A program made the position numbers and the translations under genes. The notes beneath the pieces are model-generated. The model made no database searches and was not told the origin of the DNA. It saw only the letters and a list, made by a program, of their open reading frames with translations. A stretch of DNA of 44,766 nucleotides from a virus. The DNA lies in the IMG/VR virus record IMGVR_UViG_3300037511_000572. One strand, given 5' to 3'. Shown one piece after another: positions 1 through 44,766 of the stretch; positions within the stretch are counted from its first letter, which is position 1, and each line of letters begins with the position of its first letter.

Positions 1-100
1 CCCCCCCCACCACAAGATAATTTACAGGCCCAGAGACAGCTGCCGGCCGGAGCCAGGCACTGGCCTCCGCGCCCCAGGATCCGGGGCGTTGCCCGCGGGA
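1..100. repeat. Terminal direct repeat, copy 1 (circular-assembly overlap or terminal redundancy)
   Basis: Bases 1-100 (ccccccccaccacaagataattta...gcccgcggga) recur base-for-base at 44667-44766. Confidence 0.95.
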
Positions 101-306
101 CCGGCGAATATCGCTGCGGCCTGCCTGGTCATCTCCCCCAGCACGCCCCTCGGTAGCTGCGTCGAGCCGCTCCAGCACCACCTAGACACCGCCCTCGGGC
201 CGCGCCTCGCCGGGACGAACCTGACGTACACGCCGCCGAACTCCATCACCACGTTCTCCGGCAGAACCGCGCCCGGCCTTTGCACGCTCACCACGTAGTT
301 CCGCAC
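22..306 (-). CDS. Hypothetical protein (94 aa), last gene of the leftward small-gene operon
   Basis: GTG start with GGGGGAG 7 nt upstream. Strong third-position GC bias along the whole frame. Confidence 0.6.
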   Translation of the reverse strand: MRNYVVSVQRPGAVLPENVVMEFGGVYVRFVPARRGPRAVSRWCWSGSTQLPRGVLGEMTRQAAAIFAGPAGNAPDPGARRPVPGSGRQLSLGL

Positions 307-457
307 CTGTAGACTCCCCCGGCGGAGTCCACGTCAACAAGTAATCCCTAACATCTTGAACCTTCGAGCACAGCGGGCTCTCCCAGCTACGGGACCGCAG
401 GTACTTGAGCACAGGCTTCAGGGCCCTCGCTGCCGTTCGCGCCTCTTTTGGTAGCAT
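182..457 (-). CDS. Hypothetical protein (91 aa)
   Basis: ATG shares one base with the upstream stop (TGATG at 455-459). Third-position GC bias is good only upstream of 306. The last 125 nt overlap 22..306 out of frame. Confidence 0.5.
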   Translation of the reverse strand: MLPKEARTAARALKPVLKYLRSRSWESPLCSKVQDVRDYLLTWTPPGESTGAELRGERAKAGRGSAGERGDGVRRRVRQVRPGEARPEGGV

Positions 458-723
458 CAGTTCCACCTCCTGCGCGCGGCAAGCGCGTACTGCCACACCA
501 CCATGCAGTGCCTGCAGAGGCACGTCCCGACCTCCTCGAACCGCGGCTTTATCGGGGCGTTCAGCTCGGCCTCAGTCATCTCCCTGCCCCGCGGAGGCAG
601 GTCCACCATCACCCTCTTGCCGTGCCCGATGAAGGCCGGCTCGAGGCAGCCGGGGCACATGCCCTCGCGGGCCATGGCCTCCTCCCTCGGCGACCTGACT
701 GGTTGCTCAAGCAGACCCGGCAT
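457..723 (-). CDS. Hypothetical Cys-rich, zinc-ribbon-like protein
   Basis: CPGC ... CLCRHC motifs. ATG at 723 overlaps the stop of 723..1133 (TGATG). Confidence 0.6.
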   Translation of the reverse strand: MPGLLEQPVRSPREEAMAREGMCPGCLEPAFIGHGKRVMVDLPPRGREMTEAELNAPIKPRFEEVGTCLCRHCMVVWQYALAARRRWN

Positions 724-1133
724 CACTTGGCGGCCTCCTTCTCCCTCTTGCGGGCCTCGAGTATCGCGCGGGTCTTGGCCATCCCCTCGCGCAGCCTCTT
801 CAGTCCCTCCGGCGTCATCTTCCTCTTCTTCCTGGCCTTCCCCGCCCTCGCCACCGCGCCGGGCTTCTCGAAGTGGCGCCTCGGCGCTATGGTCACGAAC
901 TCCTTCGAGACCAGCTCGGCGCTCTTGCCGCTTTTGTGGAGCACAATCGTGGCCACGCGGTCGCGCGCCAGCGCGCCCTCTATCGCGGCCTTCATGACCC
1001 GTGTGATGTGCACCTTGAACCTAGGCCTGGCCATCAGCTCTAGGACCGCCGCTATCTTGTCCTCCTGTATCCCGGCCGCCCTCATTGCCTTCCTGGCGTC
1101 CGCCCTGGCCTGCCTTCCCGTGCTCATGCTCAT
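723..1133 (-). CDS. Hypothetical basic protein (136 aa)
   Basis: AAGGAGG lies 6 nt upstream of the ATG. High third-position GC. Lys/Arg-rich C-terminus. Confidence 0.7.
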   Translation of the reverse strand: MSMSTGRQARADARKAMRAAGIQEDKIAAVLELMARPRFKVHITRVMKAAIEGALARDRVATIVLHKSGKSAELVSKEFVTIAPRRHFEKPGAVARAGKARKKRKMTPEGLKRLREGMAKTRAILEARKREKEAAK

Positions 1134-1299
1134 GCGCGCCCTCCTTTATCGTGATACCGGCTTCCCTGCACCTCTCCCTCACCACGTCCTTCAGCAGCGC
1201 CGTCTCCCAGCCGTGCTCCCTCCGCCGGGCTATCCCGCACCATGCGAACTCGGCAACGACCCTGCGCAGCACCTTCAGCTCTTTGGCCTCGTCGGTCAT
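1021..1299 (-). CDS. Hypothetical protein (92 aa)
   Basis: ATG overlaps the stop of the upstream small gene (ATGA). The last 113 nt overlap 723..1133 out of frame with weak coding bias. Confidence 0.55.
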   Translation of the reverse strand: MTDEAKELKVLRRVVAEFAWCGIARRREHGWETALLKDVVRERCREAGITIKEGAHEHEHGKAGQGGRQEGNEGGRDTGGQDSGGPRADGQA

Positions 1300-1451
1300 C
1301 TGTCAAACCTCTCCATCATCTCGTCCGCCTCCTTCGCCATCCTGCACAGCGCCCACGCCAGCAGGACCGCGAACGCCATGGCGAACAGGCCCAAGGCCGC
1401 AAGCGCGATCCACACGGCCCTCAGCTTGAGTAGCGCCGCCAGGGCGGTCAC
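1296..1451 (-). CDS. Small membrane protein (51 aa; below the ORF-track cutoff)
   Basis: GTG start overlapping the upstream stop (GTGA), with GGAG 8 nt upstream. Hydrophobic core VWIALAALGLFAMAFAVLLAWAL. Confidence 0.5.
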   Translation of the reverse strand: MTALAALLKLRAVWIALAALGLFAMAFAVLLAWALCRMAKEADEMMERFDR

Positions 1452-1615
1452 GACGGCAGCTCCATGTTAAGTATGGCCCTCGTCTCGACCCAGCCCTCCC
1501 AGCCGTCCCCCTTGACCTTGGCCCTCGACCCGTCGTCCGACAGCCCCAGCAGCTCCGCCGTGTGTCCGGTCTGCAGCCCCAACAACACGCGCAGCGCAGA
1601 GGCGAACAGCCCCAT
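1448..1615 (-). CDS. Hypothetical small protein (55 aa)
   Basis: ATG at 1615 within ORF 1448..1891. High third-position GC only from this point on. Starts just after the frame-b stop at 1630. Confidence 0.5.
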   Translation of the reverse strand: MGLFASALRVLLGLQTGHTAELLGLSDDGSRAKVKGDGWEGWVETRAILNMELPS

Positions 1616-1629
1616 GTCTTCCTGCGCGA

Positions 1630-1891
1630 CTACGGGTAAAACTCTAGGGACACGTTCGCCCGTCTGGTCACAAGCACCAGCCTCCCTGCACCCCGCGGGA
1701 TGGTGACGTCCTGTGTGAACGCCGGCTCCTCGTCCTCCCGTATCAGGTGGGCGTTCCGCAGCAGGTCCTGCCTGAACTCCGCCCTCCCTAAGCATCTCGA
1801 GGACCCACTGCTCAATATGGGCGAAGTCCCCGACGATGAGCAGGTGGTCTTTCCCCCTGTATATTTTCCTTTTAGGACGATCCTCACCCAT
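1630..1891 (-). CDS. Hypothetical protein encoded in two frames (apparent +1 shift near 1786-1792, or an assembly indel)
   Basis: Coding bias follows the frame of ORF 1448..1891 from 1891 to about 1790. It then follows the frame of ORF 1630..1887 down to the TAG at 1630. Confidence 0.4.
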
Positions 1892-2120
1892 TGCCTCCCT
1901 CCACCATGCCCCTTATCCTGCGCTCGTCCTCGAGCTCTTCGACCTCCAGCTCGATTTGCCTCTGCTCCTCGTCTATCCGCTCGGCCATGTCGTTCATGGA
2001 CAGGGCCAGCGTGTCCAGCAGGGTCAGCCGCTCGCCAAGGCTGAGCCCGTGCATCTGGATGGACAGCTCGGCGAGGACCTCGTCCCGCGCCACGATGATC
2101 GGGTCAGGGCGCGCGTTCAT
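1884..2120 (-). CDS. Hypothetical coiled-coil protein (78 aa)
   Basis: ATG at 2120 (MNARPDPIIV...), where third-position GC bias begins. Acidic heptad-like C-terminus (EEQRQIELEVEELEDE). Confidence 0.6.
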   Translation of the reverse strand: MNARPDPIIVARDEVLAELSIQMHGLSLGERLTLLDTLALSMNDMAERIDEEQRQIELEVEELEDERRIRGMVEGGNG

Positions 2121-2304
2121 AGCACGGTGTACCAGTCGTGCATGCTGAGCAGGTTCCACCAGCGCCACCTCGGGCACTGTAGGTCACCTTTTCCCAAGGC
2201 TTCCCAGTCACCGCGTCGTACCCGCCGACCGACTTCCTCATCAGGCACCGTTCCCCGCACCTGCGGCAGAACGTGTCCGACACCACCCGGAACGTCTCAC
2301 TCAT
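2104..2304 (-). CDS. Hypothetical zinc-ribbon-like protein (66 aa)
   Basis: AGGAGGGA lies 6 nt upstream of the ATG. CRRC ... CSAC cysteine pairs. Confidence 0.6.
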   Translation of the reverse strand: MSETFRVVSDTFCRRCGERCLMRKSVGGYDAVTGKPWEKVTYSARGGAGGTCSACTTGTPCYERAP

Positions 2305-2549
2305 GTTGGCTCCCTCCTGTCCCTCTTCCTGACCGCGACCCACTTGTGGGTGTAGGCCATCTCGCTGACGACCCACTTCTGCTCCAGGACCTTGCCGCGC
2401 CACCTGAGCTCCATCGTGGGCTTGTACATCACCGCGATCGGGCGGTCGACCATGAGCCCGTTCTTCTTGAGCCAGTCCTGGTAGATCGCCAGAGGCCTCA
2501 CGGGCTTTTGCGCCCACATGGACTTGCCCTTACCGAACGGGAGAGCCAT
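2301..2549 (-). CDS. Hypothetical protein (82 aa)
   Basis: In-frame ATG at 2549 within ORF 2301..2600. Its stop overlaps the next ATG (ATGA). Confidence 0.5.
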   Translation of the reverse strand: MALPFGKGKSMWAQKPVRPLAIYQDWLKKNGLMVDRPIAVMYKPTMELRWRGKVLEQKWVVSEMAYTHKWVAVRKRDRREPT

Positions 2550-2670
2550 GGCACGCCCCGCACCTGTCCTGGCAAGGCCCCTGCCAGTTGTCCACCACAT
2601 TCGACCAGAACCCCGCGCAGCCGGACAGGCCGAGCAGGATCAGGACAGCCAACGCGATACGCTTGGTCAT
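2530..2670 (-). CDS. Small lipoprotein (46 aa)
   Basis: AAGGAGA RBS. Signal peptide with lipobox LLGLSGC, followed by a Cys-rich tail. Confidence 0.6.
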   Translation of the reverse strand: MTKRIALAVLILLGLSGCAGFWSNVVDNWQGPCQDRCGACHGSPVR

Positions 2671-2672
2671 GG

Positions 2673-2849
2673 TTATTTCTCCTTCTGCTCTTCCTTCCTG
2701 TTGGCCCTGGCGGTCGCGAGCAGCTCCCTCGACACCCGCTTGACCGCCGCCTCCAGGTCTTTCTGCGTCAGGCCGGTCAGGTCCAGCTCCTCGGACGTCG
2801 CTACGCCCGCGACCGACTCGCCCCTGAGCACGTTCAGCGTCACTCTCAT
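2673..2849 (-). CDS. Hypothetical protein (58 aa), first gene of the leftward small-gene operon
   Basis: AGGAGG lies 5 nt upstream of the ATG at 2849. High third-position GC. Confidence 0.6.
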   Translation of the reverse strand: MRVTLNVLRGESVAGVATSEELDLTGLTQKDLEAAVKRVSRELLATARANRKEEQKEK

Positions 2850-3041
2850 TTGAGCCTCCTGCTTGGATGTGTCTTGGATTCCACACATACTAACATACAT
2901 TGCAAGATAATGGTTCAAGAAAACGCCCCAAGCCGTGTACACTTGGACTTGGTCCACGCTATAATTGAGATAGCCGCAGCACCGCGGCCTCCGACTGCAC
3001 CCGGATTCAAAGCGCAAATCAATGCTTGGACCGGAGGCACG
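2850..3041. promoter_or_regulatory. Divergent control region between the leftward small-gene operon and the rightward structural operon
   Basis: Locally AT-richer with no frame showing coding bias. Exact TATAAT at 2960-2965. Four CTTGG(A/T) repeats at 2862, 2873, 2942 and 2948. Confidence 0.4.
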
Positions 3042-3521
3042 TTGGCCCAGAAGAAGGTCGTCGGCCGCCCCTTCCCTAAGGGGCACAAGTTCGCAAAGGG
3101 CGGGGCGCGAGAAGGCGCTGGCCGCCCTTCCGAGCTCCACAGGGCCGAGTGCCGCGCCCTCGTCGAGAAGCACGGCCTGCGCAACCTCTTCGTGGACGTG
3201 GCGACCGGCAAGAAGGTCGACTTCTACTTCACCCTGGGCGGCAAGATGCGCAGGGTCCCCGCCTCGGTCGCCAACAAGCTGAAGGCCGCGGCGTTCCTCG
3301 TCGAGCAGGGCCACGGCACGAAGGTCGAGCACGAGCACACCTTCTCCCCCGAGACCGTCAAGCTCTTCGAGCAGCGCCTCATAACCATCTTCCAGCGCCA
3401 CCTCCCCAAGATGTGTCCCCACTGCAAGACGGACCTGGCCATGCCGCCCGAGCTGGCCGCGGAGATACTGACCCTCTCCCGCATCTTCGAGCGGCCCGAG
3501 GAGTTCGCCGGTGCCCACTAA
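3042..3521 (+). CDS. Terminase small subunit (candidate)
   Basis: Sits directly upstream of, and overlaps, the large terminase. Basic N-terminus KKVVGRPFPKGHKFAKGGAREGAGRP is typical of small terminases. TTG start with GGAGG 4 nt upstream, where coding bias begins. An in-frame ATG at 2910 is an alternative start. Confidence 0.55.
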   Translation: MAQKKVVGRPFPKGHKFAKGGAREGAGRPSELHRAECRALVEKHGLRNLFVDVATGKKVDFYFTLGGKMRRVPASVANKLKAAAFLVEQGHGTKVEHEHTFSPETVKLFEQRLITIFQRHLPKMCPHCKTDLAMPPELAAEILTLSRIFERPEEFAGAH

Positions 3522-5052
3522 GGCCCACCCCCCGATCGACCTCGCCATGGGCGAGGCCGTCCGCACGGCGGTCTCCGGCATCTCGGCCCCGCGGATGGAG
3601 TTCGACGAGTACGTCAGGCTGGGCTGGCCCGTGATCGAGCCGGCCACCCCGCTCGAGTGGAACTGGCACATACCCCTCCTGATCGAGCACGCGCAGGCCG
3701 TCTACATGGGGCAGTGCACCCGGCTGGTCGTCAACATGCCGCCCCGGAACATCAAGTCGATCTTCTTCTCCGTGCTCTGGCCCACCTGGCTCTGGACCCG
3801 CAGGCCCTGGGCCCGCATGATCTTCTCCAGCTACGCGCAGGGGCTGGCCACGGACTTCTCCGTCAAGCGCCGCCGCATCATCGGCGACGACTTCTACCAC
3901 TCCAGGTGGGGCGGCGTGGTCCAGCTCCACGAGGACAACGACCTGAAGACCGAGTTCTCCAACACCCAGACCGGCGTCATGACCACCACCTCGACGGGCG
4001 GCACGGTCACCGGCAAGGGCGCGGACGGCCTCATCATCGACGACCCACAGAACCCGAAGATGGCCGAGAGCGAGGCCGAGCGCAAGGCCGCCAACGCCCA
4101 CTACTCCAACACCCTCATCTCGCGGCTCAACGACAAGAAGAAGGGCTTCGTCATCCTGGTCCAGCAGCGCCTGCACAAGGACGACACGACCGGCCTGGTC
4201 CTCAAGGAGGGCGGCTGGACGCACGTCGACATCCCGGCCATGTTCGAGAAGCGCCGGACCTACAGTATGCCCATCAGCAAGCGCAGGGTGGACCGCGACG
4301 CGGGCTCATACCTCCAGGAGTCCCGCGAGGGCAAGGCCGAGTTCGACAAGATGCGCAGGGCCATGGGGAGCCGGGCCCACGACGCGCAGTACCAGCAGAG
4401 GCCGTCCAGCGAGGCCGGCAACATCATCAAGCGGCACTGGTGGCGCTTCTACAAGGAGCTGCCCGGCGGCTTCGACGCGCAGATCCAGTCCTGGGACGCC
4501 ACGTTCAAGAAGACCGAGACCGGCTCGTACGTGGTAGGGCAGGTCTGGGGCCTGCGCGGCTCGCAGAAGTACCTCCTGGCCCAGACGCGCGACCGCATGG
4601 ACTACCCGCAGACGAAGCGCGCGATCCAGGCGCTGACGGCGCAGTGGCCCAGGGCCCTCGCCAAGATCGTCGAGGACAAGGCGAACGGGCCGGCGCTGAT
4701 CGCCGACCTCTCCAGCACCATCTCCGGCATCATCCCCGCCGAGCCGGACGGCGACAAGGTCGTGAGGGCCAGCGCGGTCGCCCCGACCATCGAGGCCGGC
4801 GACGTCTGGCTGCCGGACCCGTCCATCTGCGCCCCGGACGAGAGCGGCCGCCCGTGGATAGAGGCCTTCCTGGAGGAGTGCTCGGCGTTCCCCGAGTCCT
4901 CCCACGACGACCAGGTCGACGCCATGAGCCAGGCCCTGACCAGGCTGAACCAGCTGGCCATCGGCATGGAGGGCGATAGGCGGGACCCCCCGGCCGGCGT
5001 GCCAGACCACGAGGAAGCGCCCGACTCCGAGGAGGTGTTCGAGGATGATTAA
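3511..5052 (+). CDS. terL: Terminase large subunit
   Basis: 513 aa. ATPase-like N-terminus (LVVNMPPRNIKS, Walker-B-like GLIIDDP) and nuclease-like C-terminus (HDDQVDAMSQAL). Position between small terminase and portal. Confidence 0.9.
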   Translation: MPTKAHPPIDLAMGEAVRTAVSGISAPRMEFDEYVRLGWPVIEPATPLEWNWHIPLLIEHAQAVYMGQCTRLVVNMPPRNIKSIFFSVLWPTWLWTRRPWARMIFSSYAQGLATDFSVKRRRIIGDDFYHSRWGGVVQLHEDNDLKTEFSNTQTGVMTTTSTGGTVTGKGADGLIIDDPQNPKMAESEAERKAANAHYSNTLISRLNDKKKGFVILVQQRLHKDDTTGLVLKEGGWTHVDIPAMFEKRRTYSMPISKRRVDRDAGSYLQESREGKAEFDKMRRAMGSRAHDAQYQQRPSSEAGNIIKRHWWRFYKELPGGFDAQIQSWDATFKKTETGSYVVGQVWGLRGSQKYLLAQTRDRMDYPQTKRAIQALTAQWPRALAKIVEDKANGPALIADLSSTISGIIPAEPDGDKVVRASAVAPTIEAGDVWLPDPSICAPDESGRPWIEAFLEECSAFPESSHDDQVDAMSQALTRLNQLAIGMEGDRRDPPAGVPDHEEAPDSEEVFEDD

Positions 5053-6775
5053 CCCTATATCCAACTGGCTCCAGCGCAAGGAGGCCGAGCACAAGGTGGA
5101 GCTCGCCGAGATAGAGGCGCGCGGCAGGGCCGTCAGGGCAATCTCGGAGGCCACCAACATGGTGACCGAGCGGCCAGACACGGGCGGGTGGAACCGCAGC
5201 GGCTCCCTCGACCAGGCGCACCTGCCCTTCGAGCGCCAGTCCATGATCCGGCAGGCCAGGCAGATGTGGCGCTTCGACCCCAACGCCCGCGCGGCCCTGG
5301 GGAACCTGCTCTACTACATCATCGGCGAGGGCGTAAAGATCACGCCCCAGTCCGACGACCCCAGGCTGCACCGCCTGTTCCGCGAGTTCTGGAACGCGCC
5401 CCGCAACAGGATGCAGCTGAAGCAGGGCGAGTTCGTCCTCCGGACCATGCGGGACGGCGAGTCCATCCTCCAGTTCTTCAACAGGGACGAGGAGGGCAAG
5501 CCGACCTGGAAGACGACCGTGCGGTTCCGCGACCCGGACCTGCTGGTCGACCCCGGCCTGGAGTACGGCGGGACCGGGAGGACCGCGAGCGACGGCATCC
5601 TGCTCGACCCGAATGACCACGAGAGGGCTCTCAAGTACTTCTTCCGCAGGCGGTATGACCAGCTCTCCGGCGTGCCCGACGTGGTGGACGCCTCGCAGGT
5701 CCTGCACGCGAAGATCATGTGCGACTCCGAGCAGAAGCGCGGCGAGTCCTACGTCCAGCCGGCCATGGAGATGTTCGGGCAGTACAAGGAGTGGCTCCGG
5801 TACCGCATCGTGCTCAACAAGGTCCGCACGGCGATGGTCATGGTGCGCAAGGTGACCGGCTCGGCCGCCGACGTCGAGGCGATCAAGGGCACCCTGCAGG
5901 AGAGCAGGACCCAGCGGACGGGCGAGGTCAAGAAGCGCATTCCGCCCCCGGGCACGATCATGAATGCGAACGGCGGGGTGGACTACGAGTTCAAGTCCGC
6001 CAACATCGCGGCGTCGGACGCGGCCGAGGACGGCCGGTCCATGAAGCTGGGCATGGCCGCCGGCACGAACTCCCCGGAGTACGTCTTCGGCGACGCGAGC
6101 AACGCCAACTACGCGAGCACCCTGATCGCTGAGAGCCCGTTCGTCAAGGGCATCAGGTACTGGCAGACGTTCTTCGAGTTCCAGTTCAAGGAGATTTACA
6201 GGCGCGTGGTGCAGGCGGCCGTGGACGCGGGCAAGCTGAAGCCGCCGGCGGAGGACGACATCTTCGCGGAGCAGGGCAAGAGGGACGTCTCCGAGGCGGA
6301 GGCCGTTCCGCCCAAGCCAGGCGAGCCGCAGCCCTCCAACGGCAAGGAGCCCTCCGGGGCCGACGAGGGCGAGCAGGAGGCGCCGGTCCACGAGCTCTCG
6401 GAGTTCGAGAAGTTCTGGGGCTGCGACGTGCAGTGGCCCGAGGTCGTGCACCGCGACCTGAAGGACACGGCGGCCGCGATCATCCAGATGGTGCAGGCCG
6501 GCCTCATCTCCGAGAGCACCGCCTCCTCGGTCCTCGGCTACGACTACGAGGAGGAGGTCCGGAAGCAGCAGCTCATCGAGGAGGACGCCGCGGCCAACCC
6601 CTTCAAGAACAAGGGCGGCGGCTTCGGGGACGAGGGCGACATGGACGCCGAGATGCAGGACCTCGTGAAGGGCCTCACCCCCGAGGAGGCCCAGAAGGTG
6701 ATGCAGTCGACCGACCCGCAGCAGGTCGTGGCGCTTATCAAGCAGAAGAAGGCCGCGAAGGCCAAGGGGGAGTGA
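5045..6775 (+). CDS. Portal protein
   Basis: 576 aa immediately after terL. QARQMWRFDPNARAALGNLLYYIIGEGV resembles lambda-family portal N-terminal motifs. Acidic C-terminus. Confidence 0.85.
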   Translation: MINPISNWLQRKEAEHKVELAEIEARGRAVRAISEATNMVTERPDTGGWNRSGSLDQAHLPFERQSMIRQARQMWRFDPNARAALGNLLYYIIGEGVKITPQSDDPRLHRLFREFWNAPRNRMQLKQGEFVLRTMRDGESILQFFNRDEEGKPTWKTTVRFRDPDLLVDPGLEYGGTGRTASDGILLDPNDHERALKYFFRRRYDQLSGVPDVVDASQVLHAKIMCDSEQKRGESYVQPAMEMFGQYKEWLRYRIVLNKVRTAMVMVRKVTGSAADVEAIKGTLQESRTQRTGEVKKRIPPPGTIMNANGGVDYEFKSANIAASDAAEDGRSMKLGMAAGTNSPEYVFGDASNANYASTLIAESPFVKGIRYWQTFFEFQFKEIYRRVVQAAVDAGKLKPPAEDDIFAEQGKRDVSEAEAVPPKPGEPQPSNGKEPSGADEGEQEAPVHELSEFEKFWGCDVQWPEVVHRDLKDTAAAIIQMVQAGLISESTASSVLGYDYEEEVRKQQLIEEDAAANPFKNKGGGFGDEGDMDAEMQDLVKGLTPEEAQKVMQSTDPQQVVALIKQKKAAKAKGE

Positions 6776-6776
6776 C

Positions 6777-6944
6777 ATGGACATGGTGAAGAGCGGCGAG
6801 ATTTCCTCGGACCAGGCGTCGCAGGTCCAGAACCGCGTGTACCAGATCCAGAGCGAGGTGTCCAGGATCATCTCCGGCCTCGCCCTGAACCAGGCGGAGG
6901 AGCTCCTCCAGTACTGCAGGGACTTCGCCTCCGGGGGCCAGTGA
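6777..6944 (+). CDS. Small hypothetical protein (55 aa; below the ORF-track cutoff)
   Basis: ATG lies 1 nt after the portal stop. Its stop overlaps the next GTG start (GTGA). High third-position GC. Confidence 0.45.
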   Translation: MDMVKSGEISSDQASQVQNRVYQIQSEVSRIISGLALNQAEELLQYCRDFASGGQ

Positions 6945-8062
6945 CCGTGGCCCGGGACTTCGCTATCCCGGGCGTCCGGCAGGTCTACTCGAGGTTCCCG
7001 GCCGTCTACCGCACGAGGTACTGGGACGAGGCCGTGTCCCTCTGCAGGAAGGGCGACCTGGACGGCGCGATGGCGGTGGCCAAGGGCGCCTCGCAGCGGT
7101 CGAGGCAGCTGAACGCCCAGAACATCCTGGCCCGCAAGGTGCGCGTCAACCGCATGGCCCTGTTCGCCCAGCACGCGCAGATGCAGGAGAGGGCGAAGGC
7201 GATCCTCCGGGCTGTCGCCGACGCCGCGGAGCTCGAGACGCGCAGGTGGGACGGGACGGCCAAGAGGCTGCCCGAGCTGAGGAAGGCCCTGGCCTCGGCC
7301 ACGGCGGTCATGCGCAGGTCCCTCAACAAGTGGGCCAGCGACGGCGTGTGGGACGCTATCAACCTCGGCGTGCGGAACACCGAGGACGCCATGGTGGACG
7401 TCTTCAAGGCCAACGAGGAGGCCTACCACCCGGACCTCGGCGCGGAGAGGCAGCTGATGGAGGAGAGGCTGGCGGTCGGCCTGAGCGGCAAGCTGACCGG
7501 GCGGGGCAGGCCGGAGCTGAGCAGCGCGGCCTACGACCAGCTGACCGACAAGGTCTACGAGAGGCTCGTGAAGAAGGGCCTGCAGGGGCTGAGGCCTTCG
7601 GACTCGGTGTGGGACCTGACGAAGCGCACTGAGCTGGAGATGAACCGAATCCTCCAGCGCGGCATAGCGGTGGGGACGTCCTCGAGGGACCTGGCCGGCG
7701 AGCTGCAGGACTACCTCAACCCGGACATCGGGAAGGCCGGCGCGGACCTCGGGCCGGGCGTCTACGGCAAGCCGCTGAAGAACGCCATGAGGCTGGCCAG
7801 GACGGAGACCAACAGGGCCTACGCGGCGGCGACCGCGGAGTGGGCCAAGACCCGCGGGTGGGTCAAGGGCATCATGGTGACGCTCTCCAGCGCGCACGAT
7901 CCGACCGGCGAGGAGGACGAGTGCGACAAGTGGGCCGGCAGGGTGCTGAGCCCGGACGACTTTCAGGACAAGGTCCCGTTCCACCCGCACTGCATGTGCT
8001 ACGGGACGATGGTCATAAAGGACGAGTATCTCGAGCCGGCAGGCGCGGCTCAGGAGGACTAG
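6941..8062 (+). CDS. Head morphogenesis protein (Mu F / SPP1 gp7 family)
   Basis: LARTETNRAYAAA motif and C-terminal HPHCMCY. Located after the portal. Confidence 0.8.
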   Translation: MTVARDFAIPGVRQVYSRFPAVYRTRYWDEAVSLCRKGDLDGAMAVAKGASQRSRQLNAQNILARKVRVNRMALFAQHAQMQERAKAILRAVADAAELETRRWDGTAKRLPELRKALASATAVMRRSLNKWASDGVWDAINLGVRNTEDAMVDVFKANEEAYHPDLGAERQLMEERLAVGLSGKLTGRGRPELSSAAYDQLTDKVYERLVKKGLQGLRPSDSVWDLTKRTELEMNRILQRGIAVGTSSRDLAGELQDYLNPDIGKAGADLGPGVYGKPLKNAMRLARTETNRAYAAATAEWAKTRGWVKGIMVTLSSAHDPTGEEDECDKWAGRVLSPDDFQDKVPFHPHCMCYGTMVIKDEYLEPAGAAQED

Positions 8063-8063
8063 G

Positions 8064-9008
8064 ATGAAGAAGAAGCCGGGACAGATTGACCTCCTGGACA
8101 GCGTCGAGCTGGCCGAGGCGGTCGCGTCGGGGAACATCGACTCCGACAGGGGCATCATCAAGGATGTCGTGCTCATGACGGGCGACAAGGTCTCGAAGAA
8201 CCGGACCAAGTACCTGCGCACGGCCCTGGAGCAGGCGCAGACCCGCTACGAGGGGGCCAAGATGTTCCTGGACCACCCGCGGCAGGACGACCTCCAGGCG
8301 CGCAGGGGCGCGCGCTCGGTGCGCGACCTCGGCGGGGTCTACCGGAACGTCCGGCTCAGCGAGGGCGCGCAGCCCAAGCTGGTCGGCGACCTGCACCTCA
8401 TGGAGCACAACAAGCACATCACGCTTTCGATCGCGAAGAACCCGCCCAAGGACACCGGGCTGAGCCTGCGCGACCGGGGCCTCGTGAGGGAGGAGAAGGG
8501 CGTGACCCTCGTCGAGGGCTTCGAGGGCGACGACTACAGCGTCGACTTCGTGGTCACGGCGTCCCTCAACAAGAGCCTGTTCGAATCTGCCCAACCGGGC
8601 GAAGGAGGAGGTGAACAAGAAATGGACCTGACGAAACTGACGATGGAGGACCTCAAGGCCGGCCGCAAGGACCTGGTCGAGGCGATCCAGAAGGAAGCGA
8701 CCGACGGACTGCGCAAGCAGCTCGAGGAGGCCGGGGTGAAGAGCCTGGCCGCCGACAAGCTGGTGGCGCTGGCAGAGAGCGCGATGGCCCCCGAGTTCAA
8801 GGAGGCCGTGCGCCCCGCGGTCATGGCAGCGGCCACCCTCGAGGAGGCCAAGAAGGTCATCCTCGCCCAGGAGGGCCTGTTCAAGAGCATGCAGAAGCCG
8901 GCCGGCAAGGACGGCAAGGAGCCCGCGGTGACCACGCAGGGCGCGCGAGTGGAGGAAGTGACCGAAGGCGCGACCAACGACGCCGCGTTCTTGGGCGCGT
9001 TCAAGTAA
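8064..9008 (+). CDS. Scaffolding protein, possibly fused to a prohead protease domain
   Basis: Position between the Mu-F-like protein and the capsid genes. Helical, charged, Ala/Glu/Lys-rich C-terminal half. Any protease role for the N-terminal domain is unverified. Confidence 0.5.
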   Translation: MKKKPGQIDLLDSVELAEAVASGNIDSDRGIIKDVVLMTGDKVSKNRTKYLRTALEQAQTRYEGAKMFLDHPRQDDLQARRGARSVRDLGGVYRNVRLSEGAQPKLVGDLHLMEHNKHITLSIAKNPPKDTGLSLRDRGLVREEKGVTLVEGFEGDDYSVDFVVTASLNKSLFESAQPGEGGGEQEMDLTKLTMEDLKAGRKDLVEAIQKEATDGLRKQLEEAGVKSLAADKLVALAESAMAPEFKEAVRPAVMAAATLEEAKKVILAQEGLFKSMQKPAGKDGKEPAVTTQGARVEEVTEGATNDAAFLGAFK

Positions 9009-9034
9009 CGCAAATCAAAAGGAGGAGCTAGCTC

Positions 9035-9466
9035 ATGGCAGACAAGTACACCTACCGCTCCGGCCCCAAGGACGTCGAGTTCATCCCCGTCGCCTCCGGG
9101 ACCGCGATCGAAATCGGTGACCTTCTGAAGCTGTCCAGCGGAAAGGCAGCCAAGATGGCCACCACGACCGACAACCTCGACTTCTGCGGGGTTGCGGCGG
9201 CCGCTCACCCGGCGACGGACCCCTCGGGGACCATCGCCGTGTACGCGCCGAACCTGAACACCGTGTTCGAGTACACCCTGGACGCCAGCACCGCCATCAC
9301 CTGGGGCGACCGCCTGCAGTACAACGCGGCCAAGACCCTGAAGAAGAGCACCACGGACGGCATCGCGCTGGCCGTGGAGAGCAAGCTCGCGGCCACCACG
9401 GTCCGGGTCAAATTCCTCGTGCCGGCGAAGACGGGCAACACCAACCGTATCGCCGACGCGAGCTAA
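9035..9466 (+). CDS. Head decoration-like protein (DUF2190-like)
   Basis: 143 aa directly upstream of the major capsid gene. G-rich beta pattern (IEIGDLLKLSSGKA ... FCGVAAA ... WGDRLQY) as in DUF2190. Confidence 0.6.
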   Translation: MADKYTYRSGPKDVEFIPVASGTAIEIGDLLKLSSGKAAKMATTTDNLDFCGVAAAAHPATDPSGTIAVYAPNLNTVFEYTLDASTAITWGDRLQYNAAKTLKKSTTDGIALAVESKLAATTVRVKFLVPAKTGNTNRIADAS

Positions 9467-9482
9467 GGGAGGGGACTAGCAC

Positions 9483-10589
9483 ATGAAACTGTTCGCAGTC
9501 AAAGACCTGTACGAGTCCTTCGCCCGGGCCAACGGCGCCGACCGGTCCGACCGGGACCAGCGCCGCGTGAACCGCCTGTTCACCAACAAGGTGATGGGCC
9601 TGGTGAAGGAGAAGAAGCTGGCCCTCACGGACTTCGACTTCCGTGAGCTGTGGGAGGCCCTGGTCGAGGCGCAGGCGTACCGCCTCGGGCAGCCCGTCGA
9701 GGAGACCGTTCACTCCTCGGCGTTCCCGAACATCTCCGGCGAGATTCTCTCCGCCGCGATGATCGAGGGGTACAACGCCTTCCCGACGGACGCCGACGCG
9801 CTCGTGCGCGTGGTCCCGTCGAACATGAAGGTGGAGCTGAGCGCGGGCTGGACCGCGACCGGTGCGATCCGACCGGTCAAGGAGCTCGGGAACTACGAGG
9901 AAATCGAGGCGCCGGACGAGAAGGTCGTGCTGACGGACAACAACAAGCACGGCGGCGTGATGTCTCTCACCCGCGACGCGATCAAGTTCGACAAGACCCA
10001 GAAGCTCGTGCAGAAGGCCAAGGACATCGGCCTCGAGGGCGCGCGGTACCGCTCCCAGCTCATCCTGGAGGGCGTGATCGACAAGAACTCCACCGTCTAC
10101 AACAGGGGGACCCTGTACACCGGCTCCAACCTGAAGACGGGCACGGACAGCGCGCTCGGCACCACGGGCTACGAGGCGTCGGACCTCGCCCTCATGTCGT
10201 TCACCGACGAGCAGAGCAAGCCCATCTGGGTCCTCGGGGACCGGCCGATCGTCATGGTCCCTCCCGCCCTCAAGGCGAAGGCCTGGAAGCTGAAGAACAA
10301 CGAGTACGGCCCGACCGGCACGGCCCTGGGCAACGACAAGAACTACGCGCAGAACGCGTTCGACATCGTGCTCAACCCGTACCAGACCGTCACCACCCGG
10401 TGGCACCACGGCGCGTTCAACCGCCAGTTCGTGTGGTTCGAGGTCTGGCCCGTCGAGACGTACTACCGCCTGGGTCAGGACAGCGACGACGGGTTCTTCC
10501 GGGACGTCGTGGTCTCCACCAAGATCAGCTTCTACGGTGGCGTCGGCGCGCTGGACAACAAGTACGTCATCCAGAACAACGGCGTCTGA
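9483..10589 (+). CDS. Major capsid protein (HK97-fold type)
   Basis: 368 aa with a strong RBS. Canonical position after the scaffold and decoration genes. Confidence 0.8.
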   Translation: MKLFAVKDLYESFARANGADRSDRDQRRVNRLFTNKVMGLVKEKKLALTDFDFRELWEALVEAQAYRLGQPVEETVHSSAFPNISGEILSAAMIEGYNAFPTDADALVRVVPSNMKVELSAGWTATGAIRPVKELGNYEEIEAPDEKVVLTDNNKHGGVMSLTRDAIKFDKTQKLVQKAKDIGLEGARYRSQLILEGVIDKNSTVYNRGTLYTGSNLKTGTDSALGTTGYEASDLALMSFTDEQSKPIWVLGDRPIVMVPPALKAKAWKLKNNEYGPTGTALGNDKNYAQNAFDIVLNPYQTVTTRWHHGAFNRQFVWFEVWPVETYYRLGQDSDDGFFRDVVVSTKISFYGGVGALDNKYVIQNNGV

Positions 10590-10680
10590 TCCCCTAGGAT
10601 CGGGCAAGAACACCCTCCTGCGGGTGCGGTCGATGTCCGGCTGCTGCCGCAGGAGGGAAACGACCAAGGAGGACAGACAG

Positions 10681-11340
10681 ATGAAATTCAAGACGAACAA
10701 GTTCCTGCTCGGGGGCCTGGCTCTGGCCATGGCTCTCTTCCTGTTCGACCGGTCCGCCGTCGGCGTCCGCGCGTACAACGCGGCCGTCTCAACGGTGTTC
10801 CCCGGGGACGTGCAGGTGGACGACCTCAAGCTGGCCGGAAACGACATCCTGGACAGCGGCGGGACGACCCGCATCACCACCGGCGCGACCACCACGCTGA
10901 CCGCCACGACCGTCGCCATCACCGGCAACGCCACCGTGTCCGGGACGCTCGCCGTGACCGGGGCGACCACGCAGACCGGCGCGCAGACGTTCGCCGCGCC
11001 CGTCACGTTCAGCTCCACCACCTACGCGGTGGTCCCGGCGACCGAGACCATCACCGCGGCGGCCACCATCACGGCCGACGCGTGCGGCGGGATCAAGCGC
11101 ATCAGCTCCGCCGGCAGCGTCACGACCAACACCACGAACACGTTCACGGCTCCCAGCTCCTCGAACGCCGGGTGCATCATGCTCCTGGTCAACGTGGGGT
11201 CCAACAACATCGTCCTGGACAACAACGCGCTGTTCGTGTCCGCGGCCGCGGGCGACATCACCGTCACGGCCAACGACGCCCTCATCGTGGCGACGGACGG
11301 GAACAAGTGGTACCAGATCAGCGCGCTGCTCGCCAATTAG
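10681..11340 (+). CDS. Fibre-like Thr/Ala/Gly-rich protein with an N-terminal signal peptide or membrane anchor
   Basis: AAGGAGG RBS. N-terminus MKFKTNKFLLGGLALAMALFLF, then GNATVSGTLAVTGATTQTG-type beta-helix repeats. Confidence 0.6.
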   Translation: MKFKTNKFLLGGLALAMALFLFDRSAVGVRAYNAAVSTVFPGDVQVDDLKLAGNDILDSGGTTRITTGATTTLTATTVAITGNATVSGTLAVTGATTQTGAQTFAAPVTFSSTTYAVVPATETITAAATITADACGGIKRISSAGSVTTNTTNTFTAPSSSNAGCIMLLVNVGSNNIVLDNNALFVSAAAGDITVTANDALIVATDGNKWYQISALLAN

Positions 11341-11350
11341 GAGGCAGGCC

Positions 11351-11752
11351 ATGAAGAAGCTCATCCTCCTGCTGGCGCTGCTCGGGCCCGTTTGGGCGCC
11401 GGCCGTGCTGCGCGCGGACGACGCGGTGTCCATCGGCACGGGGGCCCGGGTCCAGGTGTCGACGTCGACTCCCACCCTGCTCTTCGCGGCCAACCGCTCG
11501 GCCAAGGGCACTAAGATCAAGGTCAACCCGATCGACGGGACCCAGACCGCGGCCTCCGCGGACGCGATCCTGGTCGGGACCTCGTCGAGCGCGTCGGACT
11601 ACTCGACGTCCCTGACCACCGGGACCTTCCGTGTGCACGCCGGGGACAAGTGGTTCGCGCTGGACGGGCCCACGTCGTTCTACCAGGGGCCGCTGTACGG
11701 CCTCGCGGTGTCGACCGGCCCGCTGAACGTCGACAGGCTGCAGACGAAGTAG
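11351..11752 (+). CDS. Small secreted protein (signal peptide)
   Basis: AGGAGG RBS. N-terminus MKKLILLLALLGPVWAPAVLRADDA has a typical Sec cleavage motif. Confidence 0.6.
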   Translation: MKKLILLLALLGPVWAPAVLRADDAVSIGTGARVQVSTSTPTLLFAANRSAKGTKIKVNPIDGTQTAASADAILVGTSSSASDYSTSLTTGTFRVHAGDKWFALDGPTSFYQGPLYGLAVSTGPLNVDRLQTK

Positions 11753-11762
11753 GGAGGGCGCC

Positions 11763-12026
11763 ATGGCGGACACGCAGGTATACTACTCCGGGCTCCTGAG
11801 CACGATCGACGCGCGCATCTCCGCGCTGATCACCAGCCAGGAGGTGGACTACCAGGTCGGCAACGTCCGCGTGTCGGCGAACCAGAAGTTCGAGCAGCTC
11901 ATGAAGATGCGCGAGCACGTCATCAAGCGCATGGCCGAGAAGCCGTACGAGTCGTGGGAGGTCGTGCAGACGGACTTCTCCGCGTTCGGCGAGAACCTCG
12001 GGACGTTCGTGGACGAGAACCCGTGA
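11763..12026 (+). CDS. Hypothetical protein (possible head-tail connector component)
   Basis: 87 aa, located between the capsid and connector genes. Confidence 0.5.
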   Translation: MADTQVYYSGLLSTIDARISALITSQEVDYQVGNVRVSANQKFEQLMKMREHVIKRMAEKPYESWEVVQTDFSAFGENLGTFVDENP

Positions 12027-12394
12027 GCCACAACCTGCCCGGCATGAAGGCCGACATATCCGGCCTCATACAGGACTGGGGAAAGCGCACGATAGTCTCC
12101 AGGCTGAGCGGCACCATGACGGCGAGCAAGAGGTTCTCCGGCTCGTTCGTCAACGTCCTCTCCGGGACGGTCTGGATTCAGCCGGTCATGGACAGCCAGC
12201 AGGGCAGGTTCAAGCGGGACGACTACGGCATCAACGACGAGACCACGCACCTGGCCATAGCCAGGAAGACCCTCCTGGTGAAGGCCTCGGACAAGCTGCT
12301 GCCGTCGGGCGAGTCCTACGAGTACGACGTCCTGGACCTCCAGGAGGACCCGACGCACAACACCATCCAGCTCAGGAGGGTGAAGAGGTCATGA
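12023..12394 (+). CDS. Head-tail adaptor / head closure protein (candidate)
   Basis: GTG overlaps the upstream stop (GTGA); an ATG at 12044 is an alternative start. Size and position match SPP1 gp16-like joining proteins. Confidence 0.5.
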   Translation: MSHNLPGMKADISGLIQDWGKRTIVSRLSGTMTASKRFSGSFVNVLSGTVWIQPVMDSQQGRFKRDDYGINDETTHLAIARKTLLVKASDKLLPSGESYEYDVLDLQEDPTHNTIQLRRVKRS

Positions 12395-12762
12395 GCGACG
12401 GCGCGAGCGTCCTGGGACGGGAGCAGCTGGTCAAGAACATGACCAACTGGAAGGCCGCATTCGTGGCGAAGATAGCCACGCAGGTGGAGATTATCCAGTC
12501 CAAGGTGGTCGACCACGCGCGGGCGGGCCACGGCAAGGGCGCGCACGGGCGAAGCAGGTTCGAGACGCAGACGGGCGGCCTGGAGGAGAGCATCCAGCCT
12601 GGCAAGGTGTACATCACCGAGAGCGTGGTCCGCGGGGTCGTCGAGGCGCGCATGCCGTACGCCAGCTTCGTCGAGGCGCACTACCCGTTCATGGTCCCGG
12701 CGATCGCTGCGCACGGGCAGGAGTTCCGGAACAGGCTGGCCAAGCTGGCGGGGGAGCGCTGA
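12391..12762 (+). CDS. HK97 gp10-family tail/neck component
   Basis: HARAGHGKGAHGRSRFETQTGGLEESI resembles the HK97 gp10 family signature. ATGA overlap with the upstream gene. Confidence 0.65.
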   Translation: MSDGASVLGREQLVKNMTNWKAAFVAKIATQVEIIQSKVVDHARAGHGKGAHGRSRFETQTGGLEESIQPGKVYITESVVRGVVEARMPYASFVEAHYPFMVPAIAAHGQEFRNRLAKLAGER

Positions 12763-12763
12763 C

Positions 12764-13186
12764 ATGCTTACTGTGGAAGAGGCGATCGTCGCAAGGCTAG
12801 CCGCTGACACGACCCTCGCGAACCTGCTGGGGGCGTCTGGCGGGGACGCCAGGATTTACCACGCCCTAGAGGCCATCCAGCCTAAGACGCAGTGCGTGAC
12901 ATACATGCACGTCACGAGCGTGCCGGGCGACATCAACGGCCTGAACGTGGCGGTGCAGGACGAACTGTACGTCTTCAACATATACCACAAGCAGTACGAG
13001 AAGGTCAAGGAGAGGATTTACTCCCTCCTGCAGAACTACCGGTTCCCCACCCCGAGCGACGCCGGCATCAAGTCGTGCGTGTGGGAGTGGGAGGGGCCGG
13101 ACGAGTTCGACGAGCGGCTGCAGGTCGGGCTGAAGAGGGCCCGCTTCCGGCTGTCGGTTGTAAGGTCGGCGCAGGCGCCGGTCTAA
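12764..13186 (+). CDS. Tail terminator / tail completion protein (DUF3168-like)
   Basis: 140 aa immediately upstream of the tube gene. N-terminus VEEAIVARLAADTTLANLLG is typical of DUF3168. Confidence 0.6.
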   Translation: MLTVEEAIVARLAADTTLANLLGASGGDARIYHALEAIQPKTQCVTYMHVTSVPGDINGLNVAVQDELYVFNIYHKQYEKVKERIYSLLQNYRFPTPSDAGIKSCVWEWEGPDEFDERLQVGLKRARFRLSVVRSAQAPV

Positions 13187-13209
13187 AATCCAGGAGGAGG
13201 AATAACAAA

Positions 13210-13971
13210 ATGGGAATCGGATACGCGGAACCGAAGCGACTGCTCCTCGGGCCCGGCGACCTCTACATCGACGACATTTTAGTCGGCCAGGTGAAGGACA
13301 GCGTCGAGGTCAAGTACAACCCGACCTACGCATACCAGCGGCCGGGCAACTCGATCGTCGACGTGAAGGGCGAGCGGACGGCCGAGGAGTTCACGATGAA
13401 GGCGAAGATTTGCGACTTCAAGGTGTCGCAGCTTCGCCGGGCCATGGGCATCAACGAGTCCATCCTGTCGGGCTCCATGACCCTTCGCAAGCAGGAAATC
13501 CTCCAGCTGTCCGGCACCACCAACGTGACCCTGGCCGAGACGGCCGTCGCGGGCACGATGAAGGTGGCGAAGCTGGACCGTGCGACCAACTACGCATCCG
13601 GCACCGACTACTCGGCCACGTCCACCACGATCGCCCGCAAGACGGGCGGCGCCGTGACGTCCGGGCAGTTCGTGATCGTGGAGTACGACTTCAGCGACTC
13701 CGCGGCCAACGGCGTCCGGTTCGGCGGCGAGAAGACGAAGGTCAACACCTTCGAGGTGAACTTCGTCCACAAGCTGTCCAACGGCAAGCTGGTCCAGGTG
13801 ACGATGTACAAGGCCATGTTCATGGGCGACCTGACCCTGGTCTTCGCCGAGAAGTCCAGCGGAAACTACACCCTGCACGAGGCCGAGTTCAAGGCGCTCG
13901 CGGACCTGACCAAGCCGGAGGGGCGCAACCTCGGAGAAATCATCGAGGAAGACCCCACGGCCGCGTCGTAA
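13210..13971 (+). CDS. Major tail (tube) protein
   Basis: 253 aa with RBS GGAGGAGG. Position after the terminator-like protein. Contains the S/T-rich patch YASGTDYSATSTTIARKTGGAVTSG. Confidence 0.7.
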   Translation: MGIGYAEPKRLLLGPGDLYIDDILVGQVKDSVEVKYNPTYAYQRPGNSIVDVKGERTAEEFTMKAKICDFKVSQLRRAMGINESILSGSMTLRKQEILQLSGTTNVTLAETAVAGTMKVAKLDRATNYASGTDYSATSTTIARKTGGAVTSGQFVIVEYDFSDSAANGVRFGGEKTKVNTFEVNFVHKLSNGKLVQVTMYKAMFMGDLTLVFAEKSSGNYTLHEAEFKALADLTKPEGRNLGEIIEEDPTAAS

Positions 13972-14028
13972 GCCGGAAAGATAAACCGAGACGCCGACCC
14001 GCGAGGGCGGAAAGGGAGGATGGAGCCA

Positions 14029-15123
14029 ATGTCAGAGCCCACCCAGAAGTCACTAGTGGAAGAGCAGCTGAAGGACTTGAAGGACGCGGGCCTGCCCGTC
14101 AGCAAGGGCATCCGCACGTTCAAAGACAACCAGCGCAAGACGAGCAAGTTCAACGAGAGGGTCCTAACGTTCTGGCTGCCGCAGTGGGCCAGGCAGGCGG
14201 CGATGAACTTCAAGGACATCTCCGGCGCGCCGAGCATGGGCTGGCTGAGGGCCTCCGCGAAGGGTCTGCCCGTGGTCGTGTGCGGCATCGGGCCGTCGCT
14301 CGACGGGGACCTCGAGACCCTGCGCAAGGCCCAGTCCAACCTCATCATCGTCGCCACCGACGCGGCGGTTCGACCCCTCCTGGCCGCTGGCGTGAAGCCG
14401 CACCTGGCCGTAAACTTCGACTGCAAGCAGAAGCAGCACACCCTCTTCGACGGGCTCAACAGCCTGACGTGGGACATCCCGCTGCTCGCCAACTCGTGCG
14501 CGCACCCGGACATGCTATCGGCCTGGCTCGGCCCGAAGCTCTACTTCAACATGCAGCACTTCGGGGTCGACTTCATGGACGCGGTGCTGCCGAACATCTA
14601 CCCGGAGTTCCAGCCCATGTCCAACCACGGGACCGTCGGCAACTCGGCGATCCTCGTGGCCTACCAGATGGGAGCGCGCCACATCATCCTCTCCGGCATG
14701 GACCTGTGCTACCAGAAGGTCGGCGACGGGTTCAAGTACCGCTGCAGGGACCACGCCTGGCGCGAGGCCGACGAGCAGGCCGGCCTACCAGCGGGCTGGG
14801 TCGAGAAGGAGAACAAGGTCCTCTACGACAACGACGACAGGCTCGCGCACACGTTCGAGGTCAAGGTCAAGGAGCGGGCGTTCCTGGTGGACGACCCACT
14901 CGACCAGTACCGCAAGATGGCCCTCGGGATCATAGGCTCCCTAGGCAACGTCGACGTAGTAGACTGCGCGCCGGACGGGATACTGAAGGCCTCCGGGGTC
15001 CGCGGCATGACGATAGGGGACGCGGTCACGGAGTTCGCGGCGCGCCCCATTGAGCCAGGAGAGGCCACGATTCTGCACCTGCCTCGGCTACTGCCGAGAG
15101 CAAAAGACGCCAAAGGCGCTTAG
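14029..15123 (+). CDS. Maf / MptE-like (DUF115) putative glycosyltransferase
   Basis: VVVCGIGPSLD ... LIIVATDAAVRPLLAAGVKPHLAVNFD ... GTVGNSAILVAYQMGARHIILSGMDLCY matches the DUF115 core. The ATG at 14029 has better RBS spacing than the track start at 14020. Confidence 0.75.
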   Translation: MSEPTQKSLVEEQLKDLKDAGLPVSKGIRTFKDNQRKTSKFNERVLTFWLPQWARQAAMNFKDISGAPSMGWLRASAKGLPVVVCGIGPSLDGDLETLRKAQSNLIIVATDAAVRPLLAAGVKPHLAVNFDCKQKQHTLFDGLNSLTWDIPLLANSCAHPDMLSAWLGPKLYFNMQHFGVDFMDAVLPNIYPEFQPMSNHGTVGNSAILVAYQMGARHIILSGMDLCYQKVGDGFKYRCRDHAWREADEQAGLPAGWVEKENKVLYDNDDRLAHTFEVKVKERAFLVDDPLDQYRKMALGIIGSLGNVDVVDCAPDGILKASGVRGMTIGDAVTEFAARPIEPGEATILHLPRLLPRAKDAKGA

Positions 15124-15133
15124 GAGGAGACAC

Positions 15134-15322
15134 ATGGAAGCGATCAAGGAGACGCCGCCGCCCATCGAGAGCGTGGCCGCGGCGCAGAAGAAGGAGAAGC
15201 TGGTGTTCAACCCCGGGCAGCTCGTGCCGCTCAACGGGGTCTGGTTCCAGATCGAGCGGGTCGAGAAGGAGGGCCTGTTCCTCAAGGCCGTCGGGTTCAC
15301 GAAGAACAGGGGGCGGAAATGA
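15134..15322 (+). CDS. Small hypothetical protein (62 aa) inside the glycosylation cassette
   Basis: AGGAGGAG RBS. Overlaps the next ATG (ATGA). Confidence 0.5.
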   Translation: MEAIKETPPPIESVAAAQKKEKLVFNPGQLVPLNGVWFQIERVEKEGLFLKAVGFTKNRGRK

Positions 15323-16332
15323 ACATCGTACACGTGACCACGACCGACCCCGCCGGCTCGGTCATCAACTTCGTGAACGCGGTCAACCGGCACACGCCGC
15401 ACCGCGCGAGGCTCATCACCACGAACAGGATCGAGGAGTACGACTTCCCGGCCGACCTACACTGGATCATGGACGGGGGCGACGAGATGTTCGCCCTCCT
15501 GGAGCAGGCGGACGTCATCCACCTGCACAAGGTGGACAACGAGTTCGAGCTAGAGGTCGACATGCCCAAGCTCGGCGTAGTCCGCAAGCTGAGCATCGCG
15601 GAGCTCCTCAAGCAGTTCCCGCAGAAGAAAGTGGTCTACCACATCCACGGCCACCCCTACGAGAGGGGCAACGTGGAGGAGAACGCGGCCAACTACAAGG
15701 CCCTCGGCGGGAGGGTGCTTTGCTCGACGCCGGACCTGGAGGAGATGTACAAGCCGCATTACGACGGCGTCCAGTACTTCCCGAACTGCGTGCCGGTGAA
15801 CGACGTGACCTACCTGCCCAGGCCGGTGGACGCGCCGATCCTCGGCTCAGACGGCGTTGCGCGGTACCTGGTCTCGCAGACGCCCACGCACGCGGTCCTG
15901 AAGAACTGCCACGTGATCGAGCAGGCCGTGCGGAACGTGGCAAAGAAGCACCCCGTGGCGTACGACAAGGCCTGGAACCTGCCCCAGCACTTCGCACTCC
16001 GGCGCAAGCGCATCTCCTCGGTGGTGTTCGACCACATCGAGGGGTATTACGGGCTTTCCAGCCTAGAGGGCCTGAGCATGGGCAAGCCCGTCATCGCCGG
16101 CCTGTCCGACTACACCATCTGCTCGATCGCGTCGTTCTTCGGGATCACCCCGCAGGACCTGCCGTGGGTCGTGGCGAGGGACCAGCAGCAGATCGAGGAG
16201 AAGCTGGACCTCCTGTTCAGCGACGAGGCGTACCGGCATGCGGCCGGCAAGGCGTCCCGCAAATTCATGGAGGAGGTCTGGAGTGATCGAGTTATCGGAC
16301 AACGACTGGCCGCATTCTACTCCTCCCTGTAA
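15319..16332 (+). CDS. GT-B fold glycosyltransferase (GT4-like)
   Basis: C-terminal FDHIEGYYGLSSLEGLSMGKPVIAG resembles the GT4 E-x7-E region. About 337 aa with a two-Rossmann-domain layout. Confidence 0.8.
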   Translation: MNIVHVTTTDPAGSVINFVNAVNRHTPHRARLITTNRIEEYDFPADLHWIMDGGDEMFALLEQADVIHLHKVDNEFELEVDMPKLGVVRKLSIAELLKQFPQKKVVYHIHGHPYERGNVEENAANYKALGGRVLCSTPDLEEMYKPHYDGVQYFPNCVPVNDVTYLPRPVDAPILGSDGVARYLVSQTPTHAVLKNCHVIEQAVRNVAKKHPVAYDKAWNLPQHFALRRKRISSVVFDHIEGYYGLSSLEGLSMGKPVIAGLSDYTICSIASFFGITPQDLPWVVARDQQQIEEKLDLLFSDEAYRHAAGKASRKFMEEVWSDRVIGQRLAAFYSSL

Positions 16333-17050
16333 GGGGGAGCCGCCGGCCAACACGGTCGGGATCGTAATCCCCGTCCGCGACGGCCTGAAGTTCCTGAAGC
16401 TGAGCCTGTACTCCGTGCTATACTTCACGCCGCACCCGTACATGCTGACCATCGTGGACAACATGAGTGGGCTGAAGACCAAGAAGTTCATACGGTCATT
16501 CGAGCAGAATCACCCGACGGACGTCCTGCGCTACGACGAGCCGTTCAACTTCGCGGCCCAGGCCAACCTCGGCCTCCGGAACGTGTTCTCCAGGGGGGCG
16601 CAGTTCGGGCTCGTCCTGAACGCGGACACCATCGTCGAGCCGGACTGGCTGGGGCTGCTGGTGGAGCGCATGCTCCAGGTCAAGGAGGCCGGCGCGATCG
16701 GGCCCGTGTCCCAGGTCGGCAACCCGGAGCAGACCCTGCAGGGCAAGCGCGGGGAGCGGCTGATGCAGGTGCGCCGGCTGTCCGGCTTCTGCATGATGGT
16801 CCGCAAGGCCGCGTTCGAGCAGTCCGGCGGGTTCGACGAGTCCTTTGCCGGCGGCGGGTTCGAGGACTGGGACCTGTCGCAGCGACTGCTGGACCTCGGG
16901 TGGAAGCTGCTGGTCGACGAGCGCGTGCTGGTGTGGCACTTCCACAAAGCGTTCCGCAGGTCCCCGGAGCACGACGTGGCCATGCGCACGAACGAGCGGC
17001 GGTTCTTCGAGAAGCACCCGAAGGTCGCGGAGGAGGTGCGCCGTGCATAG
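16283..17050 (+). CDS. GT-A fold glycosyltransferase (GT2 family)
   Basis: GIVIPVRDG, LNAD (DxD-like), GFCMMVRKAAFEQSGGFDE and FEDWDLSQRL motifs. GTG start with GGAGGAGG upstream. Confidence 0.8.
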   Translation: MIELSDNDWPHSTPPCKGEPPANTVGIVIPVRDGLKFLKLSLYSVLYFTPHPYMLTIVDNMSGLKTKKFIRSFEQNHPTDVLRYDEPFNFAAQANLGLRNVFSRGAQFGLVLNADTIVEPDWLGLLVERMLQVKEAGAIGPVSQVGNPEQTLQGKRGERLMQVRRLSGFCMMVRKAAFEQSGGFDESFAGGGFEDWDLSQRLLDLGWKLLVDERVLVWHFHKAFRRSPEHDVAMRTNERRFFEKHPKVAEEVRRA

Positions 17051-17573
17051 GCAGGCGCTGGACTTCCTGGAGCGGATGAAGCAGCAGTATTGGGACGTGT
17101 TCAAGGCCAAGCGCGTGCTCGAGCTCGGCAGTCTGGACATGAATGGCTCGCCCAGAGAATTCTTCTGGGCCCCGCAGGACTACGTCGGGGTGGACTGGCG
17201 CGAGGGCAAGGGCGTCGACGAGGTCAGCATGGCCCACGAGTACCGTGGCCGGCACGACGAGTACTTCGACTGCGTGGTGTCCACCGAGATGCTGGAGCAC
17301 GACCCGAAGTGGAGGGAAACCCTCCAGCGCGCGGTCGAGCTGCTCCGACCGGGCGGCCACATTGTGCTGACGATGGCCGGAACCGGCAGGCCTCCTCACG
17401 AAGTGGGCGTGGCCCCGGGCGAGAATCCGTACTACGAGAACCGGACCATCGAGGATATCGTCCAGCACGTCACGTCGCTCGCGCACTTCAGGATGGTGCA
17501 CGCAGAGGACAACCCGAACCCGGGCGACTCGTACTTTCTGTTCTACTGCAAGACCAAAAAGGAGGGCCTCTAA
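17043..17573 (+). CDS. Class I SAM-dependent methyltransferase
   Basis: VLELGSLDMNG (motif I-like), DCVVSTEMLEH and LLRPGGHIVLT. GTG overlaps the upstream stop. Confidence 0.7.
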   Translation: MHRQALDFLERMKQQYWDVFKAKRVLELGSLDMNGSPREFFWAPQDYVGVDWREGKGVDEVSMAHEYRGRHDEYFDCVVSTEMLEHDPKWRETLQRAVELLRPGGHIVLTMAGTGRPPHEVGVAPGENPYYENRTIEDIVQHVTSLAHFRMVHAEDNPNPGDSYFLFYCKTKKEGL

Positions 17574-17574
17574 A

Positions 17575-17973
17575 ATGGGAGAGCCTGTCAAGGACCCGTT
17601 CGTGACGGAGTCCATCACCGTGAAAATACACGATCAAGAGCTGGTGCTGTCACCGCTGCCGTTCAAGAAGTTCCGGGAGGCGATCAGCCTCGCGCGCGGG
17701 GCGTTCGCCCTGGCGCAGACGGCAGCCGAGCAGAACCCCATGGGGATCATAGAGGACGTGCCGACCATCATCATGGCCGAGTTCTGCAAGATCGCGCCCA
17801 TCATATTTTCCAGGCCGGACCTTCCGCCGGAGTGGTTCGACGAGCACGTGTCCGTGCCGCTTGCGCAGCACTGCCTGACCGAGGCGGCGAAGGTGAACGG
17901 GGTGGGTGATTTTTTATCCTATCTCCGGAAGGCCGGGACGCCGACGGCCAAGCCGGAGGCGCAGACGAAGTAG
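17575..17973 (+). CDS. Tail assembly chaperone (gpG-like)
   Basis: 132 aa directly upstream of the tape measure. Contains the slippery heptamer TTTTTTA near its 3' end. Confidence 0.75.
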   Translation: MGEPVKDPFVTESITVKIHDQELVLSPLPFKKFREAISLARGAFALAQTAAEQNPMGIIEDVPTIIMAEFCKIAPIIFSRPDLPPEWFDEHVSVPLAQHCLTEAAKVNGVGDFLSYLRKAGTPTAKPEAQTK

Positions 17974-18203
17974 GCTTTGCTGGCATCCTGCACCTGTTCT
18001 TCACGGCCTACAAGTGGACGCTGCGCGAGGTGGACGAGCTGACGTGGCCGCAGCTCATGGCCCTGAAGAAGCAGATAGAGAGGCGCCCGCCGAACGACGT
18101 GGTTGTGGGCTGGGCGGAGAGCAAGCCGAAGGAGCAGCCCGCCCAGAGCCTGGGGCTGCCGGTCAAAAAGGGAAAAGTAAAGCGGAGGAAAGATGGCGAT
18201 TGA
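17575..18203 (+). CDS. Tail assembly chaperone frameshift fusion (gpGT-like; -1 shift at 17910-17916)
   Basis: The -1 frame is open from 17916 to the TGA at 18201-18203 with high third-position GC. It encodes ...GFAGILHLFFTAYKWTLREVDELTWPQLMALKKQIERRPP... and ends 10 nt into the tape measure gene. Confidence 0.7.
17910..17916 (+). promoter_or_regulatory. -1 programmed ribosomal frameshift slippery site (T TTT TTA)
   Basis: An X XXY YYZ heptamer in the zero frame (gaT TTT TTA) of the chaperone gene. Confidence 0.7.
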
Positions 18204-20055
18204 CGTAGGCGAACTCCTAGTATCCATCAGGGCCGACCTCACCGACCTCAAGAAGGGTCTGGAGGAGTCGAACAAGAAGGTGTCCGAGTTCGGGGCCGGC
18301 ACGGTCGCGAAGGGCGCCCTCATCGCCGACGCCGTGAAGACCGCCGGGATGGCCGTGCTCAAGTTTGGCATGGACAGCCTGAAGGCCTTCGGCGACAGCC
18401 AGGCCGCAGTGTCGAAGCTGGAGCTGGCCCTTAAGAATAACGGGCAGGAGGTCAAGACCACCTCCAAGCAGTTACAGGACTATGCCACCTCCCTGCAGAA
18501 GGTGACCACGTTCTCAGACGAGGCGATCGTCGAAACCGAGGCAATGCTGGCTAACTTCGGCCTCGCCGGCGAGGAGCTGAAGTCCACCACGCGGGCCGCA
18601 CTAGACCTGTCAAAAGGCCTCGGCATAGACCTCCGGACAGCGACCCTCATGCTCGGCAAGGCGGCCGAGGGCGAGACCGGGACACTGGCCAGATACGGGA
18701 TCATCATCGGCGACAACGTGCCGAAGGCCCAGGCGTTCGAGAAGGTCCTCCAGCAGGTCAATACGCGGTTCGGCGGGGCGGCGCAGAACGACCTGGCCAA
18801 CATCAATGGCAAAATGGAGAACTTCGCCAACCGGATCAACGACATCCAGGAGAAGATAGGCAAGTTCCTCTTGCCTGCTTTCGACTTCTGGGCGCAGAAG
18901 GCGGACACCCTCATCGCAGCGATGGACAGGCTGACCGGGGCCGGGGAGAAGGAGGCGCGCGGGCGCGAACTGACCATAGAGGGCTTGAAGCGCGAGCAGC
19001 AGCTCATCATCCAGGGCGCCAAGGAGCGCGGAAGCTACCGCAACGGGGTGCTGTCCCTGACGGACGCGGAGCAGAAAAGGCTAAACCTAATCGGCAGGTC
19101 CATGGCGCGCGAGCGGCAGATGCTGGCGGCCGAGGAGAAGACGAACGAGAAGAAGGTCGAGTCCGTCAAGAGCAGGGTGAAGCAGATCGCGCGACTAAAC
19201 GCCGAGGAGCAGGCCGCGGAGGATAAGAAGAACGCGAATCAGCTAGCCAAGCTAGACGCCAAGACCGCACAGATGCTCGGGAAGCAGATGACCTACGCCT
19301 CCCGCATGATTATGCTACGGATGACATTCAATGAGCAGGACACCGCGCTGCTCACTGCATATCTGGATGAGACGGAGCAGGTGGAGCTAGCATCGCACCT
19401 CAAGCAGCTGGAGGAACATGGCAAGTTCAATGACGCGAAGCTCCTCAAGGAGCAGACGGTCCGCAATGCCAACTCGAAGGCGGCGGAAGATGAGCTCAAG
19501 GAGACAAAGCGCCGGAATACGGAGCGGGCGCAGAATTTCCAGTCCACCTTGAACTTCATATCCTCCCTGGCGCAGGAGAAGAATAAGGTGCTGGCCGGGA
19601 TTGGCAAGGCCTCGGCCGTGTCTGTGGCCACGATTGACACCTTCCAGGCGGCCAACAAGGCCCTGGCCAGCGCGCCCCCGCCTTTCAACTTCGGGCTTGC
19701 GGCTGCGGTCACTGCGGCGGGCATAGCGAATGTCTCCAGGATAGTCGGGGTGAAGCTGGCCCGCGGCGGGGTGGTAGAGCCGCGGAGCGGCGGCACGTCG
19801 GCGGTCATAGGCGAGGCCGGGCAGGCCGAGGCGGTGATCCCGCTCGAGGACCCGCGGACAACCAAGTTACTGGGCAAGGCGCTGGCAGGCACGCGCGGCG
19901 GGGTGACGCTGCAATTCAACATATCCGGGCACTTCATCGAGGGTAGCAAGTCGAAAATGCAGAGGATGATCCGGGAGGCCGTGATCCCGGAGATACACAG
20001 GTACACGGAAATACGTCCGGTGAGCGAGTTCAACCGGCGCAGGGGGCAGGCATAG
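18193..20055 (+). CDS. Tape measure protein
   Basis: 620 aa, helical and low-complexity, immediately after the G/GT genes. Confidence 0.85.
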   Translation: MAIDVGELLVSIRADLTDLKKGLEESNKKVSEFGAGTVAKGALIADAVKTAGMAVLKFGMDSLKAFGDSQAAVSKLELALKNNGQEVKTTSKQLQDYATSLQKVTTFSDEAIVETEAMLANFGLAGEELKSTTRAALDLSKGLGIDLRTATLMLGKAAEGETGTLARYGIIIGDNVPKAQAFEKVLQQVNTRFGGAAQNDLANINGKMENFANRINDIQEKIGKFLLPAFDFWAQKADTLIAAMDRLTGAGEKEARGRELTIEGLKREQQLIIQGAKERGSYRNGVLSLTDAEQKRLNLIGRSMARERQMLAAEEKTNEKKVESVKSRVKQIARLNAEEQAAEDKKNANQLAKLDAKTAQMLGKQMTYASRMIMLRMTFNEQDTALLTAYLDETEQVELASHLKQLEEHGKFNDAKLLKEQTVRNANSKAAEDELKETKRRNTERAQNFQSTLNFISSLAQEKNKVLAGIGKASAVSVATIDTFQAANKALASAPPPFNFGLAAAVTAAGIANVSRIVGVKLARGGVVEPRSGGTSAVIGEAGQAEAVIPLEDPRTTKLLGKALAGTRGGVTLQFNISGHFIEGSKSKMQRMIREAVIPEIHRYTEIRPVSEFNRRRGQA

Positions 20056-20748
20056 ATGGCCTCGACAAACTCGGTATTCGCGAACGACACGAGCATAGCC
20101 TTGGACTGGAACAGCGTGTCCGGGGCGAACCTCTATCACCTCCAAGTAGGCACGGAGCCGGACTTCTCTGGCTCCCTGCTAGTCAACGATAGCGCCCTCG
20201 CGACCTCGGACAAGTCCTTCACGGACTCTGGGTTGGACGACGCCAAGAGGTTTTGGCGCTGGAGATATTCGACCGACGCGGGCACGACATGGTCCGAATG
20301 GTCCGAGGTCGGGAACTACTGGCTCAACACCGCCGGAGCGGCCGACATCACTCCGGCCCAGGGGAAATGGGTGATGTTCGACCCGGACTCCGTGACGGAC
20401 ATGTACACGTTCGTGGACTACCCCATGGACAAGATAGTGGACGAGCAGCTTTACCGGGTGAAAGACCGCAACCGCCGAGGCAACATGTTGACGGAGTGGT
20501 ACAACAGCAAGGCGAGGATCACCCTGCAGTTCGCGGAGACCCTATTCATGACGCACGAGCAGATGCGTGCCTTGAAGAGGTTCAACCTGGAAATTAAGAC
20601 GTTCTTCCTGGCCGTGTACAAGTACAACGGCGTGGACTATGTTCCGCACATATGGAAGGTCGTATTCTCCGAGGACCCCGAGATGAGCATGCTTGCCGCG
20701 GGGCGCGAAGATTTGTTCATAGGCGAGCTGACATTTGAGGAGGTCTGA
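20056..20748 (+). CDS. Tail protein with an N-terminal FN3-like domain (possible distal tail protein)
   Basis: First gene after the tape measure. N-terminus IALDWNSVSGANLYHLQVGTEPDFSG ... WRWRYSTDAGTTWSEWS looks FN3-like. Confidence 0.55.
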   Translation: MASTNSVFANDTSIALDWNSVSGANLYHLQVGTEPDFSGSLLVNDSALATSDKSFTDSGLDDAKRFWRWRYSTDAGTTWSEWSEVGNYWLNTAGAADITPAQGKWVMFDPDSVTDMYTFVDYPMDKIVDEQLYRVKDRNRRGNMLTEWYNSKARITLQFAETLFMTHEQMRALKRFNLEIKTFFLAVYKYNGVDYVPHIWKVVFSEDPEMSMLAAGREDLFIGELTFEEV

Positions 20749-20749
20749 G

Positions 20750-22456
20750 ATGAACTTCAAGAAACTTATCATAGTGGCCGCCCTGGCCCTCGGATTCGCG
20801 GGCATAACACGGGGTGCGGACTTTCCGAGCACGGTCAGCTCGGACAGTACCCTGTTGAACGCCAAGAACAACTGCGGGACGATCCTAACGGCGAGTGTGA
20901 CGAGCGGCGCGACGTCGCTCAGCGTGTCAGATACCTCATGCTTCGCGACGGTCGGATATGTGACCCTGGATGAGGAGGCCATCCTCTGCACTGGGAAAAC
21001 CGCAACCTCTTTCACCGGATGCACGCGAGGGGCAGACGGCACGACGGCAGTATCCCACACAAACGGGACCCCGGCCTACGCGTTCATAGTGGCCGCGCAC
21101 CACAACCTACTGAAGAACGAACTGGTGGCCATCAGTCAATACCTTCTACAGGGCGACCAGGTACACATCACGACCTCCAGCACCCCGGACATGGTCGGCC
21201 TCGGGACGTCTACCCCGGCATACCACATGGACATATGGGATAACGGAACGAACGGACCGCTGGCCGTGAGCACAAGTACGACGGGATCGCCGAAGGCTCT
21301 GGCAGTCAACACCTCCGGCAACGTGACCATGAACGGGTCCTTGTCCGCCGGCGCCGGGACCTTCACGAGCGTTACGGACTCCGGCCTGACGAGCGGACGC
21401 GTCCCAGTGGCAGGCTCCGCGGGGTTACTCGGCGACTTCTCCGGGTTTACACATAACGGCACCACGCTGACCGTGGCCGGTCTGGTCAACACGGGCAACG
21501 CAACCACGGCGGGCAACTCGACTGTGACTGGCACACTGGCCTCCGGGGCGCATACGGCATCGAGCCTGACGGCATCGTCCCTGACCAGTGGGAGGGTGGT
21601 GACCGCAGGGACCGGGGGATTGCTGCAGGACTTCTCTGGCTTCACGCACAATGGAACGACCCTAACCGTGGCGGGGCTGGTGGATACTGGCTCGGGCACG
21701 GTAGCAGGGTCCCTGTCGGTGACCGGCGCCCTGACCGGGTCGACCCTGGATACGGGGCAGGGGGCCAATGAGCTCTATGCGATGAACCAGAACGTCCAGA
21801 CAGGGGATTCCCCGACCTTTGCAGGCGCGACATTCTCCGGCCTGACGGCGAGCCGGGCCGTGCAAACGAATGGATCTAAGGCGCTGGAATCAAGTGTCGT
21901 GACCACGACCGAACTGGGATACTTGAGCGGTGTGACGTCCGCAATCCAAACCCAGATCAGCGCGATCACGGCCACTCCAGCAGGCGCGATTATCATGTTC
22001 GCGTCCTCAACGGCTCCCAGTGGATGGTATATCTGCGACGGGTCGACGAAGTCCAGGACCACAGACGCAACACTCTACACCGCTATAGGAACGACGTTCG
22101 GGACTGGTGACGGATCGACAACATTCAACCTCCCGGACTTTCGCGGCGTCTTCCCAAAAGGATCAGGGACGACGACAAGGGCGGCGGGTGTAGACGCCAG
22201 CGGAAATGCCTATGCCGGGACGTTGGGCACCTACTCCACAGATAAATTCCAAGGACACTATCACAGCGTCCCGCGAAGAACGGACCGGAATACGGCCAGT
22301 GGGGGTTCCGACAAGCCATTATGGGATACCTCCGGGAACCAGGATACTCTCGGAACCACGTCTGCACCGCTCACGGACGGAACGAATGGAACGCCGAGAA
22401 CAGGGCACACTACGGAACCCCAAAGTCTTGGGATCAACTTCATCATCAAATCATAA
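20750..22456 (+). CDS. Tail fibre with a C-terminal phage tail-collar domain and an N-terminal signal-peptide-like segment
   Basis: GAIIMFASSTAPSGWYICDGS ... YTAIGTTFGTGDGSTTFNLPDFRG is the collar-domain signature. Fibre N-domain motif TGCTRGADGTTAVSHTNG. N-terminus MNFKKLIIVAALALGFAGITRGA. Confidence 0.8.
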   Translation: MNFKKLIIVAALALGFAGITRGADFPSTVSSDSTLLNAKNNCGTILTASVTSGATSLSVSDTSCFATVGYVTLDEEAILCTGKTATSFTGCTRGADGTTAVSHTNGTPAYAFIVAAHHNLLKNELVAISQYLLQGDQVHITTSSTPDMVGLGTSTPAYHMDIWDNGTNGPLAVSTSTTGSPKALAVNTSGNVTMNGSLSAGAGTFTSVTDSGLTSGRVPVAGSAGLLGDFSGFTHNGTTLTVAGLVNTGNATTAGNSTVTGTLASGAHTASSLTASSLTSGRVVTAGTGGLLQDFSGFTHNGTTLTVAGLVDTGSGTVAGSLSVTGALTGSTLDTGQGANELYAMNQNVQTGDSPTFAGATFSGLTASRAVQTNGSKALESSVVTTTELGYLSGVTSAIQTQISAITATPAGAIIMFASSTAPSGWYICDGSTKSRTTDATLYTAIGTTFGTGDGSTTFNLPDFRGVFPKGSGTTTRAAGVDASGNAYAGTLGTYSTDKFQGHYHSVPRRTDRNTASGGSDKPLWDTSGNQDTLGTTSAPLTDGTNGTPRTGHTTEPQSLGINFIIKS

Positions 22457-22469
22457 GGAGGATTGATTT

Positions 22470-22805
22470 ATGGGCTTAGAGATTAATATCTTAAACAAGT
22501 ACGATGGGAAAACAGTTCCGGCCTTCCATGTTATCGACTTGATCAATATAAGGCTCGTGGATAATCTCATCCAGGTGTTTGGGCGCGTATTCGTCTCGGA
22601 GGAAGCTTTTAAGTCCGGCCTCGCCCCGCTCGACAACTTCTCTTTCATTTTCCCAGACCTGCGCGAACTCATGAAGGCGCATCCCTCCGCGGTCGAGGCG
22701 GATGCATATGCTTGGTTAAAGTCTCTCCCGCAATTCGCGGGGGCGATAGACAAGCCGGTAGGGCCGAACCCTATCGTGGCCGGCGAGAGCGTCCACAAGC
22801 CGTAA
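22470..22805 (+). CDS. Hypothetical protein (111 aa) in a lower-GC patch
   Basis: AAGGAGG RBS. Sits between the fibre and baseplate genes. A fibre-chaperone role is only a guess. Confidence 0.55.
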   Translation: MGLEINILNKYDGKTVPAFHVIDLINIRLVDNLIQVFGRVFVSEEAFKSGLAPLDNFSFIFPDLRELMKAHPSAVEADAYAWLKSLPQFAGAIDKPVGPNPIVAGESVHKP

Positions 22806-22818
22806 AAGGAGGCGCCTC

Positions 22819-24531
22819 ATGGCCCAATTCAATACCTTCCAGTTCAATAAAAAGCAGTTCAACGCGGACGCGACCGAATCGTTCTTCACTGAGATTGAGA
22901 AGCTACTCGATACGAAACCGCGTTTTAAGATTGAGTTCATTGACACCTCCGGCGTGGCCACGGATATTTCTGAATATTACGAGGCTGGCGGCGAGGTTGA
23001 ACGAGTCAAGGAGCGTGCGCCGGACGAGATTCAGGCCGGCGACTTCGACATCGTCTTGAAAAACCACGATGACAATTTCTCGGAATACAAGGCCGGAGGG
23101 TTACTATTTGGAATCCAGTATCATGGCGCAAGGATCAGGGTATGGGCCGGGTTTCAGCTGTCGGACGGCAGCGTAGTATACAAGATCCAGCAAGTCGGGT
23201 ACATCGACGAGCTGATCGCCCATGACGACGAGTCAAAAGTCACGTTCAGGTGCCGCGACCTGATGCGGTCCGTGCTGGACCAGAAAATGCACAACAGGCC
23301 GGCCAGCGAGGTGCCTGTTGCCGGCACGTCCAATGTCGGGGATGGGACCTGCTCAGCCATCGCGACGAAGCCGTTCAAGACGGTGGATGAGGATTGGACC
23401 CTGACTTGCACGACCCCCGGAGCGGACGGCGTCGCGCAGTTCTCGGTGGTAGGGTCGGTCTCTGGTAACGTCGGCACAGCCACGAGTGGCACGGAGTTTA
23501 GCACCGGGAACGGGGTAGGAGGGGTAAAGTTCACCCTGACCTCCGGATTACTGGTGGACTGGGCCGCCGGGGATTCATTCACCTTCAGTACCCGCCAGTA
23601 CCCGGAGTGGCAGTCCGTCAACCCGGTCAAGATCCTGTGGGCCGTGTTGACCGGGCATAATTTCGATACGGGCTCGGAGGAGGCCTGGTCAGACATGGTC
23701 ATCGGGTTGGATAGCACGCTCTCCAGCGACAACCCGGAGCTGGATTACGACTCCTTCGTCACGGCGGCAGCGCAGTTCGGGGCGGCGGATGCGCTGACCG
23801 GGTACGTGGCCTACGCGGAGGAGTGCACCGACTTTCTTCAAAGTATCCTGCTGATCTTCCTCGGCGCGCTGTATACCAACGGCGACGGGAGGATCAAGAT
23901 TCAGAGTTTTCAGCCGGTCTACCTGGGCGGCGCGCGAGAATATGCCGACGACAAAAAGATCATGAAGCTGGGGTATAACAGGGCGGTGTCCGAAATCATC
24001 AACAACGTCACAGTTCATTACAAAGGCAAGGACTCCTGGGAGTTCTCTGACCAGGATGTGGACTACGACGCCGTCTACTCGGCGCAGGATGCTAACAGCA
24101 TCGTGAGGTACAAGTCGGTCTACCCGTTCGAGGAGAGCCTGAAATGGTTCACACCCTCGGGTGTCCATGCCCAAGACTTCGCGAACAGGCTCATCGTGAA
24201 GTACAAGGACCCGCCGCTCGTGATAGACTTCGAGACCGGCGCGGACGGCATCATCGCTCAGATCGGGGACCGGATTGAGGTGACCGACGACAAGTACGGT
24301 TTCGACAGGTTGAACTGCGAGGTCTCGGCCATCACAAAGAAGTTCGACTCGAGCCCGGTGACCGTGGCCATCAAAGCGCGCCGCGATGGGGACTTGGATC
24401 TCCAGTACGGATACCTCGGCAGCCGCGTCGACGAGGGCGACGGGATCAGCCCGCAGGCCGACACGTTCGCGGCCGCAACCGACTCGGACAAGACGTTCTG
24501 CTATCTCACTGACGATTACAGGATGTTCTGA
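22819..24531 (+). CDS. Tail tip / baseplate structural protein
   Basis: 570 aa with an AAAGGAGG RBS. Located in the tail-tip gene block. Family not recognised by eye. Confidence 0.6.
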   Translation: MAQFNTFQFNKKQFNADATESFFTEIEKLLDTKPRFKIEFIDTSGVATDISEYYEAGGEVERVKERAPDEIQAGDFDIVLKNHDDNFSEYKAGGLLFGIQYHGARIRVWAGFQLSDGSVVYKIQQVGYIDELIAHDDESKVTFRCRDLMRSVLDQKMHNRPASEVPVAGTSNVGDGTCSAIATKPFKTVDEDWTLTCTTPGADGVAQFSVVGSVSGNVGTATSGTEFSTGNGVGGVKFTLTSGLLVDWAAGDSFTFSTRQYPEWQSVNPVKILWAVLTGHNFDTGSEEAWSDMVIGLDSTLSSDNPELDYDSFVTAAAQFGAADALTGYVAYAEECTDFLQSILLIFLGALYTNGDGRIKIQSFQPVYLGGAREYADDKKIMKLGYNRAVSEIINNVTVHYKGKDSWEFSDQDVDYDAVYSAQDANSIVRYKSVYPFEESLKWFTPSGVHAQDFANRLIVKYKDPPLVIDFETGADGIIAQIGDRIEVTDDKYGFDRLNCEVSAITKKFDSSPVTVAIKARRDGDLDLQYGYLGSRVDEGDGISPQADTFAAATDSDKTFCYLTDDYRMF

Positions 24532-24533
24532 CC

Positions 24534-26270
24534 ATGGCCTACACAGACATGTCCGCGGCGTTCTCCTACAAGCAGCCGCTCTTGTGGAAGAACCTAGACG
24601 CTCTCGCGGAGAACGACGCGGCCCTGAAGGATAACGGTTGGCAGGACGGGACGAAGGCCGTGTTCTACCAGGCGTCGGCCCCGACAGGGTGGACCAAGGA
24701 CACCACGTACAACGACAGAATCCTCCGGGTCGTGTCGAGTGCCGGCGGCGGCGGCTCGGCTGGGACGCAGGGCATCTCCAGCGCCATAACCCTAGCGCAC
24801 ACGCACTCCATAAGCACGGAGGCGGACCACGCCCACGCGTCAGGTCACACGCATTCCCTGAACACGACGTTCCAAAGCCCGAGCGGCTCCGGCGCCGGAA
24901 GCAAGGGCTACGGGGTGGTGAGTGGCGAGGTCCGTGAATACGATGACGGCAGCAGCAGCGTCTCCCAGCTCATCTCTTCGACCGTGTCCGCAAGCCCGAG
25001 CGTCACCAGCGCCGGCACGCACAACCACGGCGGGACGACAGGGTCGCAGCTCTCCGACATCACGTTGGCGTACGTGGATGCGATCAATTGCACGAAGGAC
25101 GTCTCTAGCGGGTACATGGATAAGACCACGACCTTTGGGTACGGTGACGACCTCGGCGCGGACGATACGTTCCAGGACTTGAACGACATGACCGGGAACG
25201 ATTCCTATCTCCAGGCGCGCTTGACCCCCGCGTCTACTGTGTCCCTGTTTTATAATGCGGCGGCACCGACGGGCTGGACGAAGCTGACCACGCAGAACGA
25301 CAAGGCGGTCAGAGTGGTTTCTGGGTCCGGGGGCGGGGCCGGAGGATCGCAAGCCATGAGCTCGACAATCTCGCTCGCGCATAGCGCGCACTCCATGACG
25401 GCCCAGGGGTCCCACACACACAGCTTCGGCGCGCACACCCATGTCAACGACACAGTCGTCAACACGGCTTCCCAGGCCTCCGACAACGGGCAGATCATCT
25501 ACTCGAAAGGGGGCGTACTTGAACAGGCGATACCCGGGTCCAGCACCAGCAAGAACTTCTGGAACGGCAGCACGGACAGCCAAACGCCTGGCACCAGTTC
25601 CTCCGAATCCGATCACACGCACACCCTAACATCCGCACTATCCGATGCGGTGCTTGCATATGTGGACGTCATACAGTGCTCGAAAGACGCGACTGGGGCC
25701 GAGCCGTTCGCCTACCAGGACCTCACGTCGTTCTTCGGCGACGCAAACCTCCTGGCCTACCAGGACCTGAACGACATGGGGAAGAATGACTCCCATATCA
25801 AGTACAGGACTCTGCCAGAGAGCAGCGCATGCCTGTTCTTCCAGGCCTCCGCACCGACGACATGGACCCGTTTGACAACCCATAATGACAAAGGCGTCCG
25901 CATCGTCTCCGATTCCGGGGCGGCCTCGGGAGGGTCCAATGCCATATCGACCGGACTGGCCCTTGCGCACACGCATCCAGTCGTCGCGCACGACCACACG
26001 CACACCTTCAATCACACGCACTCGATCGGGACTACGAATAGTGGCATAGCAAACGACTCGGCACGGGCCCTCACGAGTACTGGGGGAAGGCTCGTCGACT
26101 CTGGAAGCCTAAGCAGCGGGTTTGGAATTTCGATCATGACGGACAGTTACTCCAGCAGTGCGACCTCTGGGACCGATTCGCACTCTCACGGAGGCGCGAC
26201 TGGCTCTGGGCTCAGCAACGTGACTTTGGCGTACTTGGATGTGCTTCTCTGCACCAAGGATTCCTACTAA
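24534..26270 (+). CDS. Receptor-binding-type fibre protein built from three tandem His-rich modules
   Basis: 578 aa. Three about 185-aa repeats, each containing F(Y/F)QASAPTGWT, LAH(T/S)H, HxH / HTH(S/V) and TLAY(V/L)D...C(T/S)KD. Confidence 0.65.
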   Translation: MAYTDMSAAFSYKQPLLWKNLDALAENDAALKDNGWQDGTKAVFYQASAPTGWTKDTTYNDRILRVVSSAGGGGSAGTQGISSAITLAHTHSISTEADHAHASGHTHSLNTTFQSPSGSGAGSKGYGVVSGEVREYDDGSSSVSQLISSTVSASPSVTSAGTHNHGGTTGSQLSDITLAYVDAINCTKDVSSGYMDKTTTFGYGDDLGADDTFQDLNDMTGNDSYLQARLTPASTVSLFYNAAAPTGWTKLTTQNDKAVRVVSGSGGGAGGSQAMSSTISLAHSAHSMTAQGSHTHSFGAHTHVNDTVVNTASQASDNGQIIYSKGGVLEQAIPGSSTSKNFWNGSTDSQTPGTSSSESDHTHTLTSALSDAVLAYVDVIQCSKDATGAEPFAYQDLTSFFGDANLLAYQDLNDMGKNDSHIKYRTLPESSACLFFQASAPTTWTRLTTHNDKGVRIVSDSGAASGGSNAISTGLALAHTHPVVAHDHTHTFNHTHSIGTTNSGIANDSARALTSTGGRLVDSGSLSSGFGISIMTDSYSSSATSGTDSHSHGGATGSGLSNVTLAYLDVLLCTKDSY

Positions 26271-26289
26271 AACAAAAGGAGGCCGTGAC

Positions 26290-26727
26290 ATGTTCATGCA
26301 CGACCACGAAAAGAGGCCAGAAGGTGGCGTATACTGCCCGCTCATGAAGGGTATATGCATAGAGGGCTGGACCAAGGAAATGGGGCAGGACTCGGAAGGC
26401 CGCAGGCCGCGATGCGTTAAATGGCGCCCAGTAACTCTCATGATCGGCGGGCCCGCCGGGACGCCGAAAGAGGTCTGGGACTGCGTTGACGGCTGGCTGC
26501 CGGATTTACTCGTGCAGGTCTCGCAGGAATCCTACCATGCGGGAGCAGCGTCGGAGCAAGTACGGAACCACGTGGCGGGGCAGTCGGACGCGGTGCGGCG
26601 CATGTCCCTTGCCATGCTCGGCATTGCCAGGAAGCAGGGCGTAACGGGCGAGGACATAAAGGCGATTAACATGGAGATTTCGCAGGCGGAGAAGACGTCG
26701 CTGCCTCCACCTGCAGACCAAAAATGA
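26290..26727 (+). CDS. Hypothetical protein (145 aa)
   Basis: AAAGGAGG RBS. Located between the fibre genes and the lysis genes. Confidence 0.55.
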   Translation: MFMHDHEKRPEGGVYCPLMKGICIEGWTKEMGQDSEGRRPRCVKWRPVTLMIGGPAGTPKEVWDCVDGWLPDLLVQVSQESYHAGAASEQVRNHVAGQSDAVRRMSLAMLGIARKQGVTGEDIKAINMEISQAEKTSLPPPADQK

Positions 26728-26740
26728 GGGGGAACGAATC

Positions 26741-27049
26741 GTGGCCGAGTTGAACGACCAGGACGTGCGCGACATGAGGGACGGGTTCAAGCTTCTGGCC
26801 CGCGTAGACCAGAAACTGTCGGATCACCTTGAATGGTCGAAGACGATGAGCGAGAAGAGGGACAAGCAACTTGACGACTTGGACAAGAGGCTCAAGCCCG
26901 TCGAGGAGGCAGTCGGAGGCGTGCGCACTTTGGTCAAGGCTATGGCCTGGATAGGCGGTGGCGCGGGCGCGGTCGGCGGTGTCAGCTCATGGGCATTCTG
27001 GGATCACATCCGCAGCGCGATCAAGCACTACCTGTCAAACGCGCAGTAG
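26741..27049 (+). CDS. Membrane protein, holin candidate
   Basis: GTG start with a GAGGGGGA RBS. Charged coiled-coil N-terminus plus a single C-terminal hydrophobic segment (LVKAMAWIGGGAGAVGGVSSWAFW). Immediately upstream of the endolysin. Confidence 0.4.
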   Translation: MAELNDQDVRDMRDGFKLLARVDQKLSDHLEWSKTMSEKRDKQLDDLDKRLKPVEEAVGGVRTLVKAMAWIGGGAGAVGGVSSWAFWDHIRSAIKHYLSNAQ

Positions 27050-27059
27050 GAGGAGCGCC

Positions 27060-27611
27060 ATGGAAATACCGTTCCTGCAGGCCAAGTTCTTCACGTCTCC
27101 GGCGGAGCCTAGGAAAATAGAGCTGGTCGTCCTGCACAGTGCAGTGGTGCCGGAGCTGTTCGATAGGGCCGAGTGGCTCATGAAGCTCTGCGCCACAAAC
27201 GACAGGAAGGCCTCCTGGCATTACGCGGTTGACGGAGACTCGATCACCCAGTCGGTGAGGGAGGAGGACATCGCGTGGCACGCGCCGGGCGCGAACCAGC
27301 GCGGGATCGGGATCGAGCTCGCGACGGCCGGCATGCCCACGAGAGCCGACTGGGAGGATCAGTACTCGAGGAAGATGCTCGAGCTGGCCGCGTTCCTGAC
27401 GGCGGGCATCTGCGTGCGGCGGAGTATCTCGCCGTTCTTCGTGGACGCGGCTGGGTTAATCGAGGGCAGGCGCGGTATTACCACGCACGCCGAGGTCAGC
27501 AAGGCGTTCAAACGGTCGGACCACATGGACCCCGGGCCGGCGTTCCCGATGGAATCCTTCCTGGCCGACGTCTCTGCGAGGATGTCCGCCGGCAACTACC
27601 AAGGAGACTGA
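27060..27611 (+). CDS. Endolysin, N-acetylmuramoyl-L-alanine amidase (Amidase_2 / PGRP-like)
   Basis: VVLHSA ... WHYAVDGDS ... WHAPGANQRGIGIEL ... THAEV ... DHMDPGP motifs. Confidence 0.85.
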   Translation: MEIPFLQAKFFTSPAEPRKIELVVLHSAVVPELFDRAEWLMKLCATNDRKASWHYAVDGDSITQSVREEDIAWHAPGANQRGIGIELATAGMPTRADWEDQYSRKMLELAAFLTAGICVRRSISPFFVDAAGLIEGRRGITTHAEVSKAFKRSDHMDPGPAFPMESFLADVSARMSAGNYQGD

Positions 27612-27613
27612 CC

Positions 27614-28006
27614 ATGTGGGGATTCGAGAAGCTGACGCTGGAGACCACGAGCTCAGACGGCCACAACGTCCTGCTGGACGAGGACCTGCCATACAACACG
27701 AAGAAGGACGAGCGCATCGTCGTGCCCAAGGGAGCAGACTCCGACGGAGCCAGCGTGCCGAAGTTCCTATGGAACCTGTTCCCGCCATTCGGCAGCTACT
27801 GGCGCGCGGCCCTGCTGCATGACTGGCTCTACAGGCACACGAAAAGGCCGAAGGCAGAGTGCGACCTCCTGCTACTGGAGGCGATGGAGTCCTGCAACGT
27901 GGGCAGGATGAAGCGTGAGACGATTTACCTGGCCGTGAAGTGGTTCGGTGGCCAGGCATTCAAGGAATGCAGGAGGAGACAAGATGAAACTGTTCAAGAA
28001 GGGTAA
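27614..28006 (+). CDS. DUF1353-domain protein
   Basis: VPKGADSDGASVPKFLWNLFPPFGSYWRAALLHDWLY matches the DUF1353 signature. Confidence 0.7.
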   Translation: MWGFEKLTLETTSSDGHNVLLDEDLPYNTKKDERIVVPKGADSDGASVPKFLWNLFPPFGSYWRAALLHDWLYRHTKRPKAECDLLLLEAMESCNVGRMKRETIYLAVKWFGGQAFKECRRRQDETVQEG

Positions 28007-28439
28007 GAAGCCAAAGGGCGGAGGTTATCTCCTGGTGGCCGCGATGATCGGTCTGGCCACCCTGTGCGTGAAGGCCGAGGCGGCGACGGACCCCATCCGC
28101 TTCGAGTTTGGCGGGGGGCACGCGCTCCTGCTCCCACTGCAGAACGTCAACGGCACGGAGGTCTATTCGTTCCGCGAGGGCAAGGGTTTCCCTGCCATCG
28201 AGAGCGTGCTGTACACGACCCCGAGCCGGAAGTTCCAGGTGACGGCCGGCGCAGCGGCCGAGCTCGGGACCTCGCACGCCGTGCCGTTCGCCGGCGCGCA
28301 GTTCCGCCTGCCCCAGCGGTTCTTCGACACATCCAACAATGACCTGTACTTCGGGTTCGCGGTGGCCAAGCACCCCGACGCGGCCAAGAGCTGGCGAGGC
28401 GTCGAGGTGATGTTGAAGGCGAGCACGGCCCTTTGGTAA
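27984..28439 (+). CDS. Secreted protein (signal peptide), last gene of the late operon
   Basis: AGGAGGAG RBS. N-terminus MKLFKKGKKPKGGGYLLVAAMIGLATLCVKAEA followed by a beta-rich body. Confidence 0.6.
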   Translation: MKLFKKGKKPKGGGYLLVAAMIGLATLCVKAEAATDPIRFEFGGGHALLLPLQNVNGTEVYSFREGKGFPAIESVLYTTPSRKFQVTAGAAAELGTSHAVPFAGAQFRLPQRFFDTSNNDLYFGFAVAKHPDAAKSWRGVEVMLKASTALW

Positions 28440-28464
28440 AGTAAATCTTCCAATCGTTTCAACC

Positions 28465-28500
28465 GGTCCGGCCAGTTCATCGGCCGGGCCTTTCTATTTA
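28465..28500 (+). terminator. Rho-independent terminator of the late operon
   Basis: 9-bp stem ggtccggcc / ggccgggcc (one G-U pair), 8-nt loop, then tttctattta. Confidence 0.6.
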
Positions 28501-28590
28501 TACCTCCAGTAGGTTCGGTATAACTTCCAGTTCACGCAAGCACCCATAATTTGTTACAAGATATTTACACACTTTTGGTCCAAGTCGGCG

Positions 28591-28596
28591 TATAAT
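28591..28596 (+). promoter_or_regulatory. Candidate -10 box (exact TATAAT) for the rightward small-gene block
   Basis: Lies in an AT-rich intergenic region 38 nt upstream of the ATG at 28634. Preceded by TTGGTCCAAG. No good -35 at 16-18 bp. Confidence 0.35.
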
Positions 28597-28633
28597 TATA
28601 TTGTAAGACAGTGCAAGACACGGAGGAACGAAC

Positions 28634-28831
28634 ATGAAAACCAAAGTTCAAATCGGTGACAAAGTGACGGTTATCAAAAGTTGGCGGAAAAACGAAACTG
28701 GGCGTAAAGGAAAAGTGGTGGAAATCTTCAAGCCTGTGGACTCGCGCTGGCCGGTTGCAGTGGTCAAGATGTCTGACGATTCTCGGCGGATTTTCAATCT
28801 TGGTGATCTTCGTAAGGAGTGCGTGAAATAA
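28634..28831 (+). CDS. Small KOW-motif-like protein (65 aa)
   Basis: GGAGG RBS. IGDKVTVIKSWRKNETGRKGKVVEI resembles a KOW motif. Confidence 0.5.
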   Translation: MKTKVQIGDKVTVIKSWRKNETGRKGKVVEIFKPVDSRWPVAVVKMSDDSRRIFNLGDLRKECVK

Positions 28832-28832
28832 T

Positions 28833-29012
28833 ATGATTACCCTGACCGGCATGGAAAAGGCGATTGTAAAAGCCCAGCAGGAGAAACTAGCCACCGCACA
28901 GAAGGACTTCATGACGGCCAAGACCAGGGTCAAGATGTACCAGGCGCTGGCCCGGATCAACAACGCGCAAAGGCTCATCAAGCACGTGAAGCACAACGGA
29001 TTCTGCCGCTAA
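28833..29012 (+). CDS. Small hypothetical protein (59 aa; below the ORF-track cutoff)
   Basis: ATG lies 1 nt after the upstream stop. Open frame ends at the TAA at 29010-29012. Confidence 0.45.
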   Translation: MITLTGMEKAIVKAQQEKLATAQKDFMTAKTRVKMYQALARINNAQRLIKHVKHNGFCR

Positions 29013-29023
29013 GGAGAATGAAC

Positions 29024-29215
29024 ATGAAAAACCAGATTGCCAAGTACTTCAAAGAAAGTTTTGATGGGTTCAAAGGAATCGCCGATCCCGTTGAACGTAC
29101 TGCCTTGGCTCTGGCTGAGACTTGCGGAAAATTTGAAATGGCCGAATATAAGGTTAGGGCTTGCATTCGATTTCCGCACTTGACTGTTCAAGAACTTTCT
29201 AAAAACTGGAAATAA
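29024..29215 (+). CDS. Small hypothetical protein
   Basis: AAGGAG at 29011-29016 is better spaced for the ATG at 29024 than for the track start at 29018. Confidence 0.5.
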   Translation: MKNQIAKYFKESFDGFKGIADPVERTALALAETCGKFEMAEYKVRACIRFPHLTVQELSKNWK

Positions 29216-29228
29216 AGGGAGAATTATC

Positions 29229-29441
29229 ATGACCATGCAACTCGAAGACCTGTTCCCGCTGCACTGCGAGCTGGCCTCTGCCGAGTTCGCCCGCGCCAAG
29301 GACGCCAAGGACCTAAGGAGCAAGCGTTACCACCTCGAACAGGCAATGTCGAACTTCCGGGTGATGGAGGAAGTGTTAGTCCAGACCGTAAACAAGGTCG
29401 TGTCGGCCGAGATTGCCGAGCGCATCAACAAAGGAGCGTGA
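29229..29441 (+). CDS. Small hypothetical protein (70 aa)
   Basis: AAGGGAG RBS 7 nt upstream of the ATG. Confidence 0.5.
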   Translation: MTMQLEDLFPLHCELASAEFARAKDAKDLRSKRYHLEQAMSNFRVMEEVLVQTVNKVVSAEIAERINKGA

Positions 29442-29443
29442 CC

Positions 29444-29815
29444 ATGAACACTAAGTTCCAACAAGCGGTCGAGTGGTTCTACGGATACCTCCAGTCCTGC
29501 GCCGCCGACGGCAACGACATGCGCGACTGGGACACGTTGGATGACATCGAGTCCGACACGGTCGGTCTCAGGCCGGTCGAGGACCTCGGGCACAACGACC
29601 CGGACAGCAATAAGGACGAGCGCTTCTGGGCGACGGCCTTCCTGATGGGCGTGCGCTGGATGTATATGGATGAGGTCGCGCACCAGCGCCCGGTCGACAA
29701 ATCCTTCGAGAAGGACCTGCTGAACCGTATAGACGACGCCAACCGGTTCGAGAAATACAAGGCCAAGCGCGTCAGCGGCAAAGTCTACGTGAAGGAGACC
29801 CGCCATGGGAATTGA
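29444..29815 (+). CDS. Hypothetical protein (123 aa)
   Basis: AAGGAG lies 7 nt upstream of the ATG at 29444. The track start at 29438 is a GTG 1 nt after the RBS. Confidence 0.55.
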   Translation: MNTKFQQAVEWFYGYLQSCAADGNDMRDWDTLDDIESDTVGLRPVEDLGHNDPDSNKDERFWATAFLMGVRWMYMDEVAHQRPVDKSFEKDLLNRIDDANRFEKYKAKRVSGKVYVKETRHGN

Positions 29816-30500
29816 GCACGTCCCGCCGAACGTCCTGGACAAGCTGAAGAGGTGCCTCGCCCTCGGCACGAACAAGGCCGCCTTCGAGAACGAGGCCGCC
29901 ATCGCGATGAAGATCGCGACCAAGATCATGGAGGACTATGGCCTCAGCCAGGCCGAGGTCGAGATGGGGAACGACGGCCATGTGAAGCCGACCTCGTTCT
30001 CTGAGTCCTACGGCTACACGTGCCGGGACATCTGGCCGTGGGAGCGGACGCTTGGCCATGTGGTCGACCTGCTATTCCCAGTCAAGTTCTTCGTGCAGTC
30101 CGGCGTCGGCGTCGTGTTCGTCGGCGCCACGTCCGACTCCAGTATCGCGGCGGCCGTGTACAAGATTCTGCGGAGCGAGCTCCTGCGCATCTCGAAGAAC
30201 GAGATGTCCCCGGCGCTGCGCAGGTCCTTCCTGACCGGGTGCACCGACATCCTCTACAAGAGGGCCGGGGAGATTTGGAAGGCCAAGCAGAAGGAGCAGG
30301 AGACGTTCAACGGGTCTGTCGACGCTGGCAAGGCGCTCGTCGTCGTCAAGCAAAACGACCTGAAGACCTACCTGAAGCAGAACTATCGATTCCGCAACAC
30401 CCGAATGCGCGGCTCGGCGCACTACCACGAATCCTACTCGCGTGGTGCGGAGGCCGGGCAGAAGGTGAATTTGAACTTCAATAAAGCGATAGGAGGCTGA
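29805..30500 (+). CDS. DUF2786-domain protein
   Basis: LDKLKRCLALGTNKAAFENEAAIAMKIATKIMEDYGLSQAEVE matches the DUF2786 N-terminal helix pair. Confidence 0.65.
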   Translation: MGIEHVPPNVLDKLKRCLALGTNKAAFENEAAIAMKIATKIMEDYGLSQAEVEMGNDGHVKPTSFSESYGYTCRDIWPWERTLGHVVDLLFPVKFFVQSGVGVVFVGATSDSSIAAAVYKILRSELLRISKNEMSPALRRSFLTGCTDILYKRAGEIWKAKQKEQETFNGSVDAGKALVVVKQNDLKTYLKQNYRFRNTRMRGSAHYHESYSRGAEAGQKVNLNFNKAIGG

Positions 30501-30502
30501 TC

Positions 30503-30787
30503 ATGCAAATATTCGTATTCGTGATGTGGGGCTTGATGGGAGCATACGGTGTGTTCCACAGGGCTCCGAAGCCGACGATGAACTACAAGTTCACTACATA
30601 TGAGATGTGCCCGCTCTACCAGGACGCGCACGGCCAGACCCAGGTGGAGCCCTATGTCGTCTGCCCGTCCATGGAGGATCAAAAGGAGATGGCGGAGTGG
30701 AAGATGCAGGAGGCGACTGGAAAGTTCGAGGGGACGGAGAACCTGCCCGTCGTGGGCGACGAGGGCCTCGTAGAGGTGGCCCAATGA
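30503..30787 (+). CDS. Small membrane protein (N-terminal TM); i-spanin-like candidate
   Basis: AGGAGG RBS. N-terminus MQIFVFVMWGLMGAYGVF. Overlaps the following lipoprotein gene by 4 nt. Confidence 0.5.
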   Translation: MQIFVFVMWGLMGAYGVFHRAPKPTMNYKFTTYEMCPLYQDAHGQTQVEPYVVCPSMEDQKEMAEWKMQEATGKFEGTENLPVVGDEGLVEVAQ

Positions 30788-31161
30788 AGACAGCGACGTT
30801 CATCCTCCTGGCCATGCTGCTCTCCGGGTGTGGCAGGCAATGGGAGCACCTCTGGGGCCAGGACACGCGGCCAGAGACCCGCTACATACCCCTGACTCCG
30901 GACCAGTTCGAGATGCCCCTCGGCCCCGTCTACCCATTCCAATGGGCAGACAGTCGGTTTGCGAGAGCGAGGTATATCAGCGTCTTCGCGTGCCGCGCGG
31001 ACGACGTGTGCGTCGACCTACCCAAGGAGAGCGCCGACGGCCTCGACTTCGCCGTCTGGGTGCTCGACTACGGCACACGCATACTGACCGTGTTCAACGC
31101 GGAGAAGCTGAAGATAGGCGGGGCCGCCCCATCCAAGATACGTTTCCAGGTGGTCCAATGA
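30784..31161 (+). CDS. Lipoprotein (125 aa); o-spanin-like candidate
   Basis: Signal peptide with lipobox MKTATFILLAMLLSGC. Confidence 0.65.
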   Translation: MKTATFILLAMLLSGCGRQWEHLWGQDTRPETRYIPLTPDQFEMPLGPVYPFQWADSRFARARYISVFACRADDVCVDLPKESADGLDFAVWVLDYGTRILTVFNAEKLKIGGAAPSKIRFQVVQ

Positions 31162-31469
31162 ACCTATCACTGGAACAACGGCTCACCAGGGTCGAGAATA
31201 AAGTGCGCATCATGCGCGCTCTAGTCACCAAGATGTACCAGACGTTCTACGCCGGCCAGATCAGGAGGGCGAACACCTACGGGCGCATGCTGGCCAAGCT
31301 CAGGTACAACACGCGAGCCGTGGAGCGCAGGCTCCCGTCATTCCTGCGCCTCGCAAGGATCGCCTCCGGCCTGTCCCGCGGTAGGTCCGTTGTCACGCTC
31401 GACCCGCGAGAGTACAACCAGCTCAGGGCACTGCTGAAGAGGAAGGTGCCGTTCCGGCGTAGGCCCTAG
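31158..31469 (+). CDS. Hypothetical basic protein (103 aa)
   Basis: ATGA overlap with the upstream gene. Its stop is shared in CTAG with the convergent gene. Confidence 0.5.
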   Translation: MNLSLEQRLTRVENKVRIMRALVTKMYQTFYAGQIRRANTYGRMLAKLRYNTRAVERRLPSFLRLARIASGLSRGRSVVTLDPREYNQLRALLKRKVPFRRRP

Positions 31470-31837
31470 AACTCCTTGCCGCCGTGCATGTGGGGCCGTC
31501 CCGCGTTGAACTCCATCTTCGCGAGGACGGCCTCACTGATTTTCAGGCCGGTCTTGCCGGCGTAGGACATGATCCTGATTATGACGTCGGCTAGTTCCTC
31601 CTCCAGGCCGGAAAATTCCGGTATGTGGTCCGACTGCGGATTGCCGTGTCGCAAGAACTCGAGGGCCTCGCTCAACTCGGAGTGCATGAGGGCTATCTGC
31701 TCGGCATGGTTCGGGTCCTTGTCCCACCATCCCTTGTCCCTTGCTGTGTTGAACGCCGCGGCCTGCAGGAGCCCGAACGCCTCCTTGAACGCCTCGCGCG
31801 CTAGCTTACCGACATACTCCTTCTTTTGGGTTTCCAT
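31466..31837 (-). CDS. MazG-like nucleoside triphosphate pyrophosphohydrolase
   Basis: HSELSEALEFLRHG ... EELADVIIRIMSYA is an all-alpha NTP-PPase (EExxE/D-type) pattern. GAGGAGGA RBS before the ATG at 31837. Confidence 0.75.
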   Translation of the reverse strand: METQKKEYVGKLAREAFKEAFGLLQAAAFNTARDKGWWDKDPNHAEQIALMHSELSEALEFLRHGNPQSDHIPEFSGLEEELADVIIRIMSYAGKTGLKISEAVLAKMEFNAGRPHMHGGKEF

Positions 31838-33624
31838 CTCTCCTCCTCGGCGGCCCATTCCTTCTTATCTGCCCAACTCTTGTCCGTCACGGACACGTCC
31901 ACGCTGATCTTGACTGGGAACGTTATGTTGTCCTCCAGCCCGTCGACCAGCGCATGCTTCGCGTCCCATACCTGGTCCCTGCGGACCTCGATGCCGAGCT
32001 CGTCGTGCACGGTTATGAACGGATGCGCGTCCAACCCGACCAGGTTCTTGAACGTGTTGTTTATCCCGCGCTTCATGACGAGAGCCGCCGGGCCCTGGCA
32101 CAGGACGTTGGCGGCCTTGTAGCAGAGGTCCTTCGGGACATGATACGTCCTGCCAAACTGGTCCGTTACGTAGCCGTCCCTCAGCAGGTCGGCCTGAGAC
32201 TTCAGGAGGAAGTCCCTCGCCTGCGGCACCTCGCTAAAGAACTTGCCCTTGAGCTGCCTGGCCTTGTCCACCGTCACGCCCATCCGCGCGGCACACCTCG
32301 CTACGCCCATCCCGAATATGAAAGAGAAGTTAAGCTCCTTGGCCTGAAAGCGGATGCGCTTTATCTCGTCCTTCGACTTGCCGTCCATGCAATTCTTCCC
32401 GAACAGGCGATAGGCATTGGCCGTGTGGAAGTCCACACCCCTGCGCAGGTCCGCCAATATCCCTGGGTCGCCGACGTGGCAGGCGAATATACGGAACTCT
32501 ATCTGGGAGTAGTCCGCAAAGAGGAAGACGTAACCAGGCCGCGGGACCACCGCCCTGCGCACGAGCCCCGGGTCCTTGTTCATCTCCACGTTGCCGCCGC
32601 GCCCGCCTCCAGGAATGTTCTGGAAGTTCGGGTCTGTGCAGGAGAACCTTCCTGTTTTGATTCCGCCCTCCTCAGAGCCGAAGGGCCAGAAGTGCGGGTG
32701 AATCTTCCCGTCCTTGTTCTTCTCCAGGAACGGCTGGAAGTACGTGCTGTCTATCTTCTGGATGCTGCGCCAGTTCATCAGGGTCGATACAAACGGGTGG
32801 TCGGCATATGGCCTGAGCTCTTCGGCGCCCGTCGGCATCTGGCCCCGCGCGTTCTCCTCGCCGGTCTTAATCCCTAGGCTTTGGAGCACACTGCTTAGCT
32901 GGGCCGTTGACGCCTGATTGAACTTCACCCCGGCCAGGTCATACAGCTTCTTTTCCAGTTCCAGTTTCTTTGGCCCCAACTCTCTGAGCATCCTCTTGCA
33001 ATAGTCTAAATCCAAGTTTATGCCCCACCGTTCGAGCTCTACGATGTTGGGTATCAGCTCCTGCTCTATGTCGTACACACGTTTTTGCGGGCCGTTGACT
33101 ACGTGGCCGAATTTCCAGTTCGCCAGGAGCGTGAGGTCGAGGTCCTCTTCCAGATACGGCTCGACCATCTCTTTAGGCAAGCAGGAGTAGTTCACCTTCT
33201 CCTTCGCCTCTGGGGTCTTGGCCTTCCTGCGCAGCGCGGACAGGTATGCCTTTACCGCCTCCTCGTTCTGGGGCTCTCGGCCGAAGTGCCTCTTGCCGAC
33301 GCCCTTCAGCTTGAGATCCTGCTCATACTCATAGTTCATGTAGCACATGAGCATGGCGTCATGCACGCGGCCGCCGACCTTCACCCCCTCCTTGCGGGAT
33401 ACCGACAGGTCATACTTCACGTTCCACCCGACCTTCTCTACTGGGCTGGCCATGATTTCGCACGCGCGCTTCCACTCTGGCGTCCCGGGCCTGGCAAGCA
33501 GGACATTCCCGTCCTCGTCCTCAAGGCCCAGTAGAAACGGCTTCGCCTTCCCGACCCACACCTCCAGGCCCTCGGTCTCGTAGTCGAAGGCGACCCTGCC
33601 CGACGAGAATGGTTTCCTAGGCAT
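31801..33624 (-). CDS. polA: Family A DNA polymerase with 3'-5' exonuclease domain
   Basis: Exo I FDYETEGL. Motif A FADYSQIEFRIFA. Motif B RFQAKELNFSFIFGMG. Motif C ITVHDELGIE. Confidence 0.9.
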   Translation of the reverse strand: MPRKPFSSGRVAFDYETEGLEVWVGKAKPFLLGLEDEDGNVLLARPGTPEWKRACEIMASPVEKVGWNVKYDLSVSRKEGVKVGGRVHDAMLMCYMNYEYEQDLKLKGVGKRHFGREPQNEEAVKAYLSALRRKAKTPEAKEKVNYSCLPKEMVEPYLEEDLDLTLLANWKFGHVVNGPQKRVYDIEQELIPNIVELERWGINLDLDYCKRMLRELGPKKLELEKKLYDLAGVKFNQASTAQLSSVLQSLGIKTGEENARGQMPTGAEELRPYADHPFVSTLMNWRSIQKIDSTYFQPFLEKNKDGKIHPHFWPFGSEEGGIKTGRFSCTDPNFQNIPGGGRGGNVEMNKDPGLVRRAVVPRPGYVFLFADYSQIEFRIFACHVGDPGILADLRRGVDFHTANAYRLFGKNCMDGKSKDEIKRIRFQAKELNFSFIFGMGVARCAARMGVTVDKARQLKGKFFSEVPQARDFLLKSQADLLRDGYVTDQFGRTYHVPKDLCYKAANVLCQGPAALVMKRGINNTFKNLVGLDAHPFITVHDELGIEVRRDQVWDAKHALVDGLEDNITFPVKISVDVSVTDKSWADKKEWAAEEERWKPKRRSMSVS

Positions 33625-34096
33625 TGTTTCCAGCTATATTCGTGCGACGGCGTCGCGTGCGGAGGCCTGTGAAACCCTTCAGACTATGGTTCCTCTGCAG
33701 GCGGTTCAAGAGCCTTTTCCGAGTGCTTTTTATGCGGTTCGGCCGCATGGAATGCTCCCACACCCTTATGACGTGCCAGCCGCGCCTCCACAGCGCCTTC
33801 ACCGCCCGGACATCCCTGCGCATGTTCGCCTGGACCTTGCTGACCCAGAAGTCCACGTTCGACTTCGGCCTCTTGTAGTGCGTCGGGCACCCGTGGAAGA
33901 AGCAGCCGTGCACAAATATGGCGGTCTGGGCTGACGCCACCTTGAAGTCCGGCCGGCCCGGCAGTTCCTTCGCGTGCTCAGTGAAGACCTCCTCGGCGTC
34001 GAGCAGCATCCCGCGCATGAGGAGCTCCGGCTTCGTCCCGGTCGAGCGTATGCGGGACATGATCCAGCTACGCTTCTCTTTTGTCACCGTATCCAT
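33617..34096 (-). CDS. vsr: Very-short-patch repair (Vsr) T:G mismatch endonuclease homolog
   Basis: RSWIMSRIRSTGTKPE, LPGRPDF, IFVHGCFFHGC, FWVSKVQANMRRD and GWHVIRVWEH align with E. coli Vsr motifs. Confidence 0.85.
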   Translation of the reverse strand: MDTVTKEKRSWIMSRIRSTGTKPELLMRGMLLDAEEVFTEHAKELPGRPDFKVASAQTAIFVHGCFFHGCPTHYKRPKSNVDFWVSKVQANMRRDVRAVKALWRRGWHVIRVWEHSMRPNRIKSTRKRLLNRLQRNHSLKGFTGLRTRRRRTNIAGNNA

Positions 34097-34646
34097 GTCG
34101 TTTCCTCATGTATACAGCGCGCACTGCACCGCTTGAGCCCAGCGTGTTCACGCGCAGCAGCTCGAATCTGTTCATCCGAGCCTGCGTGTTAAACAGGCCG
34201 TTGACTGCCAACGGGGGGCCTACCTGTAGTATGACTGGCTCTATGGTCATGACTATCTGATCCACCAGGTCGTGCTGCAGGAAGAGCCCGTAGGTCGCCG
34301 CGCCGCCGCACAACATCATCTTGGTCTTATGGTTGTTCTCCAGGAAGTTCAGTATTTCGCCCGGCTTTGGCAGCAGGACGCCAACCTGCCCCTTCTGCTT
34401 CGTCCTTATGCCTGGGTCCCTGGACACCACCGCTACCGGCTTGCCAAGATTTGGCATTAGGTTCGCCGTTCGCGACCCGACTATGAGCATGCCCGCGTCC
34501 GCGAGGTCCGAATTGAAGAATTCCTTGTCCTCGGCGCTGGTCCATCCGCCTTTAGACACTTGGTTCGGGGAAGAGTCTTCCGCGGTGGATATGCGCCCGT
34601 CCAGGGACATGCACGCCACCATCTTTACCCAGGCCCTGTCGTTCAT
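34068..34646 (-). CDS. Dihydrofolate reductase-like protein (RibD C-terminal domain family)
   Basis: ACMSLDGRIS ... MLIVGSRTA ... MMLCGGAATYGLFLQHDLVDQIVMTIEPV. ATGA overlap with the upstream TS homolog. Confidence 0.7.
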   Translation of the reverse strand: MNDRAWVKMVACMSLDGRISTAEDSSPNQVSKGGWTSAEDKEFFNSDLADAGMLIVGSRTANLMPNLGKPVAVVSRDPGIRTKQKGQVGVLLPKPGEILNFLENNHKTKMMLCGGAATYGLFLQHDLVDQIVMTIEPVILQVGPPLAVNGLFNTQARMNRFELLRVNTLGSSGAVRAVYMRKRHGYGDKREA

Positions 34647-35497
34647 ATGACCAGCCTCGGGCCCGTGATCGCGGGCCACGGCTTGTACCACTCGTTGACC
34701 TGGCGGAACAGGTTCTTGGACAGCTCGTTGTCTCCGGCCATGGCGGCCATGACCATGTCCGGGAGCAGCTTGAGATAGAAGTCTCCCAGCTCCATCCTGG
34801 CCTGCCCCATGGACCGCGCGACCATCTGCACCGCCGGGTCCCACTGGTCCTCGTAGAGGTGGGCGTTGGAAATCAGGTAACCCACCTCACCAGGCCGCAC
34901 GCCCAGCTTGCACGCCATCAGCTCCTGTATTATCCTGAATCCGAGTATGTCATGAGGGAAACCGAAGTACATGTCCGCCGAGCGCTGGAGGACGTTCATG
35001 TGCAGCCTGCCGTCCATTATGTGGAAGTGCCAGGTCAGGATACACGGGGCGTTCGGCCCCGGCTTCACCAGGTCCGTGTCCGGCTGCCACGAGATGAGAA
35101 CTGCCTGCCGGCTCGTCTTGTCCTTCATCAGCCTGTCCAAGACGCCCTGCACCTGGTCGACGCCGTGCGCATGCCTCCAGCGATAGCCCGTGGCGGATCG
35201 CACGACCCCGTCCTCGTCCGCGAACTTGTCCCAGGTGCCGAAGCCATGCTGCCTCATAAGCGCCGGGGACTTCGCGCCGGACAGGAACCAGACCGCCTCG
35301 ACGCACGACCACAGCGGGCTGATGTTCCGCAGGTGGACTATGGGGAACTGAAACGGCTGGGTGTGGAAGAACAGCGCGTTGACCGCGCGCACCCACTTGC
35401 CCGTCCTGTCGTTCTTCGTCGGTGGGGCCTCTAGAATCCTGGACAGCGCCATGCCGTACTTCGAATCGAAAAGGGTTACGCGCCCTTGGTCTTGCAT
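34643..35497 (-). CDS. Thymidylate synthase (ThyA) family homolog with Asp at the Asn177 position; candidate dCMP methylase/hydroxymethylase
   Basis: KNDRTGK, VEAVWFLSG, SRQAVLISWQ, NAPC (catalytic Cys) and QRSADMYFGFPHDILGF (E. coli has QRSCDVFLGLPFNIASY). ATG at 35497; GTG at 35506 is an alternative start. Confidence 0.8.
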   Translation of the reverse strand: MQDQGRVTLFDSKYGMALSRILEAPPTKNDRTGKWVRAVNALFFHTQPFQFPIVHLRNISPLWSCVEAVWFLSGAKSPALMRQHGFGTWDKFADEDGVVRSATGYRWRHAHGVDQVQGVLDRLMKDKTSRQAVLISWQPDTDLVKPGPNAPCILTWHFHIMDGRLHMNVLQRSADMYFGFPHDILGFRIIQELMACKLGVRPGEVGYLISNAHLYEDQWDPAVQMVARSMGQARMELGDFYLKLLPDMVMAAMAGDNELSKNLFRQVNEWYKPWPAITGPRLVI

Positions 35498-35811
35498 TTC
35501 TTCCACCTCCTGAGCATCAACTCCAGCCTAGCCAGCGCGTCCCAAGCCGCGTGCGCGGCGTGCGGGAGCCCCGACTCCTCGTCGTCCCTCTCATACGCTT
35601 CCTCTAGCAGGTGGCGCCCAAGTGCGGCGGTGTACCTGTTCTCGCCGTCCTTGACGAACTGCCAGCCGCCCCTGGTATACTTCATCTTGCCGAACGTGCC
35701 CACCGCGGCCACGGCGCGCAGCGCCATGCCGAAGTCCAGCAGCAGGCTCACGTCCGGCTTCCCGCCGTCCAGCTTCATGCCCTTCTTATGAGGGTTTGGT
35801 TTTCTCGGCAC
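35476..35811 (-). CDS. DUF5664 (dATP/dGTP diphosphohydrolase N-terminal-like) protein
   Basis: DGGKPDVSLL ... FGKMKYTRGGW ... RYTAALGRHL ... DDEESGLPHAAHAAWDALARLEL matches the family pattern. Confidence 0.7.
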   Translation of the reverse strand: MPRKPNPHKKGMKLDGGKPDVSLLLDFGMALRAVAAVGTFGKMKYTRGGWQFVKDGENRYTAALGRHLLEEAYERDDEESGLPHAAHAAWDALARLELMLRRWKKCKTKGA

Positions 35812-38344
35812 CGCTCCCCTCCTTCCAGTACTTGTGCTTCTTCTTTCCGGACACTATAAGGTCAACATGGCTCCACCCCGCCCTGCGGAGGACCTCGGCC
35901 GAGTCCACCAGCCGCGTCCCCAATTGTCTGTCGTTTATCCACGGGCACCTGATCGCCAGCGACTTAGCCAGGATGCGGAAGTCGGACAACAGGTCCCGCG
36001 TGCTGAACTTCATGACCGTCTTGCCGTCGACCGTGCCCACCCTCGTCTGCGCGCCCATGAGGACGAGCTGGTTGTAGCGCGATACGTAGGTGTCCAGGAA
36101 GTAAAGGACCTCGTCCGTCCCCTCGTTCTGCCTGTGCACGGCCCTGGTCTGACTCTCCAACCAGTGCGCCGTCAGGTCCCTGGAGGACTTGTACCCCTTT
36201 ATCGGCAGGTAACCCCAGAACGCGTCAAGCATCAAGGCCATGAGGGCAAAGTACTCGTTGAACCTCTCCTTGCCGTGCGCGCCGAACGCCCCCATGATCC
36301 TGCCGACCTCGCCCTTCCTGACCCTGGGCAGGACGTGCTTGTGTATAATGTAGAGGATAGCGCTGAGTATCTTGTTCCGATTGGCCGCCAGGCCTTGGAA
36401 TATCTTTGTCTCATGGAACTTGGAATTGCCCCAACGCTCTATATCGAGCTGCAGCTCCATGGTCCTGTCGATCAGCTCGTGCTTGTTGAACGGCTCGATG
36501 CCATTGGTCAGCACCAGGCAGTTCGCGTGGTATTGGATCATGCCCGTGTCCGACGACATCATCCGCTTCGACTTCACGCCGCCGGTCGCAGCAATCAGCA
36601 GGAAGTCCTCCAGCAGCGGGGTCATGTTCCTAGTCTCCAGGTTGTCCATGAATATGATAGGGTACATGGAGCTCATCTCGTAGTAGGCCGCCATCGTAGA
36701 AGCCGCGATGTTCAGCATCTCCTGCCCGTAGAATAGGAGGCTGGCCATCTTCGAGGCGGTCGACTTCGCCGAGGCCGTCTTGGCCAGTAGCCTCACTATC
36801 GGCTTCGGCTTTATGTGGTCCCTGAAGAACATGCCGGACAGCCAGCACACGAGCAGGAACCTGTCCTCCTCGCACATGGCCAGGTTATCCATGAACAGGG
36901 AGCGCAGCAGCTGCAGGCCCTCCGCGACCGGCTTGGCTGGAAGCGTGGGTATCTCCATGCCGATCACCGGCAGGTTGAGCAGCACCTTCTCGTCGTTGAC
37001 CGCGTTCCTGATGTGCTTGCAGGACTCCTCAGAGACCTTCAGCAGCTTGTCCTTGCCAGCGTGCACGTAGAGCAGGCCCTTGTGGTACATGCTCCAGGAA
37101 CCCGTCTTCGACATGGCGCTGGCCACGGCCGCGTTGGTCTTCACCCTCTCCAGGATGAACCTGCCGACCTGCGTCGCGTTGTTGTATATGGGGTTGATCC
37201 TGCCGAGGAAGTGCATGAACGGTCCCGGGTCCTTGGTGATCTTCATCACCCCGAACTCCTCGTGCGCGTAGAAGCACTCGCCGGCCTCGCTCTTGAAGAA
37301 GGCCCCGTTGTCTACCAGTGCGTCCCACACAGCCTCCGACCTGGCGACCAGGCGCTCCTCGTCGGTGGACCTAGCGGTCGCCTCGTAAGCCAGGCCAGGC
37401 AGCATGCCCGTCTCCTTGCGCGCGTGGCTCTGCTTCTCTCCGGCCTTCTTCTCGACCTTCGCCAGCTGGAGCAGCTCCTCGGCCGAGCCCTCGTACTTCA
37501 GCAGCCAGTCGGTCAGGTCCTCCCCTGGCTCCTTTAGCCTAGGCAGCTCGACGATCCTGCACGACCTGGCTGTCTTGGACAGTTCGGCCATCCTGTTCTG
37601 CGCGCCTTTCATGCCGGGGCCGTCGTTGTCCGGGACGATTACTACGTCTTTCCCTTTGAACAGCTTGTTCCACTCCGGCTTCCACGTGGTCGCGCCGCCG
37701 GACGGGGTTATTGTGCTGAGCCCGTGTTGCGCCCCTAGGATCGCGTCCATCTCGCCCTCTACCACAATGACGGTGTCGAACTTCAGGCTCTCCAACGGGA
37801 ACAGCCTGGCCGAGCCGTATCCCTCCTTGTATGAGAGCATCTTCGGCCCGCCGGTCTTCAGCAGGTCATACTTGCGCAGGTTCACGCACATGCCCAGGTC
37901 GTTGAATATGGGGATCGTCAGTCGGCCGTTCTGGTAGCCGAGGTTGAAGCCCTTGACGGTCTTCAGCTCTATGCCACGCATCTCCTTCAAGCGGCCAAGG
38001 ATAAACGTGTTCTCAAGCAGTTTTTTGTGCGGGGTCTTGTACTCTTCAGGAGGGATAACGGGCTCCACCCAGTTCGAGTAGAGTATGCGGGCGGCGGCTT
38101 CCCTGGAGACCTCTTTGTAGTCAGAGAAGAAGTACACGGGGGACGTGGCCTTGTAGCCGCAGCCGTGGCAGAAGGCCCCGCCGGTGTCTGAAAAAAGCTT
38201 AAGCGACGGCAGCGAGTCCTTCCCGCCGCGGTGCTTCTCGGGCCACGGGCAAGCGACGTTGCTCTTGCCGTCCCATTCCAAGAGGTCTCTGTAGAACTCT
38301 TGCACGTCCATGGACTTCTTTATGCGCTCCAGAATCTGTTCCAC
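35786..38344 (-). CDS. Bifunctional DNA primase / helicase
   Basis: Zinc finger CPWPEKH...CHGCG. TOPRIM VIVVEGEMDAI ... VIVPDNDGPG. C-terminal P-loop-like domain. GTG at 38344 has GGAGGA 8 nt upstream; the track start at 38431 is a TTG. Confidence 0.8.
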   Translation of the reverse strand: MEQILERIKKSMDVQEFYRDLLEWDGKSNVACPWPEKHRGGKDSLPSLKLFSDTGGAFCHGCGYKATSPVYFFSDYKEVSREAAARILYSNWVEPVIPPEEYKTPHKKLLENTFILGRLKEMRGIELKTVKGFNLGYQNGRLTIPIFNDLGMCVNLRKYDLLKTGGPKMLSYKEGYGSARLFPLESLKFDTVIVVEGEMDAILGAQHGLSTITPSGGATTWKPEWNKLFKGKDVVIVPDNDGPGMKGAQNRMAELSKTARSCRIVELPRLKEPGEDLTDWLLKYEGSAEELLQLAKVEKKAGEKQSHARKETGMLPGLAYEATARSTDEERLVARSEAVWDALVDNGAFFKSEAGECFYAHEEFGVMKITKDPGPFMHFLGRINPIYNNATQVGRFILERVKTNAAVASAMSKTGSWSMYHKGLLYVHAGKDKLLKVSEESCKHIRNAVNDEKVLLNLPVIGMEIPTLPAKPVAEGLQLLRSLFMDNLAMCEEDRFLLVCWLSGMFFRDHIKPKPIVRLLAKTASAKSTASKMASLLFYGQEMLNIAASTMAAYYEMSSMYPIIFMDNLETRNMTPLLEDFLLIAATGGVKSKRMMSSDTGMIQYHANCLVLTNGIEPFNKHELIDRTMELQLDIERWGNSKFHETKIFQGLAANRNKILSAILYIIHKHVLPRVRKGEVGRIMGAFGAHGKERFNEYFALMALMLDAFWGYLPIKGYKSSRDLTAHWLESQTRAVHRQNEGTDEVLYFLDTYVSRYNQLVLMGAQTRVGTVDGKTVMKFSTRDLLSDFRILAKSLAIRCPWINDRQLGTRLVDSAEVLRRAGWSHVDLIVSGKKKHKYWKEGSGAEKTKPS

Positions 38345-38453
38345 TCGGCGGTCCTCCCCAGTGAGGGTTGAGAGGAGGGACACCTCGAGCCGGGGGACGC
38401 CACCCTCACAGTGGCGGAGCCCCCGGCCCAAGGGCCCTTCTGTCTTCGGGCTG

Positions 38454-39440
38454 TTAGCCCAACTTCTTGTGGACCGCGGAGGCCAGCGACTTCAGCTGGT
38501 CCTTGAACGAGGCCTTCTTGTCCAGCTTGACGTCGAGCGCGGCGGCCAGAGGCGAGACCTCGGCCAGCTCGATCTTCGCGCCCTTGTCGTGCGCCAGGGT
38601 GCAGAAGGACTTGAGGACCCCACGGGGGTTCTTGATTTCCGAGGCGTCGAAGTCCAGGGCCTTCAAGGCCTCTTTGACGTCCTTCGCCGACATGCCATCC
38701 ACGTCGTCGGCCTCGGGAAGCTCGAACTCCTTGTCTTCCTCCTCCTTCTCTTCCTCCTGCTCCTCTTCCTCGGCCTCTTCCGCTTCCTCGGCCGCCTCGG
38801 CCTTGGACAGCTTCGCGAGGGGCACGCGGGCGACGGTGTCGTCGTCCTTCTTCACGCGGGCCAGGGTGTCGTCGTCCTCGGAGACGCCGAGGAACTCGCC
38901 CTCGCGCTTCTCGCCCTTGAACTCCCACGTGACCTTGTCGCCCTCCTCGAACTCGGAGGACTTCTCCTCCGCCTTCTCCTCGCCCTTCTCCTCGGTCTCC
39001 TCTTCCTTCTCCGCCGCGGCGCCCTCGCCGTCGCCGTCGGAGATGAGGCGGTTCACGTAGATGTTCAGGAACCCGCCCTTCGTCTTGGCCTGCCCCTCGA
39101 ACACGCGGCCGACGAGCTGCTCGGCGAGCGTCCCCTCGGTGATGTCCTCGAAGCCGACCTCGTTGATGTTCATGCGGGCGAGCTTCGACTTGAACCAGCC
39201 CATGTTCTCGCGGGTCTCCAGGTTGTCGTTGGTCTCCAGCGACTCCCCGACCTGCTCGTCCGGCCCGGCGACGACCTCGAGGGTCATCTTGAAGCAGGGC
39301 TTGTTGCTGCCCGTCATGGCGAACGCGGCCTTCGCGATCTTGAATTGGTAGGTGCCGTCCGGAATCGCCGGCCCGCCCGCCTCTTCTGCCTTCTCCCACA
39401 TCTCCTGCAACTCACGCTTCTGCTTGGCGTTGACTGACAT
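38454..39440 (-). CDS. DUF669-like (ssDNA-binding-type) protein with a long acidic low-complexity region
   Basis: N-terminus AIPDGTYQFKIAKAAF...KPCFKMTLEVVAG resembles DUF669. Sits beside a Sak4-like ATPase. AAGGAG lies 8 nt before the ATG at 39440. Confidence 0.55.
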   Translation of the reverse strand: MSVNAKQKRELQEMWEKAEEAGGPAIPDGTYQFKIAKAAFAMTGSNKPCFKMTLEVVAGPDEQVGESLETNDNLETRENMGWFKSKLARMNINEVGFEDITEGTLAEQLVGRVFEGQAKTKGGFLNIYVNRLISDGDGEGAAAEKEEETEEKGEEKAEEKSSEFEEGDKVTWEFKGEKREGEFLGVSEDDDTLARVKKDDDTVARVPLAKLSKAEAAEEAEEAEEEEQEEEKEEEDKEFELPEADDVDGMSAKDVKEALKALDFDASEIKNPRGVLKSFCTLAHDKGAKIELAEVSPLAAALDVKLDKKASFKDQLKSLASAVHKKLG

Positions 39441-39540
39441 GCGCATGTCTCCTTTTTGAGCTCTGTTGTGCCTGCCTAGGCAAAGCGAGGCCGTCCCTTG
39501 AAAGCGGGGCCATGCCCTTACTCGGCCAGGATGTTTGCTC

Positions 39541-40350
39541 TTATTTCTTTTTCTTGAGGATTAGTTTCCTGACGCCAGGCTTCTCGGCGGCAGGCTTGCT
39601 CTTGGGCCGTCCGCCCTCGAGCAGGTACTTCTCCACCAGCTCGAAGCCGTTGGCCTCGGTCGGGTGGGGTATGTAGAGGCTCTCGGGCAGGAGGGTCGTC
39701 CTGTCCTTGGCCTCCATAGACTCGGTGGGCTGGAAGTACATCCTTCTGCCCATCTGGTCGTCCGTCCCGCTGGTGGCGTCGAAGCCCAGGTAAGCGATGA
39801 TGTCCATCATGGGCTGCAGCACCTTCCAGCCGGGGTTCTTCAGGGTTGGCTCTGTCTTGGTGATCGAGGAGAAGCGCGTCTTGCGCTCCTTGTCGTGCGC
39901 GTGCGAGACGAAGAAGAGGCCATACCTCCCGATCCCCACCAGCTTGAGTATCTCGGCGGTGAACTCACGCTCGATGAGGTCGTAGGCCTTCCCATACGGC
40001 TCGTCCGCCTGGTGCTCGATGCCGCGCTTCTCGCAGATGTACTTCTGGCACATCGCCACGAGGTGGTCGGCGAGGTCGAGGCAGACCGCGTTGTAGTGCG
40101 CGGGCCGCTCGAGCGACAACGCCTTCACGTACTTCTTGAACGTCGCCCAGCTGTCGATCGGCCTGGCCATCGCCTTGAGGAACTTCGTGCCGCCGTCCGT
40201 GCTCAGGAAGAGGACCTTGTCCGCCTGGTTAAAGAACGTCGACTTGCCCGTTCCCGGCGGCCCATAGATCAGCCACTTGAGCGCCCGCAGGTTGGTGTTC
40301 TCGAGCACTGCGTCCTTCGGTAATACTATGCCTTCGCTGATGATTCCCAT
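39541..40350 (-). CDS. AAA_24 / Sak4-like recombination ATPase
   Basis: Walker A WLIYGPPGTGKSTF. Walker-B-like NAVCLDLAD. About 270 aa. Confidence 0.8.
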   Translation of the reverse strand: MGIISEGIVLPKDAVLENTNLRALKWLIYGPPGTGKSTFFNQADKVLFLSTDGGTKFLKAMARPIDSWATFKKYVKALSLERPAHYNAVCLDLADHLVAMCQKYICEKRGIEHQADEPYGKAYDLIEREFTAEILKLVGIGRYGLFFVSHAHDKERKTRFSSITKTEPTLKNPGWKVLQPMMDIIAYLGFDATSGTDDQMGRRMYFQPTESMEAKDRTTLLPESLYIPHPTEANGFELVEKYLLEGGRPKSKPAAEKPGVRKLILKKKK

Positions 40351-40376
40351 ACTGAGGCCTCCCGGCAGGGCTCGTT

Positions 40377-40404
40377 AGAAACAACGGTCTATTTTATAAG
40401 ACCG
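40377..40404 (-). terminator. Candidate Rho-independent terminator after csp
   Basis: On the - strand: cggtct tataaaat agaccg followed by ttgtttct. Confidence 0.4.
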
Positions 40405-40420
40405 CCTACGGCTGGAGCAA
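40393..40420 (-). promoter_or_regulatory. Candidate sigma70-type promoter (TTGCTC - 16 nt - TATAAA) upstream of the AAA_24 gene
   Basis: Read on the - strand. The -10 lies in the terminator loop, about 40 nt upstream of the ATG at 40350. Confidence 0.35.
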
Positions 40421-40427
40421 CCAGAAT

Positions 40428-40631
40428 CTACGCCAGCTGCACCTGCACCGCGGACAGACCCTTCGGGCCCTGCTTGACCTCGAACTCGACCGCCGCGTTC
40501 TCGACCAGCCCCTCGCGCTTGGACTTGTCCACAAGCGCGGAGTGGTGCACGAACACCTCCTCGCCGCCCTCGTCGTTCTTGATGAAGCCGTAGCCCTTGA
40601 CCTGGTTGAACCACTTGACCTTGCCCTTCAT
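40428..40631 (-). CDS. csp: Cold-shock protein (CspA family)
   Basis: MKGKVKWFNQVKGYGFI (RNP1) and EVFVHHS (RNP2). 67 aa with an AGGAGG RBS. Confidence 0.9.
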   Translation of the reverse strand: MKGKVKWFNQVKGYGFIKNDEGGEEVFVHHSALVDKSKREGLVENAAVEFEVKQGPKGLSAVQVQLA

Positions 40632-41047
40632 TGTGATACCTCCTGGATTTGATCGTACCTCACTCCGCACTGGGCCAGAACCTCCAGGGCCTGCTGCGCC
40701 TCTGGGTCGTCCCACCTTCGCGCGAACACCACCCTTTCCGCCCCGACGTTCACCATCATCCTTGCGCAGGACAAGCATGGAGACATCGAGGTGTAGAACG
40801 TCGCCCCAACAAGTGCCACGCCGTTCCTTGCCGCCTGCACTATCGCGTTCTCCTCCGCGTGGCAGTAGTGCCTCTTTGTGGTCTCCTGGCTCTCGTCCCA
40901 GCCCTTCGGGGTCCCATTGTATCCGGTAGACAGCACGATGCCGTCGACGGTTACCACGCACCCCACTTTCGTTCTCGGCCATGTTGACCTCGTAGAGACA
41001 AGCTCCGCCATGCGGAGGAAGTATACTTCCAGACTAGGCCGCGACAT
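40628..41047 (-). CDS. Deoxycytidylate (dCMP) deaminase
   Basis: Zinc motifs CHAEENAI and SPCLSCARMM, with GYNGTP upstream. About 139 aa. Confidence 0.85.
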   Translation of the reverse strand: MSRPSLEVYFLRMAELVSTRSTWPRTKVGCVVTVDGIVLSTGYNGTPKGWDESQETTKRHYCHAEENAIVQAARNGVALVGATFYTSMSPCLSCARMMVNVGAERVVFARRWDDPEAQQALEVLAQCGVRYDQIQEVSQ

Positions 41048-41237
41048 CCTCCGCCCCCAAGGTCATGCGGCGGTCCTGGCGGGTCGACTCGCAGGCCTGC
41101 ATGACCATCTCGTTCACCTTGCGGGAGAGCGCATCGATGAAGTCCTTGCCGGACCGCATCCCCTCGTTCTTGATGAGGGCCTTCACCTTGCTCGTGACCA
41201 CCAGGCACTGCACCACCTTCGCCTTCTTTGCGACCAT
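41034..41237 (-). CDS. Histone-fold protein (DUF1931 / bacterial singlet-histone-like)
   Basis: 67 aa. LVVTSKVKALIKNEG...DFIDALSRKVNEMVMQACESTRQDRRMTLGAEDV resembles DUF1931-type histone-fold proteins as I recall them. Confidence 0.55.
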   Translation of the reverse strand: MVAKKAKVVQCLVVTSKVKALIKNEGMRSGKDFIDALSRKVNEMVMQACESTRQDRRMTLGAEDVAA

Positions 41238-41314
41238 GTTACGCCTCCTGTTTTTCTTGAAGTAGGGCCTGTAACCGTTGAGGCGGCCCGAGCGTCTAAT
41301 ACTGTATGAACGGC

Positions 41315-42361
41315 CTAATCCCCTCGTTCCTCGGGCAGCTCCTCGTGCGCGCGCTCCTTAATGCGGTAGTGCAGGAGGTTCTCCTTCGTCACGCCGTCGA
41401 GGCAAAGCTTCATGAACGGGCACGTCCCCATCGCCGTGCAGTGGCCGGCGTTCTGGATGAAGTCGTTCTCCCGCTGGGCCCTGTCGACGTGCTTGATGAA
41501 CTTGACCGTCTCCCGGCCAAAGCGGTCGAGGTCGGAGTCGTTGAACAGGATGGGCTCGCGGTAGAAGTAGGCGCCGGGGTTGAGGTAGTACTCGTCCTCC
41601 ACGCGCCTGAGGAACTGCCGGAGGGACTCGGACTGCTTCTGCCGTATCTGCGGCTTCTTCACCACGTTGTAGACGATCCCGCCAAACTTCTCGCCGCCGG
41701 ACTCGCGCTGGGACCAGGCGTATCCGAGTATCTGGTTGTCCATGGGGAGCTTGGCCACGTAGCCGGCGTCTATCCTCCCGGCCGTCTTGTGCTCCACCAG
41801 GAGGAGCCGCTTCGTCTTCTTGCTGCGGACCACCAGGTCCTTCTTGCCGGTGTACCTCCAGCCGTCCGGCAGGTCCGCCTTGAACACGCCCTCGGCCTCT
41901 ATGAGGTCCCACGCCTTCCTGTCCTCGGCCAGGTACTTCTGCTTGTAGCCCTTGACCATGCCGACGACCACCGCCTGCTGCATCCAAATGAGGTCCGACT
42001 CCTCGGCCCTCAGGCCCGGCGTCTTGCAGGCCTTCTCGCACGCGTCGCCGACCCTGTCCCGCATGGCCTCCTCGTCCAGCTTCCACGTCTTGTACATGTA
42101 CTCCATCTCGTTGTGGAAGAGGCCGCCCACGAGGAACGGGATGGACGGCTTGCGCGGCGCCAGGCCGTAGACGTAGGAGTACTGGTACTTCTGCTGGCAG
42201 TTGAGGAAAGTGGAGCGCGCAGAGTTCGTAAGGACCTTCCCCCACTTGAACGGCTTGAGGTCCTTGACCCCGGCGAACGTGACCTCCCCGGCCATGTGGC
42301 GCCCGGAGGACTGGCCGTCCCAGAGGTCCTTGAACTTCGCGAGTGCGTCGTTGCCCTTCAC
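41315..42361 (-). CDS. PD-(D/E)xK exonuclease, Cas4/RecB-like with a Cys cluster
   Basis: GKKDLVV ... LLLVEHKT (D...ExK). One N-terminal Cys plus C-terminal HCTAMGTCPFMKLC. GTG at 42361 overlaps the upstream stop; an ATG at 42295 is an alternative start. Confidence 0.75.
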   Translation of the reverse strand: MKGNDALAKFKDLWDGQSSGRHMAGEVTFAGVKDLKPFKWGKVLTNSARSTFLNCQQKYQYSYVYGLAPRKPSIPFLVGGLFHNEMEYMYKTWKLDEEAMRDRVGDACEKACKTPGLRAEESDLIWMQQAVVVGMVKGYKQKYLAEDRKAWDLIEAEGVFKADLPDGWRYTGKKDLVVRSKKTKRLLLVEHKTAGRIDAGYVAKLPMDNQILGYAWSQRESGGEKFGGIVYNVVKKPQIRQKQSESLRQFLRRVEDEYYLNPGAYFYREPILFNDSDLDRFGRETVKFIKHVDRAQRENDFIQNAGHCTAMGTCPFMKLCLDGVTKENLLHYRIKERAHEELPEERGD

Positions 42362-42510
42362 AGCATGTCCTCTATCAAGGCGTACACGACCAACAGGATG
42401 GGAGTGAATGCGCACCCTGCCAGGAACTGCCTGTTTGTTACCAATCCAAATAGGCAGATTAGCCCAAGCATGGCAGCAATGCCGAGCCCCTTCAAACGCC
42501 AGTCGTTCAT
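42358..42510 (-). CDS. Small two-TM membrane protein (50 aa)
   Basis: GAGGAG RBS. GLGIAAMLGLICLFGLV and FLAGCAFTPILLVVYALI. Confidence 0.5.
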   Translation of the reverse strand: MNDWRLKGLGIAAMLGLICLFGLVTNRQFLAGCAFTPILLVVYALIEDML

Positions 42511-42572
42511 ACCATCTCCTCGAACTCGGAAGCCGCGCACTTCTCCTCCAGCTTCACCTGCTGCGACGCCTC

Positions 42573-42716
42573 TCACTGGCAGCACTTCACCGTGGCGTGC
42601 AGGCAGAACCCGAAATAGGACTTCTTGTACCGCCCTCCCCCCTCCTCCGTGCCCTCGACCGAGTCCTCGGATATCTCCCAGTCCTTGTCCTCGCAGTCGC
42701 ACTCCTCGAGCTCCAC
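42573..42716 (-). CDS. Possible small acidic Cys-rich ORF (47 aa)
   Basis: High third-position GC frame ...ELEECDCEDKDWEISEDS...FCLHATVKCCQ. Only a GTG start is available and it has no convincing RBS. Confidence 0.25.
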   Translation of the reverse strand: MELEECDCEDKDWEISEDSVEGTEEGGGRYKKSYFGFCLHATVKCCQ

Positions 42717-42817
42717 CTCCGCGGTGGCGGTGGTCAGCGCATGCCTACCCGTCTTCCCACGACGACTGGACCCTGAGGGCCCGTCAAACCAACCGCGCGC
42801 TTACCTCTGCTCGTGCG

Positions 42818-43054
42818 TCAGAGCCTCGCCTTCTCGTCCGCCAGAATCCTCGGCAGGTAGCGCTCGGCCAGGATGCTCAGCACCGCCGAGTCCGACCTCC
42901 GGAACTTCCTCGAGGCCTCGTCCACCAGCCCCTCCGCCTTCTTGCTCAGGTACACGGACTTGTTCACGCCGTTGCGAACCCTGGCCGGATCACCCTCCAG
43001 CGTCGGGGGCTGTTGGACCTCTTGAATCTGCCCTTGCGCTTGGGTTGCCTTCAT
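42818..43054 (-). CDS. Ribbon-helix-helix (CopG/Arc-like) DNA-binding protein
   Basis: AAGGAGA RBS 7 nt before the ATG at 43054. KSVYLSKKAEGLVDEASRKF...SAVLSILAERYL fits a beta-alpha-alpha pattern. First gene after an AT-rich region. Confidence 0.6.
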   Translation of the reverse strand: MKATQAQGQIQEVQQPPTLEGDPARVRNGVNKSVYLSKKAEGLVDEASRKFRRSDSAVLSILAERYLPRILADEKARL

Positions 43055-43079
43055 CTTGCGTTCTCCTTGCGTTCGGTGT

Positions 43080-43085
43080 AATATA
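43080..43085 (-). promoter_or_regulatory. Candidate -10 box (TATATT on the - strand) upstream of the RHH gene
   Basis: AT-rich region with the box 26 nt upstream of the ATG at 43054. No good -35 at 16-18 bp. Confidence 0.3.
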
Positions 43086-43132
43086 GCGTATTCGAACTTC
43101 AAGTCTTTCAGAAAAATAATTTTCTTGTCCAA

Positions 43133-43280
43133 GTAGTAGAGGTATAGGTAGTAGTAGTTAGGGTGGTGGTGGTGGTGGGGGTGTAATGTATTACGTATAG
43201 GGCCTCTCCGATCCGGACCCTCTCTTACACCCTTATATGCTCACACGCCGGGCCATCACCACCACCACTACAGCTATTAC
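43133..43280. repeat. Trinucleotide-repeat tract (GTA)n / (GGT)5 with a distal inverted partner (CAC)4
   Basis: gtagtagaggtataggtagtagtagttagggtggtggtggtggtggggg at 43133-43181. caccaccaccac at 43257-43268 is the reverse complement of the GGT run. Small palindromes lie between them. Confidence 0.6.
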
Positions 43281-43738
43281 AGCTTTAGCATCCTTGGCCT
43301 CGAGGCCCAGAACCCGTGCAGGATGTTCCACGCCACCTGCTCGGCCTCCAGCCTCCCCGAGCAGAAGTAGGGCGCGACCCCCCGCCTGGTGCAGGACTTG
43401 AAGAGCTGGGCCACCACCCTGTCCGGCTCGGCCCACGAGAACCTGGACCCGAGGCTCACCCTCTGCAGGTCCCCCTCGACCACCACCGCCATGAACTTCA
43501 GCCCCATGTCCATCGACCTCTCCAGCTCGCGCTCGAACCTCTCCAGCCCCTTGGTCATGGTCAGGAACAGGTCCTCCACCGACTTGCGCTCCACGGCCAC
43601 CACGGAGGACATGCCCTGGACCGAGTAGTCGCCCACGTGCAGCTTCTGCGGCTTCAGCCTCACGGTCCTGCCCGCGAAGCGCCACGGGTTCTGCTCTCTG
43701 GTGTCCACCAGCACGGTCGGCAGCCTGAACACGCTCAT
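43277..43738 (-). CDS. ERCC4-type nuclease (possible junction resolvase)
   Basis: VLVDTREQ ... VGDY ... VERKSVEDL motifs. The ATG at 43738 overlaps the upstream stop. Confidence 0.75.
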   Translation of the reverse strand: MSVFRLPTVLVDTREQNPWRFAGRTVRLKPQKLHVGDYSVQGMSSVVAVERKSVEDLFLTMTKGLERFERELERSMDMGLKFMAVVVEGDLQRVSLGSRFSWAEPDRVVAQLFKSCTRRGVAPYFCSGRLEAEQVAWNILHGFWASRPRMLKL

Positions 43739-43872
43739 ATCGTGGCCGCCTGGGGGAACTGAATCTCCAGGTCCTCCGCGTCCGCGAACCTCTCGCAGCC
43801 GCACCCGGCGTTGACGCACGCGCCCTCCATGAGGAGGTGCACCCTTTGATCGTGCCCGCACAGACAGTCCAT
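43735..43872 (-). CDS. Small Cys-rich, zinc-binding-like protein (45 aa; below the ORF-track cutoff)
   Basis: AGGAGA lies 5 nt before the ATG. MDCLCGH ... CVNAGCGC. Stop overlaps the next ATG (ATGA). Confidence 0.5.
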   Translation of the reverse strand: MDCLCGHDQRVHLLMEGACVNAGCGCERFADAEDLEIQFPQAATI

Positions 43873-43903
43873 CGTCGTCTCCTGTGCTCTTTCTTGTGGG
43901 CAT

Positions 43904-43944
43904 AAAAAGGCCGAGGCCCCACACCCTTCCGAGTGTGAGGCCCC
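43904..43944 (-). terminator. Rho-independent terminator after 43971..44600
   Basis: On the - strand: 12-bp stem ggggcctcacac / gtgtggggcctc (two G-U pairs), loop tcggaagg, then ggccttttta. Confidence 0.55.
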
Positions 43945-43970
43945 GGCAGTCTGAAACTACTTCTTAGGTC

Positions 43971-44600
43971 TTAGGCTTCGATCGGCTCTTCCGCCCGGCG
44001 CTTCTTCTCCCGGCGGTTGGGCACGACCACCTTCTTGGCGGCCTTGGCCTTCTTGGCCCCGTCCTTCGTGTGGCCGCCCGCCTGGTTGATGAGGTGGCCG
44101 GGCTTGCCGTCCTGGCCCTTCAGCTTCCCCCCGCGGTACTGGCTCTTGTACCAGGCCAGCTGCTTGGCGTCGAACTTCTTCGAGCCCGTCGCCTCGCGGA
44201 CCATGGAAATCAGGTCCTCGTCCGACTTCACCCTCTCCAGCGCGAACTGCTTGACCAGAACGTCGGCCGCTGAGGTCCGGCGCTCCTTCGCTTCCTTGCT
44301 CTTTGCCATTGGACTTCCTCCTGAGCTCGCGGCTGCGCCGTAACCCCACTCCTTGTACTTCCACTCGCAGCTTGCGCGGCATAGATCGTAGGTCTTGTCG
44401 TAGGGCGGGACGGACACCACCGTCACCTCTTCGACCCGCATCGGCTTGTGGACTTCGACCCACTGCCTGCTCCGCCTGTCGAACACCCTGCCCTGGCACC
44501 ACAGCTCCGACCAGTGGTGGCCGTGACGCTCCCACGGGTACGGCGAGCCGGGATTCGCCTTGGGCCTTGCTCCCCCCTGCTTCTTCAGGACGATCTTCAC
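43971..44600 (-). CDS. Hypothetical early protein with a Lys-rich, DNA-binding-like C-terminus; contains a strong internal in-frame start
   Basis: GTG start with GGAGGG 7 nt upstream. C-terminus AKKAKAAKKVVVPNRREKKRR. An internal ATG at 44309 is preceded by AGGAGGA at 6 nt. Confidence 0.6.
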   Translation of the reverse strand: MKIVLKKQGGARPKANPGSPYPWERHGHHWSELWCQGRVFDRRSRQWVEVHKPMRVEEVTVVSVPPYDKTYDLCRASCEWKYKEWGYGAAASSGGSPMAKSKEAKERRTSAADVLVKQFALERVKSDEDLISMVREATGSKKFDAKQLAWYKSQYRGGKLKGQDGKPGHLINQAGGHTKDGAKKAKAAKKVVVPNRREKKRRAEEPIEA

Positions 44601-44635
44601 TGGCGTACCCTCCCCCCAATCATGCGTCGTAATAT

Positions 44636-44644
44636 ATTATACCA
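44636..44644 (-). promoter_or_regulatory. Candidate extended -10 promoter (TGgTATAAT on the - strand) for the leftward early operon
   Basis: The reverse complement of 44636-44644 reads tggtataat. It lies about 36 nt upstream of the GTG at 44600, in an AT-rich spacer. Confidence 0.45.
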
Positions 44645-44664
44645 CATAAACTTGATTCCCGACA

Positions 44665-44674
44665 CCCCCCCCCC
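44665..44674. repeat. C10 / G10 homopolymer tract
   Basis: Ten consecutive C at 44665-44674. The contig start (base 1) falls inside this run. Confidence 0.9.
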
Positions 44675-44766
44675 ACCACAAGATAATTTACAGGCCCAGA
44701 GACAGCTGCCGGCCGGAGCCAGGCACTGGCCTCCGCGCCCCAGGATCCGGGGCGTTGCCCGCGGGA
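44667..44766. repeat. Terminal direct repeat, copy 2
   Basis: Identical to 1-100. It duplicates the 3' end of CDS 22..306, so that fragment should not be counted as a separate gene. Confidence 0.95.

Follow-up and report, generated by a model that had tools for sequence, protein, structure and literature searches.

A Maf-like glycosyltransferase cassette in the tail module of an uncultured phage lineage as a candidate virion protein glycosylation module

Gene content between the tail-tube and chaperone genes

The window analysed is the whole 44,766-nucleotide stretch of virus DNA (IMG/VR record IMGVR_UViG_3300037511_000572). The gene for the major tail (tube) protein (MTP; 13210..13971, + strand, 253 aa), a candidate acceptor assigned by position and phrog_807, is sited past the head-tail connector genes and ahead of the chaperone and tape measure genes. 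It is followed by five + strand open reading frames and then by the tail assembly chaperone G (17575-17973, + strand) with its -1 frameshift extension GT (to 18203), read from sequence and translation and forming the 3' boundary of the cassette. A slippery heptamer of the canonical -1 type, T_TTT_TTA at 17910-17916, opens the frame ending at 18203. The tape measure protein gene (18193..20055, + strand, 620 aa), assigned by position and by blastn similarity to Bordetella phage tape measure genes, comes after the chaperone pair.

The five open reading frames encode, in order, a Maf/DUF115 core protein, a 62-aa product, a GT4-like GT-B glycosyltransferase, a GT2 glycosyltransferase and a class I methyltransferase. 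The end of the small ORF and the start of the GT4-like gene have 4 nt in common (15319/15322), the GT4-like and GT2 genes overlap by 50 nt (16283/16332), the GT2 and methyltransferase genes by 8 nt (17043/17050), and the methyltransferase stop abuts the chaperone start (17573/17575). The GC content is 0.63–0.65 in the cassette and 0.63–0.67 in the flanks. This layout, the overlaps and the GC match are as an earlier sequence-only reading had described them. No promoter- or terminator-like sites were found on the + strand within 12500-18500. The cassette proteins contain no membrane segments (maximum 19-residue hydropathy below 1.6), indicating that all are soluble, and no sugar-precursor genes or ulosonic-acid pathway are encoded by this phage.

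The first gene (14029..15123, + strand) encodes a 364-aa Maf-like protein, termed mini-Maf, assigned by PF01973, fold and catalytic residues. The ATG at 14029 lies 9 nt 3' of GGGAGG, and a second ATG in the same frame, at 14020, directly adjoins the SD. Mini-Maf matched the Pfam family MptE-like PF01973 with E=8.6e-34 and 117 bits (cutoff 34.6 bits), and NCBIfam FlagModPseD at a sub-threshold 8.9e-7; its closest PDB sequence by phmmer was Maf 5MU5 (4e-5). Maf 5MU5 was also the best Foldseek match of the predicted model (pLDDT 90.8), at 9.6e-10 over 324 columns. D134 and D228 (numbered from ATG 14020) align to the 5MU5 catalytic residues E324 and D415, and are invariant across 40 family sequences. 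An exhaustive profile search from mini-Maf led to canonical proteins of ~600-650 aa, matched over the core (~190-480), and Maf_flag10_N was present in five of eight sampled profile neighbours; by Pfam and profile comparison, the canonical Maf N-terminal domain is absent from mini-Maf itself. Maf enzymes O-glycosylate Ser/Thr of flagellin, with Pse, Leg, Neu5Ac and Kdo as accepted donors (bioRxiv 10.1101/2020.06.03.131540), and their action is described as cytoplasmic, preceding export of the polymer subunit (PMC4065374). From its sequence and model, mini-Maf is predicted to be an O-glycosyltransferase of Ser/Thr, with a CMP-activated ulosonic acid as its donor. The earlier description of the cassette as flagellin-island-like agrees with the retention of both catalytic acidic residues and with Maf being nearest to mini-Maf by fold and exhaustive profile search.

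The GT4-like glycosyltransferase (15319..16332, + strand, 337 aa) was assigned from its predicted structure and family profile; by sequence, only the Pfam family Glycos_transf_1 was matched, below threshold (E=0.015). Its AlphaFold model (pLDDT 94.9) has the GT-B fold, and the best PDB matches by Foldseek were GT4 retaining transferases (BshA at 3e-11, GlgM, PglA, MshA and PimA). The family profile matched the C-terminal domains of PglA/PimB' (E ~3e-5), and E250, K195 and K230 do not vary. This enzyme is predicted to extend the glycan. The GT2 (GT-A) glycosyltransferase (16283..17050, + strand, 255 aa) matched PF00535 at 1.6e-10, above cutoff, with D59, D115 and D185 invariant in 16 orthologs. 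The class I SAM-dependent methyltransferase (17043..17573, + strand, 176 aa) matched Methyltransf_23 at 1.5e-9, above cutoff, and the phrog_32762 SAM-MTase at 1.9e-29, with motif I and acidic residues conserved; it is predicted to carry out glycan O-methylation, and protein could also be its substrate. The small ORF (15134..15322, + strand, 62 aa) gave no match in Pfam and PHROG searches. It marks a variable accessory slot, with weak relatives in loci L002 and L015 only, the slot being empty or occupied by a methyltransferase elsewhere among the relatives. Hmmscan and Foldseek, proposed earlier as checks, upheld all four domain assignments of the sequence-only reading, by Pfam for the Maf-like, GT2 and methyltransferase proteins, and by structure for the GT4-like protein.

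Conservation among related phage loci

To define the conservation of the cassette, we surveyed 24 related uncultured phage loci, recovered through Maf, GT4 or MTP. The Maf-like gene lies directly 3' of the MTP gene in 24/24 loci, irrespective of the query used. GT2 is present in every related locus reaching far enough, the GT4-like gene is variably present, and the methyltransferases are of two unrelated types at three positions, or missing; the methyltransferase found here is moved, lost, or swapped for a Methyltransf_24/rhamnosyl-O-MTase-like gene. With its optional GT4-like and methyltransferase genes, the cassette shows the modular tailoring that is typical of glycan loci. The cassette genes were never located elsewhere in the genome among the surveyed loci. 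The identities of MTP and Maf co-vary (r=0.88, n=19, a descriptive value only). Conserved synteny and this co-variation bear out the remark that the cassette is no obvious recent insertion; judged from these comparisons, it has long belonged to the tail module and been inherited vertically.

No prophage copies of the lineage were detectable in 185,579 species genomes, and tblastn with the Maf-like and GT4-like proteins found nothing in 50,697 GenBank phage records. The sequence-only reading knew of no Maf-type system described for a phage. This stands as far as descriptions are concerned, our literature search having found no paper on one, but UniProt and BFVD already hold uncharacterised MptE-like proteins from uncultured phages.

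Candidate acceptor and proposed function

Two targets had been proposed for the cassette, the tube protein and a Thr-rich protein at 10681-11340. Of the 31 MTP family members, 18 match phrog_807, 'major tail protein with Ig-like domain', and the conserved Ser/Thr columns are concentrated at residues 101-150. The Thr-rich protein is detectable in 5/24 relatives and full-length in three (L001, L002 and L015), whereas the Maf-like gene is kept in all 24, including those without the Thr-rich protein. Sequence comparison thus disfavours the Thr-rich protein, and of the two the tube protein is the favoured acceptor because of the ever-adjacent Maf-like gene, the Ig-domain family and the conserved Ser/Thr cluster. 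Adjacency of the MTP and Maf-like genes is no proof that MTP is the acceptor.

The presence of a conserved soluble sugar-transfer set, including a cut-down Maf, right after the tube gene suggests that the phage probably sugar-coats its own tail. On balance, we lean towards reading the cassette as a soluble cytoplasmic protein O-glycosylation module that would decorate a protein of the virion, with the Ig-domain tube as the likeliest acceptor. The late tail genes and the cassette would be co-transcribed, and the virion protein decorated before or during tail assembly. Mini-Maf would first move a CMP-activated ulosonic acid, either a nonulosonic acid (e.g., pseudaminic or legionaminic acid) or Kdo, from the host pool to Ser/Thr side chains, probably within the conserved Ser/Thr-rich stretch that spans tube-protein residues ~101-150; dependence on a host donor follows from the lack of an ulosonic-acid pathway in the phage. 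The GT4-like and GT2 enzymes would then lengthen the glycan with host nucleotide sugars, and the methyltransferase would cap a sugar hydroxyl, giving a glycan-coated tail tube in the fashion of a flagellar filament. We infer the enzyme activities, acceptor, donor sugars and step order from sequences and models, and the presumed benefit of the coat may be shielding, stability or adhesion. The missing Maf N-terminal domain counts against glycosylation, as does the inclusion of pyrophosphokinases in PF01973. If true, phage tail glycosylation would extend beyond the phages of mycobacteria, via a flagellin-type enzyme; to our knowledge, that group is the only one in which sugar coating of a phage's own tail has been demonstrated.

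A less probable but serious alternative is that the cassette glycosylates a virion protein other than the tube, such as the capsid, the decoration protein, the Ser/Thr-rich tail fibres, or several of these. Mycobacteriophages modify both capsid and tube (PMC12619734), the fibres at 20735-22456 and 24534-26270 are richest in Ser+Thr (0.29 and 0.27, compared with 0.16 for MTP), and conservation across the lineage extends to the capsid protein (MCP), the decoration protein and the N-termini of the fibres. However, only MTP invariably adjoins the Maf-like gene, MTP belongs to an Ig-domain family and has a conserved Ser/Thr cluster, and most cassette-bearing relatives lack the Thr-rich protein.

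It is rather unlikely that the enzymes remodel a host structure (flagellin, pili, an S-layer, LPS or capsule) during infection instead of the virion, e.g., as a barrier to superinfection or to keep progeny from sticking to debris. Flagellin is the normal Maf substrate, serotype-changing phage glycosyltransferases are well known (PMC12619734), and bacterial GT4-like homologs occur in surface-glycan or flagellar islands. Nevertheless, the cassette lies within a late tail operon of a lineage without detectable prophage copies, is never placed elsewhere in the phage genome, and includes neither a membrane protein nor a flippase nor a lipid-carrier enzyme, while mini-Maf lacks the N-terminal domain of flagellin-modifying Mafs, for which a role in flagellin recognition is presumed.

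We regard it as improbable that the MptE-like protein is a pyrophosphokinase or some other PF01973 member that is not a glycosyltransferase, or a factor in tail assembly, in which case the block would make a small molecule or serve assembly instead of glycosylation. PF01973 is named after an archaeal HPPK; MptE 8sd5 is the second fold match of mini-Maf (E=3e-5, ~200 columns), followed lower down by SteA and thiamine pyrophosphokinase; and GT2 has its best NCBIfam match in MftF, a glycosyltransferase of small molecules (2.3e-14, sub-threshold). Against this, Maf 5MU5 leads MptE by four orders of magnitude over a longer alignment, the two Maf catalytic residues do not vary, the profile search leads to canonical Mafs, and glycosyltransferases always accompany the Maf-like gene.

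Glycosylation of hypermodified DNA bases whose synthesis would involve the thymidylate-synthase homolog at 34643-35506, the alternative that the sequence-only reading had offered, is very improbable: phage glycosyltransferase arrays acting on hydroxymethylated pyrimidines are known (PMC12619734) and T4 alpha-glucosyltransferase is among the distant GT-B fold matches of the GT4-like model (rank 44, E=1e-6), but the idea is weakened because a DHFR-like/RibD_C gene follows the homolog, the normal dTMP-cycle pairing, and because the cassette lies in a late structural operon on the strand opposite to the replication module. In addition, Maf-type enzymes O-glycosylate proteins, and GT4 enzymes, not DNA glucosyltransferases, head the list of GT-B matches.

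Comparison with known glycosylation systems

Bacterial homologs of the GT4-like protein, with 35–42% identity to it over the full length, lie immediately 3' of NeuB in four distinct loci (L005/6, L010, L011 and L012), from Desulfofustis glycolicus and three metagenomic sources. In one of these islands there are, in addition, a 564-aa MptE-like (Maf-type) gene, a GT2 and CMP-sugar synthetases, which supports the flagellin-island-like reading of the phage cassette. Unlike the phage gene, the bacterial GT-B genes are chromosomal, are invariably preceded by a NeuB-SAF-AP_endonuc_2 fusion plus an HTH gene, and are themselves functionally uncharacterised; the Maf-type and GT2 genes of the island are no close relatives of their phage counterparts. 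The NeuB linkage could reflect a precursor-pathway role instead of transfer.

Mini-Maf was compared with the Maf flagellin transferases of M. magneticum (5MU5), A. caviae (Maf1), C. jejuni (PseD/Maf4), G. kaustophilus and C. botulinum. They have in common the DUF115/MptE-like catalytic domain with both acidic residues, a soluble cytoplasmic nature (predicted for mini-Maf), a gene beside that of a helical-polymer subunit, and further glycosyltransferases and methyltransferases alongside. By contrast, mini-Maf has 364 aa instead of ~600-650, lacks Maf_flag10_N and part of the C-terminal region, and is only ~25-30% identical to bacterial Mafs over the core; it is phage-encoded, without flagellin or nonulosonate pathway genes nearby, and its presumed acceptor is the tail-tube protein.

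Actinobacteriophage virion glycosylation likewise involves phage-encoded glycosyltransferases and a methyltransferase, with no homology to the cassette detectable by tblastn of the Maf-like and GT4-like proteins against the GenBank phage records. We know of no Maf-type enzyme from those systems, and the cassette differs in being wedged between MTP and chaperone genes in an uncultured lineage unrelated to actinobacteriophages. As described in PMC11600133 and PMC12619734, the actinobacteriophage glycosyltransferase and O-methyltransferase genes glycosylate capsid and tail-tube subunits, O-linked and in the cytoplasm. Cluster O phages, with three tandem glycosyltransferases and an O-methyltransferase, are an example of these systems (Freeman et al. 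2023, Cell Host Microbe 31:1216). A more distant parallel, likened by description, is chlorovirus PBCV-1, a eukaryotic giant virus whose major capsid protein bears N-linked glycans and which has no Maf-type enzyme. Its A064R protein combines two rhamnosyltransferase domains with a 2-O-methyltransferase domain (PMC7019647), and its structural-protein glycosylation is virus-encoded, cytoplasmic and independent of host machinery, with an O-methyl glycan cap (PMC7019647), the features in which it resembles the system proposed here.

Genome setting and conservation of the cassette

The window amounts to an essentially complete phage genome, and a contig of 44,785 bp encodes identical proteins. The late operon on the + strand runs in the order terminase, portal, capsid protein (Phage_capsid_4-type), connectors, major tail protein (the 253-aa tube protein, 13210-13971), five cassette genes (14029-17573), tail chaperone (17575-17973), tape measure (18193-20055), and distal tail and fibre genes, and a replication module encoding PolA, primase, AAA_24, TS, DHFR-like and Vsr proteins lies on the - strand. 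The chaperone gene contains the -1 slippery heptamer T_TTT_TTA (17910-17916), a canonical programmed-frameshift site that yields a G-T fusion overlapping the tape-measure start at 18193; as the heptamer opens a frame running to 18203, the chaperone is firmly assigned. The position of the cassette at the tube/chaperone junction, proposed in the sequence-only reading, was thus confirmed by the ORFs, their domains and the slippery site at the flank. Between 12500 and 18500, the + strand showed no promoter- or terminator-like sites, and no tRNA genes were found in the phage.

Two further features of the genome were recorded. In the lysis region, an Amidase_2 endolysin ORF (26958-27611) overlaps a DUF1353 ORF (27275-28006) by more than 300 nt in another frame; either one of these starts is probably misassigned or the two ORFs truly overlap. 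Neither a holin nor a spanin was identified in the window. A T:G mismatch endonuclease of the Vsr type in the replication module (above the TIGR00632 cutoff, 2.7e-33) adjoins a RibD_C/DHFR-like reductase and a TS homolog, both scoring under the NCBIfam equivalog cutoffs (33617-34096, 34068-34844 and 34643-35506, all on the - strand), and its presence hints at an interplay with cytosine methylation.

Searches for relatives of the lineage returned little. The sole similarity found by blastn with positions 13000-20000 was 120 nt of the tape measure in Bordetella phages, and tblastn of the Maf-like, major tail, MCP and GT4-like proteins against GenBank phages (50,697 records for the Maf-like and GT4-like searches) gave no match. 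In 185,579 species genomes, searched for prophages and hosts, the tube-protein profile found no relative and the Maf profile two distant matches only. The lineage is uncultured and probably strictly lytic.

To examine conservation, 24 related loci were collected from metagenomes and IMG/VR, reached independently via the Maf-like, GT4-like and tube proteins. The Maf-like gene directly followed the tube gene in all 24 loci of this tblastn survey, with tube identity falling from 78% to 45%. GT2 was found in every locus extending far enough, and the GT4-like gene was absent from seven. The methyltransferase slot was variable, being occupied by a Methyltransf_23 type after GT2 or between the Maf and GT4 genes, by an unrelated Methyltransf_24/rhamnosyl-O-methyltransferase-like type after GT2, by both types, or by none. 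One related locus, L007, has two unrelated methyltransferases, a Methyltransf_23-type enzyme between the Maf-like and GT4-like genes (8439-9029) and a Methyltransf_24/rhamnosyl-O-methyltransferase-like enzyme after GT2 (10744-11313), which suggests that the product is methylated in two different ways.

Tube and Maf identities co-vary (r=0.88, n=19, a descriptive value only), and this co-variation, together with the fixed synteny, indicates that the cassette is an ancient component of the tail module, passed on vertically. Vertical inheritance with the tube, and a GC content (0.63-0.65 across the cassette) equal to that of the flanks, bear out the earlier view that the cassette is not an obvious recent insertion. 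An invariant core of tube, Maf-like and GT2 genes with interchangeable tailoring genes is the pattern expected of a diversifying glycan locus.

Enzymes encoded by the cassette

The first cassette gene (14029-15123, +), preceded by GGGAGG 9 nt upstream of its ATG at 14029, encodes a 364-aa Maf-like/MptE-like protein, here called mini-Maf. Its residues 60-233 matched PF01973 (MptE-like/DUF115) with 117.2 bits against a cutoff of 34.6 bits (E=8.6e-34), as anticipated from sequence. The only match in a PDB sequence search was 5MU5, the Magnetospirillum magneticum Maf flagellin glycosyltransferase (E=4e-5), which was also the best Foldseek match of the AlphaFold model (pLDDT 90.8; 9.6e-10 over 324 columns); the NCBIfam model FlagModPseD scored 8.9e-7, far under its cutoff. 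E324 and D415 of 5MU5, reported to be essential (bioRxiv 10.1101/2020.06.03.131540), align to mini-Maf D134 and D228 (numbered from an ATG at 14020; D131 and D225 from 14029), which are invariant in 40 family members of 33-73% identity.

Exhaustive HMM searching of 1.84 billion representatives returned about 15 tight relatives, followed by thousands of proteins of ~600-650 aa in which the match covered residues ~190-480. PF20157 (Maf_flag10_N) is present in five of eight sampled profile neighbours; it had no Pfam match in mini-Maf, and the ~600-aa three-domain Maf architecture is absent. Because the match falls on the ~190-480 core of canonical Mafs, mini-Maf corresponds to the Maf catalytic core without the canonical N-terminal domain. 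No linkage to flagellin was found, the neighbours of mini-Maf being tail genes. MptE-like proteins of uncultured phages are already present, unannotated, in UniProt/BFVD, and no paper describing them was found in the limited literature covered.

The GT4-like enzyme (15319-16332, +) was less readily assigned, since its match to the Pfam model Glycos_transf_1 was sub-threshold (15.2 bits, cutoff 26.4) but its AlphaFold model (pLDDT 94.9) adopts a GT-B fold. The modelled two-Rossmann fold is most similar to GT4 retaining transferases, with BshA, GlgM, PglA, MshA, PimA, HepE and MMP mannosyltransferase making up the top 20 Foldseek matches (E=3e-11 to 2e-8), and a 46-sequence profile reached the C-terminal domains of PglA and PimB' (E ~3e-5). 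Where the C-terminal EX7E-type nucleotide-sugar motif would lie, the second Glu (E250, L-E-G), K195 and K230 are invariant, but most members have Gln instead of the first Glu, with one extra residue of spacing. The NeuB linkage of its bacterial homologs would also suit a nucleotide-sugar hydrolase of the NeuC/LegG/PseG type, but this assignment is less likely, given that GT4 transferases (3e-11) outrank UDP-GlcNAc 2-epimerases (2e-8 or weaker) by fold and that the sequence profile matches GT4 enzymes only.

The remaining enzyme assignments of the sequence-only reading were supported directly by Pfam. The GT2 (GT-A) protein (16283-17050, +) matched PF00535 with 41.6 bits against a 23.3-bit cutoff, and its acidic residues D59, D115 (N-A-D) and D185 (DXD-type) are invariant in 16 orthologs. 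The class I SAM methyltransferase (17043-17573, +) matched Methyltransf_23 with 38.2 bits against a 27-bit cutoff, with motif I (E27-x-G29) and D51 conserved in five orthologs; its substrate may be a sugar or a protein. A small ORF of 62 aa (15134-15322, +) had no family match and is not conserved, and no membrane-like segments were found in any cassette protein.

Fifty nucleotides (16283-16332) are shared, in different frames, by the GT4-like and GT2 genes. An overlap of this length occurs in the related loci L001, L002, L007, L008 and L009, and one of 47 nt in L003; no examined relative lacks it, even where protein identity is ~45-50%. Its length and conservation suggest that translation of the two genes is coupled or that something else constrains the junction.

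The presence of glycosyltransferases beside mini-Maf also bears on a different reading of the first gene, in which the MptE-like protein is a pyrophosphokinase or assembly factor. The archaeal MptE HPPK was indeed matched by the mini-Maf model (3e-5, ~200 columns), but by sequence, fold and profile neighbours mini-Maf lies nearer to Maf than to the PF01973 pyrophosphokinases, it retains the two Maf catalytic residues, and its gene is always accompanied by glycosyltransferases; this reading is therefore disfavoured.

Candidate donor sugar and acceptor

Bacterial homologs of the GT4-like protein (35-42% identity) were found linked to NeuB in four distinct loci, namely that of Desulfofustis glycolicus (L005, with a near-identical copy, L006), L010, L011 and L012. 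The GT4-like homolog lies directly downstream of a 627-630-aa NeuB-SAF-AP_endonuc_2 fusion (8e-98 to NCBIfam NeuB in L005), which is preceded by an HTH gene; L010 differs in that a separate gene, lying a few genes upstream, encodes NeuB (205 aa). A CMP-sugar synthetase gene comes next in two of these loci. FlhB and PilZ genes lie nearby in the Desulfofustis island, which additionally encodes a 564-aa MptE-like (Maf-type) protein, a second CMP-sugar synthetase and a GT2. Its Maf-type and GT2 genes were considered as a source of the phage genes and rejected, as pairwise matches were negligible and only the GT4-like gene is homologous. Since they are not close relatives, the link between the phage and NeuB is one of functional context and not of wholesale island capture.

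Within the bacterial loci, the trio of an HTH/C2185-like_N protein, the NeuB-SAF-AP_endonuc_2 fusion and the GT-B homolog is conserved (7397-11684 in L005; ~7400-11000 in L010, L011 and L012); radical-SAM, DegT, carbamoyltransferase and Asn-synthase genes often come after it. This arrangement looks like an undescribed modified-nonulosonate pathway.

No homologs of NeuB, CMP-synthetase, DegT/aminotransferase or epimerase were found in the window or the 24 related phage loci, so any ulosonic-acid donor must be host-derived. Maf enzymes are reported to take Pse, Leg, Neu5Ac and Kdo (bioRxiv 10.1101/2020.06.03.131540), and with Kdo accepted, any Gram-negative host would offer an adequate donor in its CMP-Kdo pool.

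As for the acceptor, 18 of 31 members of the tube family matched phrog_807, 'major tail protein with Ig-like domain', and the tube-protein profile found no match among PDB sequences. Ser/Thr positions conserved across the family cluster at tube residues 101-150, including the YASGTDYSATSTTIARKTGGAVTSG patch, and some members carry Ser/Thr/Gly-rich insertions just upstream of this patch. By analogy, this pattern would fit a surface-exposed domain comparable to the glycosylated outer domains of flagellin. The Thr-rich protein of 10681-11340, previously put forward as a second target, was detectable in 5/24 relatives and full-length in three (L001, L002 and L015); as most relatives lack it, it is not a conserved partner of the cassette, and the proposal was dropped. 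The capsid, the decoration protein and Ser/Thr-rich fibres are possible additional or alternative acceptors.

Signal-peptide-like hydrophobic N-termini, which are unusual in phage structural proteins, were observed in three products of the virion module, those of 10681-11340 (MKFKTNKFLLGGLALAMALFLF), 11351-11752 (MKKLILLLALLGPVWAPAVLRADD) and 20750-22456 (MNFKKLIIVAALALGFAGITRGADF). The last is a 573-aa fibre with a tail-collar domain, and the first two are poorly conserved in relatives.

Proposed role and relation to known systems

Collectively, the interpretation of the cassette as a virion glycosylation system is plausible and was strengthened by the analysis. The analysis established what the enzymes are and how they fold, that their catalytic residues are conserved and the proteins soluble, how the genes are arranged across loci, and that precursor genes are lacking; activity, acceptor, donor, order of steps and benefit are inferred. 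The enzymes would be made late in infection, together with the tail proteins, and mini-Maf would O-link a CMP-activated ulosonic acid to Ser/Thr of tube subunits in the cytoplasm, the compartment in which Maf is reported to modify flagellin before export (PMC4065374). GT2, plus GT4 where present, would then extend the glycan, and the methyltransferase would cap it. The most specific version, in which a phage-adapted minimal Maf of uncultured lytic siphoviruses 'sialylates' the Ig-like domain of the tube with host nonulosonic acid or Kdo, extended by GT2/GT4 and methyl-capped, is offered tentatively, as a speculative proposal.

Soluble glycosyltransferases might instead remodel the host surface, but the cassette lies among the late tail genes of a lineage for which no prophage copies turned up in 185,579 species genomes, and it contains no membrane components, which makes remodelling unlikely. 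Glycosylation of modified DNA bases, raised earlier because of the TS homolog, is likewise unlikely, since TS is paired with a DHFR-like gene and the cassette lies outside the replication module.

If the most specific version is correct, the tail would be a flagellum-like glycosylated filament, protein glycosylation of the Maf type would for the first time be seen to act outside flagella, and the particle would be the first of a phage to be decorated with ulosonic acid. The idea is directly testable with a 253-aa tube protein and four small soluble enzymes. If its acceptor is not flagellin, the 364-aa Maf core would help to define Maf substrate recognition, and since Maf enzymes are donor-promiscuous, mini-Maf could serve protein glyco-engineering. 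Glycan coats on tails would bear on phage stability, adsorption, antibody and lectin recognition, and host-range prediction.

To our knowledge, the only phages whose own enzymes have been shown to glycosylate the virion are those of mycobacteria, and Freeman et al. (2023) reportedly saw little sign of such glycosylation elsewhere. In the limited literature searched, no description of Maf/DUF115 proteins in phages or of glycosylated phage tails was found beyond the mycobacteriophage work. The nearest functional precedent is virion glycosylation in actinobacteriophages, and the nearest enzymatic family is Maf. In actinobacteriophages, tandem glycosyltransferases and an O-methyltransferase are described as modifying capsid and tube subunits (PMC12619734, PMC11600133), and chlorovirus A064R is reported to combine two glycosyltransferase domains with a sugar O-methyltransferase domain (PMC7019647). 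The Maf-like and GT4-like proteins have no homology to the mycobacteriophage enzymes detectable by tblastn. Unlike the actinobacteriophage systems, the cassette described here relies on a truncated enzyme of the Maf type, keeps a fixed place between tube gene and chaperones, and belongs to an unrelated, uncultured lineage. On the proposed reading, virion glycosylation would not be restricted to actinobacteriophages, and the cassette would extend it to an unrelated environmental lineage with an enzyme class borrowed from flagellin glycosylation.

Follow-up and report, generated by a model that had tools for sequence, protein, structure and literature searches.

Six overlapping genes at positions 31466–35811 of the window, the stretch of 44,766 nucleotides analysed here, appear to form a nucleotide-modification core, and it is rather probable (about 0.6) that they serve a pre-replicative pathway from dCMP to 5-methyl-dCMP by which 5-methylcytosine would replace cytosine in the phage DNA, as in Xp12. 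The window is the complete 44.7-kb genome of an uncultured tailed phage, with a 100-bp terminal repeat. Judged from homology and gene order, the outcome is most likely of the same kind as in Xp12, built from different proteins and with a Vsr endonuclease embedded in the block. The core inference of the earlier note, in which a thymidylate-synthase (TS) homolog with Asp at its specificity position acts as a dCMP methylase, assisted by folate recycling through a DHFR and by the phage polymerase, gains from the comparative evidence, while the role of dCTPase that it gave to two pyrophosphohydrolases does not.

As the earlier note described, six leftward genes are joined by five overlaps; all lie on the minus strand without internal stops, and the families proposed for them are borne out by Pfam and PHROG profiles. 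In leftward order they encode a stand-alone DUF5664 protein (PF18909; 111 aa, 35476–35811), the TS homolog with a dCMP-methylase-type signature (284 aa, 34643–35497), a DHFR-like reductase of the RibD_C/DHFR fold (192 aa, 34068–34646), a Vsr-type very-short-patch (T:G mismatch) endonuclease (159 aa, 33617–34096), a family A DNA polymerase (PolA; 607 aa, 31801–33624) and a MazG-like all-alpha NTP pyrophosphohydrolase (123 aa, 31466–31837). The DUF5664 gene starts with GTG at 35811, downstream of GGAGG, and overlaps the primase stop at 35786; this start is supported by an N-terminal NPH..G.KLD stretch conserved among homologs. Its stop (35476) overlaps the TS start (35497), which has AGGAGG upstream, the TS stop and reductase start overlap in ATGA (34643/34646), the reductase stop (34068) overlaps the Vsr start (34096), the Vsr stop (33617) overlaps the PolA start (33624), and the PolA stop (31801) and the MazG-like start (31837), itself preceded by GGAGG, overlap by 37 nt. 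When genomes were compared for this six-gene synteny, as previously proposed, the order recurred in seven independent metagenomic lineages with TS proteins 47–70% identical to that of the window, so that the arrangement is conserved and not due to chance.

In E. coli numbering, the TS homolog (Pfam Thymidylat_synt, 3.7e-39) keeps Cys146 and Asp169 and has Asp for Asn177, Asn for Leu143, Thr for Tyr94, Ile for His147 and His for Phe176; the Asp variant noticed earlier is therefore real, its motif FPHD aligning with E. coli PFNI. The residue set is invariant or conservatively replaced throughout the 25 aligned family members (the window protein and 24 relatives), all of which combine Asp177, Asn143 and Asp169, as do the Xp12 and PaMx74 enzymes. 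Asn177 determines the dUMP specificity of TS, Tyr94 is its proposed general base, and at residue 143 a bulky hydrophobic side chain is thought to exclude water. The C-terminal GPRLVI of the homolog resembles the APVAI of ThyA, and a GPxLV tail is conserved in the family, whereas T4 gp42 ends before it. According to published work, N177D denotes a dCMP substrate, L143D/E hydroxymethylation (T4 gp42, MilA) and D169N a 5-hydroxy-dCMP synthase (PMC8670742; PMC13326640), and the Xp12 enzyme has been demonstrated to produce 5mdC (bioRxiv 10.1101/2024.12.05.627091). The alignment supports the view that the window protein carries the signature which the literature uses for predicting a 5-methyl-dCMP product. 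Among 1.84 billion scanned proteins, the representatives closest to it passed without a break into the Xp12-type signature: Y-N-D-Y-D at Ec94/143/169/176/177 was present in 77 of the top 150.

The reductase is, by homology, DHFR-like (Pfam RibD_C, 2.4e-13; PHROG DHFR, 7e-6), its best solved relative being Thermotoga maritima DHFR 1CZ3 (6e-8 for the sequence alone, 1.3e-19 when a family profile is used), followed by many other DHFRs, and in each of the eight lineages its gene comes directly after that of the TS. A DHFR is required only where folate is oxidised, and the distribution over 57 IMG/VR loci fits the argument that the earlier note had built on this: a DHFR lies within 8 kb of the Asp-type TS at 43 of the 54 loci with a non-acidic residue 143, vs. 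none of the three T4-like loci with Asp or Glu there.

To these genes a dCMP/dCTP-deaminase-family zinc deaminase (139 aa, minus strand, 40628–41047) can be added, which was overlooked in the first reading and belongs to the same leftward array, at a distance of 4.8 kb upstream (Pfam dCMP_cyt_deam_1, 5.1e-22; PHROG dCMP deaminase, 7.9e-42). Its best solved relatives are the dCMP deaminases of phages S-TIM5 and T4 and the dCMP/dCTP deaminase of PBCV-1; it is 33–36% identical to the Xp12 and PaMx74 deaminases, and among the relatives it is present in L005, L006/7, L012 and L017 and absent in L003/4. Despite its distance it probably belongs functionally to the TS pathway, and with it the functional set (DHFR, deaminase, Asp-type TS, NTP pyrophosphohydrolase and PolA) equals that of Xp12 and PaMx74. 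No second ThyA or ThyX was found in the complete genome, so the Asp-type enzyme is the only TS of the phage, and the absence of a phage dNMP kinase noted earlier proved correct for the whole genome at the Pfam level, where no nucleotide kinase was found.

In the pathway that we propose, the DUF5664 and/or MazG-like pyrophosphohydrolase would convert dCTP to dCMP, and the TS homolog would methylate dCMP at C5 with methylene-tetrahydrofolate supplying the carbon and the reducing power alike, as suggested by Asp177, Asn143, Asp169 and the ThyA-like tail. The translationally coupled reductase would restore tetrahydrofolate, a role to which its homology and conserved coupling point, and host kinases, or an unrecognised phage kinase, would yield 5-methyl-dCTP. 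By analogy with Xp12 and mSCD-B5, the deaminase-family enzyme may draw on the 5-methyl-dC nucleotides and turn some of them into dT nucleotides, which would make an ordinary thymidylate synthase dispensable; the phage polymerase would then incorporate the modified nucleotide, and Vsr, for which the first reading had made no connection with 5mC, would nick the T:G mismatches arising by 5mC deamination in a DNA with every C methylated.

The dCTPase role of the two pyrophosphohydrolases is unsupported. The DUF5664 protein (2.1e-22, 79 bits; PHROG 801, dATP/dGTP pyrophosphohydrolase) is a probable dNTP pyrophosphohydrolase, and AlphaFold models it as wholly helical (pLDDT 90), a structure for which the PDB gave no significant match. 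The only characterised stand-alone DUF5664, that of Arthrobacter phage Wayne, hydrolyses dNTP to dNMP and PPi and acts on dATP, dUTP and dGTP, not on dCTP (PMC12884076); moreover, 674 cultured phages of diverse kinds have a DUF5664, four of the eight lineages (L006/7, L011, L012, L017) carry an unrelated protein in its slot, and no similarity to the T4 gp56 dCTPase was found in the window. The TS homolog might then make 5-methyl-dCMP without dCTP being purged, the DUF5664 and MazG-like proteins being house-cleaning or dUTPase-like enzymes and the DNA partly methylated, or the main output being dTTP through methylation followed by deamination. The relative L006 completely avoids GTAC and three 6-mer palindromes, which would be unexpected if its DNA were fully protected. 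We give this explanation a minor chance, since the MazG-like gene follows PolA in every relative examined and its product has dCTP pyrophosphatase 1 (DCTPP1) as its best, if weak (5e-4), solved relatives, some small protein always fills the slot overlapping the TS start in those relatives, Xp12-type phages replace C completely with a comparable single PRA-PH pyrophosphohydrolase, and strong avoidance of 4-mer palindromes is not seen in the window, as in Xp12 and PaMx74. The MazG-like protein itself scores 18 bits with Pfam MazG, below the 22-bit family cut-off, its assignment coming from PHROG 3301 (pyrophosphatase, 5.6e-30), and its metal motif ExxE...ExxD (HxExxE...ExExAD) is invariant in six orthologs.

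The TS product could also differ from that of the Xp12 type, given an identity of only 28–31% to the PaMx74 and Xp12 enzymes and a rewired active site: Thr94 and His176 occur in all 25 clade members and in none of Xp12, PaMx74, E. coli ThyA and T4 gp42, His176 is shared with three T4-like acidic-143 loci, and Asn143 is polar. It is unlikely that this clade makes 5-hydroxymethyl-dCMP or another C5 derivative, further decorated for instance by the cassette at 14020–17573 (MptE/Maf-like protein, GT2, weak GT1-like protein, SAM methyltransferase), whose presence would be compatible with a hydroxylated base. At residue 143 the clade has the Asn of the 5mC phages and not Asp or Glu, Asp169 excludes the 5-hydroxy-dCMP synthase signature, the tail missing from gp42 and the coupled DHFR are both present, and in the closest representative clusters residue 94 varies (T/S/A/W/Y) with N143, D169 and D177 fixed; the cassette lies between tail genes, outside the nucleotide module, IMG/VR, the related L017 and L018 contigs included, contains nothing closely equivalent to it, and it fits virion-protein glycosylation better than base decoration. 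Deaminase, TS and DHFR would make up the classical dTMP pathway, as which the Pamexvirus genes are annotated, with dUMP coming from the deaminase, dTMP from the TS homolog, folate recycled by DHFR and the DNA canonical; in overall sequence the homolog is as similar to bacterial ThyA as it is to the Xp12 enzyme, and Gln165 and the C-terminal tail are ThyA-like. Such ordinary thymidylate supply is nonetheless improbable, as the dUMP determinant is Asp in 25 of 25 members and His147 and Tyr94, conserved in true ThyA, are both replaced. A 2-aminoadenine (Z-genome) system would agree with the PF18909 match, PHROG 801 and the nearby family A polymerase: the family takes its name from the MazZ dATP/dGTP diphosphohydrolase, which Z phages pair with a dedicated polymerase of that family. 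It is effectively refuted by the absence of PurZ from the complete genome, where neither a PurZ/adenylosuccinate-synthetase-like gene nor DatZ (HD) nor a DUF550 domain was found, and DUF5664 is common among phages whose DNA is canonical. As regards thymidylate supply, the N177D/N229D exchange turns the enzyme into a dCMP methylase (literature cited in PMC8670742), and Asp177 marks modified-cytosine contigs in metaviromes (bioRxiv 10.1101/2024.12.05.627091; PMC8670742).

For the preferred reading, replacement of cytosine by 5-methylcytosine, the closest known systems are Xp12 and PaMx74, Pamexvirus/Bosavirus siphophages with a pathway of 5mdCMP synthase, mSCD-B5-type 5mdCTP deaminase, DHFR and PRA-PH pyrophosphohydrolase. 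Their DNA contains 5mC instead of C. As in the window, a leftward replication array combines a TS (Asp177/Asn143/Asp169, with the C-terminal tail) with a reductase of the DHFR fold, an enzyme of the dCMP-deaminase family, an NTP pyrophosphohydrolase of the all-alpha type and a polymerase of family A; also shared are the lack of a second TS and of a recognisable dNMP kinase, and a high-GC genome with no marked 4-mer palindrome avoidance. The TS clades differ, however (T94, I/L/V147, Q165, H176, N205 in the window clade vs. Y94, P147, L/I165, Y176, H205), as do the gene orders, [HhH-GPD]-PRA-PH-TS-deaminase-DHFR with PolA further on vs. DUF5664-TS-DHFR-Vsr-PolA-MazG, and the pyrophosphohydrolases (PRA-PH vs. 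DUF5664 and MazG-like); the window reductase scores as RibD_C/T. maritima-type DHFR and not DHFR_1, Vsr is not seen in Xp12-type phages, and neither the polymerase nor the remainder of the genome is related.

T4 (gp42, gp56 dCTPase, gp1 kinase, glucosyltransferases) likewise modifies dCMP before replication with an Asp-Ec177 TS homolog, as predicted here, and pairs the modifier with a dNTP pyrophosphatase and its own polymerase. Its gp42 has Asp at Ec143 and no tail, its DHFR serves a separate true TS, and the window has no such TS, no gp56 similarity and no dNMP kinase. The 5-hydroxy-dCMP synthases of RB69, DLP3 and RL38JI (flavin-dependent TS homologs) share the TS fold, catalytic Cys and Asp177, and the window genome also has glycosyltransferases, but their diagnostic D169N and L143E are Asp169 and Asn143 here.

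The polymerase (DNA_pol_A, 9.7e-65; weak 3'-5' exonuclease match, DNA_pol_A_exo1, 6e-4) is at most 29% identical to any cultured-phage polymerase and 53–86% identical to its same-slot relatives. The Vsr protein (Pfam Vsr, 1.7e-21) is full-length and colinear with E. coli Vsr 1CW0 over residues 6–134 (5e-19), with the motifs GRPDF, HGCF.H, FW and VWE, and thus shares the catalytic and intercalating motifs of bacterial very-short-patch repair enzymes (Dcm-coupled; also in Burkholderia temperate phages KL3 and AH2). Enzymes of this family specialise in the T:G mismatches that arise when 5mC is deaminated. Among Xanthomonas and Pseudomonas phages, tblastn gave no Vsr hit; in six of the eight lineages the gene occupies the same slot (window, L011, the P0004 contig, L012, L003/4 as an uncalled ORF, and L017), being absent from it in L005/L018 and L006/7. 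Unlike the Dcm-coupled enzymes, it lacks a partner C5 DNA methyltransferase, of which the complete genome has none, and is encoded between DHFR and DNA polymerase, near the predicted dCMP-modifying TS homolog; we have counted this conservation inside a module without C5 methyltransferase in favour of 5mC replacement.

The six leftward genes packed between 31466 and 35811 exist, overlaps included, exactly as the earlier note had described them, and the families assigned there were borne out by profile and structure-database searches. In transcription order the block encodes, all on the - strand, a PF18909/DUF5664 protein (2.1e-22), a thymidylate synthase (TS) family member (34643-35497; 3.7e-39), a RibD_C reductase (2.4e-13), Vsr (1.7e-21; colinear with E. 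coli Vsr, 5e-19), a family A polymerase, PolA (9.7e-65), and a MazG-like protein whose Pfam MazG score falls below the cut-off and which is backed by PHROG 3301 'pyrophosphatase' (5.6e-30). Good Shine-Dalgarno sequences precede the DUF5664, TS, Vsr and MazG-like starts, and the reductase start is fused with the TS stop (ATGA). Public gene calls begin the TS homolog at Met19 (269 aa; 35452-35497) and DUF5664 at Met12 (100 aa; 35778-35811); since the upstream residues are conserved in homologs and the ribosome-binding sites are good, the longer forms are favoured (a TS homolog of 284 aa starting at ATG 35497 and a DUF5664 protein of 111 aa starting at GTG 35811). Judged from sequence and context, on which the functional claims for the block rest, these genes would constitute a 5-methyl-dCMP pathway of the kind known from phage Xp12, a reading to which we assign a probability of about 0.6.

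Both termini carry one and the same 100-bp sequence as a direct repeat (1-100 and 44667-44766), which shows the window to be the complete genome of a phage, ~44.67 kb long and either circularly assembled or terminally redundant; it is matched by contigs of 42.6-44.8 kb in JGI and Logan, which come from several samples. Rightward genes at ~3.1-31.4 kb encode terminase, portal, capsid, tail and lysis functions, and a replication and nucleotide gene array is read leftward between 44.6 and 31.5 kb. Upstream of the block this array encodes primase/helicase-like, SSB-like acidic, AAA_24/Sak4-like and cold-shock-domain proteins and, further upstream, a dCMP-deaminase-family protein, a PD-(D/E)XK exonuclease and an ERCC4 nuclease. 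Promoter and terminator counts were at chance level in a scan of 30.5-44.8 kb, where the sole strong leftward terminator lies at 43947-43910. Megablast of the block against 50,697 cultured-phage records found no near relative, and in cultured phages the TS homolog and PolA reach at most 30% and 29% protein identity, respectively. Across eight lineages (the window, the metagenomic loci L011, L012, L003/4, L005=L018, L006/7 and L017, and the P0004 contig), the order primase, small protein, TS, reductase, PolA, MazG-like protein is kept in all eight; Vsr is present in 6/8 lineages and DUF5664 in 4/8.

The TS homolog has ~45 metagenomic relatives at 44-70% identity, and 25 members of this family were aligned with E. 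coli ThyA, T4 gp42 and the Xp12 and PaMx74 enzymes (E. coli numbering is used here). Catalytic Cys146 is kept, as are Arg21, Glu58, Trp80, Gln165, Arg166, Ser167, Asp169, His207 and Tyr209, and the canonical ThyA triad of Asn177, His147 and Tyr94 is replaced in the window enzyme by Asp, Ile and Thr. Asp177 occurs in 25/25 sequences (FPHD aligned with PFNI of E. coli), position 147 is Ile, Leu or Val in the family, and Thr94 and His176, the latter in place of Phe, are likewise found in 25/25 (window residues 103 and 182). In metaviromes no positions are more strongly associated with modification than 177 and 147, and N177D shifts substrate use to dCMP (PMC8670742). Hydroxymethylases such as T4 gp42 and MilA are distinguished by an acidic residue at 143, and the flavin-dependent 5-hydroxy-dCMP synthases by D169N (PMC13326640). 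Leu143 is replaced by Asn in 25/25 members (GPN[AV]PC motif), and Asp169 is equally invariant (25/25, RSAD motif), so that the Asn169 of RB69 gp48-type 5-hydroxy-dCMP synthases is lacking from the family. The C-terminal tail is ThyA-like (Y.PWP.I.GP.LV-COOH, ~50 extra residues, GPRLVI aligned with E. coli KAPVAI); T4 gp42 carries Asp143 and terminates ahead of this tail, neither of which applies to the window enzyme, and Xp12 and PaMx74 combine Asn143, Asp169 and Asp177 with a tail. Read against these reference enzymes, the residues give the window enzyme a methylase-type signature, distinct from those of hydroxymethylases, hydroxylases and ordinary ThyA.

In a scan of 1.84 billion representative proteins the clade formed one 50%-identity cluster, whose nearest clusters, with N143, D169 and D177 fixed and residue 94 varying (T/S/A/W/Y), grade via Y94/H176 forms into the Xp12-type signature and so bridge the two. 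Their residues would place the window clade inside the same broad radiation as the Xp12-type enzymes. Tyr94 is the proposed general base of TS; Thr94/His176 would accordingly imply a rewired proton-abstraction step, with the possibility that the catalytic base of this clade differs from that of all studied thymidylate-synthase-family enzymes. If confirmed, the absence of the canonical Tyr94 from a whole clade could shed light on the mechanism of TS, and the window enzyme may supply tools for methylation sequencing, as other phage 5mC enzymes do.

The reductase has as its best solved relative the Thermotoga maritima DHFR, both as a single sequence (6e-8) and as a profile of six orthologs searched against the PDB (1.3e-19), in which case many classical DHFRs followed and RibD-type reductases ranked lower. 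This ATGA-coupled RibD_C/DHFR-fold gene lies in cis with the TS homolog and directly after it in all eight lineages. The earlier argument that a DHFR is needed only if the folate cofactor is oxidised was examined on 57 IMG/VR loci that carry an Asp-type TS homolog: a DHFR lay within 8 kb in 43/54 loci with a non-acidic residue 143 and in 0/3 T4-like loci with Asp/Glu143. The result is supportive, falling short of conclusive because hydroxymethylase-like loci are few (n=3) and the scan pattern is biased to P[HY]D enzymes.

Full replacement of C by 5mC is chemically known in few cultured phages, namely Xp12 and, according to the literature, PaMx74, and metavirome work has suggested that it is much commoner than the cultured cases. 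DNA of both phages carries 5mC in place of C, the Xp12 enzyme made 5mdC in vivo, and mSCD-B5, a relative of the Xp12-type deaminase, converts 5mdCTP to dTTP (bioRxiv 10.1101/2024.12.05.627091), a deamination by which Xp12-type phages can do without an ordinary TS. The PaMx74 genes run frd (DHFR), cd (deaminase), thyA and a nucleotide pyrophosphohydrolase gene, with a helicase and PolA further on, and the arrangement in Xp12 is the same; a PRA-PH domain protein adjoins the TS gene in both, Xp12 having an HhH-GPD protein in addition. Nearly all of 52 Xp12-type IMG/VR loci share the order [HhH-GPD]-PRA-PH-TS-deaminase-DHFR (PRA-PH in 50/52, deaminase in 49/52, HhH-GPD in 17/52). The window shares with Xp12 and PaMx74 N143, D169, Asp177, a DHFR in cis, the same functional set and the lack of a second TS. 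However, its TS homolog is only 28-31% identical to theirs and falls in a separate clade (T94, I/L/V147, Q165, H176 and N205 vs Y94, P147, L/I165, Y176 and H205 in Xp12-type enzymes), and its TS neighbours belong to the DUF5664 and MazG-like families, in another gene order, rather than to PRA-PH. Identity, signature and neighbours all speak against orthology of the window TS with the Xp12/PaMx74 clade. Compared with the Xp12-type module, the block is novel in its non-orthologous parts, its order, its embedded Vsr and a TS clade without Tyr94. That an unrelated, uncultured phage lineage follows the same pathway logic with proteins that are not orthologous suggests that base replacement has evolved convergently or in modular fashion.

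The earlier note had proposed that dCTP is hydrolysed to dCMP by the two pyrophosphohydrolases, methylated to 5-methyl-dCMP and incorporated by the phage polymerase; the comparisons above support the 5-methyl-dCMP core, and the dCTPase step is hypothetical. The stand-alone DUF5664 protein of Arthrobacter phage Wayne hydrolyses dATP, dUTP and dGTP to dNMP and PPi (PMC12884076, 2026); it is the sole family member with known activity, it does not use dCTP, and it justifies the 'pyrophosphohydrolase-type' label given to the window protein, which scores 79.4 bits against the PF18909 gathering score of 27. A total of 674 cultured phages, from many genera, carry DUF5664. The AlphaFold model of the window protein, an all-helical bundle with pLDDT 90, had no Foldseek PDB match below E=1, MazZ and MazG appearing only at probabilities of 0.12 and 0.03. 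In the MazG-like protein the metal motif ExxE...ExxD (HSELSE and EEELAD) is invariant in six orthologs, and the best solved relatives are, weakly, DCTPP1 dCTP pyrophosphatases (5e-4); similarity to T4 gp56 was found for neither protein. Hydrolysis of dCTP to dCMP by these enzymes is a plausible conjecture, suggested by position, since in every lineage the gene of some small protein overlaps the start of TS, rather than by any evidence of specificity. In the four lineages without DUF5664 this slot holds an unrelated conserved protein of 131-149 aa (L006:9609-10016, L011:2443-2838, L012:9555-10004, L017 about 5952), with no Pfam or PHROG family match beyond a faint DUF1599 at 0.092; kinship of the L006, L011 and L012 proteins to DUF5664 or the MazG-like protein was rejected, as profile-profile comparison showed no relation. 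A Z-genome, prompted by the Pfam name of PF18909, was excluded, PurZ, DatZ and DUF550 being absent from the complete genome.

The significance of a Vsr beside a dCMP-methylase-type enzyme had gone unseen in the earlier note. The protein is full-length (Pfam 76 bits against a 27-bit cut-off; residues 6-134 aligned with 6-134 of 1CW0, 5e-19), with the motifs GRPDF, including the catalytic Asp, HGCF.H and FW/VWE, and where present it lies between the reductase and PolA. In L003 an uncalled Vsr ORF (11388-11792, +; 43% identity, 2e-30) occupies a 400-nt reductase-PolA 'gap', so gene calls under-report Vsr in this lineage. Homologs found in cultured phages by tblastn came mainly from Burkholderia temperate phages and unannotated gut-phage contigs, and none from Xanthomonas or Pseudomonas phages. 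In Burkholderia phages Vsr accompanies a Dcm-type methylase. No called gene of the complete window genome contains a C5 DNA methyltransferase domain, the sole methyltransferase gene, small and of the Methyltransf_23 type, lying in the tail region. Four Vsr-bearing gut-phage contigs lack relatives of the TS homolog, DHFR and PolA, and the link between Vsr and TS is thus specific to the window lineage. The position of Vsr between DHFR and polymerase, beside a dCMP-methylase-type enzyme, is most simply explained by phage DNA rich in 5mC and hence prone to T:G mismatches, which Vsr would clear after spontaneous deamination of 5mC or the action of the phage's own deaminase. That the genome is fully 5mC-substituted and Vsr was recruited into the module for a virus-encoded, methyltransferase-independent very-short-patch repair is a tentative proposal, which we consider possible rather than probable. 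If confirmed, the conserved Vsr would for the first time tie a base-replacement pathway to a repair function dedicated to the pathway's own mutational side effect. The HhH-GPD protein of Xp12-type modules may be a convergent repair counterpart to Vsr; the AXL1 authors expressed doubt that its active site is canonical. Where present, this endonuclease III-like gene sits immediately upstream of PRA-PH and TS (loci L019-L071; Xp12 locus L002:21974-22456).

Among other readings of the block, Asp177 and the remaining substitutions at ThyA residues contradict ordinary dTMP supply by deaminase, TS and DHFR. Formation of a hydroxymethyl or hydroxy product by the TS homolog would suit Thr94/His176 and the glycosyltransferase cassette elsewhere in the genome, yet Asn143, Asp169, the C-terminal tail and the coupled DHFR all point away from it and we regard it as improbable. 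The cassette (14020-17573, +) comprises an MptE/Maf-like protein (PF01973, 8.6e-34), a weak GT1-like protein of 337 aa, a GT2 glycosyltransferase (1.8e-10) and the SAM methyltransferase of the Methyltransf_23 type (PHROG 3e-29). It sits between a major-tail-like gene and the tape measure, and no close homolog of its MptE-like protein was found in IMG/VR; with this tail-gene setting and no close counterpart, the cassette probably glycosylates virion proteins, and glycosylation of DNA is less likely.

Methylation of only part of the cytosine is a possible variant of the 5-methyl-dCMP reading, favoured by the unproven removal of dCTP and by the relative L006 (ENA k141_62706, a 17.5-kb locus without Vsr), which completely avoids GTAC (0 observed/19 expected) and three 6-mers (GGCGCC 0/11, TGCGCA 0/7.7, GCATGC 0/6.2). 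This is restriction-site avoidance, unexpected for fully protected DNA. In palindrome and restriction-site statistics the window itself resembles Xp12 and PaMx74, in a test that does not discriminate.

A further gene of the same array had been missed in the earlier note, a dCMP-deaminase-family gene at 40628-41047 (- strand; 5.1e-22). It lies 4.8 kb from the TS gene, where MetaGPA defines in cis as within about 3 kb, and its product is 33-36% identical to the Xp12 and PaMx74 deaminases, a level that other dCMP deaminases also reach; dCMP, 5mdCMP and 5mdCTP are all candidate substrates. The gene is found in most lineages and is absent in L003/4; in L003 its slot (4651-5034, +) holds a protein with a cREC_REC (cyclic-phosphate processing receiver) domain (9.8e-15). 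Directly downstream of the window deaminase lies the gene of the 67-aa cold-shock-domain protein (40428-40631, -), also seen in L006/L007.

Follow-up and report, generated by a model that had tools for sequence, protein, structure and literature searches.

A vsr gene beside a predicted dCMP-methylating thymidylate synthase homolog in a complete phage genome without a C5-cytosine methyltransferase suggests repair of DNA built with 5-methylcytosine

We propose that the Vsr endonuclease encoded by the phage described here acts in a genome with cytosines that are made as 5-methylcytosine (5mC) before replication, where it would repair T:G mismatches, a reading to which we give a probability of about one half. 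A vsr gene standing with a thymidylate synthase (TS) homolog predicted to modify dCMP, in a genome without a DNA methyltransferase, suggests a repair function for DNA built entirely with 5mC. The window, by which we mean the whole stretch of 44,766 nucleotides that was analysed, is a circularly assembled complete genome; its final 100 nt are identical to its first 100 nt, leaving a unique length of 44,666 bp, and the same phage has also been assembled at about 44.69 kb from other samples. The genes that bear on the proposal are collected in Table 1.

Table 1. Genes of the replication and nucleotide-metabolism region of the window
Feature	Position	Strand	Evidence
MazG-type nucleotide pyrophosphatase, 130 aa	31466..31858	-	Pfam MazG (weak); PHROGs pyrophosphatase 5.6e-30
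Family A DNA polymerase (PolA) with 3'-5' exonuclease domain	31801..33624	-	Pfam DNA_pol_A 1e-64, DNA_pol_A_exo1 (weak)
Vsr (very-short-patch repair type T:G mismatch endonuclease)	33617..34096	-	PF03852, TIGR00632, 1CW0, AF2 model
RibD_C / DHFR-like reductase, candidate dihydrofolate reductase, 192 aa	34068..34646	-	Pfam RibD_C 7e-13
Thymidylate-synthase homolog, predicted dCMP C5-methylase	34643..35506	-	Pfam Thymidylat_synt 3.7e-39
MazZ-like all-alpha dNTP diphosphohydrolase, 111 aa	35476..35811	-	Pfam PF18909 dGTP_diPhyd_N 2e-22; PHROGs 'dATP/dGTP pyrophosphohydrolase'
Primase-helicase (Toprim), upstream member of vsr operon	35786..38431	-	Pfam Toprim_2
dCMP-deaminase-family protein, 139 aa	40628..41047	-	Pfam dCMP_cyt_deam_1 5e-22
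PD-(D/E)XK (Cas4/RecB-like) nuclease, conserved replication module	41315..42415	-	Pfam PDDEXK_1 4e-14

The product of the vsr gene is a canonical full-length member of the Vsr family. The original prediction of a clear Vsr homolog at this position is borne out by all of the motifs on which it relied, read in the translation as ELPGRPDF, IFVHGCFFHGCP, DFWVSKVQANMRRD and GWHVIRVWEH, and by the profile, structure and model comparisons alike. The open reading frame of 159 aa begins with an ATG that has a Shine-Dalgarno sequence, GAGGAAA, six bases 5' of it. Its translation scores 76.3 bits against Pfam PF03852 (1.7e-21; cutoff 27) and 114.8 bits against NCBIfam TIGR00632, above the curated cutoff of 97.85, the latter match spanning residues 1-115 and model positions 2-118 of 119. 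E. coli Vsr (PDB 1CW0) aligns to residues 6-134 (5e-19), and the core of about residues 1-137 is followed by a basic C-terminal tail (about 138-159, FTGLR...) found in the closest phage relatives only. The AlphaFold2 (AF2) model (pLDDT 89.3, pTM 0.81) has as its top PDB matches 1CW0_A (TM 0.74/0.76, rmsd 2.5 A, E 4e-11) and 1VSR.

When aligned to E. coli Vsr, with which it shares family, fold and a size of about 155 aa, the window protein has the Asp of GRPDF and the His and Cys residues of the zinc site that had been singled out from the sequence. The catalytic positions (D51, H64/H69 and D97 in E. coli) are occupied by D50, H63, H68 and D95, of which D50, H68 and D95 are invariant in an alignment of 43 sequences, and 17 of 17 family-invariant columns are present. 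The structural zinc site (C66, H71, C73 and C117) appears from the alignment to be kept as the ligand-capable residues C65, C70, H73 (in the region of C73) and H115, and the aromatics of the mismatch wedge (F67, W68 and W86) are F66, F67 and W84. The N-terminal helix is also conserved, with R9, S10 and M13 of the motif KEKRSWIMSRI invariant, and both the wedge and this DNA-binding helix presumably play the roles described for them in the 1CW0 literature. Unlike the HxxC...WEC arrangement of the E. coli enzyme, the window zinc site is of the short-loop GCPxH...WEH form, a variant that is common to many bacterial Vsr and whose two parts covary across the family. A scan for specificity-determining positions returned Met27, Phe51 and Arg111 as the sole positions common to the Vsr groups linked to the gene module described below, and none of the three is a known functional residue. 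We infer that the product is an active nickase, predicted from its residues to cut 5' of the T in T:G.

The original prediction also held that the genome has no Dcm-type methyltransferase, and this now stands for the complete genome, in which a C5-cytosine methyltransferase (C5-MTase) is absent. No DNA methyltransferase was found by Pfam scans of 36 ORFs or PHROGs scans of 20, and in a motif scan F.G.G, PCQ and ENV were never co-linear in any one reading frame of the window. A C5-MTase HMM derived from three Dcm proteins of phage origin, which as a positive control picked up in control loci the methyltransferases adjoining Vsr (E from 1e-26 to 1e-90), gave no match to the window in any of its six frames (best E = 2). 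The only methyltransferase-fold protein of the window, at 16845-17573, does not qualify as a hidden DNA methyltransferase, for it is of the UbiG-like small-molecule type and sits in the structural module. As there is no C5-MTase in a complete genome, the locus is not filed as a canonical Vsr-Dcm system; E. coli Vsr has its Dcm, whereas here no dcm is found, adjoining or elsewhere, and vsr sits in a phage operon for replication and nucleotide metabolism.

The expectation that Vsr travels with a C5-MTase holds well for other viruses, in which a C5-MTase flanks Vsr in 68 of 83 loci (82%) and a TS homolog flanks it in none of the 83. The Vsr proteins of Burkholderia phages KL3 and AH2 and Oenococcus phage phiS11 are likewise phage-encoded and 36-42% identical to that of the window, but these phages are temperate and carry restriction-modification cassettes, with Vsr flanked by a C5-MTase and usually by a restriction enzyme too. 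No Vsr match was obtained in any Xanthomonas or Pseudomonas phage record. An 'orphan' vsr does have a cellular precedent in VsrA of Caulobacter crescentus, which is unlinked to any methyltransferase gene (PMC12907096). That bacterium has a solitary C5-MTase, ScmA, elsewhere in its chromosome, unlike the window genome, which has none and in which 5mC would come from the nucleotide pool.

As had been noted, vsr lies between the polymerase and the folate/TS genes, the operon running in the order pyrophosphatase, Asp-variant TS, DHFR-like, Vsr, PolA and MazG, with the dCMP-deaminase homolog upstream. Both ends of vsr overlap its neighbours. The 3' end of the DHFR-like gene, the boundaries of which were taken from public gene calls in L117, overlaps the start of vsr by 29 nt, and its own start overlaps the TS stop codon; its orthologs in relatives have precomputed matches to DHFR_1 (weak) and RibD_C. 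At the other end the ATG of PolA, as read from the sequence, falls within the last vsr codons in an 8-nt overlap, for which reason vsr and PolA are probably translationally coupled.

The TS homolog is the only one in the genome, and it is of the Asp variant as predicted, with Asp (D186, in FPHDILGF) at the position of E. coli Asn177; the same residue is found in 40 of 45 TS homologs, and D186 is invariant in alignment A2. In the PDB it is best matched by canonical TS enzymes of the reductive kind, T4 dCMP hydroxymethylase being absent from the best 60, and it is 31% identical to the TS of phage XP12 (E 5e-36). The MazZ-like protein is a candidate dCTPase, which would be a source of dCMP and at the same time clear dCTP from the pool, a step in which either of the two pyrophosphatases (MazZ-like and MazG) may act. 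By analogy with XP12, the deaminase homolog is a candidate for converting 5mdC nucleotides to dT nucleotides. The window has no recognisable dNMP kinase for 5mdCMP; in the relative L093 a Thymidylate_kin gene lies directly upstream of TS. Neither a 5'-3' exonuclease nor a ligase to finish the repair was identified in the window, and it is speculation on our part that the Cas4/RecB-like nuclease could serve as exonuclease after the Vsr nick.

The module finds its closest characterised parallel in XP12, whose TS homolog has been shown experimentally to be a 5mdCMP synthase, whose 5mC fully replaces C, and whose deaminase makes dT nucleotides from 5mdC nucleotides (bioRxiv 10.1101/2024.12.05.627091). 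Like the window phage, XP12 and the pamexvirus-bosavirus group combine an Asp-type TS with a dCMP-deaminase-family enzyme, a DHFR and a nucleotide pyrophosphatase or hydrolase, place this toolkit near a helicase, a family A polymerase (Pol I) and a Cas4-like nuclease, and lack a DNA methyltransferase. XP12, in which TS, deaminase and DHFR are located at L111 30378-32196, differs in having no Vsr, in proteins only about 30% identical to those of the window, and in the architecture and size of its genome (64 kb against 44.7 kb). Asn177 to Asp in TS is the determinant associated with modified contigs, and in the MetaGPA study Thymidylat_synt, dCMP deaminase, DNA_pol_A, PDDEXK_1 and DUF2786 showed experimental enrichment on contigs with modified cytosine. 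In its supplementary table Vsr occurs on 0 modified and 29 unmodified contigs, which is no enrichment in a comparison of low power. A link between Vsr and XP12-type phages is not mentioned in the searchable literature on either.

Megablast of 10 kb of the window against 50,697 phage records gave no match, and the phage thus has no annotated close relative. Single-protein scans of IMG/VR returned distant Vsr loci only with Vsr as query and nothing with TS, and a scan of genome contigs returned distant cellular TS genes only and no Vsr; the relatives' loci were found by alignment-based scans. In relatives whose Vsr is 67-83% identical the order TS, DHFR, Vsr, PolA is kept and the primase-helicase is syntenic in all, and at 68-79% the identity of Vsr lies inside the span shown by the neighbouring genes. 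Its dN/dS of 0.22-0.38, compared with 0.28-0.32 for TS, shows purifying selection. Pairwise distances of Vsr are congruent with those of TS (Mantel r = 0.85, p = 4e-4), and those of the primase-helicase are congruent too.

Across the wider lineage, with GC from 46% to 68%, the suggested survey of co-occurrence places Vsr in or adjoining the slot in 13 of 17 distinct Asp-TS modules and a C5-MTase in none of the 17. In L091 an intact Vsr was recovered by tblastn from a 400-bp gap in the public gene calls. The four modules without Vsr are L090, L096/L108, L105 and the L101-L104 group, and since these and XP12 manage without it, Vsr is dispensable. All Vsr-positive Asp-TS loci belong to one phage lineage, so that the association could go back to a single inherited event instead of repeated selection; in a neighbour-joining tree of 195 Vsr domains, which is poorly resolved, the module-linked Vsr fall into four groups and no single clade. 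Core-gene GC3 has a median of about 0.88 in Vsr-positive lineages and 0.63-0.80 in those without, in a set of 12 that are not independent and are confounded by host GC, and L095 is Vsr-positive with a GC3 of 0.46. The original inference of T:G repair in 5mC-containing DNA is partly supported, being strengthened by the XP12-like module, the conserved slot, purifying selection and the C5-MTase that is the usual partner elsewhere, and weakened by the Vsr-less XP12 and related modules and by the MetaGPA contigs.

In the proposed model a pyrophosphatase would convert dCTP to dCMP, which the Asp-variant TS homolog would methylate to 5mdCMP with dihydrofolate as a by-product, to be recycled by the adjacent DHFR-like enzyme. 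Some of the 5mdC nucleotides would be turned into dT by the deaminase homolog, and PolA would synthesise an all-5mC genome. Each hydrolytic deamination of a 5mC would then leave a T:G mismatch that uracil glycosylase would not see and that a host Vsr would mend in Dcm sites only. Phage Vsr, expressed from the replication operon and probably coupled in its translation to PolA, would nick the T strand, probably whatever the sequence context, and repair synthesis from the phage dNTP pool would restore 5mC:G. In this scheme 5mC in the virion DNA, T:G activity of Vsr, its independence of context and the enzymes acting after the nick are all predictions, and the expected substrate, any 5mC, would differ from the CCWGG of E. 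coli Vsr. An activity of the kind that an all-5mC genome would need does exist in nature, as V.NgoAXIII of Neisseria gonorrhoeae is a Vsr that cuts T:G whatever the nucleotide context, though it belongs to a cell, where it serves several sequence-specific C5-MTases. The fuller version of the model, in which very-short-patch repair has become detached from sequence-specific methylation and wired into a replication operon as context-independent, genome-wide 5mC-to-T proofreading, is offered tentatively.

Other explanations start from the same module. The mismatches may be enzymatic in origin, with Vsr clearing T:G made on transient ssDNA by the phage's own 5mC-preferring deaminase or by a host DNA/dC deaminase defence. 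A characterised homolog, mSCD-B5, does deaminate 5mC both in ssDNA and in nucleotides, the window and most Vsr-positive relatives encode a deaminase in the module, and in the unrelated contig L016 Vsr directly adjoins dCMP deaminase and ThyX. We nevertheless regard this as unlikely, as the presence of Vsr does not follow that of the deaminase (a deaminase without Vsr is found in L090, L096 and the L101 group, and in L091 Vsr is found with no deaminase in the covered region) and the window deaminase is 33% identical to that of XP12 compared with about 41% to generic phage dCMP deaminases. Less likely again is that cytosine is not fully replaced by 5mC, the TS making 5hmdCMP or something else and Vsr being a general accessory repair enzyme for host Dcm-type methylation, hmU:G or U:G. 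A product such as 5hmC is possible, as 5mdCMP was made by only five of seven deaminase-linked TS homologs assayed in published work and not by the other two, and Asp-type TS homologs include hydroxymethylases; the small repair nucleases Endonuclease_7 and Pyr_excise that relatives carry near PolA further suggest that the region gathers repair genes generally. Against this, the TS resembles reductive TS and the XP12 enzyme, and the replication module has no glycosyltransferase or other hmC-tailoring gene. In TS chemistry methylation alone yields dihydrofolate, and a DHFR-like gene would be needed only with the reductive reaction.

Action against the host, also raised in the original prediction as a nuclease turned on unmodified host DNA, stands lower still in our estimation and has gained no positive support. 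Vsr would here nick or destabilise unmodified host DNA, or bind MutL and disable host mismatch repair, as overproduced E. coli Vsr does when it switches off that pathway via MutL. Gonococcal Vsr enzymes physically bind MutL, a Vsr-like protein of Caulobacter sets off a DNA-damage response if the cognate methylation is missing, and Vsr-like nuclease domains are found in modification-dependent restriction enzymes such as AbaSI. The window protein is nonetheless a single domain with no added module for reading modifications, it retains all family-invariant residues and the three wedge aromatics, no feature of its sequence sets it apart from repair Vsr enzymes beyond a few non-catalytic positions, and AbaSI is a marginal match to its model (TM 0.36, E 0.15). 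Most improbable of all is the insertion of a selfish element between conserved replication genes, in the form of a free-standing Vsr-fold homing endonuclease like the phage-borne I-Bth0305I (3R3P). Phage homing endonucleases do typically lie between nucleotide-metabolism and replication genes, the presence of Vsr is patchy, and the catalytic domain of I-Bth0305I, which shares the core PD-(D/E)XK Vsr-like fold, is the third-best structural match. That enzyme, however, is intron-encoded with an extra DNA-binding region, for which the window protein has no counterpart, and is 18% identical to it with a TM of 0.49, well below the values for Vsr itself. The window protein moreover passes the curated full-length Vsr model, has overlapping gene boundaries on both sides, and has diverged in step with its neighbours under selection over deep divergence, and the Vsr-less L090 shows no remnant of it and has a different small ORF.

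Full replacement of a base protects phages from restriction but brings with it the chemistry of the new base. In the case of 5mC this means faster deamination than that of C, to a T that is invisible to uracil glycosylase, with published rates for dsDNA of roughly 6e-13 per second at 37 C. At that rate the roughly 28,000 5mC residues of a fully substituted genome would undergo on the order of 1e-3 deaminations per genome per day. If our reading is wrong, vsr is an ordinary accessory repair gene. If repair of an all-5mC genome is indeed its function, a dedicated repair function would have been described for the first time in a virus with DNA built from a non-canonical base, and a natural T:G nickase that acts in any context would be predicted, of use in mismatch and methylation assays. 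Vsr beside an Asp-type TS with no methyltransferase would likewise provide a marker that could flag uncultured 5mC phages. It would also mean that viruses with a substituted base carry maintenance functions to match it, an aspect of DNA hypermodification that has been little explored.

This phage encodes a Vsr endonuclease without Dcm, the C5-cytosine DNA methyltransferase (C5-MTase) that is its usual partner, and the best-supported reading is that the enzyme would be a normal T:G nickase whose substrate is deaminated 5-methylcytosine (5mC) incorporated during replication. The last 100 nt of the window exactly copy the first 100 (44,666 unique bp), and several independent samples yielded assemblies of this phage of ~44.69 kb; given this terminal repeat and the matching assemblies, the window is a complete, circularly assembled genome, and the absence of Dcm is therefore testable. 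With GC3-based gene calls, no DNA methyltransferase of any class was found in the window by Pfam (36 ORFs) or PHROGs (20 ORFs) scans, and in no frame were C5-MTase motifs co-linear. A search profile derived from three divergent Dcm proteins of phages (KL3 gp47, phiS11 gp08, AH2 gp35) recovered the methyltransferases beside Vsr on control viral contigs (E 1e-26 to 1e-90). The window, translated in six frames, returned nothing with it (best E = 2), and neither did its relatives. The original prediction of an orphan Vsr, with no C5-MTase in the genome, is thus confirmed.

By sequence, the Vsr itself is an ordinary member of its known family. Each motif on which the prediction relied is found in the ORF (ELPGRPDF, IFVHGCFFHGCP, DFWVSKVQANMRRD, GWHVIRVWEH); Pfam Vsr matches at 1.7e-21, the full-length NCBIfam model TIGR00632 scores 114.8 bits against a curated cutoff of 97.85, and residues 6-134 align with E. 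coli Vsr (1CW0) at 5e-19. AlphaFold2, given 43 homologs, produced a model (mean pLDDT 89.3) whose top PDB matches are 1CW0 (TM 0.74/0.76) and 1VSR, with the Vsr-fold homing endonuclease I-Bth0305I far behind (TM 0.49). A check of the catalytic and zinc-site residues had been proposed, and pairwise alignment finds counterparts for all: E. coli D51/H64/H69/D97 map to D50/H63/H68/D95, the zinc ligands C66/H71/C73/C117 to C65/C70/H73/H115, and the wedge residues F67/W68/W86 to F66/F67/W84. The protein also conforms to the family alignment at each of its 17 invariant columns. The zinc site reads HGCFFH-GCPxH ... WEH, whereas E. coli Vsr has HxxC ... WEC; the two forms covary, and the former is a frequent subtype common to many bacterial Vsr proteins. 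Only a basic C-terminal tail (FTGLR...), shared with the closest relatives, is specific to the lineage.

Features of the window and of the viral loci and contigs (L and P numbers) compared with it
Feature	Location	Strand	Remarks
vsr	33617-34096	minus	159 aa; matches Pfam, TIGR00632, 1CW0
Replication/nucleotide-metabolism module	~31.3-44.6 kb	minus	Listed order (Pfam/PHROGs): ERCC4 nuclease, PD-(D/E)XK nuclease, dCMP-deaminase homolog, AAA_24 ATPase, SSB-like protein, primase-helicase, MazZ-like pyrophosphatase, TS homolog, RibD_C/DHFR-like reductase, Vsr, PolA, MazG
MazZ-like pyrophosphatase	35476-35811	minus
Unrelated 131-aa protein in MazZ-like position	L006 3384-3779; L007 8233-8628		17% identity
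Vsr	L091 11388-11792		intact
Vsr	L098/L107 7763-8173		FGDYWH where others read HGCFFH
Vsr directly after TS	L095 2672-3936; L100 2-894		no DHFR-like gene between
Repair-nuclease sites	L006 7482-7787; P0004 contig 6824-7156
Thymidylate-kinase-family gene	L093 9351-10004		directly upstream of TS
Vsr	L016 8720-11133 region		207 aa, 52% identical; between flavin-dependent TS (ThyX) and dCMP deaminase
Four-gene island	12892-17573		structural module, between head genes and tape-measure gene
ORF	12892-13971		weak PHROGs virion-structural match
MptE-like/PseD-like (Maf-type glycosyltransferase-like) protein	14020-15123
ORF	15319-16332		no matches
UbiG-like class I SAM methyltransferase	16845-17573
Region upstream of terminase	1-3521		~3.4 kb
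Long ORFs in that region	448-1470; 1448-1891; 1836-3521	plus; minus; plus	no Pfam or PHROGs matches
Two ORFs (143, 104 aa)	28565-29323	minus	inside plus-strand block; no family matches

The prediction also placed vsr correctly between the polymerase and the folate/thymidylate synthase (TS) genes, the order being TS, RibD_C/DHFR-like reductase, Vsr, PolA, with overlaps of 4 nt (TS/DHFR), 29 nt (DHFR/Vsr) and 8 nt (Vsr/PolA) and a good Shine-Dalgarno sequence before vsr. That Vsr normally travels with dcm holds among 83 viral-contig Vsr loci picked by similarity to the window Vsr, where flanks of up to 10 kb contain a C5-MTase in 68 (82%; within 1.5 kb in 58) and a TS homolog in none; cultured phages show the same pattern. 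The lineage of the window is thus a distinct exception.

Gene order is identical in four close relatives, whose Vsr proteins are 67-83% identical. Identity to the window is 68-79% for Vsr, a value that the neighbouring genes bracket (TS 67-69%, PolA 81-83%, DHFR 44-45%), and dN/dS is similar for Vsr (0.22-0.38) and TS (0.28-0.32). Distant members of the lineage (TS 32-57% identical) came from protein database, metagenome and IMG/VR scans. Among 17 distinct modules with the TS-to-PolA interval covered (locus GC 46%-68%), all have an Asp-type TS and none, with or without Vsr, a C5-MTase; the suggested survey of co-occurrence finds Vsr in 13 (window, L005, L006/7, P0004 contig, P0003 contig, L091, L092, L093, L095, L098/L107, L099, L100, L106) and not in L090, L096/L108, L105 and the L101-L104 group. 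The public gene calls omit the L091 Vsr (43-48% identical to other module Vsr proteins), so annotation-based censuses would under-count Vsr in this lineage. Vsr pairwise distances are congruent with those of TS and the primase-helicase (Mantel r = 0.85 and 0.83, p = 4e-4), much of this driven by a close trio, and in a neighbour-joining tree the module-linked Vsr proteins form four groups that neither support nor exclude one common origin; as all positives belong to one lineage, the association may reflect a single inherited event. Most Vsr-bearing lineages have the higher GC3, which would suit a larger 5mC load, but the comparison is confounded and has a counter-example.

Several relatives vary locally. 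The L098/L107 Vsr has Phe at the window-H63 position (H or D elsewhere) and Asp at window-C65 (invariant in the Vsr alignment), and may have an altered zinc site or be inactive. The swap at the MazZ-like position, seen in some close relatives, may be a non-orthologous replacement of dCTPase function, and the L093 thymidylate-kinase-family gene is a candidate 5mdCMP kinase. Small repair nucleases, Endonuclease_7 and Pyr_excise (T4 endonuclease V-like), adjoin PolA/MazG, a region that seems to gather repair functions; modified contigs in MetaGPA are enriched for these two domains as well.

The TS homolog is the genome's only TS and has Asp at the E. coli Asn177 position (FPHDILGF), a change that switches the substrate from dUMP to dCMP. 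DoCa10, of the genus of XP12, is among the annotated phages that give the lowest E-values against this TS, which is 31% identical (E 5e-36) to the XP12 enzyme; its best PDB matches are reductive TS enzymes, with T4 dCMP hydroxymethylase not in the top 60. By established TS chemistry, the DHFR-like gene beside TS would be needed only with a reductive reaction. XP12 and the pamexviruses carry 5mC in place of all C and, like the window, have DHFR, dCMP deaminase, TS and a pyrophosphohydrolase or hydrolase near helicase, Pol I and Cas4; no DNA methyltransferase is present in them or was found in the window. The XP12 TS homolog makes 5mdCMP experimentally, and a deaminase-family enzyme of XP12-type phages turns 5mdC nucleotides into dT nucleotides, so that no second TS is needed (bioRxiv 10.1101/2024.12.05.627091). 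The domains that MetaGPA found enriched on cytosine-modified contigs include Thymidylat_synt, dCMP_cyt_deam_1, DNA_pol_A, PDDEXK_1 and DUF2786. Together, the Asp-type TS, the XP12-like toolkit, the MetaGPA enrichments and the DHFR-like gene make nucleotide-level 5mC likely in this phage. Vsr is not essential, as XP12 and four related modules lack it; Xanthomonas and Pseudomonas phage records likewise gave no Vsr match.

In the model we favour, 5mC incorporated in replication would deaminate to give a T:G mismatch, and Vsr, which would be expressed together with the replisome and is probably coupled to it in translation, would nick that mismatch, probably regardless of sequence context; V.NgoAXIII offers a precedent. 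Repair synthesis from the phage nucleotide pool would then restore 5mC:G. The phage PolA has a 3'-5' exonuclease domain and no visible 5'-3' exonuclease domain (Pfam); after the nick, the PD-(D/E)XK nuclease of the phage would be available, and Pol I and ligase of the host might serve too. MetaGPA lends no support to a link of Vsr with 5mC: none of its modified contigs and 29 of its unmodified ones carry Vsr, a sample too small to be informative. Vsr might instead clean up enzymatic rather than spontaneous deamination, which we consider unlikely. That the genome is not 5mC-substituted at all is a little less probable again, given the case built on TS and its toolkit. That Vsr targets host DNA or host MutL, the former raised in the original prediction, seems more doubtful still. 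Least likely is a homing endonuclease, against which stand the conserved slot, purifying selection on Vsr and its canonical features.

Elsewhere in the window, the four-gene island may be a cassette for virion-protein glycosylation or modification; its UbiG-like protein, the sole methyltransferase-fold protein of the genome, was rejected as a DNA methyltransferase, being a small-molecule enzyme of the structural region. GC3 is 0.69-0.78 in the ORFs upstream of the terminase versus 0.82-0.98 in the rest of the genome. The two minus-strand ORFs have atypically low GC (GC1 ~0.41, GC3 0.57-0.62; local dip to 0.56) and may be recently acquired morons.

Orphan vsr genes are already known in bacteria (PMC12907096). 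A Vsr inside a phage pre-replicative cytosine-modification/replication operon, in a lineage without DNA methyltransferase, appears to be undescribed: literature searches covering XP12-type phages, MetaGPA and Vsr turned up no mention of it. An unrelated contig, L016 (IMGVR_UViG_3300029258_004290, 86.9 kb, 69% GC), has a Vsr with no methyltransferase in the flanks examined and with PolA, a 5'-3' exonuclease and an RNase_T exonuclease nearby, and so adds another example of a Vsr set among nucleotide-metabolism genes.

Follow-up and report, generated by a model that had tools for sequence, protein, structure and literature searches.

What does the thymidylate synthase (TS) homologue of this virus act on, and what does it add to its substrate? 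The gene lies on the minus strand at positions 34643..35497 of the window, the whole 44,766-nucleotide stretch of DNA that was analysed (IMG/VR record IMGVR_UViG_3300037511_000572). It encodes 284 amino acids from an ATG at 35497; an alternative start, a GTG at 35506, gives the frame 34643..35506. A sequence-only reading had described the product as a TS homologue, the strand being left unstated, with aspartate at the position of Asn177 in E. coli ThyA. Its proposal was an enzyme that methylates or hydroxymethylates dCMP, so that the virion DNA may carry a 5-substituted cytosine. Judged from the protein sequence and its genomic setting, the gene probably encodes a folate-dependent dCMP C5-methyltransferase (5-methyl-dCMP synthase) and would thereby supply the phage polymerase with 5-methyl-dCTP, in the manner of phage XP12. 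Most likely, the phage would then replace cytosine with 5-methylcytosine in its own DNA, as is known from XP12.

Fold, substrate and product of the thymidylate synthase homologue

The family assignment is confirmed by matches to Pfam PF00303 (Thymidylat_synt, 3.5e-39) and to PHROG thymidylate synthase (3.3e-45), and phmmer comparison with PDB ThyA chains gave values of 5e-28 to 1e-24. An AlphaFold2 model (pLDDT 95.8) returned full-length ThyA structures as the top Foldseek matches, with a TM of about 0.8. HMMER alignments reproduce every one of the motifs previously aligned by hand with E. coli ThyA. The segment 'qrsadmyfgfphdilgf' is set against ThyA 'qrsadiflgvpfniasy', which places Asp, and not Asn, opposite Asn177, and 'napciltwhf' against 'lapchaffqf', which retains Cys146 and places Ile at 147. 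The latter agrees, in both the HMMER and the MAFFT alignments, with the earlier observation that the catalytic Cys is kept and His147 is lost. In phage numbering, Cys146 corresponds to Cys152 and Asp177 to Asp183.

Active-site residues were counted in a MAFFT alignment with E. coli ThyA numbering, in which 44 members of the clade around this protein reach the positions concerned. Between the anchors W80 and W98, and likewise around C146, the alignment is free of indels, which means that the residues have not been misassigned through an alignment artefact. Residues R21, E58, W80, R126, C146, R166, S167, D169, H207 and Y209 are retained in the phage protein. N177D occurs together with F176H in 44/44 clade members, and position 147 is Ile, Leu or Val in all 44, the His being lost throughout. 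Thr occupies position 94 in 43 members, whereas nearly all other representatives of every class have Tyr there. Asp169, His176 (adjoining Asp177) and the motif 'SATG.RWR' are invariant in the clade. Residue 143, three residues before the Cys, is Asn ('PGPNAPC') in place of the Leu of canonical ThyA, and Trp83 and Arg127 are replaced by Phe and Gln. The C-terminal tail YKPWPAITGPRLVI aligns with E. coli YDPHPGIKAPVAI and is kept across the clade. The pattern of Asp177, Cys146 and Ile147 is far beyond chance.

Asn177 is the uracil determinant of TS, and N177D turns the enzyme into a dCMP methylase (published literature). Asp177 and position 147 are also the top two sites that discriminate modified-cytosine from unmodified viral contigs (PMC8670742). 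Because Asp177 is found in 44/44 members and His147 is lost from all, the predicted substrate is dCMP rather than dUMP. An ordinary thymidylate synthase of the dTMP pathway, tolerating the Asp in a phage with canonical DNA, would agree with the ThyA-like fold and C-terminal tail, with the retention of catalytic residues other than those at 94, 147 and 177, and with the name thymidylate synthase that databases give the protein. Against this, the best score to the NCBIfam ThyA equivalog is only 111 bits, versus a cut-off of 327, and Asp177, the residue that switches specificity to dCMP, is invariant across the clade and the 83+ XP12-matching representatives around it; His147 and Tyr94 are replaced as well. 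We regard an ordinary synthase as very unlikely.

Methyl rather than hydroxymethyl is the predicted product because residue 143 is Asn, which XP12's proven methylase also has, and not the Asp or Glu that hydroxymethylases require at this position; the T4 D145N variant forms no 5hm-dCMP (PMC6400193). Methylation is also favoured by retention of the ThyA-type tail together with Trp80. According to published work, T4 dCMP hydroxymethylase is without the C-terminal tail by which TS closes its site for hydride transfer. In a census of the nearest 150 cluster representatives, the acidic-143 proteins were likewise without such a tail and mostly without Trp80, and the XP12-type signature N143/D169/D177 was the majority (83/150). 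With Asp177 invariant and the neighbouring representatives mostly of XP12 type, the earlier proposal of a dCMP methylase or hydroxymethylase is supported, and may be narrowed to methylation.

A hydroxymethylase resembling T4 gp42 would hydrate the exocyclic methylene intermediate to 5-hydroxymethyl-dCMP, and the DNA would carry 5hmC, possibly glycosylated by a GT2 cassette at 14.0-17.6 kb. Asp177 is common to gp42 and the phage protein, Trp83 is replaced by Phe, the Tyr94/His147 network is changed, a Ser occupies the T4 Ser94 index, and the deep phylogeny has bootstrap values below 30%. Residue 143 is polar, where a bulky hydrophobic side chain is said to keep water out, and this counts against a methylase, as does the presence elsewhere in the genome of the GT2 glycosyltransferase, accompanied by a methyltransferase and an MptE-like gene. 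However, the cassette belongs to the virion block, on the opposite strand at a distance of 18 kb, and resembles flagellin and protein-glycosylation genes (PseD-like). Moreover, BLASTP with T4 gp42 reaches only 4e-5, versus 1e-37 for XP12. Taken with the Asn at 143 and the retained tail, these observations make a hydroxymethylase improbable.

Two further identities were rejected. The 5-hydroxy-dCMP synthases carry Asn at 169 (PMC13326640), and are ruled out because Asp169 is retained. A CMP-specific, MilA-like enzyme was set aside because of the setting of the gene, within an operon for phage replication, and because Ser167 is retained.

The residues that set the clade apart also raise the matter of its chemistry. 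Tyr94 has been called essential for C5 proton abstraction in published work, and Thr94 in place of this near-universal residue counts against the methylase assignment. XP12 has Y94/P147/Y176 where the clade has Thr94, an aliphatic 147 and His176, so the chemistry may not be the same: the enzyme might perform a different or additional C5 reaction on a cytosine nucleotide, or accept both dCMP and dUMP. Among the 150 representatives of all known classes, Tyr94 is replaced only in this lineage, His176 is invariant beside Asp177, and an unexpected flavin-dependent hydroxylation has recently been demonstrated for TS homologues. On the other hand, Asp169, which is changed in the flavin-dependent hydroxylases, is retained here, as are the folate-site residues, Trp80 and the C-terminal tail; linkage to a dihydrofolate reductase (DHFR) argues for normal reductive methylation, and parsimony favours an XP12-like function. 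We give such alternative chemistry a small chance.

The replication operon and the Vsr endonuclease

The TS gene forms part of an overlapping minus-strand operon with the order PF18909 small protein, TS, DHFR-like reductase, Vsr, DNA polymerase A and MazG/DCTPP1-like protein. The first gene (35476..35811, minus) encodes an all-alpha protein of 111 amino acids that matches Pfam PF18909 (dATP/dGTP-diphosphohydrolase N-terminal domain, 2.1e-22) and PHROG 801, and its 3' end overlaps the TS start. No PDB sequence match was returned for this protein, which is possibly nucleotide-related; in some relatives an unrelated small protein of 135-152 amino acids occupies its place.

The ATG of the DHFR-like gene (34068..34649, minus) overlaps the TS stop codon by 7 nt. 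The product has a RibD_C fold (Pfam RibD_C 2.4e-13; PHROG dihydrofolate reductase), its top PDB match is Thermotoga maritima DHFR (1cz3, 6e-8), and its homologues also match DHFR_1. It is predicted to recycle dihydrofolate. According to published work, dihydrofolate arises from methylation only, hydroxymethylation giving tetrahydrofolate. Translational coupling of this gene to TS therefore favours methylation, and would be pointless beside a hydroxymethylase. The gene lies directly downstream of TS in 8/11 clade contigs; its absence from beside TS in the other 3/11 counts against the methylase assignment.

A Vsr-type T:G mismatch endonuclease is encoded at 33617..34096 (minus), by a gene that overlaps both its neighbours, DHFR-like upstream and polymerase downstream. 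The protein matches Pfam Vsr (1.7e-21), passes the NCBIfam TIGR00632 cut-off (114.8 versus 97.85 bits) and aligns over its full length with E. coli Vsr (1cw0, 5e-19, residues 6-134), with GRPDF, HGCF.H, FW and VWE kept. Vsr occupies the same position in 7/11 clade contigs, where it diverges in step with TS and the polymerase, and it is vertically inherited. A mobile homing endonuclease is unlikely given the fixed position, the co-divergence and the family cut-off that is passed. A partner sequence-specific DNA cytosine-5 methyltransferase was sought in the window, and no C5-methyltransferase motif IV was found in its six frames; the sole methyltransferase found in the window is of small-molecule/protein type and lies in the virion block. 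The best Vsr matches among phage records came from unannotated faecal contigs (L013-L015), on which neither TS nor DHFR nor a polymerase gene lies close by. As far as the literature shows, the recurrent link of Vsr to a predicted dCMP methylase is new.

The presence of Vsr and a deaminase-family gene within the same conserved module favours methylation. Vsr targets T:G, the product of deamination of 5mC and not of 5hmC, which speaks against a hydroxymethylase, and an ordinary TS would leave a conserved Vsr unexplained in a genome devoid of a cytosine methyltransferase motif. In 4/11 contigs Vsr is missing from beside TS, which counts in the opposite direction.

Downstream of TS, DHFR and Vsr in all clade contigs is a gene for a family A DNA polymerase with a 3'-5' exonuclease domain (31801..33624, minus; Pfam DNA_pol_A 9.7e-65). 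This polymerase is predicted to incorporate the modified dCTP, and would be a candidate for patch synthesis initiated by Vsr. It is followed, in all clade contigs examined, by a gene for a MazG-like all-alpha nucleoside-triphosphate pyrophosphohydrolase (31466..31858, minus; PHROG pyrophosphatase 5.6e-30, Pfam MazG weak). The top PDB matches of the latter are to dCTP pyrophosphatase 1 (DCTPP1/RS21-C6), making it a candidate dCTPase that would produce dCMP and deplete dCTP. The weakness of this similarity (6e-4) counts against the methylase assignment, as does the outcome of a search for a phage dNMP kinase, which found none.

The deaminase-family gene (40628..41047, minus) lies 5 kb from the TS operon and overlaps a longer, spurious ORF. 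Its product, of the dCMP/dCTP-deaminase family, carries an HAE...PCxxC motif found by regular expression (Pfam dCMP_cyt_deam_1 5.1e-22), and shares 33-35% identity with the deaminases of XP12 and DoCa10 and 44-57% with their counterparts in the clade contigs. By analogy with what has been proposed for XP12-like phages, its predicted role is to turn 5-methyl-dC nucleotides into thymidine nucleotides, a substrate assignment that draws on a bioRxiv preprint (10.1101/2024.12.05.627091). The same preprint reports a deaminase, a MazG-like protein and PolA around Asp177 TS genes on modified contigs. Deaminase, TS and DHFR also constitute the canonical dTMP trio, in which dCMP deaminase yields dUMP, TS yields dTMP and DHFR recycles folate. 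This counts against the methylase assignment and in favour of an ordinary synthase, but in XP12 the same trio serves 5mC synthesis. As a separate observation, a deaminase and a MazG-like gene occur in Pseudomonas phage 73, with no annotated TS in the 25 kb examined.

Searches of the window returned no match for a second TS and no ThyX motif. In a restriction-site count, C-containing 4-mer palindromes were not avoided and CTAG alone was low, as in XP12, a pattern that is compatible with modification and not diagnostic of it.

Distribution of the clade

The module is seen again in 11 related contigs from metagenomes, and clustering at 90% identity gives the clade at least 45 enzyme clusters. A scan of IMG/VR gave 5 loci, the window itself being absent among them. 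In a neighbour-joining tree of 158 sequences (100 bootstraps), the clade is recovered at 99% and a separate 'His176' lineage at 68-85%; deeper nodes are below 30%, including those linking the clade to XP12-type enzymes and to hydroxymethylases. The clade is divergent and, as far as the literature shows, the His176 lineage has no characterised member. The phage lineage is roughly 45 kb, high-GC and metagenome-only, with no cultured relative. Megablast of 20 kb of the window against 50,697 phage records gave no match, and PolA has at most 29% identity to any phage record.

Proposed pathway and comparison with known systems

The predicted activities can be arranged in a pathway. The MazG/DCTPP1-like pyrophosphatase would convert dCTP to dCMP, whose C6 would be attacked by Cys146 while Asp177 reads N3/N4 of the cytosine. 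Methylene-tetrahydrofolate would give the carbon and, with the site closed by Trp80 and the tail, tetrahydrofolate would give the hydride, the expected products being 5-methyl-dCMP and dihydrofolate. The coupled DHFR-like reductase may then restore tetrahydrofolate, host kinases would generate 5-methyl-dCTP, and the phage family A polymerase would incorporate it. The deaminase-family enzyme may turn part of the 5-methyl-dC nucleotide pool into thymidine nucleotides, for which XP12/mSCD-B5 provides a precedent; thymidine nucleotides derived in this way would explain why the window has no dUMP-specific TS. Vsr would nick T:G mismatches arising from spontaneous deamination of 5-methylcytosine, and the polymerase encoded next to it would fill the patch. 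As a prediction, the 5-substituted cytosine proposed in the sequence-only reading is supported by all of the computed evidence.

A further proposal, which we hold tentatively and think doubtful, is that the clade represents a mechanistically distinct dCMP C5-modifier, coupled to a phage Vsr that repairs nucleotide-level 5mC throughout the genome. Here Thr94, the aliphatic residue at 147 and His176 may replace the near-universal Tyr94/His147 proton relay, and Vsr, working outside any methyltransferase sequence context, would be a candidate context-independent T:G nicking enzyme. An enzyme that recognises T:G in any context could serve methylation-sequencing or mismatch-detection tools.

If the methylase assignment is correct, this would be another virus group that fully replaces cytosine with 5mC to escape restriction, and natural dCMP methylases would extend to an active site without Tyr94 and His147. 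Such an active site would help to understand C5-proton abstraction in TS-fold enzymes and to predict DNA modification from sequence data. The recurrence of Vsr raises the idea that a virus whose substitute base is hypermutable may bring its own enzyme to repair it; Vsr combined with nucleotide-level 5mC would amount to a virus-encoded repair pathway dedicated to keeping a non-canonical base. That an Asp177 TS homologue gives modified cytosine is already established, from XP12 and two metavirome screens, so the gain in this respect is incremental.

The closest known systems are XP12 (MT664984, QNN97214), whose TS homologue makes 5mdC in vivo (bioRxiv preprint 10.1101/2024.12.05.627091), its Bosavirus relatives and the Asp177 metavirome homologues, with which the TS fold, Cys146, Asp169 and Asp177 are common. 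XP12 TS is the best BLASTP match among characterised references (31% identity, about 1e-37 to 9e-37), and has in common with the phage protein Asn143, Trp80, Phe83 ('WDKF') and a C-terminal Pro-x-hydrophobic tail. A neighbouring DHFR, a dCMP-deaminase-family gene, a nucleotide hydrolase and a family A polymerase occur in both phages, the XP12 cluster consisting of hydrolase, TS, deaminase and DHFR, and neither has a second TS. The active sites differ in that XP12 has Tyr94, Pro147, Tyr176 and Arg127, whereas the clade has Thr94, Ile/Leu/Val147, His176 and Gln127. The DHFR here is of RibD_C/T. maritima type, unlike that of XP12, and the upstream hydrolase is all-alpha where that of XP12 is HAD. 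The examined 38.8 kb of XP12 has no annotated Vsr, and the megablast and PolA results indicate an unrelated phage backbone.

T4 gp42 likewise acts on dCMP with methylene-tetrahydrofolate, and resembles the phage protein in its TS fold, catalytic Cys, Asp179 (the 177 equivalent), Glu58, Arg166, Ser167, His207 and Tyr209; identity is 21%. It differs in having Asp145 three residues before the Cys, where the phage protein has Asn, in being without the C-terminal tail and in keeping Tyr96, which is Thr in the phage protein. The Ser at the T4 Ser94 index is found in XP12 too and does not discriminate. DNA glucosyltransferases adjoin T4 gene 42; none adjoins the phage TS. Canonical ThyA (E. coli, M. 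tuberculosis) has a similar dimer-type fold, phosphate-binding arginines, Asp169 and C-terminal tail, and the phage protein departs from it by Asn177 to Asp, His147 to Ile, Tyr94 to Thr and Phe176 to His. The flavin-dependent TS homologues RB69 gp48 and DLP3 gp80, which are 5-hydroxy-dCMP synthases, also have Asp177 and act on dCMP, but carry D169N and an acidic residue at 143, where the phage protein keeps Asp169 and Asn143. Finally, the linkage of Vsr to a source of 5-methylcytosine, and its operation with a family A polymerase, recall E. coli Dcm-Vsr very-short-patch repair and the methyltransferase-Vsr modules of the Burkholderia phages KL3 and AH2, where Vsr presumably corrects T:G mismatches that deamination produces. 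In those systems the source is a sequence-specific DNA methyltransferase, whereas here it is predicted to be a dCMP methylase acting at the nucleotide level, which would place 5mC in every sequence context.

Fold and active-site residues of the thymidylate synthase homologue

The thymidylate synthase (TS) family gene lies on the minus strand at 34643..35506 if read from a GTG, or begins at an ATG at 35497, which yields a protein of 284 aa. Its product matches Pfam PF00303 (3.5e-39) and PHROG 160 (3.3e-45), and solved ThyA structures were matched by phmmer at 5e-28 to 1e-24. The top Foldseek matches of an AlphaFold2 model built with 51 homologues (pLDDT 95.8, pTM 0.94) were full-length canonical ThyA structures, with TM about 0.8. 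An identical protein in the public JGI gene calls has 269 aa and starts at an internal Met (MALSRIL); since the alignments of homologues begin at approximately residue 6–8 of the 284 aa form, this call is probably missing the true N-terminus.

Every ThyA motif that the sequence-only reading had aligned by hand was recovered in HMMER alignments. These place Asp opposite Asn177 of E. coli ThyA (PHD versus PFN), retain the catalytic Cys146 and put Ile at position 147, all as had been claimed. In a MAFFT census (E. coli ThyA numbering), the retained residues include R21, E58, W80, R126, C146, R166, S167, D169, H207 and Y209, and the altered ones are N177D, F176H, H147I, Y94T, W83F, R127Q and L143N. 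The assignments are firm, as the MAFFT alignment has no indels between the anchors W80 and W98 or around C146. The C-terminal tail, YKPWPAITGPRLVI, is the counterpart of YDPHPGIKAPVAI in E. coli ThyA.

The N177D substitution shifts the substrate of TS from dUMP to dCMP, and positions 177 and 147 were the best separators of modified-cytosine from unmodified contigs in a metavirome genotype–phenotype study (PMC8670742). The product is decided by the residue three before the Cys (position 143), which is Leu in TS; Asp or Glu here activates a water for hydroxymethylation, and the T4 dCMP hydroxymethylase (dCH) variant D145N forms no 5hm-dCMP (PMC6400193). T4 dCH is also without the C-terminal tail, which in TS closes the active site so that hydride transfer can take place, and dihydrofolate arises from methylation only, hence the requirement for DHFR (PMC6400193). 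The newly described flavin-dependent 5-hydroxy-dCMP synthases are marked by D169N (PMC13326640). The TS homologue of Xanthomonas phage XP12, which gives rise to 5mdC in vivo (bioRxiv preprint 10.1101/2024.12.05.627091), carries N143/D169/D177 in the MAFFT census. The presence of this triad in the window protein, together with Trp80 and the C-terminal tail, favours methylation over hydroxymethylation or hydroxylation.

Relatives and residue types

A word-indexed search revealed a tight clade of homologues around the window protein (P0001–P0045), with 38–100% identity to the query (at least 44% with P0045 excepted). All members come from metagenomes, often on contigs of 35–45 kb, and beyond the clade identity falls to approximately 29%, the level of ordinary ThyA. 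Asp177 and His176 do not vary across the clade, which has Ile, Leu or Val at position 147 without exception and, with a single member deviating, Thr at position 94; positions 143 and 169 are Asn and Asp, and the C-terminus reads Gly-Pro-x-Leu-Val-x.

The identity gap left by this search was covered by an exhaustive HMMER search of 1.84 billion representatives, of which the best 150 matches were typed by residues 143/169/177. The XP12 type, N/D/D, accounts for 83; a further 19 are D/D/D (T4-like dCMP hydroxymethylase), 14 are L/D/N (ordinary ThyA) and 11 are D/D/N (dUMP hydroxymethylase). Among these 150, proteins with an acidic residue 143 are without the ThyA-like tail and mostly without Trp80, and the N143 proteins retain both. 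The N143 group splits into a Pro147/Tyr176 set that includes XP12 and an aliphatic-147/His176 lineage comprising the window clade and its neighbours, and in the best 150 matches Tyr94 is replaced solely in the latter. As Tyr94 has been called essential for abstracting the C5 proton, and no characterised member of the His176 lineage was found, a different or dual chemistry has to be weighed, although we consider it unlikely. In a neighbour-joining tree (100 bootstraps), the clade has 99% support and the His176 lineage 68–85%; deeper nodes lack resolution, so that the tree alone gives no product assignment.

Farther relatives on two IMG/VR contigs (L018 and L019, 10001–10774, plus strand) have 32% identity and retain the PHD motif; the genes downstream of them encode DHFR-like, deaminase and polymerase proteins. 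In these relatives the residue three before the Cys is His and the Tyr94 region is shorter and divergent, and on these sequence features they are a further, uncharacterised subtype.

Gene neighbourhood and the Vsr endonuclease

The TS homologue is found within a series of overlapping minus-strand genes. A PF18909 protein of 111 aa (35476–35811) adjoins it upstream and overlaps its start, and a primase/helicase (35786–38431) lies upstream of that protein. On the other side are a RibD_C/DHFR-like reductase (34068–34649; best PDB match T. maritima DHFR, 6e-8), a Vsr endonuclease (33617–34096), a family A DNA polymerase (31801–33624) and a MazG-like pyrophosphatase (31466–31858), whose best PDB matches, to dCTP pyrophosphatase 1, are weak (6e-4). 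A dCMP-deaminase-family gene (40628–41047) and a cold-shock-domain gene (40428–40640) are also on the minus strand, in different frames. The longest ORF of this region (40428–40982, minus strand), which overlaps the deaminase gene, is spurious in its N-terminal half. The window, which covers almost all of the 44.8-kb contig, has no match to a second TS and contains neither a ThyX motif nor motif IV of C5 DNA methyltransferases.

Eleven clade contigs were compared (the window, L005–L012, L016 and the contig of P0004). The order small protein, TS, (DHFR), (Vsr), polymerase, MazG-like is constant, with DHFR present in eight and Vsr in seven (the window, L005, L008, L009, L012, L016 and the P0004 contig), in all seven with TS/DHFR on one side and the polymerase gene on the other. 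A deaminase occurs in every contig covering that region, with one exception. The small protein just upstream of TS is of two unrelated kinds (window; L007–L009, L011, L012): one has a PF18909 domain and a length of about 110 aa, the other has 135–152 aa and no family match. Also kept across the clade contigs is a recombination set, encoded on the minus strand of the window by a Sak4-like annealing protein (39541–40350), a PD-(D/E)XK (Cas4-like) exonuclease (41315–42415) and an ERCC4-type nuclease (43277–43924).

The trio of deaminase, TS and DHFR would fit an ordinary dTMP pathway, but Asp177 is invariant, His147 and Tyr94 are lost and the TS homologue falls below the ThyA equivalog cut-offs, making this reading very improbable.

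The window Vsr scores above the TIGR00632 cut-off, aligns over its full length with E. coli Vsr and, by family, is a bona fide T:G mismatch endonuclease. The Vsr proteins of relatives are 42–46% identical to it (TS 47–53%, polymerase 58–59%), and L008 and L009 share 61% identity in Vsr, 56% in TS and 60% in the polymerase. As the Vsr identities track those of TS and polymerase, the gene appears inherited rather than a recent mobile insertion. The L005 homologue (11388–11792, plus strand; 43% identity over 141 aa) occupies an empty gap in the public gene calls between the RibD_C and polymerase genes. Vsr homologues are rare among phages, with matches in only 40 of 50,697 phage records, and in described phage cases the partner is a sequence-specific cytosine methyltransferase (PMC3483164); here, unlike in those cases, 5mC is predicted to come from the nucleotide pool. 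This link is the least expected element of the locus, and a literature search for a connection between a nucleotide-level dCMP methylase and Vsr found no paper.

Proposed pathway and comparison with XP12

From residues and gene content, the TS homologue is probably the core of an XP12-like pathway that makes 5mC at the nucleotide level. The pyrophosphatase, by analogy, would hydrolyse dCTP to dCMP, which the TS homologue would methylate with formation of dihydrofolate, and the folate would be recycled by DHFR. Host kinases and the phage polymerase would then bring 5mC into DNA. The deaminase, again by analogy, may supply thymidine nucleotides, and T:G mismatches arising from 5mC deamination could be corrected by Vsr and the polymerase. 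That the enzyme is instead a hydroxymethylase seems doubtful, as Asn143, the retained tail, DHFR and Vsr all speak against it.

A four-gene cassette lies inside the virion-structural block (14020–17573, plus strand), encoding an MptE-like/Maf-PseD-like protein (Pfam PF01973, 8.6e-34), a 337 aa protein with no assigned family, a GT2 glycosyltransferase (1.8e-10) and a class I SAM methyltransferase (2.9e-9). The cassette resembles a system for virion-protein or surface-glycan glycosylation; it may glycosylate DNA, which would bear on the 5hmC alternative.

Among characterised enzymes, the 5-methyl-dCMP synthase of XP12 comes closest (31% identity, 9e-37). The XP12 gene cluster comprises hydrolase, TS, deaminase and DHFR, and that of its relative Donnerlittchen pyrophosphohydrolase, TS, deaminase and DHFR; in XP12 the deaminase-family neighbours use 5-methyl-dC nucleotides to provide thymidine nucleotides (bioRxiv preprint 10.1101/2024.12.05.627091). 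The concept of an Asp177 TS is established by XP12 and by two metavirome screens in which precisely this residue was the selection criterion, and the window enzyme therefore adds a divergent active site to a known type. It agrees with XP12 in every signature compared, but departs from it at positions 94, 147, 176 and 127, and belongs to another lineage on an unrelated phage backbone.
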